64,000 bases of DNA from Cenococcum geophilum (taxonomy: Eukaryota): positions 1,364,001-1,428,000 of the forward strand of contig CP158635.1 in assembly GCA_050273025.1 (NCBI GenBank), written 5' to 3'. Of this stretch, positions 1 through 64,000 are shown in pieces. Each line of letters begins with the position of its first letter. Position 1 is the stretch's first letter. Both the position numbers and the translations under genes were made by a program. The notes beneath the pieces are model-generated. The model ran no database searches. It saw nothing but the letters and a program-made list of their open reading frames with translations, and was not told the origin of the DNA.

Positions 1-561
1 CTTCGAAAATGGAAAGACGGCACAAAATGCTGGCTTCCCGGTGGAGTGGATGGCGGTGCAGCGCAGCATCAGAACAAGGGAGTAACACGTGTGGGCCAGC
101 ACCCTCCCTGCTAGCTCGAGCCAAAGCTTGTTCATTCAATTTCGCCAAGTTCGCTAATGCGTCCCGATCACACTACGCGAAGTCATGGGTTTTTTCTCCT
201 GGTCCTACGATTTGCTGAGCGGCTCACGGCTCGCGAACGAGGAGCAGGGATTAGGCACGTTCCAGATGTGTCTTTGTCCCCACCCCAATTTTGCAAATAT
301 GCACGCTAGAGGGACGCCATTAGTGTCGCGGGGGAACCGGGATGGTGTCCAGACGCACTTTCTCGCCAGATGGTGCACCGCGAGATGCTGCATGCGAACC
401 TCCAACCCGTGTGAGTAACTTGGTGGAGGGATGGTTGTTGGGGGCTGGAGGTCACCAAAGACTTAGACCCGTCCCACAACCCTCTTCAGACTCGTGCTCC
501 TGATCGTTTGGGACCGCACAAGTTTGTTCGTTGAATTATCAACCGTGTTGCACGTTTCACC

Positions 562-2427
562 ATGGCTGACCGCGAGGTAATTGAGTTAGCCGTCCATAAA
601 GACGCGGAGCGCGGCGACCCAGTGTCTCCTTCGATGAGTGAATCGTATGCAATTTCGAGGCGGCAGCAGTTGGATGTGAGTGTCCGGTGTCTGAACAAAT
701 GAAGCAGACAGCTTCTGACTGCCCTCTAGACGTTCATTACCGTGAAGCCTGCTGTGGCCTTTGGCCTGACGCTCCTCTCCACCTGGGAAGGCATTGGCAT
801 CACCATCGGCGCCGGCTTGCTCAATGGAGGCCCGACTGCCCTCGTATGGGGACTGTTGTTCGCAGCGATCGGGTCCACCGCAATTGCTCTCAGTCTTGGT
901 GAGATGGCATCGATGTGAGTACTTGCGTGAAGGCCAAAGGCCTCCGTTTCGCTGATCGCTTCGAGAACTCCTGTGGTAGGGGCGCAATATCGCTGGACTG
1001 GGCTCTATGCTCCGCGTATCATGACTCCCGCTTTTTGGAGCTTGCTTCAAGGTGAGTTTGTGCTCCTCGAAACGTACCGCACGAGAACGGAGCTAAAAGT
1101 TGGCAGGATGGTTGACGGTGAGCTCATCCTGGCCCTGTCCGATAACCCCAAAGCTCAGTCCACTAATATCCTCCTAGACCTTCGCCTGGATCTCCATCTC
1201 TGCCTCAACAGCCTACGTCTGCGGTGCAATGACACAAGGACTGATCGGGTTGAACAACCCCACGTACGTTCCCAAGCTATGGCACATTACGTTGCTGATG
1301 TGGGCATATCTCGCTCTCAATGTAATCCTAAACGTATATGGTAGGAGGCTTCTGGTTACTGTCGAGATGTTTGGCGGATTCATCCACTTGGCGTTCTTTG
1401 TAGCAACAGTTGTGACTCTTGCAGTTATGGGACCGAAGAGCTCTGCGTCATTTGTGTTTACAGAGTCGTTCTTTGGACAGAGCGGCTGGTCGAACAAGAC
1501 TGTTCAGTGGTGTTTGGGTTTGCTAACGAGTACATCTCTTCTAACTGGTAAGATTAAGGATAATCTATTGCTGTGCCGACATGGCTAATTGCGCCTAGGC
1601 TTCGACGGAGTGCTCCACTTAAGCAGCGAGATGAAAGACGCACCAAGGAAGGTCCCACAGAGCATGGTCCTTGGCGTGCTCATCAACGCACTCCTCGCCT
1701 TTGCCTTCGTTCTCGTCCTGCTTTTCTTCATGGGCGACCCCATGGCAGCACTCATGACCCCCACCGGATACCCAGTGATCGAAATCTATCTTCAAGCAAC
1801 CGGATCAATCACTGGCGCTACGGTATTAACCTGCTTTATAATCGTACCAGCTGCGGTGTGTCAGTTCAGCATCTTTGCATCCGTGACTCGTCTGGTGTGG
1901 GCATTTGCTAGGGATAAAGGCCTTCCATTTTCCTCTTTCTTCAGCGTTGTACGACCACCGCCCCTGTCTGAAGAGTCATTATAACTGATATCGAGCAGGT
2001 CCACCCAACGCTGCGCATCCCTATCCGCTCCCTCGGCCTTGTTGGGATCATCTGTGCCATAATCGGCCTCATTACCGTCGGCAGCACCGCCGCCTTCTTC
2101 GCCATCATCTCGCTCGGCGCTATCTCGCTCTACATCTCCTACCTCGTTCCAATCCTCCTCTTCCTCCTTCGGAAGCTCGAAGGGCGGCATCCTACATACG
2201 GCCCGTGGAACCTGGGCAAATTTGGAATTCCCGTCAATATTTTTGCGGTTTGCTACTGCATCTTTGTCATTATTTGGCTGCCGTTCCCGTCGATGCTGCC
2301 GGTTACGGCGAAGAACTTTAACTATGCGGGGCCGATTATGGGCGCGGTTATTATTATTGCGCTAGCGGATTGGTTCATTAGTGGCCATAAAAGGTTCCAG
2401 GTCCCGACGGATCCTAACAAGGATTAG
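562..2427 (+). CDS. APC-superfamily amino-acid/choline/GABA permease, 7 exons (562-675, 730-914, 966-1051, 1107-1117, 1178-1547, 1599-1948, 1999-2427)
   Basis: The spliced frame is open from ATG 562 to TAG 2425-2427. GT..AG introns have CTRAY-like branch sites. Family motifs: LLNGGP..SLGEMAS, GAQYRW, GWLT.FAW, GFDG..H.SSEM, SVTRLVWAFARDKGLP, NYAGPI; many hydrophobic segments. Confidence 0.93.
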
Positions 2428-2711
2428 GCAGAAGGTTAGAAGCGGCGTGGAACAGGATACATTCACTAGAGGCGATAAGAAGTAGCAATAAAAGAAGGGT
2501 TCGTGTATGATGGACATGCATATGGAAGCAATAGTACAGATCGTGCAGAACCTCACCTTATTTCGCCTAAGGAGACTAAGTCTATTCAGAGGTCACTGCC
2601 AGAGTGCTAACAGAATCTGAATATGCCGCGAAGCGGCTTTTCCTAAAAATAAAACTGGCTTTCCCGGATGCTAGACCAATTTCTCGCCTCCATATCCCAA
2701 TCAGCACACCT

Positions 2712-4530
2712 TCAATATCTCGCAACCTTGAACTCTACCATTGGCCCTTCCCTCATAACCCCTATACAATCCACCATCTGCCACTCATCCACCCTCCTCC
2801 TGCCCACTTCCAAATCCCGGCTTCCCTCCCCAAGCGTGTCCCCCTCCGCCTGCCTAAAGTCAAACTTCCACAGAAGATGAGCCAACGCTATCTTATACTC
2901 CAAGTACGCCAAAGGTTTACCGATACAGCCTCTGATACCTAGACCAAACGGACAGAAGGCCCGGCGCGCTATGTTAACACTCGCCTGAGTTATACCGGCT
3001 CTTTCATCGACGAGCCAGCGCTCGGGACAGAAGGACCAAGGATCAGGGTAGTAGTCTGGGTTATGATGGATAGAGTAGGCGGGCACGCCGACAACAATGC
3101 CGGCGGGTATGTGGTGACCATCGATAACTAACCCTCCAGGAAGAACTTCGCGAGGGACATGGCTGGGTTTTGGAGGTGCGCGACGCAATGTCTCTTCCAT
3201 AACGCCGTCTAGGTATTTGCAGGAGTCCAGCTTCTCTCCGGTGCGGATTTCGTCAGCGGATTGGAAAGTCGAGCGAACTTCGGCGGCAGCTTTCTGGAGC
3301 GTGCTGGGATTGTGAAGGAGGTAGAAGAAGGATGCTGCGAGCGCGGTGGCAGTTGTATCGGCGCCGGCGGCGATGAAGAGGACGCTGTCAGCGAGGAGCT
3401 CTGCCTTTGACAATGCCACACCTGTCTTAGGGTCCTGTGCGTTGAGGAGATAGTGCATCATATCCTTCCGTAACGGCTTGCCTTCGGCTTTTGCAGCTTT
3501 TTCAGCCACAACTTTTGCTTCCAACTGCTCGAGGCCGTAATTGACAAGTCGGACATTATCCTGTACCGACGGCCCACCGATTATTTCCATAAATTTGCTG
3601 TTCATGATAGGAGCCAGATACCTGGCACCGGGTAGGAAGGCGAACTAAAATTCTATCAACGAGAGCAATCCCAGACGGTCGCGATTAGTAGACACGACTC
3701 ACCCAGTACATGTACTTATTTGCAGACATAATAGCCCTCGAGATATATCGATTATCCTCTTTCTCCAAACAATCAAATTTCTTCCCAAACGCTAGATCCC
3801 CCATAACGTCGAACGCCATCCAAGTACACCACGCGCTCACATTCTTCTTTTCACTCCACTCACCCTCTCTCGGCGCAATTACCTCACAAAACTTCTTCAC
3901 ATGCGCCAAAATAAATTCCTCGGCCTCCTTCAGCGTATTAGTGGAAAAGCACTGCGCAATAAATCTTCTGCGAACAATATGTCTCTGCTTGTCGATTTCT
4001 GTGGCAATACTGAAGGCTCCAGAGCCAGCATCGAGGGTGCGGTACCATTCAGATTTGCAAACGTTGGTTTTCTGGGGGCCGTAAATGGTGTTGAGGGCCG
4101 TTGAGGTATTGAAGGAGAGAGTGTTGGGACCTATGCGGACGATTTGACCTGAGGATGATGTCAGATAGGCAGAGAGAGAATAGGGAGTGGGAAAGGGCTA
4201 GGGGTGGTGAAAGAGGGGTTACCGTATTTCTTGTGGTCCAGAAGGTGGTGGATGTGTCTATTCCCGCCCATGCATTGGAAAATGAGGGGCCAGTTAGAGA
4301 GTTTGTAGGATAATGGCCCTGGATACTTCGCGAGAGGATGAAGCGTAACACGATATCCAGACTGGACAACAAACTATGCAATGTCAAAACGACTGTGAAG
4401 TCTATAATAAAATCAGTCGACATGGACGCACGAATATTAATATTGCAATGCAGCCATAACTAATCAACCTTGAAATCGGTACAGTTAATGTGGCTAAAGC
4501 TACCTCTTTCAATTGCAGGAGAAGATCCAT
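2712..4530 (-). CDS. Cytochrome P450 monooxygenase, 4 exons (4530-4432, 4373-4223, 4148-3703, 3644-2712)
   Basis: N-terminal membrane anchor, HPLAKYPGP, KKYGQIVRIGPN, I-helix AAGADTT, EETLR (ExxR), PERW and heme motif FGLGIRGCIG. Canonical GT-AG introns keep the frame. Confidence 0.95.
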
Positions 4531-4899
4531 AATCAAAGGTCCTTGGAGGAAACAAAACATACAATCAAGAAAAGAGAGGATGGCATAAATAGTTGCCATC
4601 TTTATAACTATCGAACCCCGCCCACTTCGCTTGGGGATCGATCCCGCGAGTCAGCTGCGCCAGAGAGCCAGTACCAGCGGCCTCGGCACACTGACGCTAA
4701 ACTGCTTTTGCAAACACGGTCAATTCTATGGCGGCCACGAAAGCCTACTGGACACGTCCTCCTCGTTGTGTATCAGGCCTCAGACCCGGCCCGAGCATAG
4801 CCGGGCCCCTAGCGCAGTTAGGGCAGAACTTGAGGCGCTCTTATTAATACTAGTCTCTGTCGAAGAAAATGCCACTTTCCTTTAACTAATTCGCTATCT

Positions 4900-7320
4900 A
4901 CTGGCCTTAAGTCTACCCTACCGTCTAAGGGTCTTCAGTGCGGAACTTATAACGCTTTAACTTTAATTTAAGAAATTTTATACAAGAGATACTCTCTCCT
5001 ATATATTTAACTATACCTCTTACTAATTATTAAAGCCGAATTAGGAAATAATACAGCCCCTCTCTCTAGTATAACTTTAATATTAAGTAATTCCTTAAGG
5101 TATAAGTTATAGAGGGTATTAATAATAGATTAGGTAGTTTCTATATTAGTTAGCGGATCTTATTATTTTATTTTATTTTAAAATAAGTAGAGGTTTATAT
5201 AGCTCTTTAATTATCTAGTTATATATTAATAAAAGATATTTCCGTAATAAAACTTACTTAAGAACTTAATATACTACTTAGGCGGTTATATTTTAATAGA
5301 TTTAACTACTTTACCTCTATAGAGTACGTTAACTTCTTTTAAGTATTAGAAAAAACCAACTTGACTACTCCTATATAGACTACTCTATTTAAAAAGCTTA
5401 TAAACAATTAACGCTAGGGCAAAAGTAGTTATAAAGAGTTATAAAATTCTAAAATATTCTAATAATAGTTATATTTAATTACTTCTATTATTTATAGAAG
5501 TTGTGCGCCCTCCCCCCTCCCCCTCCCACTACCATTAATTTCTTTATAAAAATATTAGGAATATACTTACTTAAAAGTGGTATTAAGCGTCAAGTTATCA
5601 AGGTATTGGCTAGGCCAAGTCCTTATAATGGTTATAAATGCATTAATTAATACCTTATAGATATTGCCAATAATATAAAGATTTAGCCCCTAGCTTATAT
5701 TTTATATAGCTAGCTAATAAATAAAAATATAAGTTACTAAGCCTTATAGTTAACCCTTAAGCGTTACTAGGCAACGATAACCTTAACTTTAAGGATAACG
5801 TTAGAGACTAAGTACTTGGGCCTTTTAGGATAAGAATATATACTATAACTACGACGCTTTATAGTATCTCCTATTCTATAAGCTGGTTAGCAAAGCGCTT
5901 TAACTCGCTAAATATGGGGACCCTCTCTCCTATATAGCACGGGTAAGCATTTCCGTCTAATACTTTATATTTTAGAATTAGATACTATCTAATATAAGTC
6001 TCCAAAGCCATAAGATAGTTAAAGTTAATATATATTTTATTTGAGTAGTATATAATTAGGTCTTAAGAGAAGTTAAAAGGTTATAGCGCAAGTCGCTATA
6101 TTGCTATTAGTAATACTACTTACTTTAAAATATTTAAAATATATTTAAAAAGACGCGTTAAGAAATTTTAAGCTTTAATTTTAGAACCTTATATTAACTA
6201 AAATATATAAATAAGTATATAGATAAATAAAGAGGCTCTTAAAATATAATTAATATCTAATACGGTCCTAAACTTAGTCTATATATATAAATACTAATAA
6301 GTTAGATATAAAAAGCCTTTAGGGGAGACGTAAGTGGTAATATAGCGTATATCCCTCTAGATAGTACCTATAATATATTAACGAGAGGAAAAATACTATT
6401 AGGTTACATTCTAAGACTCCTATATAGGAGAGTCCTAATTGCTTATCTTGCCCTATCTGCCCTTTATACTATACTTCTATATTATTATAAATTGCTATTA
6501 AATATTATTGCCTACCTACTCCTAGCCTTTTACTATCCTATACGCATATCCGCGTCGCCTATAGTCCTCCTACTTATAGCTAATAATCCAGCCCTACCCT
6601 AACAACCCTCTCTAAGTTTCTTACCTCCTATCTTCCTATATCTAATGGCGCGCTTAACCTAGTACTAGCTATAAGGGTATACTAAGCCCCTATAGCCGAG
6701 TACCCGCTTTGCCAACGTATTAAAATATATTAGGTAGATTAAGGTATGGAGGGAGTAAAGGGCGGTTTTTTATATAAATATATCTATTATATTATACTAC
6801 GTACAATACTGCGCATATAGTCTCTAGGCTATAGCCCTATAGTTTTATATATATAAATCCTTTTTAGGCAGCTCAATATGTACTAGTAGCTATAGAGGGC
6901 GGTTTAGATAAAAGGCTTATTATAGGCCCCCTGCCTGCGGGGTATATACGGTTTAGCTATATATAGGTGCCGTACGGTATATCGTCATACGGCATAAGAA
7001 GAAGGGGATCGCTGCCGTAGGTGGATGCCGTGATTCGAGCATACTAGATGTGTACGTAAAGACGTGGTAGTCGTGTACGTAAAGACGTGGCAGTCGTGTT
7101 CGTAGGCCTCCGCTAGGGCTCACCCTCCCAGCAAGAAAATTCTTCGCACCACGCCGCAGCGCCGGCACTACGCAGCCGTACGTACGTCTCTGCGTTTACT
7201 CTAGTAGTCTATTAGCACGATCCTAATAGAACGCCAATAGTAGCTACTAGGTTCCCAGGCTCTACCGCGTAGAAGTATAGAGCCCGATTTTATAGAGCCC
7301 AATATAATTAATTACCTATT
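4900..7320. repeat. Heavily RIP-degraded repeat of undetermined class
   Basis: RIP composition. There is a 23-bp tandem duplication (gtgtacgtaaagacgtggYagtc) at ~7049-7100 and a doubled tatagagccc motif at ~7276-7301 that may be a terminus. No protein motif could be read with confidence. Confidence 0.35.
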
Positions 7321-8287
7321 AAAGTAGTTAACTGGTTAACTAATAGATATATTACTCTTTAGTAGTGTCGCGTTCTATTAATAAGTCGACCCTTCTATAT
7401 TTTTATACTAAAAGCTTTTAAATAATAAGTTAGATAGTTTTACTGACTTAGTTAATTAAGGTATAAATATAGTAGTAAGATATATATATGCCTATATAAT
7501 TATTAGTCTATTAGCAAGGATTTAACGTTAGAGAGGGGAAAGGAGAAGAATAGTAACGCCGCCTAAAGTAGGGTTTTTATACGGTCCCCTAGTCACTTAA
7601 AGGTCTAGGTTTATTAGGGTAATAACTATAAAACTCTTGGAGCTTATAGGGACTACTTATAAAGTTCTAAATATAGTCCAGATTATATCCTTTCTAACTT
7701 ATATAGTACTTTAGCATTCCTCTTATAAGTTTATAAGCTAGTATTTCTTTAACTTCCTACTTATCTTTACTGTTAACTTAGATTAGTAGCGGGGTAGGTT
7801 AATCTAACTAGGTAAAGGGTCTATAGCGGCCTTTCGTAGCTTAACTAGCAAGGGGGTATGCTATACCTTAATTAAGTCTAAGAGTTTAATCTTATACAAG
7901 CTGCCTACTTTATTAAGAATCTTATATAGTCTTACTATTTAGTAGTTTAGCTTATAGCTAGGTCATTCTATCTTCTAGTCCTTTATTATAATATAGACTA
8001 TATCGCCTACAGTAAAGCTAGGTTTACGCCTATACTTATTTACTTATTATTCTATTAATTTCTAGACATTTTCTAGATTTATATAGGCTACTTTCTAAGC
8101 TTCTTCTAAGCGTTTAGTATATTACTAGACCTCCTTATTAGATAGCCTTTTATATACGGTCTATAGCTCTTTTAGTCTATTTTAGTAGAAGCTTATATAT
8201 AGTAATACTCTACTTCTAGCTAAATAGGTATAAATCTCGTAGAGTTATAAGGTAGGGTCGCTTAGGCGTAGTCTATTAGAGGTAGCA

Positions 8288-8449
8288 TTAGAGGGCTTTG
8301 CCCTCTATAAAGGAAAAGAACAAAAATATATATACGCTCGCTCTATAAGGTACTATAGTAAGGGGTAGAGCCAAAGGCTCTCTAAATATATAAAAGGGGT
8401 ACTAAGATACCTAATTGAAATATACTAAAGAACTGTATATACTACTATA
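8288..8449 (+). mobile_element. 162-bp insertion with 6-bp TSD (gtagca); possible 5'-truncated LINE/SINE 3' end
   Basis: Interrupts the Gypsy integrase frame, with gtagca at 8282-8287 and 8450-8455. It ends in tactacta and contains two small hairpins. Confidence 0.5.
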
Positions 8450-11400
8450 GTAGCAGTTCGGCCTAGTTATTCTAGAAGTAGTTAATAAAGAGCCGAAGTC
8501 TTTAGTCTAAGTATTAATTTATAATCTCTATTTAACCGTCTATTTAGAGGTAGTATACTATAGAAAGCTTTAGTTTAATACCTAGGATTTAGGCAGGCTT
8601 GTTCTAAAAGGCTGATATAAATTACAATCTATAATTAGATATAATAGTATTTAGTAGTCCGTAAATTTAGTAGATATAGTAGATATATAGTTAGGCTACT
8701 TCTTTAGTATTAATATTCTTATAGTAGGGGATTAAAAACGGGCACTTAGTAAAGCGGTTAACTAAGATTATAACTATATCGTATCTGTTGCAATCTATAG
8801 GTAGCTCGCAGAAACCTATAGAGATATGCTACTAGGGGCGCCCAAGTATTAGGAGTGGTTTTAACAGTCTTAGGGTTTTATCTCGTAGAATTATAGATCT
8901 ATAATAGTTATTGTAGTTCTGTACGTAGCGGTTAATATTTATAACTGTCTTAGGCTAGTGTTAATAGCTACTTATAATTTTATTAGTCTTATTCTTTCTA
9001 GGGTAAGCTATAGATATCTAGGTATATACTTCGGCGATAAGCTACATCTATAAGTTCTATTCCTTAGCTACTATTACCTATGCCTAGTACTTAAGTGGCC
9101 CGTTTTAAGGGTATATGGACCAGTATTATCCTTTCCCCTTTTACAGTATTCTTGTAGAGAGAGAGAGAGCTATACGGTTTACCTATATAGTTTATTAATA
9201 AGGTCGAGCTCTGAGTTAATAAAATATATCTTAGCGCCTAAGAAACTTATACTTAGTTTTACCTATATTTAAGAGTTAAATTACTTTTACTATAGTAATG
9301 TCTAAGTCTATAATATAGCTTTTACAGCTATCTAGTTATCTAGGTCCTATTTACGTCTTATAAGAATACCTATACAGTTATAACGCCTAGCCTATATATA
9401 ATTAGAGAGTTAAATTAGAATAGAATATCTGCCTAGCGCGTCTACTGGGCTGTAAGGGCCTTTATTATTATAAAACATTTAAGCCTTATAATCTAAAACT
9501 ACTTAAATAAGCTTGGGGGGCCCTTCTAGCTATATACGCTAGTATTTAAAACTAGAGATAATAGCTAGGGTAATTTAGCTTAGTATCTATTATAGTCTTT
9601 AGGTAGTAGATAATAGGGTTCCGTTCTTTATTTTTAGCTATTATACTATCTAAGGCATTAGTTTCTAGTATTAAGGGCCATTCTAGGTAAAAGTAAGCTA
9701 GTAAAGGAGTGGAGGCTAGCTGTTTTCAAAGCTTATTAAAGGCCTACTTATATATGACGTTAAAGTAGGAGGGTTAGTCTTTTTTAGTAAGGCAGCTAAG
9801 AGGCTAAGCGATTTTCCTATAGGCTTTAATAAGGCGTTAATAAAAGCTATAGAAACCTAAAAACGATTATACTCCTCTAACAGTCTAAAGAAACTCCTAC
9901 TAGTTAATTACAGCCGTTTTTCCTAGGTTAGTCTTTATCCTATCCATACTAATAATAAACCCTAGGTACTTTATACGTTTAATACTAAACTTTAACTTTT
10001 TAATATTAGCCTAGAGGCTAGCCTTATAGAGCTATTAGAGGACTTTATAGATATACTTTTTATATTTTAGCTTATTCTTAAAATAGATTATAATATTATC
10101 TAGGTAGGCTATATAGAAGTTATTAAGGTAGTTAAAAAGTATATCGTTTTTATACCGCTAGTATATAGCCAGTCCGTTAGTTAGCCTAAAAGGTAATACT
10201 TTATATTTATATATTTTATAATAGGTCTAAAATATAATAAGATCCTCTAAGCTAGGGTCTATTTTAATTTAGTAGAAGGCCTAGCGGATATTAAGCTTTA
10301 TAAAGACCTTAGCTCTACTTATTTAGGCTAGTATCTTATTAAGTAGCGGTAGTAGATAGCGGTCCTTATAGGTTATATTATTTAGCTTATAGTAATTAAT
10401 ATAGAAATAGAGTCCTCTATTTAGCTTTTTAGTAAAGAAAATAAGTAAGTTAAAAGGGGCTTAGCTAGGCTTAATAAAACCCTTATTTAGGTTATTAATA
10501 AGGTACCGCTTTATAGCCTATAATTTAGTAGTAAACTACTAGTAAAGGGGACTAAAGCTAAGGGTATTTTCCTTATTTAGCTTAATCTTAATTTTATAAT
10601 TATATAGTCGGTAAGGCGGGAGCCTATTAGACGCTACTTTAAAGAATATATCCCTAAACTTCTAGTATTAATAAGGTAGTTTTTATTCTGCTAGCTCCTT
10701 ATCTATAAGCTCGCCTTCTTATCCATTAAATTTACTTTCCTTTTCCTTAAGTATTTAGTTAATTTTATATAAGCTAGTTATAAAAGTAATAGTATTAGGC
10801 TAGACTAAGTTCTAGTAAAATCCCACGGCGCTAATATAGTAGATATTAATTAGTAGAAGGTCCGTAGGTTTCCCTATAGCCGTTTACTAGACCATATTTT
10901 ATAATTTAGGGTTTATAATCTTTCTTAACTCCTATTCCATCTTCTATAAGTTATCTCTCTAATTTATTAGTTTAGTACAACGTCTAATATCCCTTACTAT
11001 TTTTTATAGCTATATAGGGCCTAAGCTTTCTATAGGGGGCTTTTTTTAGGTTATTACTAACTTTTTAGGTTTTTAATGCGGGTAGTATAAATATAGGTGG
11101 TTTAGGGACGGCATAGTATATAAATCCGTTATAGATTAAGCTATATACCTTCCTTAAAGGTTTAGTTCTTATATATAGTATTAACCTAGTAAATAGTATT
11201 AATCTAGGGCCGTATAAGGTTTTCTATTATAATACTAATTTCTTTTATAAAGGAAGAGGTTAGGGGTAAGGTTTTAGGCTAAATAAGCCGTTTACTTTAT
11301 ATATTAAGCCATAAGCCTAAATAGGCTAGCTATTTTCCCTTTAAGATTATATTATAGCTTTCTAGGTCCATAATAAAGAAGGGGATATTATACTACCTTT

Positions 11401-12609
11401 ATCTGTTAATATAAAGGTAAATCTATAAAATAGTTATAATAGGTAGCCCTATCTGTCTATTATACCTATAAATAGAAATTAGTTTAGGCAGTTCTTTAAA
11501 GGGTATATTTAAAAAGGTAGCTCGCTTTATAGAGTATTAGGTATCTATTAAAGTAAAGATATTTACTCTAAAGTTAGCTAAGGTAAAGGTTAAAACTTAT
11601 ATTTATTACGGAATAAAGTATAAGTATTAGTAATATAAGGTGATATCACGTATCTACAAGTTGTAGGTAGTATAATAATTGTTATTCTATATTCCTCTTG
11701 CTTAAGGAAGGGCAAAAAGCTTAGGGCTCCTCGCCACATTAGTGCCGCGACGACACGTAACGGAAACTTACCTTACGTAACGGCAACTTGCCTCGCGTAA
11801 TAGCAACTTACCTATATTCCTAATACTAGCAACTCTTTGTTTATAGTTGCTATCTATATATATATACCGCTCGACTAGCGTAATAAATATTAATCCTCCT
11901 TACTTACTATTGCTATTATAATATAAGTCTCACTATCCTAAAATTTACCTCTTAGTACGTAGTACTTTCTTACTTAGGAGTTACAGGTAGATATCTTGTT
12001 AAAAGGGCCGCTAAGGCGCTAGTAGTAAGTAAGCTAATAGCAATTTTCTATCTTAGGGATAGAAAATCCTAATTAGCTAGTTTAAGTTAGGGCCTATAGA
12101 ATATTATACTCCTACTCCCTTTTAACTTAACCTTTAACTTATATATATAAAGTATTTGTATTAACAAACGTCTCTAGTACCTTATTTGGGTTTGCCTTTA
12201 TTATTACATCTACTAGGTTATTTTAGCTATTAATTTATTAAATCTTAAAGAGTTTTTAACGCTTATAGGATTGCTAAAGTGCCATAATATCGATTATAAG
12301 CCACCCCTCCTTTATAGTACTAAGCTTAACTAAATACTTATAAAGGGAATATAAGTCGGTGTATATAATTATAGGGATAGTAGGAAATTTAAGTTAATCT
12401 ATAATTATCTTCAGGGTAGTTCCAATTATAATTGCTATATTAACTCCGCTAACCATTTTATATATCTCTAACGCTAGAGCGCTTTAAGTAACGCGCTTAC
12501 TTTTAGTTAAGCTCTAGTAAATAAGATTGCTATAAATTATAAAGTTATTCTCTCTAGTAAATTTGTTTGTAATAATAATCTTATATTCTAGTTAAGAGCT
12601 AAAATCTTT

Positions 12610-15600
12610 TGTTCGTACCAATTTAATAGCACAAGTGAGTTAGATCCAGGGGCACGAAATACGTATAGTATTGTATACTCTTTTAGATAATAGTAACTGT
12701 TAATTATATAAAGCAGACTACGTAGTCTATATACTAATACGCCTCCCCCCTAATTAGTTAGTGCTTTAGAAGTGCACTAGACGCGTAAGTGGGTAGTTAG
12801 TACACCGAACGCGTAAACGCGTACTCGGCGTACCGAACGTATAAGCACGCGGTTGGTATGACAGGTGCTATAATTATATACTAGCGGTAACGTACTTCAC
12901 AAGCGAGTCGCCCACACAAGCGAGTCGCCTACCACCAAAATCCACGAAATTCGCAACGAGATATCTTAGCAACCACTTAATATTATATGCTGAAAATTTA
13001 ATATAATATATTTCTAGTCTAATTAAATAGCCTTAATGAATTTTATTAAATAAAAATAAATAGTTATAGAGATATATAAGTTCGGTCTAGATTTAAGTAC
13101 CAAAACTTAATATCTTTATAATTATCTATTTTTATTTAACGAAATTCTTAAAAGTTATTTAATTAGGCTAGAAATATACCCTATTAAATTTTCAGTATAT
13201 AATACTAAGTGGTTGCTAAGATATCTCGTTGTGGATTTTGTAGATTTTGGTGAGAAATTAGGTGGGCGACTCGCTTGTGTGGGCGACTCGCTTATGAAGT
13301 ACGTTACTTAGAAAATGAAACTACTTATATATAGCCTCCGTACTTGTCTTAATAGAACTATAAAACATATAAGAAAATATATAAGAAATCCCTCCTAAGG
13401 TGCCTTCTGGGCTGCCTCCCAAACGGTGCTTTAAGCTGGCCGTAAGTCCTGCTTATGGTCCGTAAAATAAACTATACAGCCCTTTAACGGGCTGTAAATG
13501 AACCATACGGCCTTCTGGCGGGCCATAACTAAACCATAAATACTCTATTAGTCTCGTTCCACCCATTCTATAACCCTTAGGTTAAGCTTATTTGTATTAA
13601 TTAGGGTTTTAAGAGCTTGGTACGGCTTCGCCTTAGTTATAGCGTCCGCTAGGTTATCTCCGCTGCTAATCTATTTAACCTTTATAATCTTACGTTGTTT
13701 ATAGGCCTAACGTAAGCACATTAGGTTGACTATAAGCCTCTTCTCTTATATTGTACCTAGTTTGACTAGGCAGTCGTAGAGGGACTTTAAATCGGTGCAT
13801 AAAACTAGGGGTAACTGCTCTAATTATAGGATCTTCTAGATTGTTAACTTAATTACGGCTCCTATGTTAAAGCTATAGGCTAGTATATATAGTTTAGAAG
13901 CTAGTATACTGCGGGTTACTCATTTATATTTAATTAAAAACTAGTGCAGTATATTTACGTCTTAATTATAGTCCGTAAGTACAATTATAAAGCCAATTTG
14001 TAATAATAGGTCTTTATTATTAGTAAAGAAGGCGTCCGTAAATACTAGTATGCTAAGGGAATTTAGGTCTAGTGGTACGAAAGTAAGTCCTCTTATTACA
14101 TTATTAATTTACTACTAAATACGCTTATTTAGCAGCTTAGTATTTTCCTTTTATAGATCTGTTACTTAGGCCGCAAAGGATAAATTATAGGCAGATTTGG
14201 GTTAATAGACTATAGCAATATAGGCGCCTCTTATACGCTGTGCAACGTATTAATCCTTTATATTTACGGTCTTACGGGTCTCTCCGTAGGAACTGGTAAA
14301 GTCTGTAGGCTTTGCTATAACAAGCCTTAGGTTTTAAGCTTAGCGTTCCTAAGTTAGCTAGATTAAGTTGCCCTTTTATATAATTAAGCCTCCGTTAAAC
14401 TTAATTAGGGTCTACTTAGTTAACTACTCTTGCGGCTTTACTAGGAACTTAGCCTTTTATAATTTAGTCTCTTCGGCGTCCGTAAAAGTCTAGTCCGCTA
14501 AGAAGAGGATATTATTTGTTTAGAGTCTAATAATACTAAAGCCGTTTAATAGTGTGTATAGAAGGCAGGGGTCGTAGGTTAACTATTCCGTATTGAGGTT
14601 ACAGACGTAATACTAGTGGTATATCTTAAACCAGTAGTTTCTAGCTTCTAGTACTTCGTAAAGGGGTTTTATAACTTATAAAATTGTTCCTAGTTATAGG
14701 TTAAGCTTAAAGGGTAGTCGTATAAAGATGTTCCTACTTAGATAGGTATTAGACTGCACGTAGGCTTATAAGATATTCCGTAAGTAGAGGGCTACGGGTT
14801 TAGTTTACTATAGTCCAGGCGTAAGTGTAAGTATAATCCGTTAACTAACTCGTTAAATTATAGGTAATTATATAAGGACTAAACCCTTTCCCTAGTTGTT
14901 ATAAGCTTATATAATAAGCCTTAATTTCTTAAAGGCTTTATTAGTATTAGGGTGCTTAATTTTATTAATAAAGCGTAAGTTAAATATACGGACGCCTTAC
15001 GGAACGTCTTTCTCCGTTATAACCGCAAAGACGCCCTTTTTAAGTAGTCTGTTAATCTCTTTACGTTATAAGTCCGTAAAAGGGGTTTCCTGTACTAGAA
15101 CTAATATATCTATAGGCAGAGGTTGCCTTACGGATGTGCTTGCGGAGGTTAGGTAATTCTCCATTATAGGGTTCTTTTAGGGGCGTCCTCAACCACGCTT
15201 TACGGTAGGTTTAGTAGGTTTAGTGGGTTTTTAAGGAACTTCTATAGTAGGCAGAGGTGCTTCTAGTTTATTTGGTTTAGCGAGTGCTTCTAATTTATCT
15301 AGTTCAACGGTATAGGTATTTTTGGATTAAAATTAGGGTTTTACGGACGTGCTTCTAAAGTTAGTTAGTCCACTAGGGAGTTATATATAGTACGTTTTGT
15401 CTTTTACAGCTAGTAAATAATAAGGTCCGGTCTAATTGCCGCTCTTACGCTATATAAGGACTTTAGAATTAAGCGGGAGGTTATATACTAAGGTTGTATT
15501 AGGTCCGTTACGGTAGTATAGAGCATTATTAATAGTTTATTTAGCCCGTAATTTAACTATTTCGGTTATTGCCTTCCGTATTATAGCTGCTCGATCTATA

Positions 15601-18600
15601 ACGGACGGGGTAGAAGGGTTTAGTTTACTTATCCTTAGGTAGGCTTTATAAACTAAAAGGGTAGGTACTAGTCCGTTAGGGCTAGTGGTGTTATTAACGG
15701 CTTTTACGGCCATCTGTAAAGCCAGTTCTTTTTAAATATTCTTATACTCGTTTATAATAATCTAGTAAGCTCTCCGTAGAGCTAGGTAAGCTCGCTTAAT
15801 AAGCCTAACAGACTAGTGCACCTTAACTAGAACGGCTTTTGTTAAATAGCTATAGCCATGGCATACTATTAGAATTCCTTACTAATAAAGTTCTTACTAG
15901 CGTTATAGGTAATATACTTAGGAGGTCTAAGGTATATATTAATCTAGTAGGTCCGTAAAATATCCTAAGTATATTTTATAGATATATTTTATAACTAACG
16001 GGCGGCTTAATAGTGGGTTGCCTCGTTAATTATATATAATACTAGACTACTGTTAATGTATATAATGTCCACGTATACTAAGTGGTTAAAGTTAAGGTCC
16101 TTATAAAGGGTAAACTTAAATCGGCCTAGGGAATGTCCGTATTTCTAGCAAAAGGAGTAGTATTTAGTTAGGTGGTCGATTGCCTTTTTATTAACGTTGT
16201 TATATCTAGAGTGTTTAAGGACTCTATATAGCTTTTTGGCTAATAGGTAGCCAAAGCAGCGGTATAGGCGGTGGATCTTAGTACTGGTAAGGTAGCACGG
16301 GTTATAGTTAAAAGATTCCTAAATGTAGGTCCGTAAAGTCTCTCCCTATATAAAAAACGGGTGTCCGAATCGTTGTATAATTAGTAGGGTAATATACTTG
16401 CTTTTTAGGGTAGTTGCGGGGCTAATTACAGTATCTGTAATATTGTTATAGTAGACCTATAGCCTATCTATATCCGCAAGACAGAGTAGAAAAGGGGTGT
16501 CCGCTTTTACTACGTGGAAATTAACTAGGCTAATTAGGGTCTTAACTGCAACTAATCTAATTAATATGGTTAAGCCGATGCCGAATTAGACGTTTACGGC
16601 CCTAGTTTACATAGTATTAATATCCGTATTATTATTTACGGTAGTCTTATATATAAGGTATTATCCATAACCTATAGTAGACTTCTTAGAGGTACCTATA
16701 TTAATTATAACGCCGTAGAATTCTTTGGGGGTATAGCGTTCCGTAGTAACGTATGCAAATAGGTCCTATTCGCGGTCCGTAACGTCCGTAATGGGTCTAA
16801 TAAGTATACTTATAGGCTAGTTTTCGGGTGTAATTAAGTGTATAAAGGAGCGGTTGGCTAATACGGTTATAGTATTAAAGGCTTAGCTGTCTGTAAAAGG
16901 TCTAAAAGTAGTTAGAAATATCTCTAAGGTCTTCTATTCCTAAATATTTAAGTTAAAGTTAATTATAAGGGCTTCTATTAACTCGTTAAGAGACTCCTCT
17001 ACTTTTTCTCTTTTATACTCTAAAATGAACTAGTTAATATGGCTATTAAGTCTCTTTCTAGACTTGTTATATTCTTTCTAGGTATATTTTATAGACTAAT
17101 ATCCTTCCTTACCGCACACGAAGCACTTCTAGCTAATTCGTCTGTGGGGGTATATTTTTATATAGGAGTTATTATAGGGGTTATGGGTAGGACCTGGTGG
17201 ATGCGGGTACTACTAGCGGTAGTGGCGGTCCGTAAAGTAGGCATCTAAATTAGTTTACGGATTTTATAGGTCCGTAATAAAGGCTTAAGTACTACCTAGT
17301 GGGTTTAAGGCTTTATACGTTGTAATAGAGGACCATAAATTGTTAATAAGGCCAGCTATAGTGTCTGCGGGCTTATAATAGGCGTATTTATAGGGTTCCA
17401 TTTCCTAATAGGCCGTAATAAGTTTATTATATAGGAAGTCGTCCGTTTAAAGCCTAATATTAAGACCGTACTATAGGTGGCGGAGGTCTTTAATAAGGAT
17501 TTGCAGGCACTCTATAGTCGATTTTTTAGTGTTTTTGTCTATTACGGTCCGTAACTTAGTCGTATTTTATTAGGTAAGGATATTACGCTTATATTATAGT
17601 CCTTTAAAGTAGTTATATATGGCTTTATATAGCTTATTAAAGGGAACACTAAGGGGGTTACTCTTAAGGTTAGTGTAGTGGTGGTTAAGTACTAGGCCGC
17701 ACAGTATAGTAGAGTAGGCTTAGCTAAACTCCTATTTAGGAATATTAGCCTTCTAACAGAGGTCTGTAAAGATAGTTAGTTTAAAGTTAAAGTTGTTATT
17801 TTCACCGCTATACTTAGATTCGTTAGTATAGAGCTTAGCTAGGTTAGCTAGTTCCTTACTATAGGTCTTTACTTAGGTGGTTTACGGATCTATAACTTAA
17901 ATAATAAAAGGGTTTTAGTCCGTATTTTAGTTTACGGGGGTATTATAGTCCGTAGTTTGGGTTACAGGGGTATTACGGTCCGTAACTTAAGTACTAGGTA
18001 TACTTTAGCCCGTAAGATTAATTCTAAAATTGCTTAGGTTTATAGGACGAATTTAGTTAAGTAGGTTAGGTATAAGGCTAGTAATGCCGTTAAGTTTAGG
18101 AGAAGTAAAGAGTTTATTAGTGGCTTTAACCTAGTCTAGGATTTCCTCTTTAGTCTATTCCGTTTAGTCCTCCTCCTATATTATATTGTATAAGGACCAT
18201 ACAATAATAACTTATTTATCCTTTTTAACCTATATACCTTAGTAACGTAAAAGGGTTTATAGGTTACGGATAGTAATAGGGTTATAAGCCTTAAGAATAG
18301 CTTCCGTAAAGTCCGTAAAGTCTTCCTTATATTACTTTTATAGGTCGTCGTTTAGAAGCTTATAGTATCCATATTTAAGGATTTTGAAATTAATATAGTT
18401 ATTAACGCCGTCTGTAGACGTAAGGTCGACTCCCTAACTCTACTTCTTTTAACCTTTACTAATTTGCTTAGTTATATCTGCCATATTATATAGCGTAGTA
18501 TATCTGTATAAGCTATAGTGGGTAGTAGTAGCTTGTAGCAGGTGGAGGAGGTCTTATAACGGTCCGTAAAATCAATTAGCGGGTCCGTAATAGTTTAAGA

Positions 18601-19194
18601 GGTCTTATAGTAGTCCGTAAAGGCGATTAACGGGTCTATAACGGTTTATAGAAGGGTAGGGGGTTTCTATAAGGTCCGAAGAGGTTTAAGGTTCGAGGGG
18701 GTTAAGGATAAGGGGTTCTATAAAGGTCTGTATTCGCGTTTATAAACTTCCGGTAAACTATACTAAGACTTAAATAAGTATACAGAATTAGAGATAAGTC
18801 CGTAATCCCTAACTTCCGACCTTCTAGCAGGTCGTACTAGGAGTCTAAACGGGTGGTCGCTGTTGTATATCGCTCGGTAGGAGGTATTAAGTAATTGCTA
18901 ATCTGTGCGCGCTTATTGATTAGTGTTTGTACTAATTTAATAGCACGAGTAAGTTAGATCTAGGGGCACGAAATACGTATAATATTGTATACTCTTTTGG
19001 ATAATAGTAACTGTCGATTGTATAAAGCAGACTACGTAGTCTATATACTAATGCGCCTCCCCCCTAATTAGTTAGTGCTTTAGAAGTGCACTAGACGCGT
19101 AAGCGGGTGGTTAGTACACCAAACGCGTAAACGCGTACTCGGCGTACCGAACGCGTAAGCACGCGGTTAGTACGACAGGTGCTATAATTATACA
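12610..19194 (-). mobile_element. Ty1/Copia LTR retrotransposon B nested in A
   Basis: 271-bp LTRs at 12610-12880 and 18924-19194, TSD tcttt. It is the reverse-complement homolog of 25006-31281. Confidence 0.92.
12890..13304. mobile_element. pogo/Fot1-type (Tc1/mariner) MITE, 415 bp
   Basis: TA TSD and ACGTA termini, with long inverted arms carrying a doubled cacaagcgagtcgcc motif. The empty site is seen in the paralogous Copia at ~31000. Confidence 0.9.
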
Positions 19195-22100
19195 TCTTTA
19201 TTATTTATAAATAATCTATTAATAAATACGAAGAGCTTAGCAGTGGGAAGATTAATAAATATATAGAGTAGTCCCTAATTAAGATGGTTTATTTGCTAGA
19301 AAAGATATTTATTTAGGGCAAAAACGTCGTCCTTAGTTAGTTCCTAGTATTAGGCGGTAATAAAGAGATTAAATAAAGCCTTAGGTTAATAGATAGAAGT
19401 AATATATACTTCGTAAGCGCATTACTCTATATATCTTTACTTTAAAGAATTAACGTTAATAACGTTAATCTTCTTGCCTTAACCCTTCTGGCGTAAAGTA
19501 ATAAAATCCTTATTTAGGGCAAGGATACATTTATTAAAGAGTAATAGTGTTATTAAATTAAGCTTTTTCTTTAGCTTTGCTATAAGATTTGCCTTTACTA
19601 GCTTATCTTCTTTAATAGCTAAAAATTAGTTATCTCCTAAGATAATTATATTATTAGTTTATATACTAATAATTCTAAATAGAGTTCCTGTAGTTATAAT
19701 AAGAAAGCAAGGATTAAATATAGAAGTAGTTATTAAAAGCTTCTCTTTATAGTGCTTGCTATAGGTAGTCTACTAATAAGTTCCTACGTTTATAATTCTA
19801 TATAATAGCTTAAGCACAATTATAATTATATCTTTAGGATATTAGTGGTAAATTTACTCTAAAAGGTCTGCTAATATTAAGCGCTAAAGGTTTGTCTCTA
19901 ATTGGATATAGGCTTAAGTAATATCTTATAAATAAATCGCTATTTTATTCTTTATTAAGGAGGGAGCTAGTATAATAATAACTTGCTAACTAGCTTGTTA
20001 AATTATAAAAGATTATATAAAAATTACCTCCTTACTATTATTGTTATAACCTTAAATAATAAGCCTTAATTTTTTAAATAGGGCGTTAATAGCTTTACCT
20101 TTAATCTCGTTAACCATTCTTAACTTAAAGATGCAAACTTTATTAAACTTAGTAGGGTCATACTTCTTAAATTTAAAGACTCCTCTTATAATAAGACTAT
20201 TAATCTTCTACTTATCGGATGCGTAAATAGGAGCTTTAGGAGTTATAATATAACCTTCCTTTTAAAGCTATTTTGCGAGCTTAAAGTTAGCCTTCTCCTT
20301 AGCTATTATAAAGGCTATTAATAACTTAACTTTATTCTTAATGGCGGCAATAAATTGCTCTTTAAAATTAATAAGATATTAGTAATTTCGTAATCCCTTT
20401 AGGCAACCTTTGCCGCGTTATAATTACGGAACCTCTATTACAATTATATTAGAATTATAGTCGCTTTCTAAAGTATATTAATTATAGTTCTCCTCTAGGG
20501 TATCCTGCAAAGGCTTGGACCTATTATCTTTATAGTAAGGCTTAATAACAGTTAAATGGAATTAAGTAGGTCTGTAAGGCATCTAAATAATATAAGTTTA
20601 ACTATTAATTATAATAAGTTAATATAGGCCTAACTACCCTCCCTTTTTACGCTATACGGTACTTTAGACTAGAGTAGTAGATTAAGCATAGTTAAGGTAT
20701 TTAGGCTATTTCTTATTCCTAATACGTTATTAACCTAGCATATAGCGTAAAGACGTTATACCTCCTTTATTGCCTTATAGATAGCCTTAGCTTATTATAT
20801 AATAGAGGGAGATAGTAGAGAATTATTAGTTATTTAAGGGTAGGCGCTAATAACTAGTAATATAGGTATAAGTCTATCTAGGCTAGCGGAATCGTTAATA
20901 GCTTTAACAGCTATTTATAAGGTAAGTTCTTCGCTAGCGTCCTCTAGTTCTAAAGAGATAATCTTATATACGCGGCGTAATAGCGTATAATATTACTCTA
21001 CTTTTCTAATACTATTATATGCCTTAATAGGGACTTCCTTAACCTTAATTACCATTACCTTTATCTATTATTAAAACTCTATAAATAAGAAGTTCTTTTT
21101 TACGTTATAGACGATTTAATTAGGGGGTCCTAGGTAGATATTAATCTAGCCTAATTAAAGGGTATCCTATATATTCCTAGCTAATATATCCTTTAAGAAA
21201 CGTGCGGCTTAGAAAGAGGTTAAGAAGTTAATAACTTAGAGTACTAGCTTGCTGCTAAGATATATAACATTAACAATAATACAGAAGTTAAAGTTATAGT
21301 TATTTTTAAGAGTAAACTTAAATCGGCTAGGGGACTTCTAGTTTATTTAGTAGTAATAGTAGTACTTTATAAAATGCTTAATCGCCTTAATCTTAACTTT
21401 ATAACCTACTTATTAAAGAACCCTAAGCAATTAATAAACTAATAGGTAACTAAAACGGCGGTATAGTTGGCGTAACTCTAACTCGGTTAAATAGCTTTAA
21501 GCAACGCTCTTTTTTAGTTATTAAAGAAGCAACTAAGGGTAACCCTACTTGCGTATAATAGGTACCTAATTATCTCCCTATATAAGCATATTCTTAAGGT
21601 TATTAAGCTTAACGCCTAATTTATCTATATCCCTAGTATAAAATAGAAATAAAGTATTTTTAGGAATAATGTGGAAAGTAATATATCCTAAGAGGGTTTA
21701 GACCCTAATTATGCTAAAAGAAATTATAGTACCTTTACTAAAACAAATTGTATATTAGCCTGCTATTAATTAGTTAATCTAAATAGAGCTATTAAGCTAC
21801 TAAAGAGCTTAAACTTAAGGTTCTCCTACTATAGATACTCCTATGGCTCTAATATCTAGTATAATACTATAGAAGACATTCGCTAAGTATTTATCGTTAA
21901 AGGAGAACTCGGAGCTCTTCTTTAGCTTATTAAAGATATTTGACTTTATGGTAGAATGGAGCGTAGATTAGTTATTAAGAATAGCGATAGTTTATATACT
22001 ATCTACCTTACTATACTTAGTAAAGTATTAGTTAGGTAAGTAGTCCTTAATTTTTATATCTATAAGGAGCTGTTTAGCCTTATTAACCTTACCCTTAAGA

Positions 22101-25005
22101 TTTTCTACGCCTTTATATTAAACTAGGAAGCTTTAAAAGTAGGCTATAATAACCTTATAATTTCTAACGTTTCTTATACTGTAGCGAAACTTATTATATA
22201 CCTCCTTTTATTTATTAAAAGAATGCTTAGTTAACTAGCAATTCGGTTTCTTATAAACGTAACACTTCTTTTAGTAATTACTTTAAAATAAACCTCCATA
22301 AGGACCTCCATAATTGCCTTATAGTCAACATTAATTATACCCTTTACTATATTCCCTACTACGGCCACTATATATTTAGTTAGTCTAGTTATAATTATAT
22401 TAATTAGGAATATTTAGTTAGGTAGGGTTTTTAGTATAGAACTGTTAAGATTCTTATATTTATATCGCAGTACCTATAGCGGAGCGTAGCTTGGTATATA
22501 CTTCTTTAGATATTTTTATAGGTTTATATAGCGCTAAATTACACTTAGAAATGCTATAGCAGGCTAAGATAACCTAGTCCCTTAGACTATTCTTATTTTA
22601 GTAAGTTTTAATAAGGCCACATTAAATTTTCTAGAGTTTATTAAGGAGTAGTTAAAGGCACTCTAAATAAGTCTTTATTAAGTTAGAAGTAATAACTCTT
22701 TAAAACGTAGTCTCCCGCTATTTAGATATATAAAGTTAGCAATTCTTATTAGTCTTAAAGTGGGCTCTAGTAAGCTAAAGTATTACATTAAAGCTATAGT
22801 TTCTACCTATAATATAGTTATAATAAAATATCACCATCTATCCCTTTAATATAACCAAGAAAGTATAATAAAACTAGTAGCGTTAGATTTTAACCTTACT
22901 ATAGCAGTTATAAAAGACCTATAGTTTTATTCCGAGTATATTATATAATTCTCCTTTAAACTTCTTCTCTTCGTCTAAATATAACTTTATTAGATTTATA
23001 ACTTCTTATAGTAAAGGCTTACCGGTTAGCTAGAGTAAAGGAGTTAAAGGCAGCAAAGGTAGAGGAAGAGTACTACTAGGTAGGAGAGCACCTTTAGGTA
23101 AGAGATTAGCGTTTTAGGGGTTTTATTTTAAGTTTAAGTTGCCTTTTAAAGAATATGGGTTAGTTTTAAGTTTCCGTAGTTAACGTATAATATTAGCTTC
23201 CGTCTATGCTAGTTCTTCTATACTAATAATAACGGCCTAAATATTACTAGTAATTAGGTTACCGTTTTTAGTAATATATACCCCATTCCTATAGAGAAAG
23301 TCTTAAAAATCCTAAACAATATTAATATTACCAAGTGCCTAGGTATCGGCAGTCTATCCTATAAAATCCTCCCTAAAATATTCCCATAGCTATAAATTGG
23401 CATAATATCTACTTAGTAGAATAGAATATGGTATAGGAGAAAGCTATTAACTTGTTTTATAGTACAAGTTGTTATATTAAAGGTAAATTTGTCCCAATCT
23501 TTATTAATAAGTTTTGTATACTTAGCTACCCCTAGTAGTGAGGAGTCTTTCCAGTTATTTAGAGTAGCTATATTTTTGAAGGAAGGGAAGTATTATTAGT
23601 ATAGGGATTATTGTTTAGTACGTATTTGTGACAAGAATCTATAATTATAGGGCTTAGGACTAGTTCTAGCCTTAAATCACAAAGACTTATAAAGCGTGTT
23701 ATTCTGCGTAATAAACGCAAAAATCTATAATCTAAAAAAGGCTCAGGACCAGTTCTAGCCTTTTAGATCCTTAAATTTGTAGAAGAGTTTTATTTAAAGT
23801 TTAGAACTAGTTTTAACCTTAAAAAACAGCTTCTTCTAGCACGAGTAGCACAAGTATAGTAGCTCGTCTCTTCTTAGTGGAATACCTAGCTATTTTATAG
23901 TATAACTATAAAGTTAACTACTAATTAGTGTTAGTAATATAAGGTAATATTACATATCTACAAGTTGTAGGTAGTATAATAATTATTGTTCTATATTCCT
24001 CTTGCTTAAAAAAGGGCAAGGAGCTTAGGGCTCCTCGCCACGCTAGTGCCGCTGCGACACGTGACGGCAACTTACCTGTATTCCTAACAATAAGAGATAG
24101 TATAGCTTTTTCCGCTAATTAGCTAACCTAGACTAATATAGAATATATTAATCCCTTTTAACCCTAGAAAGAAGTCTACTCTAAAGTTTCTCTTTTTTTA
24201 ACTCCGCGCTATTCTCTTAGATTAATAAAACTTTATCCCTTTTAGTATTTATTAAGTAGTCTTTTATAATATAGCCCTTTTAGCTATAAAAGAAATAGGC
24301 GCCTTAATTACTAACGGCCTATATATAAGGGCTACTATATATAGGCCAAGCATTTACTAGATCTATAGTAGGACTAGCTATATAGCTAGCTACTAAATTA
24401 GTAATAGGCTATATAACTAGTGCTATAGAAGTTACTAATTATGCTAGGGTACTACGGGCCGTTCTTATATTACTTATAGTTTAATTTAGAGGGTTTTTAG
24501 CTTTATACTATTTAGCGTATACCTTAATTTAATAAAGGCCTTAGCTAATAGCTAAGCACTAATCTAAAAGTTCCTTTAGCGTCTATATAGTAGTAAAAAC
24601 TAGTAGTATAGCCTACTATAGGTCTAGGGTAAGCTTATTAAATAAGTTTAGTATTAAATCTTTTTAGGGAATTTAGGCTTAGCCTACTAAGTATAAAAAG
24701 CGAGTCTAAAAGGCTAAAAAGGTCTCCGTTGTTTTTATATTTAGGCCTTTATAATTAAGGTAGATATTCTATACCTTAAAGGGGTCCTTATAAATAAAAG
24801 ATAAGTAGTTAATTATTTCTTCTTTAGAGGTAAAAGGGTTTACTAAGTCCTTAGCATATTAAGGGTATAGTTATATCTAAGCGTCCTTGCTAGTACGGCT
24901 AAAGATATAGGCTATTTAGGCCTAAGGGGTAGGAAAATAGTTAGTATTAACTTTAAGCTTATTTTATAGTTAGAGCTTTTAGTTATTAAATATAGGGTTT
25001 ATTCT

Positions 25006-28000
25006 TATATAATTATAGCACCTGTCGTACTAACCGCGTGCTTACGCGTTCGGTACGCTAAGTACGCGTTTACGCGTTTGGTGTACTAACCACCCGCTTA
25101 TATATCTGGTGCACTTCTAAAGCACTAACTAATTAGGGGGGGGGCGCATTAGTATATAGACTACGTAGTCTGCTTTATATAATTGACAGTTACTATTATC
25201 TAAACGAGTATACAATACTATATGTATTTCGTGCCCCTGGATCTAACTTACTCGTGCTATTAAATTAGTATAAATACTGATTAGTGAGCGCGCATAGATT
25301 AGTAATTACTTGATACCTCCCCCTGAGCGATATATATAATAGCGACTACCCGTTCAATCCTAGTACGACCTGCTAGAAGGTTGGAAGTTAGGGATTACGG
25401 ACCTATTACTAACTCTGTATACTTATTTAAGTCTTAATATAGTTTACCAGAAGTATAATAGACGCGAATACAGACCTATACAGAACCCCCCTACCCTTAA
25501 ACCTCAAACTTCTTACCCTTCTACGAACTACTACGGACCTATTAATTACCTTTATGGACCGTTACGGAGACCTCCTACCCCTCTACGAACTACTACGGAC
25601 CTATTAAGACCCCTTACGGACACCCTTACCCTTCTATAAACTACCACGGACCCGCTAACCGCCTTTATAGACCCTATAAGACCCCTACCCACTATAAGCT
25701 GCTATTACCCGCTACGCACTATACTATACTATATAGTATGGCAGATATTAGCAAGCAAATCAGCGAAGGTTAAAAGAAGTAGAGTTAAGGAGTTGACCTT
25801 ATGTCTGCGGACGGTGTTAATAACTATATCTAATTTAAAATCCTTAAATACGGATACTTTAAACTCCTAAATAACGATCTATAGGAATAATATAAGGAAG
25901 ACTTCGCGGACTTTACGGAAGTTATCTTTAAGGCTTGCAACCTTATAGCTATCCGCAACCTACGGACCCTCTTACGTCACTAAGGTGTATAGGTTAAGAA
26001 GGATAAATAAGTTACTATTGTACAGTCTTTGTATAATATATTATGCGAAGAGAACTAAACGGAATAGACTAAAGAGGAAATTCTAGACTAAGTTAAAGCT
26101 ACTAAAGAACTCTTTGCTTCTTCTAAACTTAACGGGATTGCTAACCTTATACCTAACCCACTTAACTAAATTCGTTCTATAAACCTAAGCAGTTTCGGAA
26201 TTAATTTTACGGGCTAAAGTATACCTAGTACTTAAGTTATGGACCACAATACCCCCGTAACCTAAATTACGGACTATAATACCCCCGCAAACCAAAATAC
26301 GGACTAAATTACCCCTATTGTTTAAGTTATAGACCTATAAGCTATATATCTGCAAGCTATATATCCGCAAGCCACAGATCTACAATCTACCTAAGTAAAG
26401 ACCTACGGTAAGAAGCTAGCCAACCTAGCTAAGCTTTACACTGACGAATCTAAGTACAGCGGTGAAAATGATAATTTTAATTTTAAACTGACTATCTTTA
26501 CGGACCTTTATTAGAAGGCCGATATTCCTAAATAGGAGTTTAGCTAAGCCTACTCTACTATGCTGCGCGGCCTAGTACTTAACTACTACTATACTAACCT
26601 TAAGAGTAACCCCCTTGGTGTTCCCTTTAATAAGCTATACAAAGCCATACGTAACTACTTTGAAGGACCGGAATATAAGCGTGATATCCTTACCTAATGG
26701 AATGCGACCAAGTTATGGACCGTAATAGACAAGAATACTAAAAAATTGACTATAGAGTGCCTGCAAATCCTTATTAAAGACCTCCGCCACCTATAGTACG
26801 GTCTTAATATTAAGCTTTAAATAGATAACTTCCTGCATAATAAACTTATTACGGCTTGCTAGGAAATGAAACCTTATAAATACGCCTATTATAAGCCCGC
26901 AGACACCGTAGCTAGCCTTATTAACGATTTACGGTCCTCTATTATAATGTACAAAGCCTTAAACCCGCTAGGTAGTACTTAAGCCTTTATTACAGACCTA
27001 TAAAATCCGTAAACTAACTTAGATGCCTACTTTACGGACCGCCGCTACCGCTAGCAGCACCCGTATCGACCAGGTCCTACCTATAACCCCTACAGCAACC
27101 CCTATATAAAAGTATACCCCCGTAGACAAACTAATTAGAGGTGCTTTATATGTGGTAAGGAAGGATGTTAGTCTATAAGGTATACCTAGGAAGAACGCAA
27201 TAAGTCTAAGAAGAGATTTAATAGACGGATTAACTAGTTTATCTTAGACTACAAAGGAAAGGAAGTAGAAGAGTCTCTTAACGAGTTAATGGAAGCCCTT
27301 ATAATTAATTTTAACTCAAATACTTAGGAATAGGAGACCTTAGAGATGTTCTTAACTACTTTTGGACCTTTTACGGACAGTTAAGCCTTTAATATTACAA
27401 CCGTATTAGCTGACCGTTCCTTTATACACTTAGTTACGCCTAAAAACTATTCTACAAGCACCCCCGTTACAGACGTTATAGATTATAAGTAGGACCTATT
27501 TGTATATATTACTACAAAAAGCTATACCCCTAAGGAATTTTACGGTGTTATAATCGACATAGGTGTATTTAAGAAGTCTACTATAGGTTACGGACAATAC
27601 CTTATATATAGGACTACCGCAAATAATAATACGGATATTAATACTATGTAAACTAGGGCCGTAAACGTCTAATTCAGCATTAGCTTAACTGTATTAATTG
27701 GATTAGTTACAGTTAAGACCCTAATTGGCTTAGTTAACTTCTATATAGTAAAAGTAGACACCCCTTTTTTACTTTACCTTATGGATATAGATAGGTTATA
27801 GGTTTACTATAATAATGTTACGGACACCTTAATCGGCCCTATAACTGCCCTAGGAAGTAAGCATATTACCCTACCAATTACACGACGATTTGGACACCCG
27901 TTCCTTATATAGGGAGAGACTTTACGGACCTATATTTAGGAATCTTTCGACTATAACCCGTGCTACCTTACTAGTACGGAAATCTACCGCCTATACCGCC

Positions 28001-31000
28001 GTTTCGGCCACTTGTTAGCCGAAAAGCTATATAGAGTCCTTAAACGCTTTAGACATAACGACGTTAATAGGAAGGTAATCGACCACCTAACTAAATACTG
28101 CTCCTTTTACTAGAAATACGGACGTTCCCTAGGCCGATTTAAGTTCACCCTTTATAAGGACCTTAACTTCAACCACTTAGTGTACGTGGATATTATATAT
28201 ATTAACGGCAGTCTAGTATTATATATAATTAATAAGGCAACCCGCTATTAAGCTGCCCGTTAGTTACAAAATATATCTATAAAATATACTTGGGATATCT
28301 ATAAAATATACTTGGGATATTTTATAGACTTACTGGATTAATATATACCTTAGACCTCCTGAGTATATTACCTATAACGCTAGTAGGAACTTTATTAGTA
28401 AGGAATTCCAATAGTATACTACGGCCATAGCTATCTCTATAAAAGCCGTTTTAGTTAAGGCGTATTAGTCCGTTAGGCTTATTAAGCGAGCTTACCTAGC
28501 TTTACGGAGAGCTTACTAGATTATTATGGACGAGTGTAAGGATATTTAAAAGGAACTGGCTTTATAGATAGCCGTAAAAGCCATTAACGACACCGCCGGC
28601 CCTAACGGACTAGTACCTACCCTTTTAGTTTACGGAGTTTACCTAAGGATAAGCAACCTAGGCCCTTCTGCCCCGTCTATTACGGAACGAGCAGCTGTAA
28701 TACGGAAGGTAATAGCCGAAATAGTTAAATTACGGGCTAAATAAGCTGTTAATAGCGCCCTATATTACCGTAACGGACCTAACACAACCTTAGTATATAA
28801 CCTCCCGCTTAATTCTAAAGTCCTTATATAGCGTAAGAGCGGTAATTAAACAGGACCTTATTATTTACTAGCTGTAGAAGACGAAACGTGCTGTATATAA
28901 CTCTCTAGCGGACTAACTAGGTTTAGAAGCACGTCTGTAAAACCCTATTTTTGGTCTAAAAACACCTATAACGTTAAGCTAGACGAACTAGAAGCACCTG
29001 CCGAATTAGGTAAACTAGAAATACCCGCTGAATTAAATAAACTGGAAGCACCCTTGCCTACCCTAGAGGTTCCCTAGAAACCTACTAAACCTACTAAACC
29101 TGTTGTAAAGCGTGGCCGAGGACGCCCCCATAAGAACCCCGTAATAGAGAATTATTTAACCTTCGTAGGTATATCCGTAAGGCAATCTCCACCTACAGAT
29201 ATATTAGTTCTAGTATAGGAAACTCCTTTTACGGACTTATAACGCAAAGAAATCAACGGACTACTTAAAAAGGGCGTCTTTACAATTATAACGGAGAGAG
29301 ACGTTCCGCAAGGCGTCCGTATATTTAACTTACGCTTTATTAACAAAATTAAGCACCCTAGTACTAATAAAGCCTTTAAAAAGTTAAGGCTTATTATATA
29401 AGCTTATAACGACTAGGGAAAGGACTTAGTCCTTATATAATTACCTACAATTTAACGGGTTAGTTAATAGATTATACTTACACTTATGCCTAGATTACAG
29501 CAAATTAAACCTATAGCCCTTTACTTACGGGACATTTTATAAGCCTATATACAGTCCAACATCTACCTAAGTAGGGATATCTTTATACGACTACCCCGTA
29601 AGCTTAACCTATAACTAGGAATAATTTTACGGGTTATAAAACCTCTATACGGAGTACCGGAAGCTAGAAACTATTAGTTTAAGACATACCACTAGCATCA
29701 CGTTAGTAAGCTTAAAATGGAACAGTCGACCTATAACCCCTGCCTCCTATACAGCCTATTAAACGGCCTTAGTATTGTTAAACTTTAAATAGATAATACC
29801 CTATTCCTAGCAGACCAGACCTTTACGGATACTAAAGAAACTAAACTATAAAAGGCCAAGTTCTTAGCAAAGCCGTAAGAGTAGTTAACTAAGTAGAGTT
29901 TAATTAAGTTTAATAGAGGCCTAATTATATAAAAGGGCAACCTAATTAAGCTGACTTAGGAACGCTAAGCTTAAAACCTAAAGCCTATTATAGTAAAACC
30001 TACGGACCTTACTAGTTCCCGCGGAGAGACCCGTAAAACCGTAAATATAAAGGACTAATATGCTACATAGCGTGCAAGAGGCGCCTATATTGCCATAGTC
30101 TGTTAACCTAAATCTGCCTATAATCTATCCTTTACGGCCTAGGCAGTAGACTCGTAAGAAGAAAATATTAAGCAGCTTAATAAGCGCATCTAGTGGCAAA
30201 TTAACAATGCAGTAAGGGGACTTACTTTTGTACCACTAGACCTAAATTCCCTTAGCCTACTAGTATTTACGGACGTATCTTTTACTAATAATAAAGACCT
30301 ATTATTACAAATCGGCTTTGTAATTGTACTTACAGACCGCAATTAGAACGTAAATATACTATATTAGTCTTTAATTAAGTGCAAACGAGTAACCTATAGT
30401 GTACTAGCTTCTAAACTATATGCACTAGCTTATGGATTTAATATAGCAGCCGCAATTAAATTAACGGTCTAGAAGATTCTATAACTAGAGTAGTTACCCC
30501 TGGTTTTATACACTAATTTAAAGTCCCTTTATAACTGCCTAGTTAAACTAGGTATAATACAAGAGAAGAGGCTTATAGTCGACCTAATGTGCTTACGTTA
30601 GGCTTATAAACGACGTGAGATTACAAAGGTTAAATGGATTAGCAGCGGAGATAACCTAGCAGACGCTATAACTAAGGCAAAGCCGTATTAAGCTCTTAAA
30701 ACCCTAATTAATACAAATAAGCTCAACCTAAAGGTTATAAAATGGGTAGAGCGAGACTAACGGAGTATTTATAGTTTAGTTACGGCCTATCGGAAGGCCG
30801 TACGGTGCATTTACGGCCCGTTAAAAGGCCGTACAGTTCATTTTACGGACCGTAAGCAGGACTTACGGCCAGCTTAGAGTACCATTTAGAAGGTAACCCA
30901 GAAGGCACCTTAGAAGGGATTTCCTATATATTTTCTTATGTGTTTTATAGTTCTATTAAGATAATTACGGAGGCTATATATAAGTGGTTTTATTCTCCAA

Positions 31001-31281
31001 GTACCGCTAGTATATAATTATAGCACCTATCGTACTAACCGTATGCTTATACGTTCGGTACGCCAAGTACACGTTTACGCGTTTAGTGTACTAACTACCC
31101 GCTTACGCGTCTGGTGCACTTCTAAAGCACTAACTAATTAGGGGGGGGGCGCATTAGTATATAGACTACGTAGTCTGCTTTATATAATTGACAGTCACTA
31201 TTATCTAAACGAGCATACAATACTATACGTATTTCGTGCCCCTGGATCTAACTTACTCGTGCTATTAAATTAGTACGAACA
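25006..31281 (+). mobile_element. Ty1/Copia LTR retrotransposon C (same family as B)
   Basis: LTRs at 25006-25276 and 31011-31281, TSD attct. Readable remnants include a gag zinc knuckle (CFICGKEGC), integrase HHCC region (RRFGH), RT (KPLYGVPEA) and RNaseH (ADAITK). Confidence 0.92.
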
Positions 31282-32015
31282 ATTCTATCTATAAGTAATA
31301 GGGGGTTTATAACCTTTACGGACCGTAATAGTGCTATATAGGGCTTAGAAAGTCTACTAAGGCGCTAGAATAAGGCCTTAAGGACTATAGTAAGTCTCTA
31401 AGTATTTAATAATTCGCTACTAAATACGGAGGTAGGGGTATTTTTAGCTTTAAGCAGCTCTTATAGTTATTTAATCTTAATATTAGCTACTACTAGCTCT
31501 GCCTAGGGGGTTAAAACATTAACTATTTTATTATTTAAGGTATTTAAAGGTCCTATAGCTGCTTTACTAGATGCTATCTTTCTTAGTATAGTAGTAGGGG
31601 TATTAAATAATTCTAGGTAAATTCTTTAGGGGTTTTAGTCTATACTTATCCTATTTTTAGGGTTTATATTCTTTTTATATTCTTTTTTAGTTTTAGTTTT
31701 TAGGTCTTAGTTCTTGTTTTAGTTTTTATCTTTAAATATATTTAAGTTCCTTCTTAGGAAGAAAGGGTGGATAAGCTTTAGATAATATTAGTAACTTAGT
31801 TAATTAAGGTATAAGTATAGTAAGAGGGACGCGCAAGCCTATCCCTTAACCCGGCGCGTATAGGTCGGCTAGACTACGCTAAAAGGTCGGCCTGATAAGC
31901 GAAACCTCCACCCACCACACCAAATCTAACCTTCTCTCTCTTACTTTGACCTTACCTTTTACCTCACCTTCTATTACAAATCTATTAAATACATTTAAAA
32001 TCTATTTAAAACACA

Positions 32016-33210
32016 ATATCTAGCACTCTAAAGAGCTGTATAAGCTATCTGTAACCCATTCTAAACATATTTTAACAGTTTAGGCTACCTATAAAGCCTA
32101 CCTAGAAATAGAGAGACTCCCTAAGGGAGTTAATGCTTTCGTTGTGGTAAGTAGTTCTAGATGTATTTAGAACACGTTCCTAATACAATACTAGCATAAT
32201 AATAAGGTGGATTTAACTATAGGGGAGGTTTTTTGTTAGTATAATGTCTCGCCTAATCTAGAGAATCCGGTACTGTATGGGGTAAGTAGATAAGTATATT
32301 AGGTTTATAATGCATTGCTAATATATTTATAACGCGTTTAGAAAAAGGTTAGAGATTATAGCGCCCTTAGAAACTATATAAAGAAGTATAGTATTAGAAC
32401 TAAGAATATTAGAAAAAGAGGGGCTCCTTCTATTAAAAAGTAAGAAAAAGTAATAGGTATATATTCTAAACGTGTTCTTAATATATTTATAACTAGTTAC
32501 TAACCCATTACAGCCTTCTATTCTATAATTATGGCTATATATAATTAGAACATATTAGGAACCGCTTTTAAATATAATCCTACTAGTCTAGGCCGCTCTA
32601 CTTCTGCCTAACCCCCCTATACCCCTACCCTGGCTCCCCCTAGCCGCCCTTCTAGGACTATTACCCCACAATTAACGGCTCCTATTTAAAAGAAAGTTAT
32701 ACCTATTAGATTTAAGAGTGGGCCTTAAAAAGGCGATATAAGATATTTCTAACGTATTTATAATATATTCTAATTTATTTCCTAGTATAACTTTCCTAGA
32801 ATGGTCACTCTACTTAAAGATTTAGGTGCTAAGGTTCTATATACTAAGTATTTAGACATAACTTCTAATTATAAGTTAATTTAGAACCCGTTTTAAACCA
32901 GTTAAAAATTTATTTTAAATTTCTTACAGCTTACTTATTTAAGGATTATCTTAATTAGAGCTACTTCCTTAATAATAGGTTAGATAATACTAAGACTCCT
33001 ACTCTAGCTCCTACTAAGACTTCTAAAAAGGGTTTAAAGAAGTCAGGTTTAAAAGGCTTAAAGGCTATAAAGAAAAAGGCTGCTAAACTTACTAGAATTA
33101 CGGAGGAGGATATTATAGTAGCTATGTTTCTATAGATAACCTAAAATCTAGTTATAACGTATTTATAACACGTTATAAATAGAATCTTATAGATAGAATT
33201 TAGACTTAAA
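32016..33210 (+). pseudogene. RIP-mutated, multi-intron accessory gene of the AT-TSD transposon; C2H2-like zinc-finger pattern
   Basis: Short exons between GTAAGT..YAG introns. They read GEVFC*YNVSPNLENPVLYG|KKVRDYSALRNYIKKY, which reverts by C>T/G>A to a C..C..LRxH..H pattern. Start and end are approximate. Confidence 0.55.
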
Positions 33211-34950
33211 TTTTAATAGGGTTTTATACCACTTTAGAATATGTTTATAATACGTTAGGTAGTAAAAATAAAAGTCATTAGTTAAATTATAATATCTATT
33301 AAATTTTACTAACTTTAGCTCTTTTTAATAACTCCCTTTATATATTTTATAATTCTAATAATTTAATTATAAATTAATTATTACTTAAATAAACCAATAA
33401 TCCTAAAGTAGGGAAGATATACTAGAGAAACAGGTGAAGAAAGCAAAAGAAAAATGGTGCTGCTTTAGGGCCTAGGCCCATATAGAGGAGGAAGGGAGAC
33501 GTGTAAGAGGCCAGCAAGGACAATAGTAAGAGAAAGAAAGGAGCTAAAGTAGAGTATAAAAGAATGCTAGGAAACTATCTACCATAATATAATACTGGCT
33601 AAACTAACGCTAAAGAGGTATATAGAAGTCGAAGGTACAGAGGTTAATTAAGGCAAGAGGAACCTAAGCCGTAGTATAGTTAACGCTATAGGGGGTAAAT
33701 ACTCTAGGGCTCTGAGAAGGCCTAACGAAGGTAGAAAATATAATAGTAATACTTTTAAGAATAGGAATAATAGGACTAAAAGACTAGCTCTAGTAGGTAG
33801 GTATTTTAGTAGGTAGCCTAAGATGTAAATATAGCTAGCTAAAATAGACACTAAAACACGTAATACTATTATGCTCCTTATGTACTAACTAAGAAGTAAT
33901 ACTCTTAGTAGCTGGCACAGAGAACTATAAGACACTGCTCTTAATATAAAAAGGCCTTAAGGCGGTTACCTAGTAGCTTATTAGCTAAAATATACTAAAC
34001 TAGTTCTGGGTTATAAAGGAAATAATAATAAAGGGCGGGGGGGCGAGTAATGGGCGCCCCCTAATAACTCTATAGTAGTAGAGTAAAGTATACAATACTA
34101 GCGCGTCCGTAGGCTTATTACGGCAGCAGTGGTTCCTAAGGAGATTAAAAAGTAAGGTAGTAGGAGCACTATAGGTGACTCGCAGGCGCCTTACAGGCGC
34201 CTTATAGGCGAGTCCTAAAAGGTAAAGAGATGGATTATGGGGTTTTCTCAAGTTAAGTCTTTCTTAAGTTAAGTTTTCTCCCTATATATAAATAAGGAGT
34301 AGTCCATGTGGGCCTAATAGGGATCTAAATCGGACGTTAAGCAATAAACTACTATTATTAATTATTACTTAAATTCTAATAAAATAAAAATCTTTATTTT
34401 TAAAAATAATATAATTATATAATTAAAAAACCCTTTTAAATTATATTGTATTATATAATTTTAAATAAATATTACTAACTTTTTAAAGTATATAAATTTT
34501 AAGCTAATATAATAATTATAAAAAAATTTAAAAATAGTTATTTAAATAATATATAAAATTAATTATAAAATTAATTATAAAATTAGTTAATATAAAACTT
34601 ATTATTTTATTTAATATATTTTAAATTAAGTATTAACTGATAACTTTCTATAGGTAACTCTATTTATACATATAAATAAGGCTTAAATATATAAATAGTA
34701 AATAGTAAAAAGTAAAATAATAGATTTTTATTAAATAGAATAAAGAGGTATTAACATTTCTTATAGTCTTTTTTTCTATTTTTTTTACTATTTAATAGTT
34801 ATTAGTATCTTAGTATTTTATTATATAACTATAAATTCCTAATTAAAAGATTTATAAATTATTAATATATAATTACTAATATATATTAAGTTGCTTAAAA
34901 TAGATATATATATATATATATAACTATAGCGCTATAGTCTAGAGGCTATA

Positions 34951-37900
34951 TATTACGGGACGGGGGCAGTGGCTATAAAGCGTATGTATTTAAGGAGTCT
35001 ATAAGACGTTGCGCGATCAATCGTAAGGGTCGAGGGCGTAAGGAGGTAATATACCTACGCGTAGCTGATATAAGCTATACGCGAGGTATATATAAGAGTA
35101 CGGGGCTCTCCTATAGAGGCCCCTGCGGTAGGGTTTTATAATACTACCCCCCCTCTTATAGAGGCGGAGCTCTAGCGACGCTGTAGTTACTATATATATA
35201 TAGAAGAGACACTTAAGGTATAGAAAAGAAGAAAAGGGGGGTATCGCTAAAGGCTTAAAATAACGTCATGTAATAGGGCTTGGTATCTAAAAATCTAACT
35301 AATTAGATAACTTTAACTGCTGGTTAAAGTTCCTGGACATCTTAACGATATTCTGGTTATATGACTGCACTTTATCGCAATCTAATAGTAATCTGACGGT
35401 AATTTACCCTTACGTAGTAATATATAACGGTTTAACTTTATAAGGGCTCCTATAGAGGATTAGGTATAAAGTCTCTGCTTAGGCCCAGTTTCTATAGGTT
35501 CGCGTAGTAAAAGTTGCTAATTAGATCCTTTGCATTTTTAAAGTCTTTCTATAGTTGCCATTCTAGCTAATCTATATTAAATCCTGTGTATATAGCTCTA
35601 TAGTAGAGCCGTTGTCCTCTGCCCTTGCTAAAGTATTTAGAGTTAATAATTTGTTTAACGGTCCACTCCTTATAGTTCTCGTCTTTATTCTTATCTTAGA
35701 TTAGTACTAATAGGGGTTTAGGCTGTGTCTGCCCTAGTAAGGGGTTGGGCTAATAGAGGTATAGTAGCCATGGGTGAAATATAGGCTATATCCCGCGGGT
35801 AGCTAGGGTAGGTAGGAGTTCTAGCTTATATACGGCTCCCCTATTAATAACTCGTTTAATTAAATAGGGGCTGAGGTTCTTATAATTAAGTGACTTTATA
35901 GGCCTCTGTATAGAGATATTATATATATCTAGCTATACCTAGTCGCCAACACGTATCTCTGGTGGTGGCGTTTTATAACAGTTAGCAAAGTAGGCCTGCT
36001 TTACTTAAGCCCAGGCCATTTCTCCCTTATAGTAGTTAAGTAGATTTTTTATATAGTCTGTATACTGGTCAGTAAGTAGTATCTTAAGGCGTTTTCTATA
36101 TGGCAGTTTCTTATTAATAGGTTCTGGTGGCTTTATACCGGATTGGGGGTAATAACCCTTGTTCGCGAAGAACGGGGTAAGTCCTATAGTGGTTAAGATA
36201 TAGTTATTCGCTATAAATTTACCTAGTAGGAGGTAATCTACCCAGTTATTTTAACTATAGGCGACTACTTATTATAGGTACGCTTTTATACTAGTATTAG
36301 CGTTTTCCGGTTACTTAGCAGTTTTATAATAAAAGGATATAGATATCTTAACAGAGATGCTAAGGCGTTAGTAAATTCGTCTCTATATATTAGAGTTAAA
36401 TTATATGCCTTAGTTGGACGTAATTAAGTTAGGTAGCCTATATAGTCGGTAGACTTCGCGAAGAAAGGCGTTAGTAACGTCGCTAACGGCTACACCTTTG
36501 GTTAGGACGTAGTGGTGCTCTTTTATAAGTTGGCATATTATTATAAGGATGTTCTTATAGGTACGGCCGTGTCGTTTATAGGGTAGTAGGTTAATAACAA
36601 AATCTATAGCGATATCTGCCTATTGTTATATAGGTACTAGTAGAGGGTATAGTAGTCCTTAGTACTTTGTATTAAAGGCCTTGGCGCGCTTATAACTATA
36701 ATAGGCGCCTATAAAGCGTTTAACTAAGTCTATTATTTTTAGCTAGAAGTAATATCGGCTAAGAAGCTTATAGGTTCCTCCTCTACCTAGGTGGCCGCTT
36801 AATTGGAGGTTGTGGGCCATTTAGATTAGTTGCCGTTATAGATTTTCTAAGTTAGGGATAAATAGGTGGCCTCTATAATAGAGCCTGTTTTCTTTTACTT
36901 TTAAGGCTACTATATTAATCTGGCCTAAGCTTTAGAGGTTAGTAGGTAGTATATAGGTGCTAGCGGTCTTTACGGCAATAAGTTAATACAGTAATAGGTC
37001 AATAGAGGCGTTATATACCGTAGTAATAAGCTTATTAATTTTGGGAGGTAACTCTAGTTTTATGGTATAAAGCTGGGGTATAGTTAGCTCTATTGTAGGT
37101 AGTATACCTAAGGCTAAATTTTATGCTTTTAGGATTATCTGTTGTTAGAACTAATTATAGGGGTTATTTTTAGACTAAGGAAGGTCTTGCAAGCGGCGTA
37201 TTAGGCTATTAGGTTTAGTACCTTATACTCCTAGTCTATATATAATTTTAAAGTTAAAACTAGAGAGGAACTCGTTCTAACGTGCTTGGCGTTAGTTTAG
37301 CTGCTTTATAGTTATAAAGTACTTAAGATTGCGATAGTCTGTAAGGACTTTAGTTGGCTGGTCAGGCTCTGCTAAGAAGAGTTCTAGTTAGAATTCTTTA
37401 AACGCTTATATAATTGTAAGGAGTTCTTTATTATAGATCTTATAGTTATACTCTTATAGTATAAGCTTAGACGAGTAAAATGTAACTAGGTAAAGGAGAC
37501 TGTTATCGCCTATCTGGGAAAGGATATCTGCGTTAATATGGTCTAAGGAGTCGGTTTTAAGGTAGAGTTATTATCCTAGTGTAAAGTAAGCTAGGATAGG
37601 TGCTTTAGTAAAGGCATTTTTAAGGTCTTAGAACGCCTTCTTATATTTAGGTATCTAGGTTGTAACGTGGCCCGCCTCCACGTCGCCATACGGCCAAAAA
37701 GACTGAGAGTGCTTGCGAACTTGTCGCAAGCGCGGCGGGACCTAATATATATACTCTTACAATTGCCCTCTCCTCTGCGCGCTCGTCCCCGAGCGCTCGC
37801 AGGGATTCCTCTGTGCGCCCGTTCGGGCCTCCACAGGGATCAAACGCCAAGAGTATCACCATATTAGTTAGTCCCCAGTAACGTAAGCGATCGGACTCAG

Positions 37901-40900
37901 CCGACCCGCCTCATCGCACGGATGCGTGTTAGACTGTACCAGAGCGAAGTGACCGATGGGGATCGAACCCACGACACCTGGCCCCAGTAAGTTCGCAAGC
38001 ACAATTGTAACGTGGCCCGCCTCCACGTCGCCATACGGCCAAAAAGACTGAGAGTGCTTGCGAACTTGTCGCAAGCGCGGCGGGACCTAATATATATACT
38101 CTTATATAGGTAAAGCGTAGGTACGTTTTTCTTCCTTTTATAGAAAGGCCCTTTATTTACATTATTGCTATAAATAGTGCTACTACGCCTAAGAAGTTGT
38201 ATATAAATTTCTAATAGAAGTTAGCGAAACTAAGGAAGGCTTATACGTCCTTAATGCAGTTAGGGGCTTACTATTCAGTAATTATATATACCTTCTTAGG
38301 GTTTATACGGATACCCTTAGTAGTAATAATTAGTCTAAGGTATTTTACTTCTATAACTAAGAATTTGCATTTCTTTAAATTAATATAAAGTCCTATATCC
38401 CTAAGGCGCTATAGGACCTTTTAAACGTATTCGGTATACTTAGAGGGGTTATCGCTATAAATAAGTATATCGTCTAAGTACGTAGAGCAGAAGTCGTTAA
38501 GGTAGTCTTATAAGGCGTTATTAATATAGCTTTAGAAGGTACCTGGGCCGTTATATACGCTAAAGGGTATAACGGTATATTTAAATTGGCTAAAGCGCAA
38601 TACGAATGCGGTTTTTTATTTATTACCTTTTCGTATTTAGAGATAGTTAAAGGCGGCGATAATATTAAGCTTAGTATAGATTTTGGCTTAACTAAGCCGC
38701 TTAAGGGTCTTACGTATAAGCGGTACTAGGTATTAGTTTTTAATTGTAATAGCGTTAAGTCCTCTATAGTTAATATAGAATTAAATACCTTCTCCTAGCT
38801 TCTTAGTAAGAAGGATAGGGGCAGCTGTTAGTAATATGCTAGGACGAATAAATCCTTTGTCAAGGTGCTTGTTAATATACTTTTTTATAACTAGAAGCTC
38901 ATCTTTTAATATTAGGTAGGGTTTCTTATAAGGTAGCATTTTTCCTTATTTAATGTTAATGGCATAATTATTAGGTTAATGTAGGGGGAGTATATCTGCG
39001 CTCTTTTGTAAGCATATATTGGTAAAGTTATAATACCTCTTAGGGAGGAGCTTGCGGAGTTCTTTATTAGTGAGTCCTTTTTTAAGCTTTATAAACTTCT
39101 TAAAGTCTAAAGGTAAAAGTCCGTAGAATTCCATAGGGGCGTCATCTTCTAAAAGGTCGACTATATCTATCCTATTACTGTAGAGGACGTAGTCCTGTTC
39201 TTTATTAAGCTTATATAGTTATAATTAGGAAGCTGTAGTAACGGTTTAGCCTTTCTTACATACTATGCGGTAGAAGGCTAGGGTACTTACGTAGTGGTAG
39301 TTGGTTATAGGTAGGGTAATAAGGGGTTCCTTGGGTTAATATCTTAGGGAGTAAATAAAGGTAGCTAGGCTATGCCCTAGGCAAGTCTCTCTATAGTATT
39401 TAGAGTTAAAGGTTACTTCTCTTTTCTTCTAGTTAATGGCGGGGTTATATTATTTAAGCTAGTTTATTCTAAGGATAATAGGGTAGTTGGTAAGTGGTAT
39501 TATATAGGCCTAGGGTTCTTTCTAGTACCTATTTATATCTAGGTGGAGTTATGCTATATAGGTAATCTTTTATACGGTGTAATTACCATTAGCAAGTTAT
39601 AGGGCGCGGGCTTTAGTAAGGGGTAAGGTAGGTAGGTTATAAGTATGTATAAATTAGGTATTTATAAATTTATTAGTAGCTCCGTAATTAATTATAGAAC
39701 GGCTTTTATATTATTTTTTAGTAGTAGTTCCTATTATAGGTAAAACTATCTATTTTTATCTATTTATCTTTATAGAGTTATCTATTAAGCAAGCCGATAT
39801 ATAGATCCCTCCGTTATTAGGGCGTCTTAACCCACAACTTAGGGCTAGGACTTAGCGTTTTCTATTTCCGTATCTAACTCTACTGCTATTACTACGTCTT
39901 TATCTTATACGGTAGTGGCACGTAGCAACATATTTAATATTTAGGGTATTAGGTTAGGTATTAGGCGGCGGCTACTAAACCTAGCTATTAGGTAGTTTGG
40001 GTTATCGCGATAATAGCCTTCTTAACGGCATCTATAGTAGCGTCCTAGTTTCCAGAGTAGCTTATGCTCTCTATCTAGGAGTTTCTATAGGAAGGTTAGT
40101 ATAGAGAAATCGATATTAGTTCCGGTAGTACTTAAGGTAGTAGGCGTTAGTGGCTTAGTATATATAGGTTTAGTAGGCCCAGGGGGCTTCTATAGAGAGA
40201 TCTTTAGGTAAGGGTTAGTAGTAGTAATCTAATTTAGTTGTCGTTTAATCTTTTATAGAGCTGCTACTATATTATAAACATTGTTATATTTATGGCTGGC
40301 GGCTGCGTAATTAAGGCGATAAGTAACTTTTTTAAGGAGGTCCTTTTAGTCTTTAGTATTGTCTCGGGCGAGGGCTCCGGTATATTCCTAAAATTTAATA
40401 TAAAATTCGTCGAATAATTTAGTAGGGCTTATCTTTAGGGCACGTAGTTTAGCTCGGTTGGTAGCTAATAGGTTATAGTCGCGGTATATTAGGTTAAGAT
40501 TATTAAGGACTTCTTAATAGGACTGCTACTTCTAGGGGCTACTAGTCTCCTATTGGGCGAAGAGTCTATTAAACAGTGTACCCTTTATTCGCCCGATAAT
40601 ATAGCCAATCTTAGTGTCTTCTATAGGAAAAAGGTAGGCGCTCTAAGTTAGTTTCTCGCGGATTTATATCTTCTAGTGGCTGTATTCCTTGCAGTCTCCC
40701 TAAAAGATTAGGGGATTAAAGTAGCGTATATTAGACCTTACGGTGGCAGTTTAGGTCCGATTATTATAGCTTTTATTATTACTGCTTTAGTAGGGGTTCT
40801 TATTAGGTGAAGCTGCTTAGCGCTAGCCCTTTATTAAGCGTTAAGTAGGTAAAGTTGCCAGGGGCGTAAAAACTTGGGTGGCGTTATATGTAGTAAAGAG

Positions 40901-41764
40901 GTGTCTAGCGTTGTTACGAATGTGCTTATTAAGCTAAGATTATAGGTATTTAATTATGCCTTCTCTTTTAGTAACTATAGCAATTAGTATAATCTTAGCC
41001 TTCTTTAACTGTTAGATGTCGCGTTTAGACACGCGGAGGTTATCTTTAGTTTCTTAATATGTGTTATTGGCGAGCGCCTTACGAGCTTGTAGGTCTTAGA
41101 TAATATTGTAATCTTAGATAGTACGCATCTTAGCTCGTATAAGCTTTAGGTAATAGTTCTATAGAAGGCGGTAGTATTTATTAGGGTCTTATGCTACCAT
41201 TTTTATAAACGTCTCGGCGTCTCGTATTTTAATTTTAATAGGTAGTAGCCCTTCTATTTGCTTGTCCGTAGTTATATAGTTAATAAAAGATAAGACATTA
41301 TCGGTGTCCATCTCCTTAGGGGTTAAGGCTAAGGCTAATAAATTAAATTCTCCTAGGATTGATTGGCGTTGTAGGTTAGGTATAGGTATTAGATTATTCT
41401 TTAGGTTTAATATAGTAGCTAGTAAGGGATATCGTCTTACTATTATGGGTTCCTTAGAAGTATAAAGTAAGGTAATTTATAGACACGCTGCTTTTGGTAG
41501 CGCCTACAGTATTATAGAGACGTAGAATTGGTCGTAGGCTGAGCGTTAGTAGTAAAAAAGGCGTAACATAATGTTATGGGACGGGGGCAGTGGCTATAAA
41601 GCGTATGTATTCGAGGAGTCTACAAGACGTTGCGCGATCGATCGTAAGGGTTGAGGGCGTAAGGAGGTGATATACCTACGCGTAGCTAATATAAGCTATA
41701 CGCGAGGTATACGCGAGAGCACGGGGCTCTCCTATAGAGGCCCCTGTGATAGGGTTCCGTAACA
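34951..41764 (-). mobile_element. Chromoviral Ty3/Gypsy retrotransposon D nested in the AT-TSD transposon
   Basis: 193-bp LTRs at 34951-35143 and 41572-41764, TSD ctata, PPT complement (ccccccctc) next to 35143. RT (YLDDIL ~38470), RNaseH, IN and chromodomain remnants are on the minus strand. Confidence 0.92.
37661..38106 (-). mobile_element. TRIM (446-bp non-autonomous LTR element)
   Basis: 101-bp TG..CA LTRs at 37661-37761 and 38006-38106, identical except the terminal CA>TA. TSD taggt; PPT complement gccctctcctct. Confidence 0.93.
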
Positions 41765-41899
41765 CTATATATATAGTATTATATATAGTATTAGACATTA
41801 TATAATTAAACAAGTATAAAAAAAGGCCTAAATATACGTATATTTTAATAAGAACACAATAGGAATATATTTAGAATGTATTTTATATTTAGTATACTC

Positions 41900-44800
41900 A
41901 TTTTTATATATAAGCCTTTATTGCCTCTAGTTAAATTCTTTTTTCCATATTCTCTAGCTTTTTTACCTCTAATTTAATCTCTATTTTACGAAGTTTAAGC
42001 CTCTAGCGTCTTTTCTAAATATCCTAGTTATTACTTGGGGCCTAATGCTTTAGTAGTTGCGGGAGACTGGTGCTAATACGCCTAGAACGTATTAGTAACC
42101 GGTTACGTATACATTAGAATATAAATATACCTTATAATTCCTTAAATGCTATAGAGGATAACCTAAAATATAATGCAGATCTAGATCTTAGCCCCCTTAA
42201 ACATCAAGCAGAACTAAATCGTAACCTTACTATACCTAATAATAATGCACAAAATAAAATATTATCCCCGCTATTATTAGCAGCGGCCTACTCTAATTCC
42301 TCTTAAAGTTATTAACGTTTTTATTCTAAACGTGTTAGGAACCGGTTTAGAAGAGGTTCGCAATAAATATATACTCTTTTTACCTATATAGTTTGCATAC
42401 TAGGCCAATATTAATATATTTCTTTGCATATATTATATTCCAAACTAGCTCTAAGCAAAATACTAATTAACGTCCCGTTAATCTAGTTTTTGTGCGCTAA
42501 ATATAATATAAGTATATTATAAACGGGTTAGGAACGTATTAATACCTTATAACAATAGGAAGAAGAAACTAATGTATACCAAATGTATATAATTTATTTG
42601 CTATTTATTCTACTACATTTATATAGTATCTTAATCTATTAAATAGCTCGTAATTAACTAGAGAGCAGTGCATATTTAACCCTAAGGCAATAACTAGGTG
42701 TCTCTTATATCTTACCTAGTTAGCAACTAATTAAGATTCGTATACTATGCTATTAACACCTTTTAAACACATTATAAATGGGTTCAGAATAGCTTACTAA
42801 TTAGTAAATTATAGAGTTCTTTATATTCTAACTGGCTCCTATATATAAGAAGAGCTTTTATCCATTTATATACAGAGTAGGCCGTTTTATAGTTACCCAT
42901 AGCTCTTAAAATGCTTTATAGGAAGTATACTTAGTAGAAAACTAGTGTTTTCCTAAGATGCTATATCCAATTACGCCTCTAAGGATTAATATGCTGTAAA
43001 TACCACCCAAACCCTTTTATAATACGTTAGGAAGGCGTTCTAATTACGTTCTAGGTATCCTATTAGCTATTTACTTACCATTTATATTAGATATAATAGC
43101 TTTAAAGCCTCCCTTATTACCATAAATGTGTTTCTAATAAATCTGCTTCTAAAGATATTTAGAAAGTAATTAAAAGACTTACTTAAAGCATAACTGGTAA
43201 GTACGCCTTATTTCTATATTAGTAATAATATATATAAACGTAAAAACTATTAGAATATATTAGTATCGCGTTCTAAACGGGTTTATATTATATAATAATA
43301 CTTTTACTATAACGTATTCCACCATCGAGCCGGCAGAACCATCGAGCCGGCAAGTCCATTTCCCAACCAAAAATTATAAAAATCACAATATAATATCTTA
43401 ACAACCACTTAATAATAAATTCTAATAATTTAGATTTAGACTTTTATATACACTCTATAGCTTCTATTAAAGTTGCATAGTAAATAGTTTAGTAGTTTTT
43501 AAGATATAGTAATTTAGCTATATTTTGGCCCCCAAATTTTAATACCTTAAAAACTACTAAACTATTTACTATGCAACTTTAATAGAAGCTGTAGAGTGTA
43601 TATAAAAGTCTAAATCTAAATTATTAGAATTTATTATTAAGTGGTTGTTAAGAGATTATATTGTGATTTTTATAATTTTTAGTGGGGAAATGGACTTGCC
43701 GGCTCGATGGTTCTGCCGGCTCGATGGTGGAATACGTTACTCTTTAAGCTAAACAGCGAATATAATCTCGTTTATATTTCTTTTAACAATATATTTAAAA
43801 GATATATCAACTTCAAATATAGTTTAGGCTAAGAAGATCTTAGCTTGCTCTTATAAAAAGCAGATTATTATAACTCCATTTTAATTATTATAGATCTATT
43901 AAATATAAGCCTATAACGTATTAGCAAGCCTATTAAAACGCATTCGTAATATATTTATATACTATTTTAGGATTTTGATGCTTTTAATCAAACTTATATA
44001 CTACCCCTACTAGTCCTTTTCCTTTTGGGTATAAAGTAAGCTTCTCTTTTTAAATTAATCTAGTAATATAATCTATAGTAGCAAAGCTTACATAAATCTA
44101 TACTAAAGAGGCCTTCCTATACTCCATGCAAAACTGTTTAAGGGCAGGACTTCAAAGGAACTTTCCTATAAAGACATTAGGTATTTATTTGCAATTAGTT
44201 TAAAACGTATTTACTAAGAGTAAGATCTAGATTACGCATTTAACAAACTAACTTAATTACCTCATTTAGTATCTTTAGAGGCGGCTTATTTAGGGGGGGT
44301 GGTATATAACTATATACTCCATATAAGGTAAAATAAATATAAGAAGTTTCTTCTAATTCGTCTGGAATAAAAATATATAAAGTAACCTCGCAGTCCTAAT
44401 AGATAAGTTTCCCTGGTCCCTAAGGGTAGTTAATTCTTAGGAATACGTTACAGATACATTATAAACGTAGTTAGAACGCGTTCTAAGTAGGTTATATTTT
44501 TCTTACCGCAGTCTACCCTCCTATAGAGATTTGATTTAATAACTCCGCATTACTCCGTTACTTTATCATCTATATTACCTAGTTAAATAAGAGATATTAA
44601 ATACGCAGTATTATATTTCTTATTCGCTAGTAATACTTTTCGGAAGTACTCTAAATATATTTTTATAGTAACCTATATATAGGTAAGAAATAAGTGCCAA
44701 ACATTAGTAATATCCTAATGTAATTAGTTCTAAATGTAATTTAGTTGGGTTCTAAATATATTTAAGTAAAGTAATTACATACAGAGTATCTTTATTAGTT

Positions 44801-45350
44801 AATCATTAGTATACAAGCCTCTATTTAAGAGCTATATGCATTTCTAGCTTAAAATTGTCTTTAGGCTGCTAAAAACAAGCTTATATACATTAACTTAAGT
44901 ACTAAATAAATTTGGAACTAGTTCTGTACCTATTTATATTACGTTTACAAATATCCGGGTCGCTTCTATCTAGGGCTACCCGCTCTCTCTATATTAGACC
45001 CCACGTCTCTTTAGAAACTATAGTATATCTTAAAAATCGTAACAAATTCTGAAGATATTCGCATTATTTTACTCCTAAATAACGCATTTTATGTTTTTTA
45101 CCTCTTACATTTAAGAGAGCGGACGTTATAGGCTTAGGAGTATACACTTATCTAGTTCCATATTAGATCTAAACGCGTTATAAACTAGTTATAAATATAG
45201 TTAGAGTATAATTTAGATTTTTATTAACTTACCTGTATAGCTTTTTGTGCATCTATACCTCTTAAGTTAATACGGTAAGTATAACCTTCATTTAGCATCT
45301 ATAGGTACTTTAAAAGGCTTAAAGCTCTGCACGAAGCTCTATATATAGAG
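41900..45350 (-). pseudogene. RIP-mutated multi-intron DDE transposase with N-terminal Cys/His motifs and CxxH
   Basis: De-RIP readable motifs in order: GVK.CEYL (~45070), G.H.H.PPP (~44300), FEVD(M)SFK..NEIIFA (~43810), W.HIHG..AII.(DMD) (~43090), HLRKTLVF(CQVH)F (~42930), (W)VR(H)K..GLN.HCS (~42690), then a C-terminal coiled coil. The catalytic E was not placed with confidence. Confidence 0.75.
43312..43737. mobile_element. pogo/Fot1-type foldback MITE, 426 bp
   Basis: TA TSD and ACGTA termini; almost the whole element is one inverted repeat with a doubled accatcgagccggca motif. It is inserted in the transposase gene. Confidence 0.92.
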
Positions 45351-45384
45351 GCTCTGCACGACGGCTCTGCGTACGACGGCTCTA

Positions 45385-45560
45385 CTGCGGAGGCTCTATA
45401 TAAAAGCTTTGTGCAGAGCTTTGTGTAGAGCTTCGTGCAGAGCTTTATGCGGAGCCTCCGCAGAGCTTTAAGCGGAGCCTCCGTAGAGCTTCGAGCGGAG
45501 CCTCCGTAGAGCTTTGAGCGGAGCCTCCGCAGAGCTTCGTGCGGAGCTTTGTGCGGAGCC
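45385..45560. repeat. Tandem array of 23-bp (agagcttcgagcggagcctccgc-like) and 12-bp (agagctttgtgc-like) units
   Basis: Directly visible degenerate tandem copies at the 5' side of the transposase gene. Confidence 0.8.
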
Positions 45561-46665
45561 TTATTCCGCAGACTTGTCCTTAGGATATTTAGATAAAAGT
45601 AGTACCATTTTAAAGCGCTTTATAAGCTCTATAAATCTATACTAATAGAAAAATTATTTATATAATATTGGGGGGTGCATTATAAGTGTAAGTATATTAG
45701 GGGGTTTTGCTAAGACTATCCGGAGACTATCCGGATAGTCTCCGGATACTATCAGCTGATAGGTCTATTATCCAAGAGGCCTATCCGGCCTATCCTCCGC
45801 AGGTCTAAATCAGAACAACGCGTAGAATTAAACCATCAAATATACCACCACCATGCCTTCTAATCACGCTAGAATTAATGTAGATCTTGTTCAGAAGACT
45901 TAGTATAAGATTCCCCTAAATAAGACGGCGAAAAAAACCCCCCAGAAGCCTTGGCTACTCCCCGAATTGTGTATTCCTAAGCACGGCTACCGAATCCTAC
46001 CGATCTAATTGGTGGACTCTTATTGATAACCTGCGTGCCTAAGTTGACGGGTTAAGGGATATAATTGGATTATCTATAAACGAGGATCTAAAGCTAGAGA
46101 AAGGAAAGGAGAAGAAGAGTAGCGCCGCTTGATGTTTTATAAGATCTTCGCGTTACGTGACCGCAATATGCGGCAATTTATGGCAACTTGCTAGTACGGA
46201 GGACTATAAAGTTCTGCAACCAAGTTTTGCCATTTTCTGCCAGTGCCGTGATAGTAAAGGCATTTACTCCTAAGTTAGCTAAAGTAGTAGTTAAAACTTA
46301 ATATCTATTACGGAATAAAGTATAAGGGATAGTATGGCTCTTACTACTAATTAGCCGGCCTAGATTAATATACAATATATCGATCCCTTTTAACCCTAAA
46401 GAGGAGTCTTCCCCCAGGGTTTATCTTTTTCTATATAGCCCCACTTGGCGGCATTCCGGCATCAGTACTTTACACCTTATTAGGGACCTTTTGCACCAAA
46501 TTGACGCTAGAGATTGACGAGCCACATACGCTAAAAGGGGGCTTAGTAAGCAATTAAACGATGCAAACAGTTGATTTTTGAATCTATCGCCAATATCAAA
46601 ATCATTAAAATTTACTTCCATATCAACATATGCGCTTACAATGAACCACTAAATAGTCCTTCTAT

Positions 46666-49600
46666 ATGGCTAATATCATACGCTTTAACGGGGGCGACGT
46701 ATGCGACAATATTCTAATATTTTACGGCGCCCTTATATAAGAAGCCTGCCTTATAAAGCCTTTTAATTCAATCTGGATAAAATAGATGATCGCGTTGTGT
46801 TAAAATTTAGGTAAATATTAACACCACATTGCCTACCTGCTACTTGTCGCCTACTTACCTTATATATAGGTTCTTAAAGATTAAAATTAAGCTTCTTGCA
46901 GATCTTTTGGGCCTCTACCTTTATGCCTACTGTAAGCGCCGTCACCCTCATTGTAAGGCAGTATTGCTAGGGTGTATGGTAGGGAGCAGGCAAGCTGAGC
47001 ATGAGTTACATAGGGAGTCGATGGAAGAGGACGATATGGTAATGAGGGTAGGCAATAGCCTCGTATTGAGACGAACCGATAGGGGAGGAAGGAGGCTGTA
47101 AGCCCGAGGAGCTTATAAGGGGTGGCTAAGGCCTAGCCGAAGGCTAGCCTTAGCAGCCCCTAAGAGCTCCTGGGATGTAGCCGAGTAAGAGACCAAAAGT
47201 ACCCTTACATTGCCCCCCCCTTAGTTAGGGCTGGCCCCCAGCCCGTATCCCAATAGATTAATTCTATGTATAGAAAGGTAAGCAGTGTAGAAGCCTTGCT
47301 TGTATAGGGGAATAAAGAAATAGGGGAAAAGGACTAGCCAAGCAGCCTTAATAAAAACCTTAACCTATGGCTAAAACCCAGTGGGAAAAAGGGCCTATTT
47401 TAGGTAGGAAAAGAGCGTCTGCTGGTAGGGTAAGACTTAATCGTATATGATCAGTCTTGGAGACAATCGCCTGCGATTAAGTCTCGACAGCTCTATGGCT
47501 GACAGCCAGATAGTCTCCACTTGGAGCCGGCTTGATCGCAAGAATATCCCTTATATTCCCCCCCCCCCCCCTTTTTGCAGTCAACCCCCTCCATTACCTT
47601 GTGGTAGCGGGAGATTATAAAGGGCTCGTCCCGGAAGGGTTCGGAGAGATGTCGGGTCTTGTGAGCTTTTGAAGTAAGCTGGAGCTCTTAGAGCAACTAA
47701 AGCTTTGCAGAGATGATCGCGTAGGATCTTTGAGCCGTAGCTCTTGAAGCTGTAGCTATAGCTTAAGGATGGCATTTAACCGCAATAGGATCTTATAAGC
47801 TGAGCTTGTAACTTTAGAAGAGACAATCGCGTATGATTAAGTCTCGGCAGCCCTTTGGCTGATAGCCGGAGAGTCTCCGGGTCGGGCCGTAGCCCTTGAG
47901 CGATTGTATAGGATCTTTGAGCCGAAGCTCGAGGTGAGCCGTAGCTCTGAGAGACAATCGCCTGCGATTAGGTCTCGGCAGCCCTCAGGCTGCCAGCCGG
48001 AGAGTCTCCGGGTTGGGCCGTAGCCCTAAGGCGAGCCGTAGCTCTTGAGGTTGCATTTGATCTGGACGCGCATAGTAGTAGCTGTAGCTTTGAAAACTAG
48101 CCGTCAGTTCTTTGGATAGCCATTGAATAGTAATCGGATAGCCTCTAGGGTAGCTGTATCTCTTTAAGGACGTTCAACCTTCCAAGCTCTGTTGGTGGCA
48201 CTGCCCTGCGTAAGTGAACCGTGGTTGGCCTATAGAGTATTGCAAGCTTAATCGCGCATGATCCCCCTTGACTCCTGCTAGAAAGCCTTCGGATAGCAAT
48301 CGAATCACCTTCGGGTCGCCGTCGGGGCAGAGCTGCACCGCTGCACTGTCGATCGTATGCGGGTATACCAATCGCGTTTGGAGATGATCGCGTACGATTT
48401 GGATAGCCCTGACCTTTGGCCAGATAGCTACCGTCTTCCTTGTCTCCTGATCTGTATCTACTAACCGTAAGGCGGATGCGATCTGCTAGACTCTGCTGGT
48501 GTAGCTGCTCTGTAGCATACGCGATCGTCCTAGGTAAAGGTAGAGGACCTGATCCGTATTCCAACACCGTTATGTGGATGCGATCTGCCAGACGTCTTGC
48601 TGGTATACCTGCTGTGTCGCAGTGAACGCGATCGTCCTAGGTAAAAATGGAGGATCGTGATTTTGCTCGAGGGCGAAGCCCTCGGCTTGCTGCAGGCTAC
48701 TACCCGCAAGGGTATAGGATTGGTTTGAATGTAAGGCAGTATTGCTAGGGTGTACGGTAGGGAGCAGGCAAGCCGAGCATGAGTTACATAGGGAGTCGAT
48801 GGAAGAGGACGATATGGTAATGAGGGTAGGCAATAGCCTCGTACTGAGACGAACCGATAGGGGAGGAAGGAGGCTGCAAGCCTGAGGAGCTTATAAGGGG
48901 TGGCTAAGGCCTAGCCGAAGGCTAGCCTTAGCAGCCCCTAAGAGCTCCCGGGATGTAGCCGAGTAAGAGACCAAAAGTACCCTTACACCTATCCTGTTAC
49001 CGCCCTCTGTGTTGTACTCTACCGCCTTACCTTTCCTACGCGACTTACCAATATGGAGCTGTTTTTTGGGCGATCTTCTACTTGGCTCTCCCTTATATTT
49101 AATAACGTAGTTACCTTCCTTATAGAGCGCTTTTAAAAGCTTCTATAATGGCACCTAATACTTATATACAACTGTATTTAAAAATATACTTAAGCGCTTA
49201 CACCTTATACTACGGGGGAGGAGGTAATTTAGGGCTTTCTAGATGGGACTTTTAGAGGCTTTTATAGGCCTAATTAAAATTAGCAAGCCTTTTACTCTGG
49301 CTATAAGTATTAATACGGCTTTAAGTATTAAGCTATTATAGCCGCAGATGGTCTATATATCGCCTTACATGGGCCATATAAGGGTAAGGTTAACGATTTC
49401 TTTATAGTAATTAACTCCGGCGTAAAAGGAAGACTTAATAAGGTAAGCTCTGGCTAAAAATTATATAAAAAGCTTATATATAATACGCGGTATCGCGTAG
49501 GTAGGTAAGTCGTTAATTTTTAGTATAAAATTAATGAAATACCTATATACGCAATACTACGTATTTTGTTAAAACTAACGTGTATATATTCTAGATTTTT

Positions 49601-49960
49601 AAGGATCGCCACCCTTACTATTTGTATGGAGATCAAGCCTATAAATCACTTACTTATATCTTTGGGCCTTACCTAAGTTAATCCTTAATTATAGGCGATA
49701 AGCAATATATAAATAAGGAGCTCTCTTATATACGAATGTCGGTAAAGCACCTATTTAGGCTAAACTATAATCTCTAGTCGTCGAACGCTTATAGAGTAGG
49801 CCTTAAGTAAGGCATCTAACCTGTCGCAGCTATATTTAAAGTTGCAATTTTACTTACTAATTGCTATATGTATATAAGGAAACGTATAGTAGTAAATAGT
49901 TAGTATTAAATTGCTTTATTAACAATTAAGGAGTATTTAGAGCTGCCTAAGGAGATCTAG
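46666..49960 (+). pseudogene. DDE_Tnp_4 (Harbinger-type) transposase, RIP-mutated and interrupted by an LTR element
   Basis: ALCVVLYRLTFPTR..FGRS, I(W)GFLDGT (~49230), FYSG.K...FKY(Q)A..DG..GPY, LYGDQAY (~49630), RMSV(E)HLF (~49745), LLTNC. The frame is restored by removing 46952-48992. Start is approximate. Confidence 0.88.
46952..48987 (-). mobile_element. 2.0-kb non-autonomous LTR element (large TRIM/LARD-like)
   Basis: 258-bp TG..CA LTRs at 46952-47209 and 48730-48987 differ only by a few C/T changes. PPT complement gccccccctt lies after 47209. The 5-bp TSD is imperfect (ctcat/cctat). No retroelement protein motif was seen inside. Confidence 0.88.
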
Positions 49961-50399
49961 ATTTTTCTATAATCTTATATATTTATTCCATTACGTGTAT
50001 TTTTTTTTGCTCTAACTGTCGGAGCTGCTTAATATACGCCTTATATATATATTTAAAAGGTAGTATAAATATTAGATTGCTTTTGGTTAATATTTAACTT
50101 TAATCGCAATATTACGATAAGTAAAAATCGACTCTATAGTTATATGCGACCGTAATTACCTGCAATACGTGCGTAAAGGAAGCTTTTATCTCTTAATTTA
50201 ATTCAAATATATAAGCGACTATCTTTTATATAGAATTACTACCTAAATTAAAGCTTTTACTATAAAAAGTAGAAAGAATTAAAAAATAAGTCCCCCTCTA
50301 GTCGCAATATTATAAAATGCCTCCTCTACTATAATACTTCTTAAAAAATCACCAACGCTATAGTTATATATGGCCTAAATTTAACTTATAAAGTTTAAT

Positions 50400-52415
50400 A
50401 CTAATAATCTTAAAGCCCTAAAGTCGTGGTAATAAAAGAGGTAGTAGAAGAACTCCGTTTAATACTTTATAGAGGTAGATCTTATATTAGCGCTAGAGTC
50501 GGGTGTATAGGAAAGACAGTAGCTTTCTATACTTAATTAAGTAGCTTCTTTACTATTCTAAGTAGTTAATCCTAACGTTCCTCTATTATTCTAAGCCTTT
50601 TTTATAAAGGCTCTAAGCTTCCTCTACCTCTACTACTATCGCTATTACTTGGCCCAATAAGAGTGGCTATATAGGTTGAGAATGCCTTACTAGCTTCAAT
50701 ACTTATAATAGCTTTAGCATTTTTAAATCTACCGCGCCTCTGGTACTGGGGCTTTTAACGTATAGGCGCAGGCTTACTAATTGCATAAAGAGAGTCTGCT
50801 GGCCACTCTTATAACTTAGGAAGACTCTTAGTAAGGCCTATATCTACTGCTCGCTTTCTACTAAAGCTCTAGCGGAGTAGATCTTATTAGGTGATAGATA
50901 GAGTATACTTCTTCTTTAGGGTATTTATAGCGGCTTAATATTAAGCGACTCTCTCCTTATAGTTATTAACGATTTAAATCCATTAATCTATCGCGATCGC
51001 CTAATTGTTATTTTATATTTCGGTTCCTAATTCTACTTCGTAAAGCTAGGCGCGTTAAGCAGCCTCTATAGTCTTTATATTGGAGGTGGCAGATTAGGAG
51101 GAGTAGCTATAACCTATTTAAGTACTTAATTAGCCAACTACTGTGGTAAAGAACTTTATTTGGCCTTTGCTATATTAATTAGCTAAAGTAACGCAGATTT
51201 AGGCAAGGATAAGCTTTTCTTAATCGCTTAAAGGCCTACCCCTTAGTATAATAGGAGCTCGGGCTTCTACCTCTAGGGTAAAGCTTCCTTAAGAGCTTTA
51301 AGTATTTTAACCTCCTACACCTAGAGGGAGAGAAGGAGGCGCTATTATTAAAGTTCTTAATTGCGACCACAAAAGTACTATAGATTGTCGATTTTAGCGG
51401 GTATATACTTCTATATTAATAACTGCAGGATCTACCATAGTGTCGTTTACAATATTGAGTAATTTGCTCTCTTAGGAGGTAGTAAGGAGAACTCTACTAA
51501 GAGGTGTCGCTTAATTATAGATAAAGTAGGAGTTTTAGTAAAGGTTATATAGCTTATAGATATATTAAGAACGGTGTTTATAAAAGGAGTAAGTTATAGG
51601 GGTAATCTAGGGGAGGATTGGGTAACTAGTGGCTTAAAGGAAAGATTAATAGATCCGGTAAATATAAAGTTAGGATCCTTCTTATAATCGTCCTCCCCTA
51701 CCTTATAGTTAAAACCTTCCGACTTAGTATATACCGACTTAGAGTTGTTTTCTAAGCTTAAATAACTTTAAGGAGGCGTACTCTCTAGTTTACTACTACT
51801 TCTACAAAAAATAAAGAGGAAGGAAGGGAACTAAGTAAGGAAGTTAACTTGCAAGATCCTATTAATACGGAAGAGAATATCGTAATTTATCTGTCGCAAG
51901 ACCTAATTAAACACCTGTCTACCGACCTTAAAGAAGAGGTGTTAAAAATGAGTGGTAGGTTCCAAGTCTTTAATTATAAGGTCAATATATACCCGTTTAG
52001 TAGAGGGAGAAGCTAGTAAGGAAGACTTTGGTATAAAGCGATCGCCTAAGGAAATCGTAATCTCTTCCTCCTTAGTGCTCAAATTAATATACTTAACGGC
52101 GCCGTTACTAAATAAGCTCTCTCTTAAAGTCTCTGGCGCAGGCAACTGATATTCACTATATAGGCTGCCAATTAAGGAGTCTTTCTCAGTAAGATTAATA
52201 AAGAAGCCTACGGGGGTAGGCGCAGGCACGCGTACAGGCACAGGCACAGGCGTTGGCTCGTCAATCGGTGGAGAAGTCGCGACTTCTATAGGTAACCAAG
52301 GAGCTTTAGAATCTGGGTTATATACAAGGATTATATCAATTAAAGTAAATAACTAAATAGGAAGTTGCTAATTAGGGTATACAAAAGGCTTATAAGGAAT
52401 CTAAGAAGAAGGCAT
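50400..52415 (-). pseudogene. Harbinger-clan accessory protein with Myb/SANT-like C-terminal region, RIP-mutated
   Basis: Long minus-strand frame from ATG 52415 that includes track ORF 51942-52247. It reads RGRPLSD.EKLILA.IC..KFF..V and E.GTE..AID.WI.IV near 51250-50950, and is convergent with the transposase inside the TIRs. The domain call is by eye. Confidence 0.6.
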
Positions 52416-53111
52416 CTTAATAAGAAATAAAATATAAGGTATATTCGACTTATATATTCGCAATTACCTCCTTCTAAGTTACTACTTAATGCGGTTATAA
52501 TAACCTATCCTTTAGCTCTACCTTTTTTTAATTACCTAATACGAAGCCTTCCGACTTCCGCGAAGCCTCTATTATATTACCAGAGCTATTAGTTGTAGAG
52601 CCAACAAATATCTTCACGGCGGAAGGAGCCTCTGAATATTATGCCAAGGCGGATGCATCGCGACGCTCACCACCTCCTTTTCTTTCTTATCGTTAACCTC
52701 CGATTTCGCTCCTCCTAGGGGTATGATAGGATTTTGGTGCGGCGCGATTGTAATTTGGGCTTAAATGGCTTCATAGATGTAATTTAAGGGTAAGGAATTC
52801 GTGCGCGCGATCGTATGAGGCTTTGGATAAGGGCAAGGCGCGTATGCGAGTAGGTGGTGATCGTTGGGGTATGGGAACTTGAAAAGCTTCGAAGGCTTTA
52901 AAGTCAACGATGTCAAATTAAGAGTCTTACTTATTAAGATCTAACTACAATCGGCCGTTAAACCCCATATTGAACTCGTCAATATTGAGGTTGACGCTAC
53001 TCGGAGCTGGCTCCTCAATTAGGAATAGATTGTGGCTATGCACGCCAAAATAGCGTCAATATTGTGTCAAATTCTTGTGCGAAAGGTCCCTATTCACCAT
53101 ATCTCACTATT

Positions 53112-54163
53112 ATGGCACGCACAACTCGAAGAGGCCCTGCGCATCCTTACTTTCGCGCTCCCACTCCTCCAGCGCACCCCCGGCCCACGCCCATCCCTTT
53201 CGACGAGCCCTGCTGTTTCGCCGAGCTTTACACCGGACTGACCGCGCAAGCTCTGGATTCGGAATCTGCTCTCATCCTCGTCCCGAAAGACTACAACGGC
53301 GATGACTCCTCAGACGAATACTGGCGCCAGCAAGCTGAGTCCTCAGAATGCTTTAAGACATGTATTGCTTACGAGCAGATTGGCGAGTCGCACCCGCATC
53401 TTGTCCCGTTCGTTATCCCTTCACTTTAGCTACACTTCAATCATTCCACGTACATTACTGAAAGCTTTGTGCCAGATACCTTCAACGAGATGCGTGGACA
53501 GGCTTGCCGGTTCTTGCACGTCCGTCAGGACCACCGCTGACCGATTTTCTCCTCCAACACCAGAAGGAAATGTATCCCAGCGATTCCGAATCAGCACCCG
53601 CCACCATTTCAGGCCCTTATCGTCCGCTAGTGCTTCAATGGGCGCTCCAGCTTCTCTCCGGGCTAAGATTCGTCCATTCTCACGGCATTATCTTCGGCGA
53701 CTTGAACCCCTCGGCTTGCTGGCTGAATTCTGACCTGTCTGTCGCGCTCGTGGGCTTCGTCTCCGCGCAGTTCCGCGACAGCTACGACGTGCTGCATCTT
53801 GGATCCACGCATTCGGGGGACCTGTTTCGGCTTAGTGAGATGCAGCGCCGGGTAAGTGTTAAAAGCGACTTGTTCGACTGGGCGAACTTAGTGTTTCAGC
53901 TCATGACGAATCGCACGCCGGTGGGACCGGAGCGGCCACTTAATACAGTCGTGGCACAGATAGCACGGCGGGAGTTTCCGGCTCTGTCGCACGAATTGAT
54001 GGGAAATGTTGTGAGGAAGTGCTGGATGCAGGAGTATGAGAACGTGGATAATGTAAACCACGATGTGGAAGTCTATTTGCAAGAGCACGGGTACGAGATT
54101 GAGAAGAATCGTTTAAATGAATTCGACCCGTCTTCAATCACTAGCATACAAACTAGAGAGTAG
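53112..54163 (+). CDS. Protein kinase-like fold protein (probable pseudokinase), 2 exons (53112-53407, 53476-54163)
   Basis: A GTTCGT..CAG intron joins the two track ORFs in frame. Motifs: HPHLVPY, WALQLLSGLRFVHSHGIIFGDL, VKSDLFDW, VVRKCW. Normal CpA content. Confidence 0.82.
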
Positions 54164-54620
54164 GGTATCTAGAGATATAAACATGAAAGCGGGTATTCAC
54201 ACCGCCTCTAAATTAAGCTCAGCAAAAGTATATCATCTTGTACCTGTATAAGGCAAGTGCGTTAAAGTCCGTCGGTATGGAATATACGCTCCGTGAGGCT
54301 AGGATGTCTACTAGGTATATCACGCTCAGCTCTGGTCTTTCCAGGATGCTAAAAAGACTCCAAAACGACATCTCAACATATAGAGTGACGAAAACCAAGT
54401 TGACTTGGCCTATATAATGCGAGGTAGAGAGGTCCAAATTCTGTATAGCATATGCCACAACTTTAGAGAGTCTAAAGTAACTATTTCTAGACCATCGCGC
54501 CTCTAGCCCCACTTAATAGTTAGCAAGTTCTTGATGGTGTACGATTTTAGATTTATGACTATTCTTGAACATCTATTTTCACTAAGTACCTGAATGGGAC
54601 CTATCTATATACAGAGTAAC

Positions 54621-54995
54621 TGTAACGTGTCCCGCCCCACGTCGCCAAATGGCCAAAAAGACAGACTGTACTCGCGAATATATCGCGACTGTGACGGGAT
54701 CTAATATATGTACTCTTACAATTGCCCTCCCTTCCGCGCGCTCGTCCTCGAGCGCCCTGCCGCAAGGGGTCCGCCTACCAAGAAGAAGCCCACATATATT
54801 AGCGTCTCCCAGTAACGTAGGCCTTGCCGGGTCGCAACCGCGCCGGACTCATCCGACGCCCCCTCGCATCTAACCCCTGTAGATGCGCGTTGACTGCAAC
54901 TACCAGAGCAAAGTGCGACCGTCGGGAATCGCACCGTCGGGAATCGTACCCTCGGTCTCCTGGCGGCCTCCGAACACCTAGCTCCAATATATTCG
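54621..54995 (-). mobile_element. Truncated, diverged relative of the 37661 TRIM (one LTR at 54621-54720 plus internal region)
   Basis: Colinear similarity to 37661-38000: tgtaacgt..cacgtcgcca..ggccaaaaagac..tactcttacaattgccctc, cccagtaacgta, taccagagc. The second LTR is absent. Confidence 0.85.
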
Positions 54996-56470
54996 AGGCC
55001 TCACTTCCGAATAGCTTTCTTGAAATTATCATAATTTTCGGATTTCAGTATGCACGAGCCAGCAGTGTGCACGAAGTGGCACGAGCTTCTAAGAGCTATA
55101 GTGTGTATGATTAGTGACGCCCTTAATTAATTATTTAAAGTTAATAAAGGGATACTATATATAAGCGTAGCTTTTCGCGTAGACTTATAAATACCAGATT
55201 CGAAATCTATAATAGCTTTATAAGTTCTACTCCTTTAGGTCCATATTAATCCATTCGTTGTGGGGAAATAGGGTAACAAATCAGTAATTTAATTTTAACG
55301 ATGTAGCGGTGTTCAGGGGGTAACCGAGTTCTAGGGATCCGAGCTTTAACGAAATCGGCTTCAACCCTCAACCGCGCAGAAACGACTCCGCCCCACCAGT
55401 TGTCCAGGGCGTAGCTTGCACCTAACCTTACACAACTAGTGTATAAGCAGGGGCTTAAAAGTTAATCTTGGCCAAGATTCACGCTAGCTATGCTTAGCCT
55501 GTTTCAATGCTTTTTCTAACTTGTAATCTATCTTAGAGGCTAAATCAAAACCTTTTAAATTTCCGCTGCCTCCGACGTTGAAATAGAGTTGCGGTAAGGG
55601 CAAGCTCTGCACGCTGCTTATGATCCTTTTGAACTAAGTATGCCACGTGGACACACAGCGTACACAGGACCAATGCGTGGTAATTGGCCATTAGTTTGAC
55701 TTGTGCAAGCCACCTACGTTGAGGGTCTTGTGAGGTTCGTTTGGAAAGATTGATATTATCCCTTCCAGCGGTAGCGTCCTACCACTAGGGTCCGTGTGTA
55801 CGCACAATTGTGGTTATATTGGCGAGACTCTTATCGATAACTGTAGGACGAATTGTACCGTTGGAAGGGATACTATCAACTCGATACATAGCTTCGTAGC
55901 GGGTGGTGGCATCCAAAGGCCAAATTCAAAACTCTTTGACCGCAACACCTGCGTGCCTGAAGTGTGCTTTAGCAACGTCATCTGCTTCCCACGGTATCTA
56001 TGCACCAATTAAGAACGACTTAAAATCTTGCTCTAGATTCTCTATACTATAGCCGTAGCTATAGCTATAGCTAAAGGGGCTTCTAGTTAAAATATAAGGC
56101 CTTTAGACGTTAGGCCCGCTAGGACTTATCTAAATAGTCTAATAAGCCCTTAACCTTGCTGGCTATCTGCTTATATTTAGCGCGTAAAGCCTTTAGTTAA
56201 TTAGTAAGAAGTAGTATAGCTTAGTAAAGAATTAACAGCTAATTTAGGCTCCCCTCCTCTTCCTATAGGTAGGGCTCTAAATTCTACGCAAAGGCTTTAT
56301 ACGCCTTATACTAAAAAACAGGGTAGCTCTATATTAGATAGCTTAGGAATATCTTATAAAGGGTTACTAAGTCTTATAGAATAACCTTATAAAGGTAAAA
56401 GAGAAGGTTTATAACCCCTATAGCAGTAAGGTTATTAATCTAGTATAGCTATAGGCTAAAGCGGCCCTTC

Positions 56471-57614
56471 TATTAGCGACTCAGTCAATCAAGACATAAG
56501 CACGGCAAAAGGGTCGCGCAAGCCTATACGATTGGATTGTCTATAAACGAGAATCTAAAGCTAGGGAAAGGAAAGGAGAAAAAGAGCAGCGCCGTTCGAT
56601 GTTTTATAAGATCTTCGCGTCACGTGATCGCAATATGCGGCAATCTATGGCAACTTGCCGGTGCGTAGTTCTGCCAAGTTCTGCTAAGTTCTACCAGTGC
56701 TATAATATTACCCCCCCCTCTAAAAAAGCCTGCCCTTAGGCTTTGCCGCTAAAAGTCTTAGTAAGAGAATCTAACTAATTAGATAACTTTAACCGCCGGT
56801 TAAAGTTCCTGGATATTTTAATACCTTATATAACTAAGAAATTTCTAGGGCGTTTTTATTCTTATATTCTTCTAGTAGCTTATCGTCTTTATTATACTAG
56901 TATTTTATCTACTTATCTAGGTACTTTAGCGGTCTAGGTTTATTAGGGTAACGGCTATAAAACTCCTAAAGCTTATAGGGGCTACCTATAAAGTTCTATA
57001 TAGGGTATTAAGTAAGGTTTAGGTTATATCCTTTCCAACTAATATAATACTTTAACGTTCCCTTTACAAGTTTATAGGCTAGTATTTCTTTAATTTCCTA
57101 TTTATTATTATCGTTAACTTAAATTGGCAGGGGAGGCTTATTCTTTTATCTAGGTAGTAGGTTATTTATAGCTTTCCATAGCTTATCTAGTAAGAAAATA
57201 GGATAAACTTTAATTAAGTCTGGGAGCTTAACCTTATATAAGTTGCCTACTTTATTAAGAATCTTATACGGTCCTACTATCTTATAGTCTAGCTTATGGC
57301 TAGGCTATTTTATCTTCTAGTTCTTTATTATAATCTAGACCATATCGCCTATAGTAAAGTTAGGCTCGCGCCTATACTTATTTGCCTACTATTTTATTAA
57401 TTTTTAAGCCTTTTTTAGGTTTGTATAGGCTACTTTCTAGGCTTTTTTTAAGCGCTTAGCGTACTACTAGGCTTTTTTATAAGATAGTTTTTCGCGTATA
57501 GTTTGGGGCTCTTTTAGTCTTTTCTAGTTAAAGCTTATACGGGGTAGGTACCCTATTTCTAGTTAAATAGGGGTAAATCCGGTAGAGTTATAGGGTAGGA
57601 TAGCTTAGGCGTAG
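56471..57614 (-). mobile_element. 3' end of Gypsy element F (family of the outer host element)
   Basis: LTR 56471-56707 is homologous to the split LTR 31786/46061. PPT complement ccccccctc follows. 56930-57614 aligns with 7604-8271. Confidence 0.85.
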
Positions 57615-60600
57615 TGTAACGGAACCTAGTAGCAAGAACTACAATGGGCTCGTTAATGGGCTAGGTATATAGGTGATGCAAATTAAAGTTAATAATGTAA
57701 TAATAACTGGTAGAGTTGTTGCCTAATAGATTAACTCTAATTATATTCTAAGAATCACTATAAGGAAGGAACTATTTAGGTAGGGACTAAGGGTCCTTAA
57801 ATATATAACTGTACTCCTATAAAATCCTTCTTATACGTAATGTATATATACTTTATCTACTCTATTACGGATTATATAGATCCTACAAATTATATAGATT
57901 ACCCCACGTGACTTTAGTTACTATTCCTTGTTATATAGCTCTATCGGCTCTATCCTAGACTGTGCTTAAATTAATTAACTAGCTTCCTTTAACTCCTCTC
58001 CTAGTAGTTATAATATTGTACTTAAAGCGTCCGTAATACTATCTCCCTCCTCTTTATCTTCGTCCTTAAAGATTCCTAATATCTTTAAGTTATTTACTAA
58101 AGGTATAATGTCCGTCTAATTAATTTGGTTAATATTATTGCTTATTATACCTAAAGCAATTTCTTCTTTCTTAACTGCTCGTCGTATTTGCACTATTACT
58201 GTAATATTGTCTCTTAGCGAGATTATACTATCTCTATATTCTCGTTGTTTAAAAGAGGGACTGGTCTATATTATGTTAGCAAGTCTATCTTTATAACAAC
58301 CGTCCTTTTACTTAAAGTGCACTAAAGCGAATATTCGTTCGTCCTATGACGTTCGCTCCGTCTCTAATGCTAAATATTTATAACCTATTACTCTTAATAG
58401 TCGTCTAGTTTCTTAGTTAATTTGTCTTAGGGTCTTATATTTAATCTATTACTACGCGGCTAGATAATAAACTATCTATTACTTTTGCTAAATTGCGCCG
58501 TTCTTAGGACGCTAAACGGGAGGCTGCTAATACTTAGCAACGGGCCCTTAAGTCTTGTCTTACGGCGTCTACTTAGTTAATCCGTCTTAAGAAGGTGCGT
58601 AAGAAGGTCTATTTTAAGGAGTAGAAACTTATAAAATAGGGTTTATAGGAACTTAGTAATAAAAGAACAGATTCTCCTTTAATAGAGAAGGAAACAGATC
58701 TAAGTAACTTAGCAACTACTTTTCTTAGATCCCCCTTAGGTGACTTATTCTTTAGCGATCCTTCTTTATTAATGCTACTTAACCTAATTTCTTCCGATAC
58801 TCCTATACCTTTCCTATAGCATTCTTTAAATTCTCTAATAGCTCCTAGGTAGTCTTAGTGTAGCCTATCTACTTAACCTCGTACTATATTTTATTGTTAG
58901 TGTCCTTATAATTAATAATCTTTAAAACTTACTATTTGTTTTCTTTCTATCCTTTATATATGTCTGCTTTATAGGCCAGTGGCTTAATATTCCTGTATAC
59001 TAGCTCTAGTATTACGATATACTGTATAGGGTAGATCTTTATTTTAGCTAGTAGGTTTAACTTAAATGTAACTAGTGAAATTCTTTATTTAATTTTAAAA
59101 GGTCCTAGTCTAATATAGTCTAACTTCTTACTTAGTTATCGACTCTTAAAGTTTTTATGTAGTAGCTATACTTTATCTCCCTCCTTAAGATCTAGTCCCT
59201 TAGATCTCTTAGTATTATAGTACCTTTTTATTCTCTCTTATACTTTCTTTACTAATTCTATAAGGTCTGCATAAAGATTTATTAACGTCTTTATTCTTTC
59301 TTTAGCTGTACTACTCGTTTTCTTTATTTATTATAGTAATAATAATGTTCTTGGCTTATATCTATAATTTGCCTTAAATAGTAATATGCCTATTCCTTCT
59401 TAAGGTGTTATATTGTATATAAACTGTATAACTAGTAATAGCGATACCTAATTGTTCTATACGTGATTAATATAGTATTTTAGATACTGCTTTAGTGTCT
59501 AATTTAGTCTTTCCGTTTAACCGTCTATCTGTAGATAATATGCGGTAGAAGTTACTGCTTAAACTCCTTACTCCGCTAAGAATACTTCCTAGAATGCTAC
59601 TACGAATCTTAGATCTCTATCCGATATAATCTTACTTAGTGCTCTATATCTTATAAACACTTCTTTAATATAGATTCTAGTAATATCTTCCGCTAAGATT
59701 TCTTCTATATATACTATAAAGTATCCCCACTTTATAAGCTTATCTACTATTACTAAGATCGCGTTATAATCTTGTCCGGTAATAGGATCTCTTAACTTTA
59801 GTAACTTAATAATAAAGTCCTATAATATAACCTCTTATAGTTTCTCTAGTGTCTTAATAGGTTATAGCCCTCCGTATAGCTTATACCTTATTAATTTATT
59901 TCTTTAGCAATCTAGATATTCTCTTATAACTTTTTGCGCTAGTTTTTAGATTCTATTAATAATATACTCCTTTTAGAGTCTTAATACTAAGCCTGTGGCT
60001 CTATTATGTCCTTAAGTTAATCCCTTATAGAATTCTTTTATAAATTGTTCTGCTATGCTTCTTAGGATGTACTTTATTTCTTAGTTTTTGTATATATCCA
60101 TCTATAGATCTTTTAGTTATGCTTCTAGAATTCTTTATACCTAAAAGCTTTTTAGTAACTTGTAAACTCTATCTAGTTCTTCTTAAGTTGCTATAATTTT
60201 TAAATAATTATACCTAATTAATCCGTCTATATCCTTTCGTAGTAAAGCCCCTAATGGCTTCTTATTATTTTGCAGTTTAGCTTTACGGCTTAAAGTATCT
60301 GCTTATATGTTATTTATGCCCTTAGTATATTAAATCTTAAAATAGTATTCTGCAAGTATCTCTGCCTATCTAACCTATCTTTAGTTAAGTTCCTTTATCA
60401 TTAGGAATTCTATTAGGTTCTTATAATCTATTTTAACTATAAATAGTTTTTCTATGCCTTATAAGAATGCTCTTTATTTCTTTAATGCTGTAACTATACC
60501 TAATAACTCCTTGTTATAGATGTTATAGTTTAACTTTAATAGTGTTATCTTTTAACTGTAATATGCCACTAGGTGCTATCTATCTTAATATTTCTATATA

Positions 60601-63600
60601 AAGTACGCCCCTAGTATATAGTCTAATGCATCCGTTTCTATAACCGTTTTTAGTCCTAGTTAATAGATCTTAAGAACTAGCTCCTAGGTAAACAACTCTT
60701 TAACTTTCTTAAAAAGTTCCTTTTGTTCCTCTCCCTATACCTATAGTTCTTCTTTCTTCGTTAACCACGTAAATGGCTTAATACCCTTTAACTATTGCGC
60801 TATAAACCTTTTATAGTAATTGCAAAACCCTAAAAACAATCTTAACTACGTAACGTTCTCTAGTTCTTACCAATTTACTATAGCCTTAATCTTCTTTAGA
60901 TTTATACTAAGTTAGCCTAGTTTAATAATAAATCCAACGAAATTGGTCTTCCTTATAAAGAACTTGCATTTCTTAATTGCTATTAGCATCTATTCTTCTT
61001 ATAGTCTCTTTAAGACCTATTTAACGTATTCTCCGTATTCTTCCTTAGTTATTAAGTAGATAATAATGTCGTCGAGGTATACTATAATAAATTTATCTAA
61101 GTATTCTCCTAATACGTTGTTAATACGCTTCTAGAACGTTACTAGTGCGTTTATAAGCCCAAATTGTATAACTAATGGTTTATATAGTCCTTCCTTTGAC
61201 CTAAAGGCTGCCTTCTATTTATCGCCTTCCTTAATTCTAATCTAATGGTACGCCCATCTTAGATCTATTTTTGTAAAGATTTGCGCATTATCTATCCTGT
61301 TTTAGATTTCGCTAATTAAGGGTAAAGGATACCTATTCTTTCTAGTAATGCTATTTAACTATCTATAGTTAATATACAGCCTTAGTTTACTATTCTTTTT
61401 TAGCATAAATAGTACTAGATAACCCGCTAATAACTATAATAGTCTAATATATCCCTTTTATAAGTTCTCTTAGATAAACTCTTTTAGTGCTTTACCTTCT
61501 TCTTCAGTAAGCTTATAGATTAGAAAGAACCTTAGACTTATTCTTAGTTCTAATTCTATTTTATAGTCCTATACTATATACTCTAACAGCTTTTCACTTT
61601 CTAGTGACTATAGTTTCTTACTATACTTATGGTATCTCTTTGGTATATAGCTTAGCCCTTTTTCTATTTCTTTATAGGTCGCTTCTACTTAGTACTATAC
61701 TAACTTGGCTTATTATCGTATCTTACGGCGTTAAGTATCTCTAATATTGACCTAACCTGTAACCCAATCAATTTTTAGATTATATTCCTATAACTAAGGC
61801 ATTTCTAGTACTGCCTTATTATTTCCTAATAGTAATATATCGAAAGACATCTTAATTTATCTCCCCTTAATAGTTAGCTAAATAGGTCCTGTTTTAAGAT
61901 TAATAATACCTCCTCTATAGGCTATCGGATCTCCTAAAATTGTTACTAATAGGTAAGGATATTCCTTCTGTCTGTGTAGTAACCCTATTCTTCTAACTAC
62001 TGCTAGCGAGATGTGGTTCCTTATTACTCCACTATCTATTAGTGCCTTAAATTGTTAATCTTGCCATTTAACTCGTAAATTTAGGTATTATCCTTAAATT
62101 CCTTTAAGGGTCTAAGGCTCTACTACTGGTTCCCTCTAGTCCTATAGGCCTCTGCTTTTCCTAACTATTAGCTATTAGATCCTGTTTGTACTTAGTCCTA
62201 CTTAGGCCAATACTTAGTTCGCTTTTTATCTTTAATATACTATAGATAGGTGTTCTTTAGACATTCCCACCATTGCCGTCTATCTAGGCATTCTTCCGTA
62301 AGGAATCTTCCTAGTTAAAGTATTAAGTCCCCTTATTTTTAAACTTCCACGGGGTGCCAATTATATATATACTTAGCGTTTCGGTACTTTACCTTATCCG
62401 TCATCTAATATATCCTTATTAGATACTTCCGATTTTTATCTTTTAGTGCTCTATGCATATTATACGCATTATCTACGCATGCTATCTACGATAGTATATA
62501 ATATGCTTAGTGTCTTAGGTCAACTCTTAGTTCGTCTTTATTCTTAAGTTTAAACCGCTCTCGTATTAATCTAAGCGTTATGACTTCGTTTATAGGTACT
62601 AAGATTCGTCTTTCGCTTCTCTAGTCCTCTAATTACTCCTCTAGATCTTTTAACGTTATAATTAAGGCTCCCTTAATATAAGTTATAGCCTTTTCTGTAA
62701 TCGGGTGGTCTTAGACAACTTTTTCGTCTAGCTATATATAGAAATTTTCCTACTCGTCATTATATCGTTGCCTATACCACTTCTAGTACAGCTGCTTAAG
62801 TATATACGGCTCGTCCATAAGGAAATATCTCTTTATTACTACGTTGTAATAGCCTTTAGTATGTCGTTCCTTAAACCTAGTAGGAATCTCTAGATCCTCT
62901 TCTTACTCCAGTTTGGTAAGCTACTTAGCTCTTAGTATGCCTACTCTAGGCCTATTAGTGATCCTTTATACTAGCGCTCTGTCCCTTATATATCCCAATA
63001 TACTAGATCTCTTATCTAGTTTCTGTTCTTGCTATAAGGTAATTCTTACTCTAAATTCCTCTATAGTTTCCTTTATATCGCGTCTTACGAGTAGATCCTT
63101 AAAGTCTCCTTACTTCTTAATCTTGGTATTAATTCTTTAATCTTTAGGCCGAACACTATATTCCCTTAGTAAGTCCTCTAGGTTTATATATTTATCTCCT
63201 AGCCTAACTGCTATTTATATTACAGATTCTCTAATTTATAAAGAAGCCTCTTACCTCTTACTTATAGGTGTCCTAATTCGCGCTCTAAATTCTTAGTCCC
63301 TTAGGTTCTTTAATCCTAAGCTTACTTCTAACTTAAGTTTAGCTCTTGCCTTAGTCCAACTAGGCGTCCGTAGTGTTCTTATCTCGTCTTAAGAGTTTTA
63401 AATCTCACTTATCTCATCTTAAGAATCTTGTGCCTGTGGGAAACTCTATCCCAAGCTTATTCGTATATTTTTAAACTAAGCTACTACCCTACTCTATCGG
63501 TTTTTGTCCATTATAGGTCCTTAAGTATACCTTATTTTATCTTAAGAATTTTAGTCATCTCTTATCTCGTTATAAGAATCTTAAGCCTTTAGCCTTTTGC

Positions 63601-64000
63601 CTTTATTAAGTGCCGAAGTGGTTTACTATCCTACTTCTCTTACGTTTTATAAAGCGATAGACATTGTATCTAGTGGGGTTTTGATCCCTACTAATGTTCC
63701 CTATTCTATAGTGGAATTATCCTCTACCTTTGGTATAACATCTCCGAGGTCTACGTGCTCTTAGTAAGCCGCCTCTATCGCCTTATTATTATGGAATGTT
63801 TTGCCTGTATTAAATTTATCGTCCTTAATATCCGATCTATAAACTAGTTCATTAGTCCCTTTACATTCTATAGATTTTAGCTCCTATAGCCAATAGCTTA
63901 CGCCATACTTAGCGTCTTTATAAATTAGTATATGTTATTATAATAGAACGCAAAACTTCTAATTAAACATTCCTTTATTCCTTATAGTATACTATCGTTT
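57615..64000 (-). mobile_element. Chromoviral Gypsy element G inserted in F, continuing beyond the window
   Basis: LTR at about 57615-58038 (tgtaacgga..tccgtaata) with PPT complement. Chromodomain ~58850, integrase, RNaseH, RT (YLDDII ~61070) and protease (ALIDSG ~62040) are on the minus strand. Confidence 0.87.

Follow-up and report, generated by a model that had tools for sequence, protein, structure and literature searches.

Palindromic arrays in an 11-bp register fill the introns of a two-gene DNA transposon of Cenococcum geophilum and may serve as recognition sites

Results

The transposon and its two genes

The window, i.e. the whole stretch of 64,000 nt analysed here (Cenococcum geophilum, assembly GCA_050273025.1, contig CP158635.1, forward-strand positions 1,364,001 to 1,428,000), holds a DNA transposon with two genes on opposite strands, split by a nested insertion:

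31842-46059, no strand assigned: whole DNA transposon with two genes; 14.2 kb in full, about 7.4 kb once the nested LTR element is subtracted
34944-41773, minus strand (provisional): nested LTR retrotransposon with LTRs of about 200 bp, which splits the transposon and is not part of it
32016-33135, plus strand: gene L, for an accessory protein that is small (about 145-160 aa) and rich in lysine
41930-45619, minus strand: gene R, for a transposase, RIP-degraded and with no fewer than 12 introns; start and stop approximate

The transposon is bounded by terminal inverted repeats (TCCCTTAACCCG at 31842-31853 and its complement at 46048-46059), its ends giving a 14-bp inverted match (E 0.003), and has TA on both sides (31840-41 and 46060-61). 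In paralogous copies at 56471-56684 and 7425-7562 the two flanks (31786-31842 and 46064-46217) directly adjoin each other; these copies represent empty sites. A 2-bp TA target duplication may be read from these, with uncertainty, as a 2-bp difference adjoins it. The nested retroelement has an LTR pair (34950-35146 and 41571-41767, 90% identical) and a target duplication, CTATA. A further insertion, a foldback MITE of 0.4 kb (about 43319-43730), interrupts intron J10 of gene R. The transposon family is multi-copy and one relative is expressed and spliced; RIP mutation is heavy in the window copy and in most other copies. A tRNA scan of the window found none.

The start codon of gene L has been RIP-mutated from ATG to ATA, and its stop lies at 33133-33135. 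Its homologs, P0059-61, are three hypothetical proteins of Cenococcum geophilum with 53-57% identity across 30-33% of the query, and tblastn is collinear with them once the introns are removed. The first-pass annotation had described the accessory protein as zinc-finger-like; no zinc finger was found in L, and neither L nor the three homologs have a significant Pfam family or an NCBIfam model. The AlphaFold model of L reached a pLDDT of 42, i.e. the fold could not be modelled.

Gene R has 52 homologs at E<=1e-3, including Plenodomus, Polytolypa and Penicillium proteins, and UniRef names two MULE transposase domain proteins among them. The ESM Atlas neighbours of the R catalytic core are MULE clusters (scores 0.92-0.93; MULE family set in 22 of 30 matches), and the order D..D..CxxH..E can be read by eye in P0013, an 857-aa homolog. 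In the window copy the catalytic residues are mutated, VTVDMDGK of the homolog reading IISNINGK. Pfam detected a MULE domain neither in the window frames nor in 13 + 5 homologs, and gave no family in six-frame translations read through stops as X; a profile search of PDB sequences and NCBIfam, and a word search with a 53-aa R exon, returned nothing. The AlphaFold model of P0013 (pLDDT 39.8) was too poor for fold comparison, and the apparent TA duplication is atypical for MULEs. Judged by the UniRef names and the ESM Atlas neighbours, R appears Mutator-like, in keeping with the resemblance to VANDAL elements drawn in the first-pass annotation.

Introns of both genes

The exons of gene R were mapped by tblastn with homologs, and intron limits were taken from protein collinearity and splice signals. 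The introns of the two genes are:

L intron I0: 32040-32083, plus strand, 44 nt, donor GT RIP-mutated to AT, two strong in-phase units
L intron I1: 32147-32194, plus strand, 48 nt, GT + four units + ACTAG; annotated homologs splice to 32239
L intron I2: 32282-32341, plus strand, 60 nt, four in-phase units ending AACGCGTT-TAG; skipped in all three homologs
L intron I3: 32440-32513, plus strand, 74 nt, five in-phase units
L intron I4, or 3' end of a long I3: 32728-32785, plus strand, three in-phase units, donor unclear
L intron I5: 32872-32929, plus strand, 58 nt, donor RIP-mutated to AT, five in-phase units
R intron J1: 45169-45232, minus strand, 64 nt, three units ending AACGCGTT-TAG
R intron J3: 44869-44929, minus strand, 61 nt; donor may be 44949; phased units at 44905-44945
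R intron J4: 44715-44782, minus strand, 68 nt, three in-phase units
R intron J6: 44413-44506, minus strand, 94 nt, five in-phase units including the 16-bp palindrome TTAGAACGCGTTCTAA
R intron J7': 44166-44214, minus strand, 49 nt, GTA + four units + TATAG
R intron J9: 43911-43962, minus strand, 52 nt, four phased positions, three of them strong
R intron J10: 43249-43745, minus strand, own sequence about 75 nt, the rest MITE; three in-phase units at 43254-43283
R intron J12: 43014-43078, minus strand, 65 nt, three in-phase units
R intron J13: 42748-42797, minus strand, 50 nt, GT + four units + AATAG
R intron J15: 42497-42545, minus strand, 49 nt, four in-phase units
R intron J16: 42326-42383, minus strand, 58 nt, four in-phase units ending AACACGTT-TAG
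R intron J17: 42081-42130, minus strand, 50 nt, three in-phase units; placed by splice signals only, homolog alignment weak

The array-bearing stretches are real introns, as established by protein collinearity and, for one intron, by RNA-type contigs. Contigs of run X20, which was taken as RNA by guess and yielded spliced contigs, skip exactly 45169-45232 (J1) with GT..AG ends on the minus strand; the joint does not appear in the DNA runs X1 and X6, and J1 is collinear with the homologs (..AIQ joined to IQYGTR). At J9 the expressed relative has 100 letters against 152 in the window, a difference of 52, and a DNA contig is full length. The reading frame is off by 1 nt across J4, probably through an indel in the degraded copy. 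The 3' limit of I3 varies among the annotated homologs, two of the three skipping as far as 32785, and a doubtful 33-nt intron, I1b, is without an array. An RNA run of organism B contributed only 15 reads, all <90% alike. Five introns drawn by eye (J2, J5, J8, J11 and J14) proved exonic once homologs were aligned, and a dynamic-programming gene model was discarded because it over-spliced to avoid stops.

Sites and 11-bp phasing

The first-pass annotation had claimed 11-bp-phased arrays of AAC-NN-GTT in nearly every intron of both genes. This was confirmed: at least three in-phase units are present in 16 of the 19 transposon introns, a level seen in only 0.4-0.9% of windows in exons and 0.1-0.3% of those in other RIP-type DNA, and each coordinate it gave, including those at 32171, 32331, 32469 and 32491, is a site. 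Pairs of exact AACNNGTT copies lie 11 bp apart at 32885/32896, 42329/42340 and 45172/45183; pairs of an exact copy and a derivative at 33156/33167, 42086/42097, 42522/42533 and 43265/43276; and the run at 44442/44453/44464/44475 reads AATACGTT / GATACATT / AACGTAGT / AACGCGTT.

Over the whole window there are 30 exact sites versus 15.4+-3.9 in shuffled sequence, a number reached in none of 100 shuffles, and 16 of the 30 fall within the 5 kb of the transposon's two gene regions. With the relaxed motif AAYNNRTT, 61 sites were found in 4.7 kb versus 14.2+-3.6 in dinucleotide shuffles; 21 site pairs are 11 bp apart (shuffle mean 0.04, maximum 1), six are 22 bp and four 33 bp apart, and the spacing of neighbouring sites is exactly 11 in 21 of 23 pairs. 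The 19 introns alone hold 41 sites versus 4.2+-1.9 and 17 pairs at 11 bp versus 0.02. Density in introns is 37.6 sites per kb (15 exact, 17 phased pairs) as compared with 3.3 per kb in 3,068 nt of exons, where there are no exact sites and no phased pairs. The lag-11 peak that had been anticipated also appears when 18 introns are autocorrelated with no motif specified (z=9.9 for lag 11 and 7.5 for lag 22), and not in six host introns (z=0.4).

Elsewhere in the window the pattern is lacking. The motif is carried by none of the six host introns, and the first-pass annotation had noticed no such arrays in host introns; there are no exact sites in the host region 1-5000, and the motif is absent from the host genes and from three other repeat families of the window. 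In 45.6 kb of other RIP-type DNA no site pair is 11 bp apart, and the interior of the nested LTR retrotransposon has only two exact sites and no phased pair. Tandem Repeats Finder reports period-11 arrays at nine of the array places, with 70-92% matches and only 1.9-4.1 copies. The transposon also carries 11-bp repeats of unrelated units (45713-45753 and 34183-34210).

Arrays, generally weaker, also adjoin the coding regions, and the introns are not their sole location:

31979-32017, plus strand: three to four weak units immediately before the start codon of L, presumably 5' UTR
33145-33256, plus strand: two arrays beyond the stop codon of L, at 33145-33185 and 33238-33256, presumably 3' UTR
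41853-41882, minus strand: three weak units downstream of the R coding end

The presumed promoters and ends of the element (31842-31978 and 45620-46059) have no arrays.

Structure and decay of the unit

Only the six triplet positions of the unit (AAY, RTT) are conserved, at about 0.9-1.2 bits each and about 90%, the other five lying at background level (0.07-0.42 bits), a contrast that is partly circular since units were picked by motif match; the lag-11 and shuffle tests are free of this circularity. Identity at the free positions is 0.294 within an array versus 0.328 between introns (permutation p=0.95). Units within an array are thus no more alike than units across introns, which points to constraint on motif and spacing and not to recent slippage. 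In a minisatellite, units would be alike over their full length and neighbours most alike; here the free positions are at background.

The two genes, on opposite strands, share one motif and do not differ in the range of its centres. Read on the transcribed strand, the three-base spacers are rich in pyrimidines (TAT 14 versus ATA 3, CCT 7 versus AGG 1), and most of them (TAT, TAG, CTA) are not branch-point-like. The branch point CTAAC is built into one array unit, one unit per intron reading yCTAAC; the donor (GT-AAGT) is often in array phase, in seven introns, and the acceptor follows the last unit by 3-7 nt in 13 of 18 introns. As to the RIP derivatives described in the first pass, decay fits many of the imperfect units: where the C survives, A comes next in only 4 of 26 units, and where the G survives, T comes before it in only 3 of 25. 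At two positions within introns, the majority of the other genomic copies have a G that restores AACGCGTT or AACGTCTT. RIP would later have degraded about two thirds of the sites in the window copy, together with the genes.

Ancestral intron positions

In a distant relative, the metagenome locus L001, about ten introns coincide in position with those of R (J1, J3, J4, J6, J7', J9, J10, J12, J13 and J15, within 1-2 codons; for J3 at the same protein position), and its introns have no arrays (lag-11 z=1.8, no phased pairs; all lag z <2 except 3.7 at lag 4). This comparison has one usable relative and no close sister family, the other 22 of the 23 metagenome loci being too distant or fragmentary for intron comparison and mostly of 18-28% G+C. 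The introns are therefore ancestral and the arrays were laid over them. Intron lengths have stayed short (44-94 nt in the transposon, 53-64 nt in L001, 50-59 nt in the host), which indicates that the old sequence was replaced and not merely extended. Judged against L001, the arrays are lineage-specific, and in this lineage nearly whole introns were rewritten, from splice site to splice site, into two to five copies of the 8-bp palindrome AAC-RY-GTT in an 11-bp register.

Discussion

We tentatively propose, at somewhat less than even confidence, that the arrays are cis recognition sites which selection has maintained in transcribed but non-coding parts of a Mutator-like transposon with two genes, and that they are not intron creators. 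The palindromic sites would be read on double-stranded DNA by a putative dimeric protein, a reader suited by a palindrome with a free central pair and a spacing of about one helical turn. This putative reader is most likely a product of the element itself, either L, which is small and basic, or the N-terminal, cysteine-rich part of R, and its dense binding across the gene bodies would tag element copies as self, so that transcription is kept or silencing countered, in parallel with the action of VANC on Arabidopsis VANDAL elements. The self-recognition reading of the first-pass annotation thus stands in part: it agrees with the genuine introns, the absence of arrays from exons, host genes and other repeats, the Mutator-like transposase and the position-specific conservation, which is as expected of recognition sites, and no zinc finger was found in L. 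Several observations count against it: no DNA-binding domain is recognisable in L, the presumed promoters and ends are free of arrays (which would suit a role in RNA as well), the spacers are biased on the transcribed strand, the VANC motifs differ in their arrangement as described below, and the RIP mutation of the window copy and most others leaves the element unprotected here.

The arrays might instead act in the pre-mRNA, making short introns splice efficiently or robustly, for instance so that the transcripts escape surveillance of poorly spliced transposon transcripts. In Cryptococcus, spliceosomes stalled on transposon introns trigger RNAi, which provides a precedent, and the restriction of arrays to transcribed non-coding parts, with presumed promoters free of them, the splice signals within the array register and the strand bias of the spacers would all fit. 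We nevertheless consider this account unlikely. It is not obvious what a palindrome would do in single-stranded RNA, the 18 introns fold no more stably than shuffles, branch-point-like units number only about one per intron, and the introns of L001 and of the host splice without such arrays. Arrays also lie in the non-coding flanks of both genes, where splice sites are not evident, and splicing alone is therefore insufficient as an explanation.

It is also unlikely that the arrays have no function and arose by 11-bp tandem duplication or copying between introns, with spread by concerted evolution through non-coding DNA. Tandem duplication would give the near-invariant spacing of neighbouring sites and the period-11 arrays reported by Tandem Repeats Finder, the element may be prone to this period in view of its other 11-bp repeats, and VANDAL motifs too are described as having spread as tandem repeats. 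Neutral decay, however, would blur all 11 positions, and here five are at background and six conserved; the units of an array are no more alike than those of different introns; the introns stayed short, their sequence replaced; and about 19 separate introns and several flanks would have to converge.

Distinctly unlikely is an effect of DNA geometry with no sequence-specific protein, either phased AA/TT bending or nucleosome setting, or 11-bp triplets that engage the homology sensing of RIP or meiotic silencing. AA and TT do recur at a fixed 11-bp period, and two triplets per 11 bp are common to all arrays and all copies. Each array, however, spans only 22-55 bp, and the homology lengths required for RIP far exceed this; the arrays are out of register with one another across exons; a fixed C and G and a purine-pyrimidine centre are unneeded for bending; and the family is heavily RIP-mutated anyway, with no protection evident. 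The relevant precedent is the work of Gladyshev and Kleckner (2016), whose account of Neurospora describes RIP as detecting homologous trinucleotides interspersed at 11 or 12 bp, with 36% overall identity sometimes sufficient (PMC4858203). Trinucleotides at an 11-bp period with free bases between them are common to both systems, whereas theirs, as described there, was an experimental design with repeat pairs of hundreds of bp and ours are short natural arrays. A bolder form of the recognition-site proposal, which we regard as a long shot, would make the introns and untranslated flanks a phased landing pad for the element's own small basic protein, an anti-silencing system independent of plant VANC, its 11-bp register chosen as the comparison period of RIP and meiotic silencing so that the element is masked or mis-registered in homology sensing.

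That the introns were created by an inserted repeat unit, such as an introner-like element or tiny transposon, is barely credible: all transposon introns are alike with one building unit and both genes are far more intron-dense than Cenococcum geophilum genes (three exons per gene according to PMC12910237), but creation from a repeat, the alternative raised in the first pass, is contradicted for at least nine or ten introns by the positions in common with L001, whose introns are ordinary, and further by the ordinary lengths, the lack of predicted stable RNA structure (mean z -0.05 against shuffles in 18 introns, one of 18 below -2) and the motif-free host introns of the window. Introner-like elements of Dothideomycetes, as summarised in PMC3609843, number in the hundreds and sit in unrelated genes, exceed regular introns in length, have stable folds and mark intron gains. 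They resemble the present introns as mutually similar fungal spliceosomal introns, in the class of the closest homologs here; those of the transposon differ in being of ordinary length, unstructured, at ancestral positions and known only from this element. The passages of the 2026 Cenococcum genome paper (PMC12910237) consulted here contain no 'MULE', 'TIR' or 'tandem repeat' and describe no such arrays.

Returning to recognition sites, the closest known system is VANDAL21/VANC21. VANC21 occupies dense arrays of short motifs in the non-coding DNA of its own MULE, whether intronic, intergenic or terminal; these are arrayed in one orientation, and in the part of the report by Hosaka et al. (2017) that concerns us no fixed spacing is given (PMC5735166). 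On that account the present element would, like VANDAL21, be a Mutator-superfamily DNA transposon with a transposase and accessory gene(s), and in both a short motif is dense in the element's own non-coding parts including introns, is rare elsewhere (here, in the window) and accumulates by tandem repetition; that it is specific to a lineage among related elements is described for VANDAL and would fit, here, the single comparison with L001. Here, unlike the VANC motifs so described, the motif is palindromic, keeps strictly to an 11-bp register and fills whole 50-nt introns. The fungal element further lacks the array-type motif at its termini, and L has no detectable similarity to any known family, family models of L and its three homologs in Pfam and NCBIfam giving no VANC homology. 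The hosts differ as well, a fungus with RIP here and a plant with RNA-directed DNA methylation there. Among the plant elements Ac and En/Spm, subterminal repeats are read by the transposase or TnpA, palindromic or inverted pairs being bound cooperatively, and these repeats are located outside the genes, no more than a few hundred bp from the element ends. Short motifs repeated many times inside the element are common to these and to the present transposon, for which an element-encoded reader is only predicted; in contrast, the sites here occupy introns and untranslated flanks at distances of 0.14-4.2 kb from the ends, and the termini are without the motif. Literature searches on AACNNGTT returned bacterial papers only, and none was found that joins introns, 11-bp periodicity and a transposon.

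To our knowledge, transposon counter-silencing is established for one plant family, VANDAL/VANC, and we know of no comparable counter-silencing in fungi, whose contest with transposons is dominated by RIP, DNA methylation and heterochromatin. That the array period matches the 11-12-bp register in which RIP senses homology is a lead. Whatever their function, the arrays represent an unusually clean rewriting of intron content under non-coding constraint, with intron positions fixed; and the cis side of a counter-silencing system may be readable here from sequence, in a motif that is clear and fixed in its spacing and comes with two candidate proteins.

Structure and setting of the array-bearing element

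The window is of fungal origin. Its G+C-normal host genes (1-5000, 47-49 kb and 53-56 kb; introns of 50-59 nt), which to the eye resemble a permease and a cytochrome P450, are separated by A+T-rich blocks with the TpA excess typical of repeat-induced point mutation (RIP). Self-comparison revealed several LTR retroelements. The arrays belong to a single DNA transposon:

31842-46059: DNA transposon carrying the arrays
Both element ends: terminal inverted repeat of 12-14 bp, TCCCTTAACCCG
34944-41773: nested LTR retroelement (target duplication CTATA, LTR pair), dividing the element into left and right parts

The sequences flanking the element are joined up in two paralogous repeat copies (56471-56684 and 7425-7562), which serve as empty sites, and a TA at each flank is taken, with reservations, as a 2-bp target duplication.

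The left part, on the forward strand, codes for a small lysine-rich protein, L, which shares 53-57% identity with three annotated proteins from Cenococcum geophilum (143-162 aa) and is collinear with them once introns I0, I1, I2, I3/I4 and I5 are taken out. The donors of I0 and I5 are RIP-mutated from GT to AT, and the homologs are at odds over 32514-32727 as exon. The accessory gene had been described in the first-pass annotation as zinc-finger-like, a description that gained no support, as L showed neither a zinc finger nor any other domain; its structure model was too poor for use (pLDDT 42).

The right part encodes, on the minus strand, the transposase R. A Pfam search of the raw window frames found no family; the read-through frame of R, searched against 1.84 billion proteins, matched 52 of them at E<=1e-3, the long matches being Pezizomycotina hypothetical proteins (Plenodomus lindquistii, 857 aa; Polytolypa, Penicillium subrubescens, Eremomyces, Aspergillus nidulans and Bimuria). 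Two of the homologs carry the UniRef name MULE transposase domain protein, a Pfam search of the homologs themselves gave no domain, and the neighbours of the catalytic core in a language-model search were MULE clusters (scores 0.92-0.93). R seems to be a Mutator-like transposase, whose catalytic aspartates have become asparagines through RIP (VTVDMDGK in a homolog is IISNINGK here). Alignment of these homologs to the window by tblastn gave collinear minus-strand exons from ~45619 to ~41930, with at least 12 inter-exon gaps that start with GT and end with AG (J1, J3, J4, J6, J7', J9, J10, J12, J13, J15, J16 and J17). Five more introns, guessed by eye, proved exonic on the homolog alignment and were rejected.

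Two organisms carry the family in multiple copies in their DNA (872 and 627 aligned contigs, differing mostly by transitions). Intron J1 (45169-45232, minus-strand GT..AG) is exactly missing from two contigs 91-95% alike, in a run only guessed to be RNA, and this joint was not seen in either of two DNA runs. A diverged relative of R, on a 3.4-kb high-depth contig from the run guessed to be RNA, matches the window in exon patches only; a stretch of 152 letters in the window corresponds to 100 in this contig, the gap of 52 being the length of J9, and a DNA contig retains the full length. True RNA reads of the second organism, with G+C-rich flanks, also match the diverged relative (public runs X20 and X21 against window 43739-45300). 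Expression of an un-RIPped paralogue therefore seems likely in the two organisms.

Other repeats in the window

Upstream of R, 45713-45753 holds a different 11-bp tandem repeat (AGACTATCCGG, 3.7 copies) with a 22-bp perfect palindrome, and adjoining it, at 45413-45547, a 23-bp repeat of 5.8 copies lies in the stop-free N-terminal frame of R and would therefore give peptide repeats. The stretch separating the 3' end of L from that of R (33421-34930) comprises 0.9 kb of moderately G+C-rich sequence, including an 11-bp repeat (CAGGCGCCTTA, 2.5 copies) inside a palindrome at 34183-34210, and 0.6 kb of A+T-rich low-complexity repeats. A ~0.4-kb foldback MITE (43311-43738), whose long inverted arms are near-perfect, sits within J10, exactly inside a motif unit; as the target is palindromic, either TA or ACGT may be taken as its duplication.

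A second LTR retroelement is present in two full-length copies of opposite orientation (12609-19192 and 25006-31282), 84% identical over 6 kb, with LTRs of 270-280 bp. A 100-bp direct repeat, perfect in both copies (37660-37759 and 38005-38104), surrounds a G+C-rich, apparently un-RIPped segment in the nested, RIP-mutated LTR element, and may represent a recent SINE or solo-LTR insertion; a 136-bp stretch at 54621-54755 is related to it. Part of this sequence resembles the 3' half of a tRNA, but ARAGORN found no tRNA in the window. A 258-bp direct repeat (46952-47209 and 48730-48987, 97.7% identical) surrounds a 1.5 kb G+C-rich stretch and could be either a segmental duplication or a pair of LTRs belonging to a young, un-RIPped element.

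Phased palindrome arrays in the introns of both genes

The first-pass annotation had claimed that the palindrome AAC-NN-GTT recurs at 11-bp spacing in the introns of both genes, and a site was present at every coordinate it named. The window contains 30 copies of the exact form AACNNGTT, compared with 15.4+-3.9 in shuffles, and 16 of the 30 fall inside the two gene regions of the element, which span 5 kb; RIP-type degeneracy (AAYNNRTT) gives 61 sites in 4.7 kb against 14.2+-3.6. Inter-site distances are nearly all 11 (21 pairs), 22 (6) or 33 (4) bp; shuffles yield a mean of 0.04 and a maximum of 1 pair at 11 bp, and the other 45.6 kb of RIP-type window DNA holds none.

Distribution of AAYNNRTT sites between introns and exons of the element
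Introns: 1,116 nt; 42 sites (37.6/kb); 15 exact; 17 pairs at 11 bp
Exons: 3,068 nt; 10 sites (3.3/kb); 0 exact; 0 pairs at 11 bp

When each intron was shuffled separately, the 41 observed sites compared with 4.2+-1.9, and the 17 observed pairs with 0.02. Motif-free autocorrelation of 18 element introns peaked at lags 11 (z=9.9) and 22 (z=7.5), compared with a lag-11 z of 0.4 in six host introns, so that both the intronic enrichment and the 11-bp peak anticipated at first pass are borne out. Counting as an in-phase unit any with at least 5 of 6 fixed letters, 16 of the 19 introns have at least three and 18 at least two, the sole exception being the doubtful 33-nt I1b; windows reaching three units make up 0.4-0.9% of exon and 0.1-0.3% of other RIP-type DNA. 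Weaker arrays lie outside the introns, and none was found in the ends of the element or its presumed promoters:

31979-32017: weaker array, just upstream of the L start
33145-33185 and 33238-33256: weaker arrays, downstream of the L stop
41853-41882: weaker array, downstream of R

The array makes up the whole of the ~50-nt introns; I1, J7' and J13 consist of GT(A), four units and a 5-nt tail that closes with AG. Seven introns have their donor in phase with the array, one unit per intron provides the branch point (spacer-CT plus AAC), and the last unit stands 3-7 nt before the acceptor in 13 of 18. In both genes the spacers are rich in pyrimidines on the transcribed strand. This match of register to splice signals, the strand bias and the confinement of arrays to transcribed parts would suit a role at the RNA level in splicing; we consider this unlikely, however, since the motif is palindromic, arrays occur in the flanks too and the introns have no more RNA structure than shuffles (mean z -0.05; 1 of 18 below -2).

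The unit is AA[C/T]-R-Y-[G/A]TT followed by three free bases, with 0.87-1.18 bits at the six fixed positions and 0.07-0.42 at the others. The centre favours purine-pyrimidine (AC/GT 27, AT 14, GC 7 of 76), so the site stays a palindrome. The imperfect copies are consistent with RIP decay: of the 26 units that retain the C, 4 have A after it, and of the 25 that retain the G, 3 have T before it. Where this copy has A at 43942 and 44176, the majority of other genomic copies have a G, which restores AACGCGTT and AACGTCTT. At the five free positions units are no more alike within an array (0.294) than between introns (0.328; p=0.95). Two triplets are thus under strong position-specific constraint, in a rigid 11-bp register, across ~19 introns and several flanks in two genes. 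Such position-specific conservation speaks against a functionless product of repeat dynamics, which we hold slightly less probable still, even with the exact period and the further 11-bp repeats of the element (45713-45753 and 34183-34210) in its favour. An action through DNA geometry, including coincidence with the 11-12-bp triplet period described for RIP homology sensing in part of PMC4858203, is improbable.

Introns older than their arrays

The R protein alignment, run against metagenome contigs, picked out 23 loci, most of them very A+T-rich, distant and not RIP-like. One of these, L001 (41% G+C; 34-44% identity over residues 46-727), is an intact-looking gene with ordinary 53-64-nt introns, located within 1-2 codons of the protein positions of J1, J3, J4, J6, J7', J9, J10, J12, J13 and J15; it has no phased pair and no lag-11 signal (z=1.8). 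The shared positions without arrays indicate that the intron-rich structure is ancestral in the transposase family and that the arrays were overlaid on pre-existing introns in the lineage of this element. They rule out for most introns the first-pass alternative of intron creation from a repeat unit, which we regard as highly improbable overall. Cenococcum genes average three exons according to the available portions of PMC12910237. The family extends well past RIP-bearing ascomycetes, since transposase relatives also occur in soil-type metagenome contigs of only 18-28% G+C that lack a RIP signature (TpA/ApT below 1).

Possible recognition of the arrays by a protein

Our literature search found nothing relevant to the motif or to phased introns, and the available portions of the recent Cenococcum genome paper (PMC12910237) mention no MULE, TIR, tandem repeat or such arrays. 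The closest precedent is Arabidopsis VANDAL21, whose anti-silencing protein VANC21, as described in part of PMC5735166, relieves silencing and binds a 9-bp motif that is densely arrayed across non-coding parts of its own Mutator-like element (introns, intergenic and terminal sequence). Its anatomy closely parallels that of the arrays here; it differs, however, from the strict spacing and palindromy found here, and L has no known fold. The triplet constraint is specific to one element lineage, and its simplest cause would be a dimeric protein recognising the palindrome on DNA, whose occupancy would require many sites. By analogy, we tentatively propose that the arrays of this element may be recognised by such a protein in a VANC-like manner.
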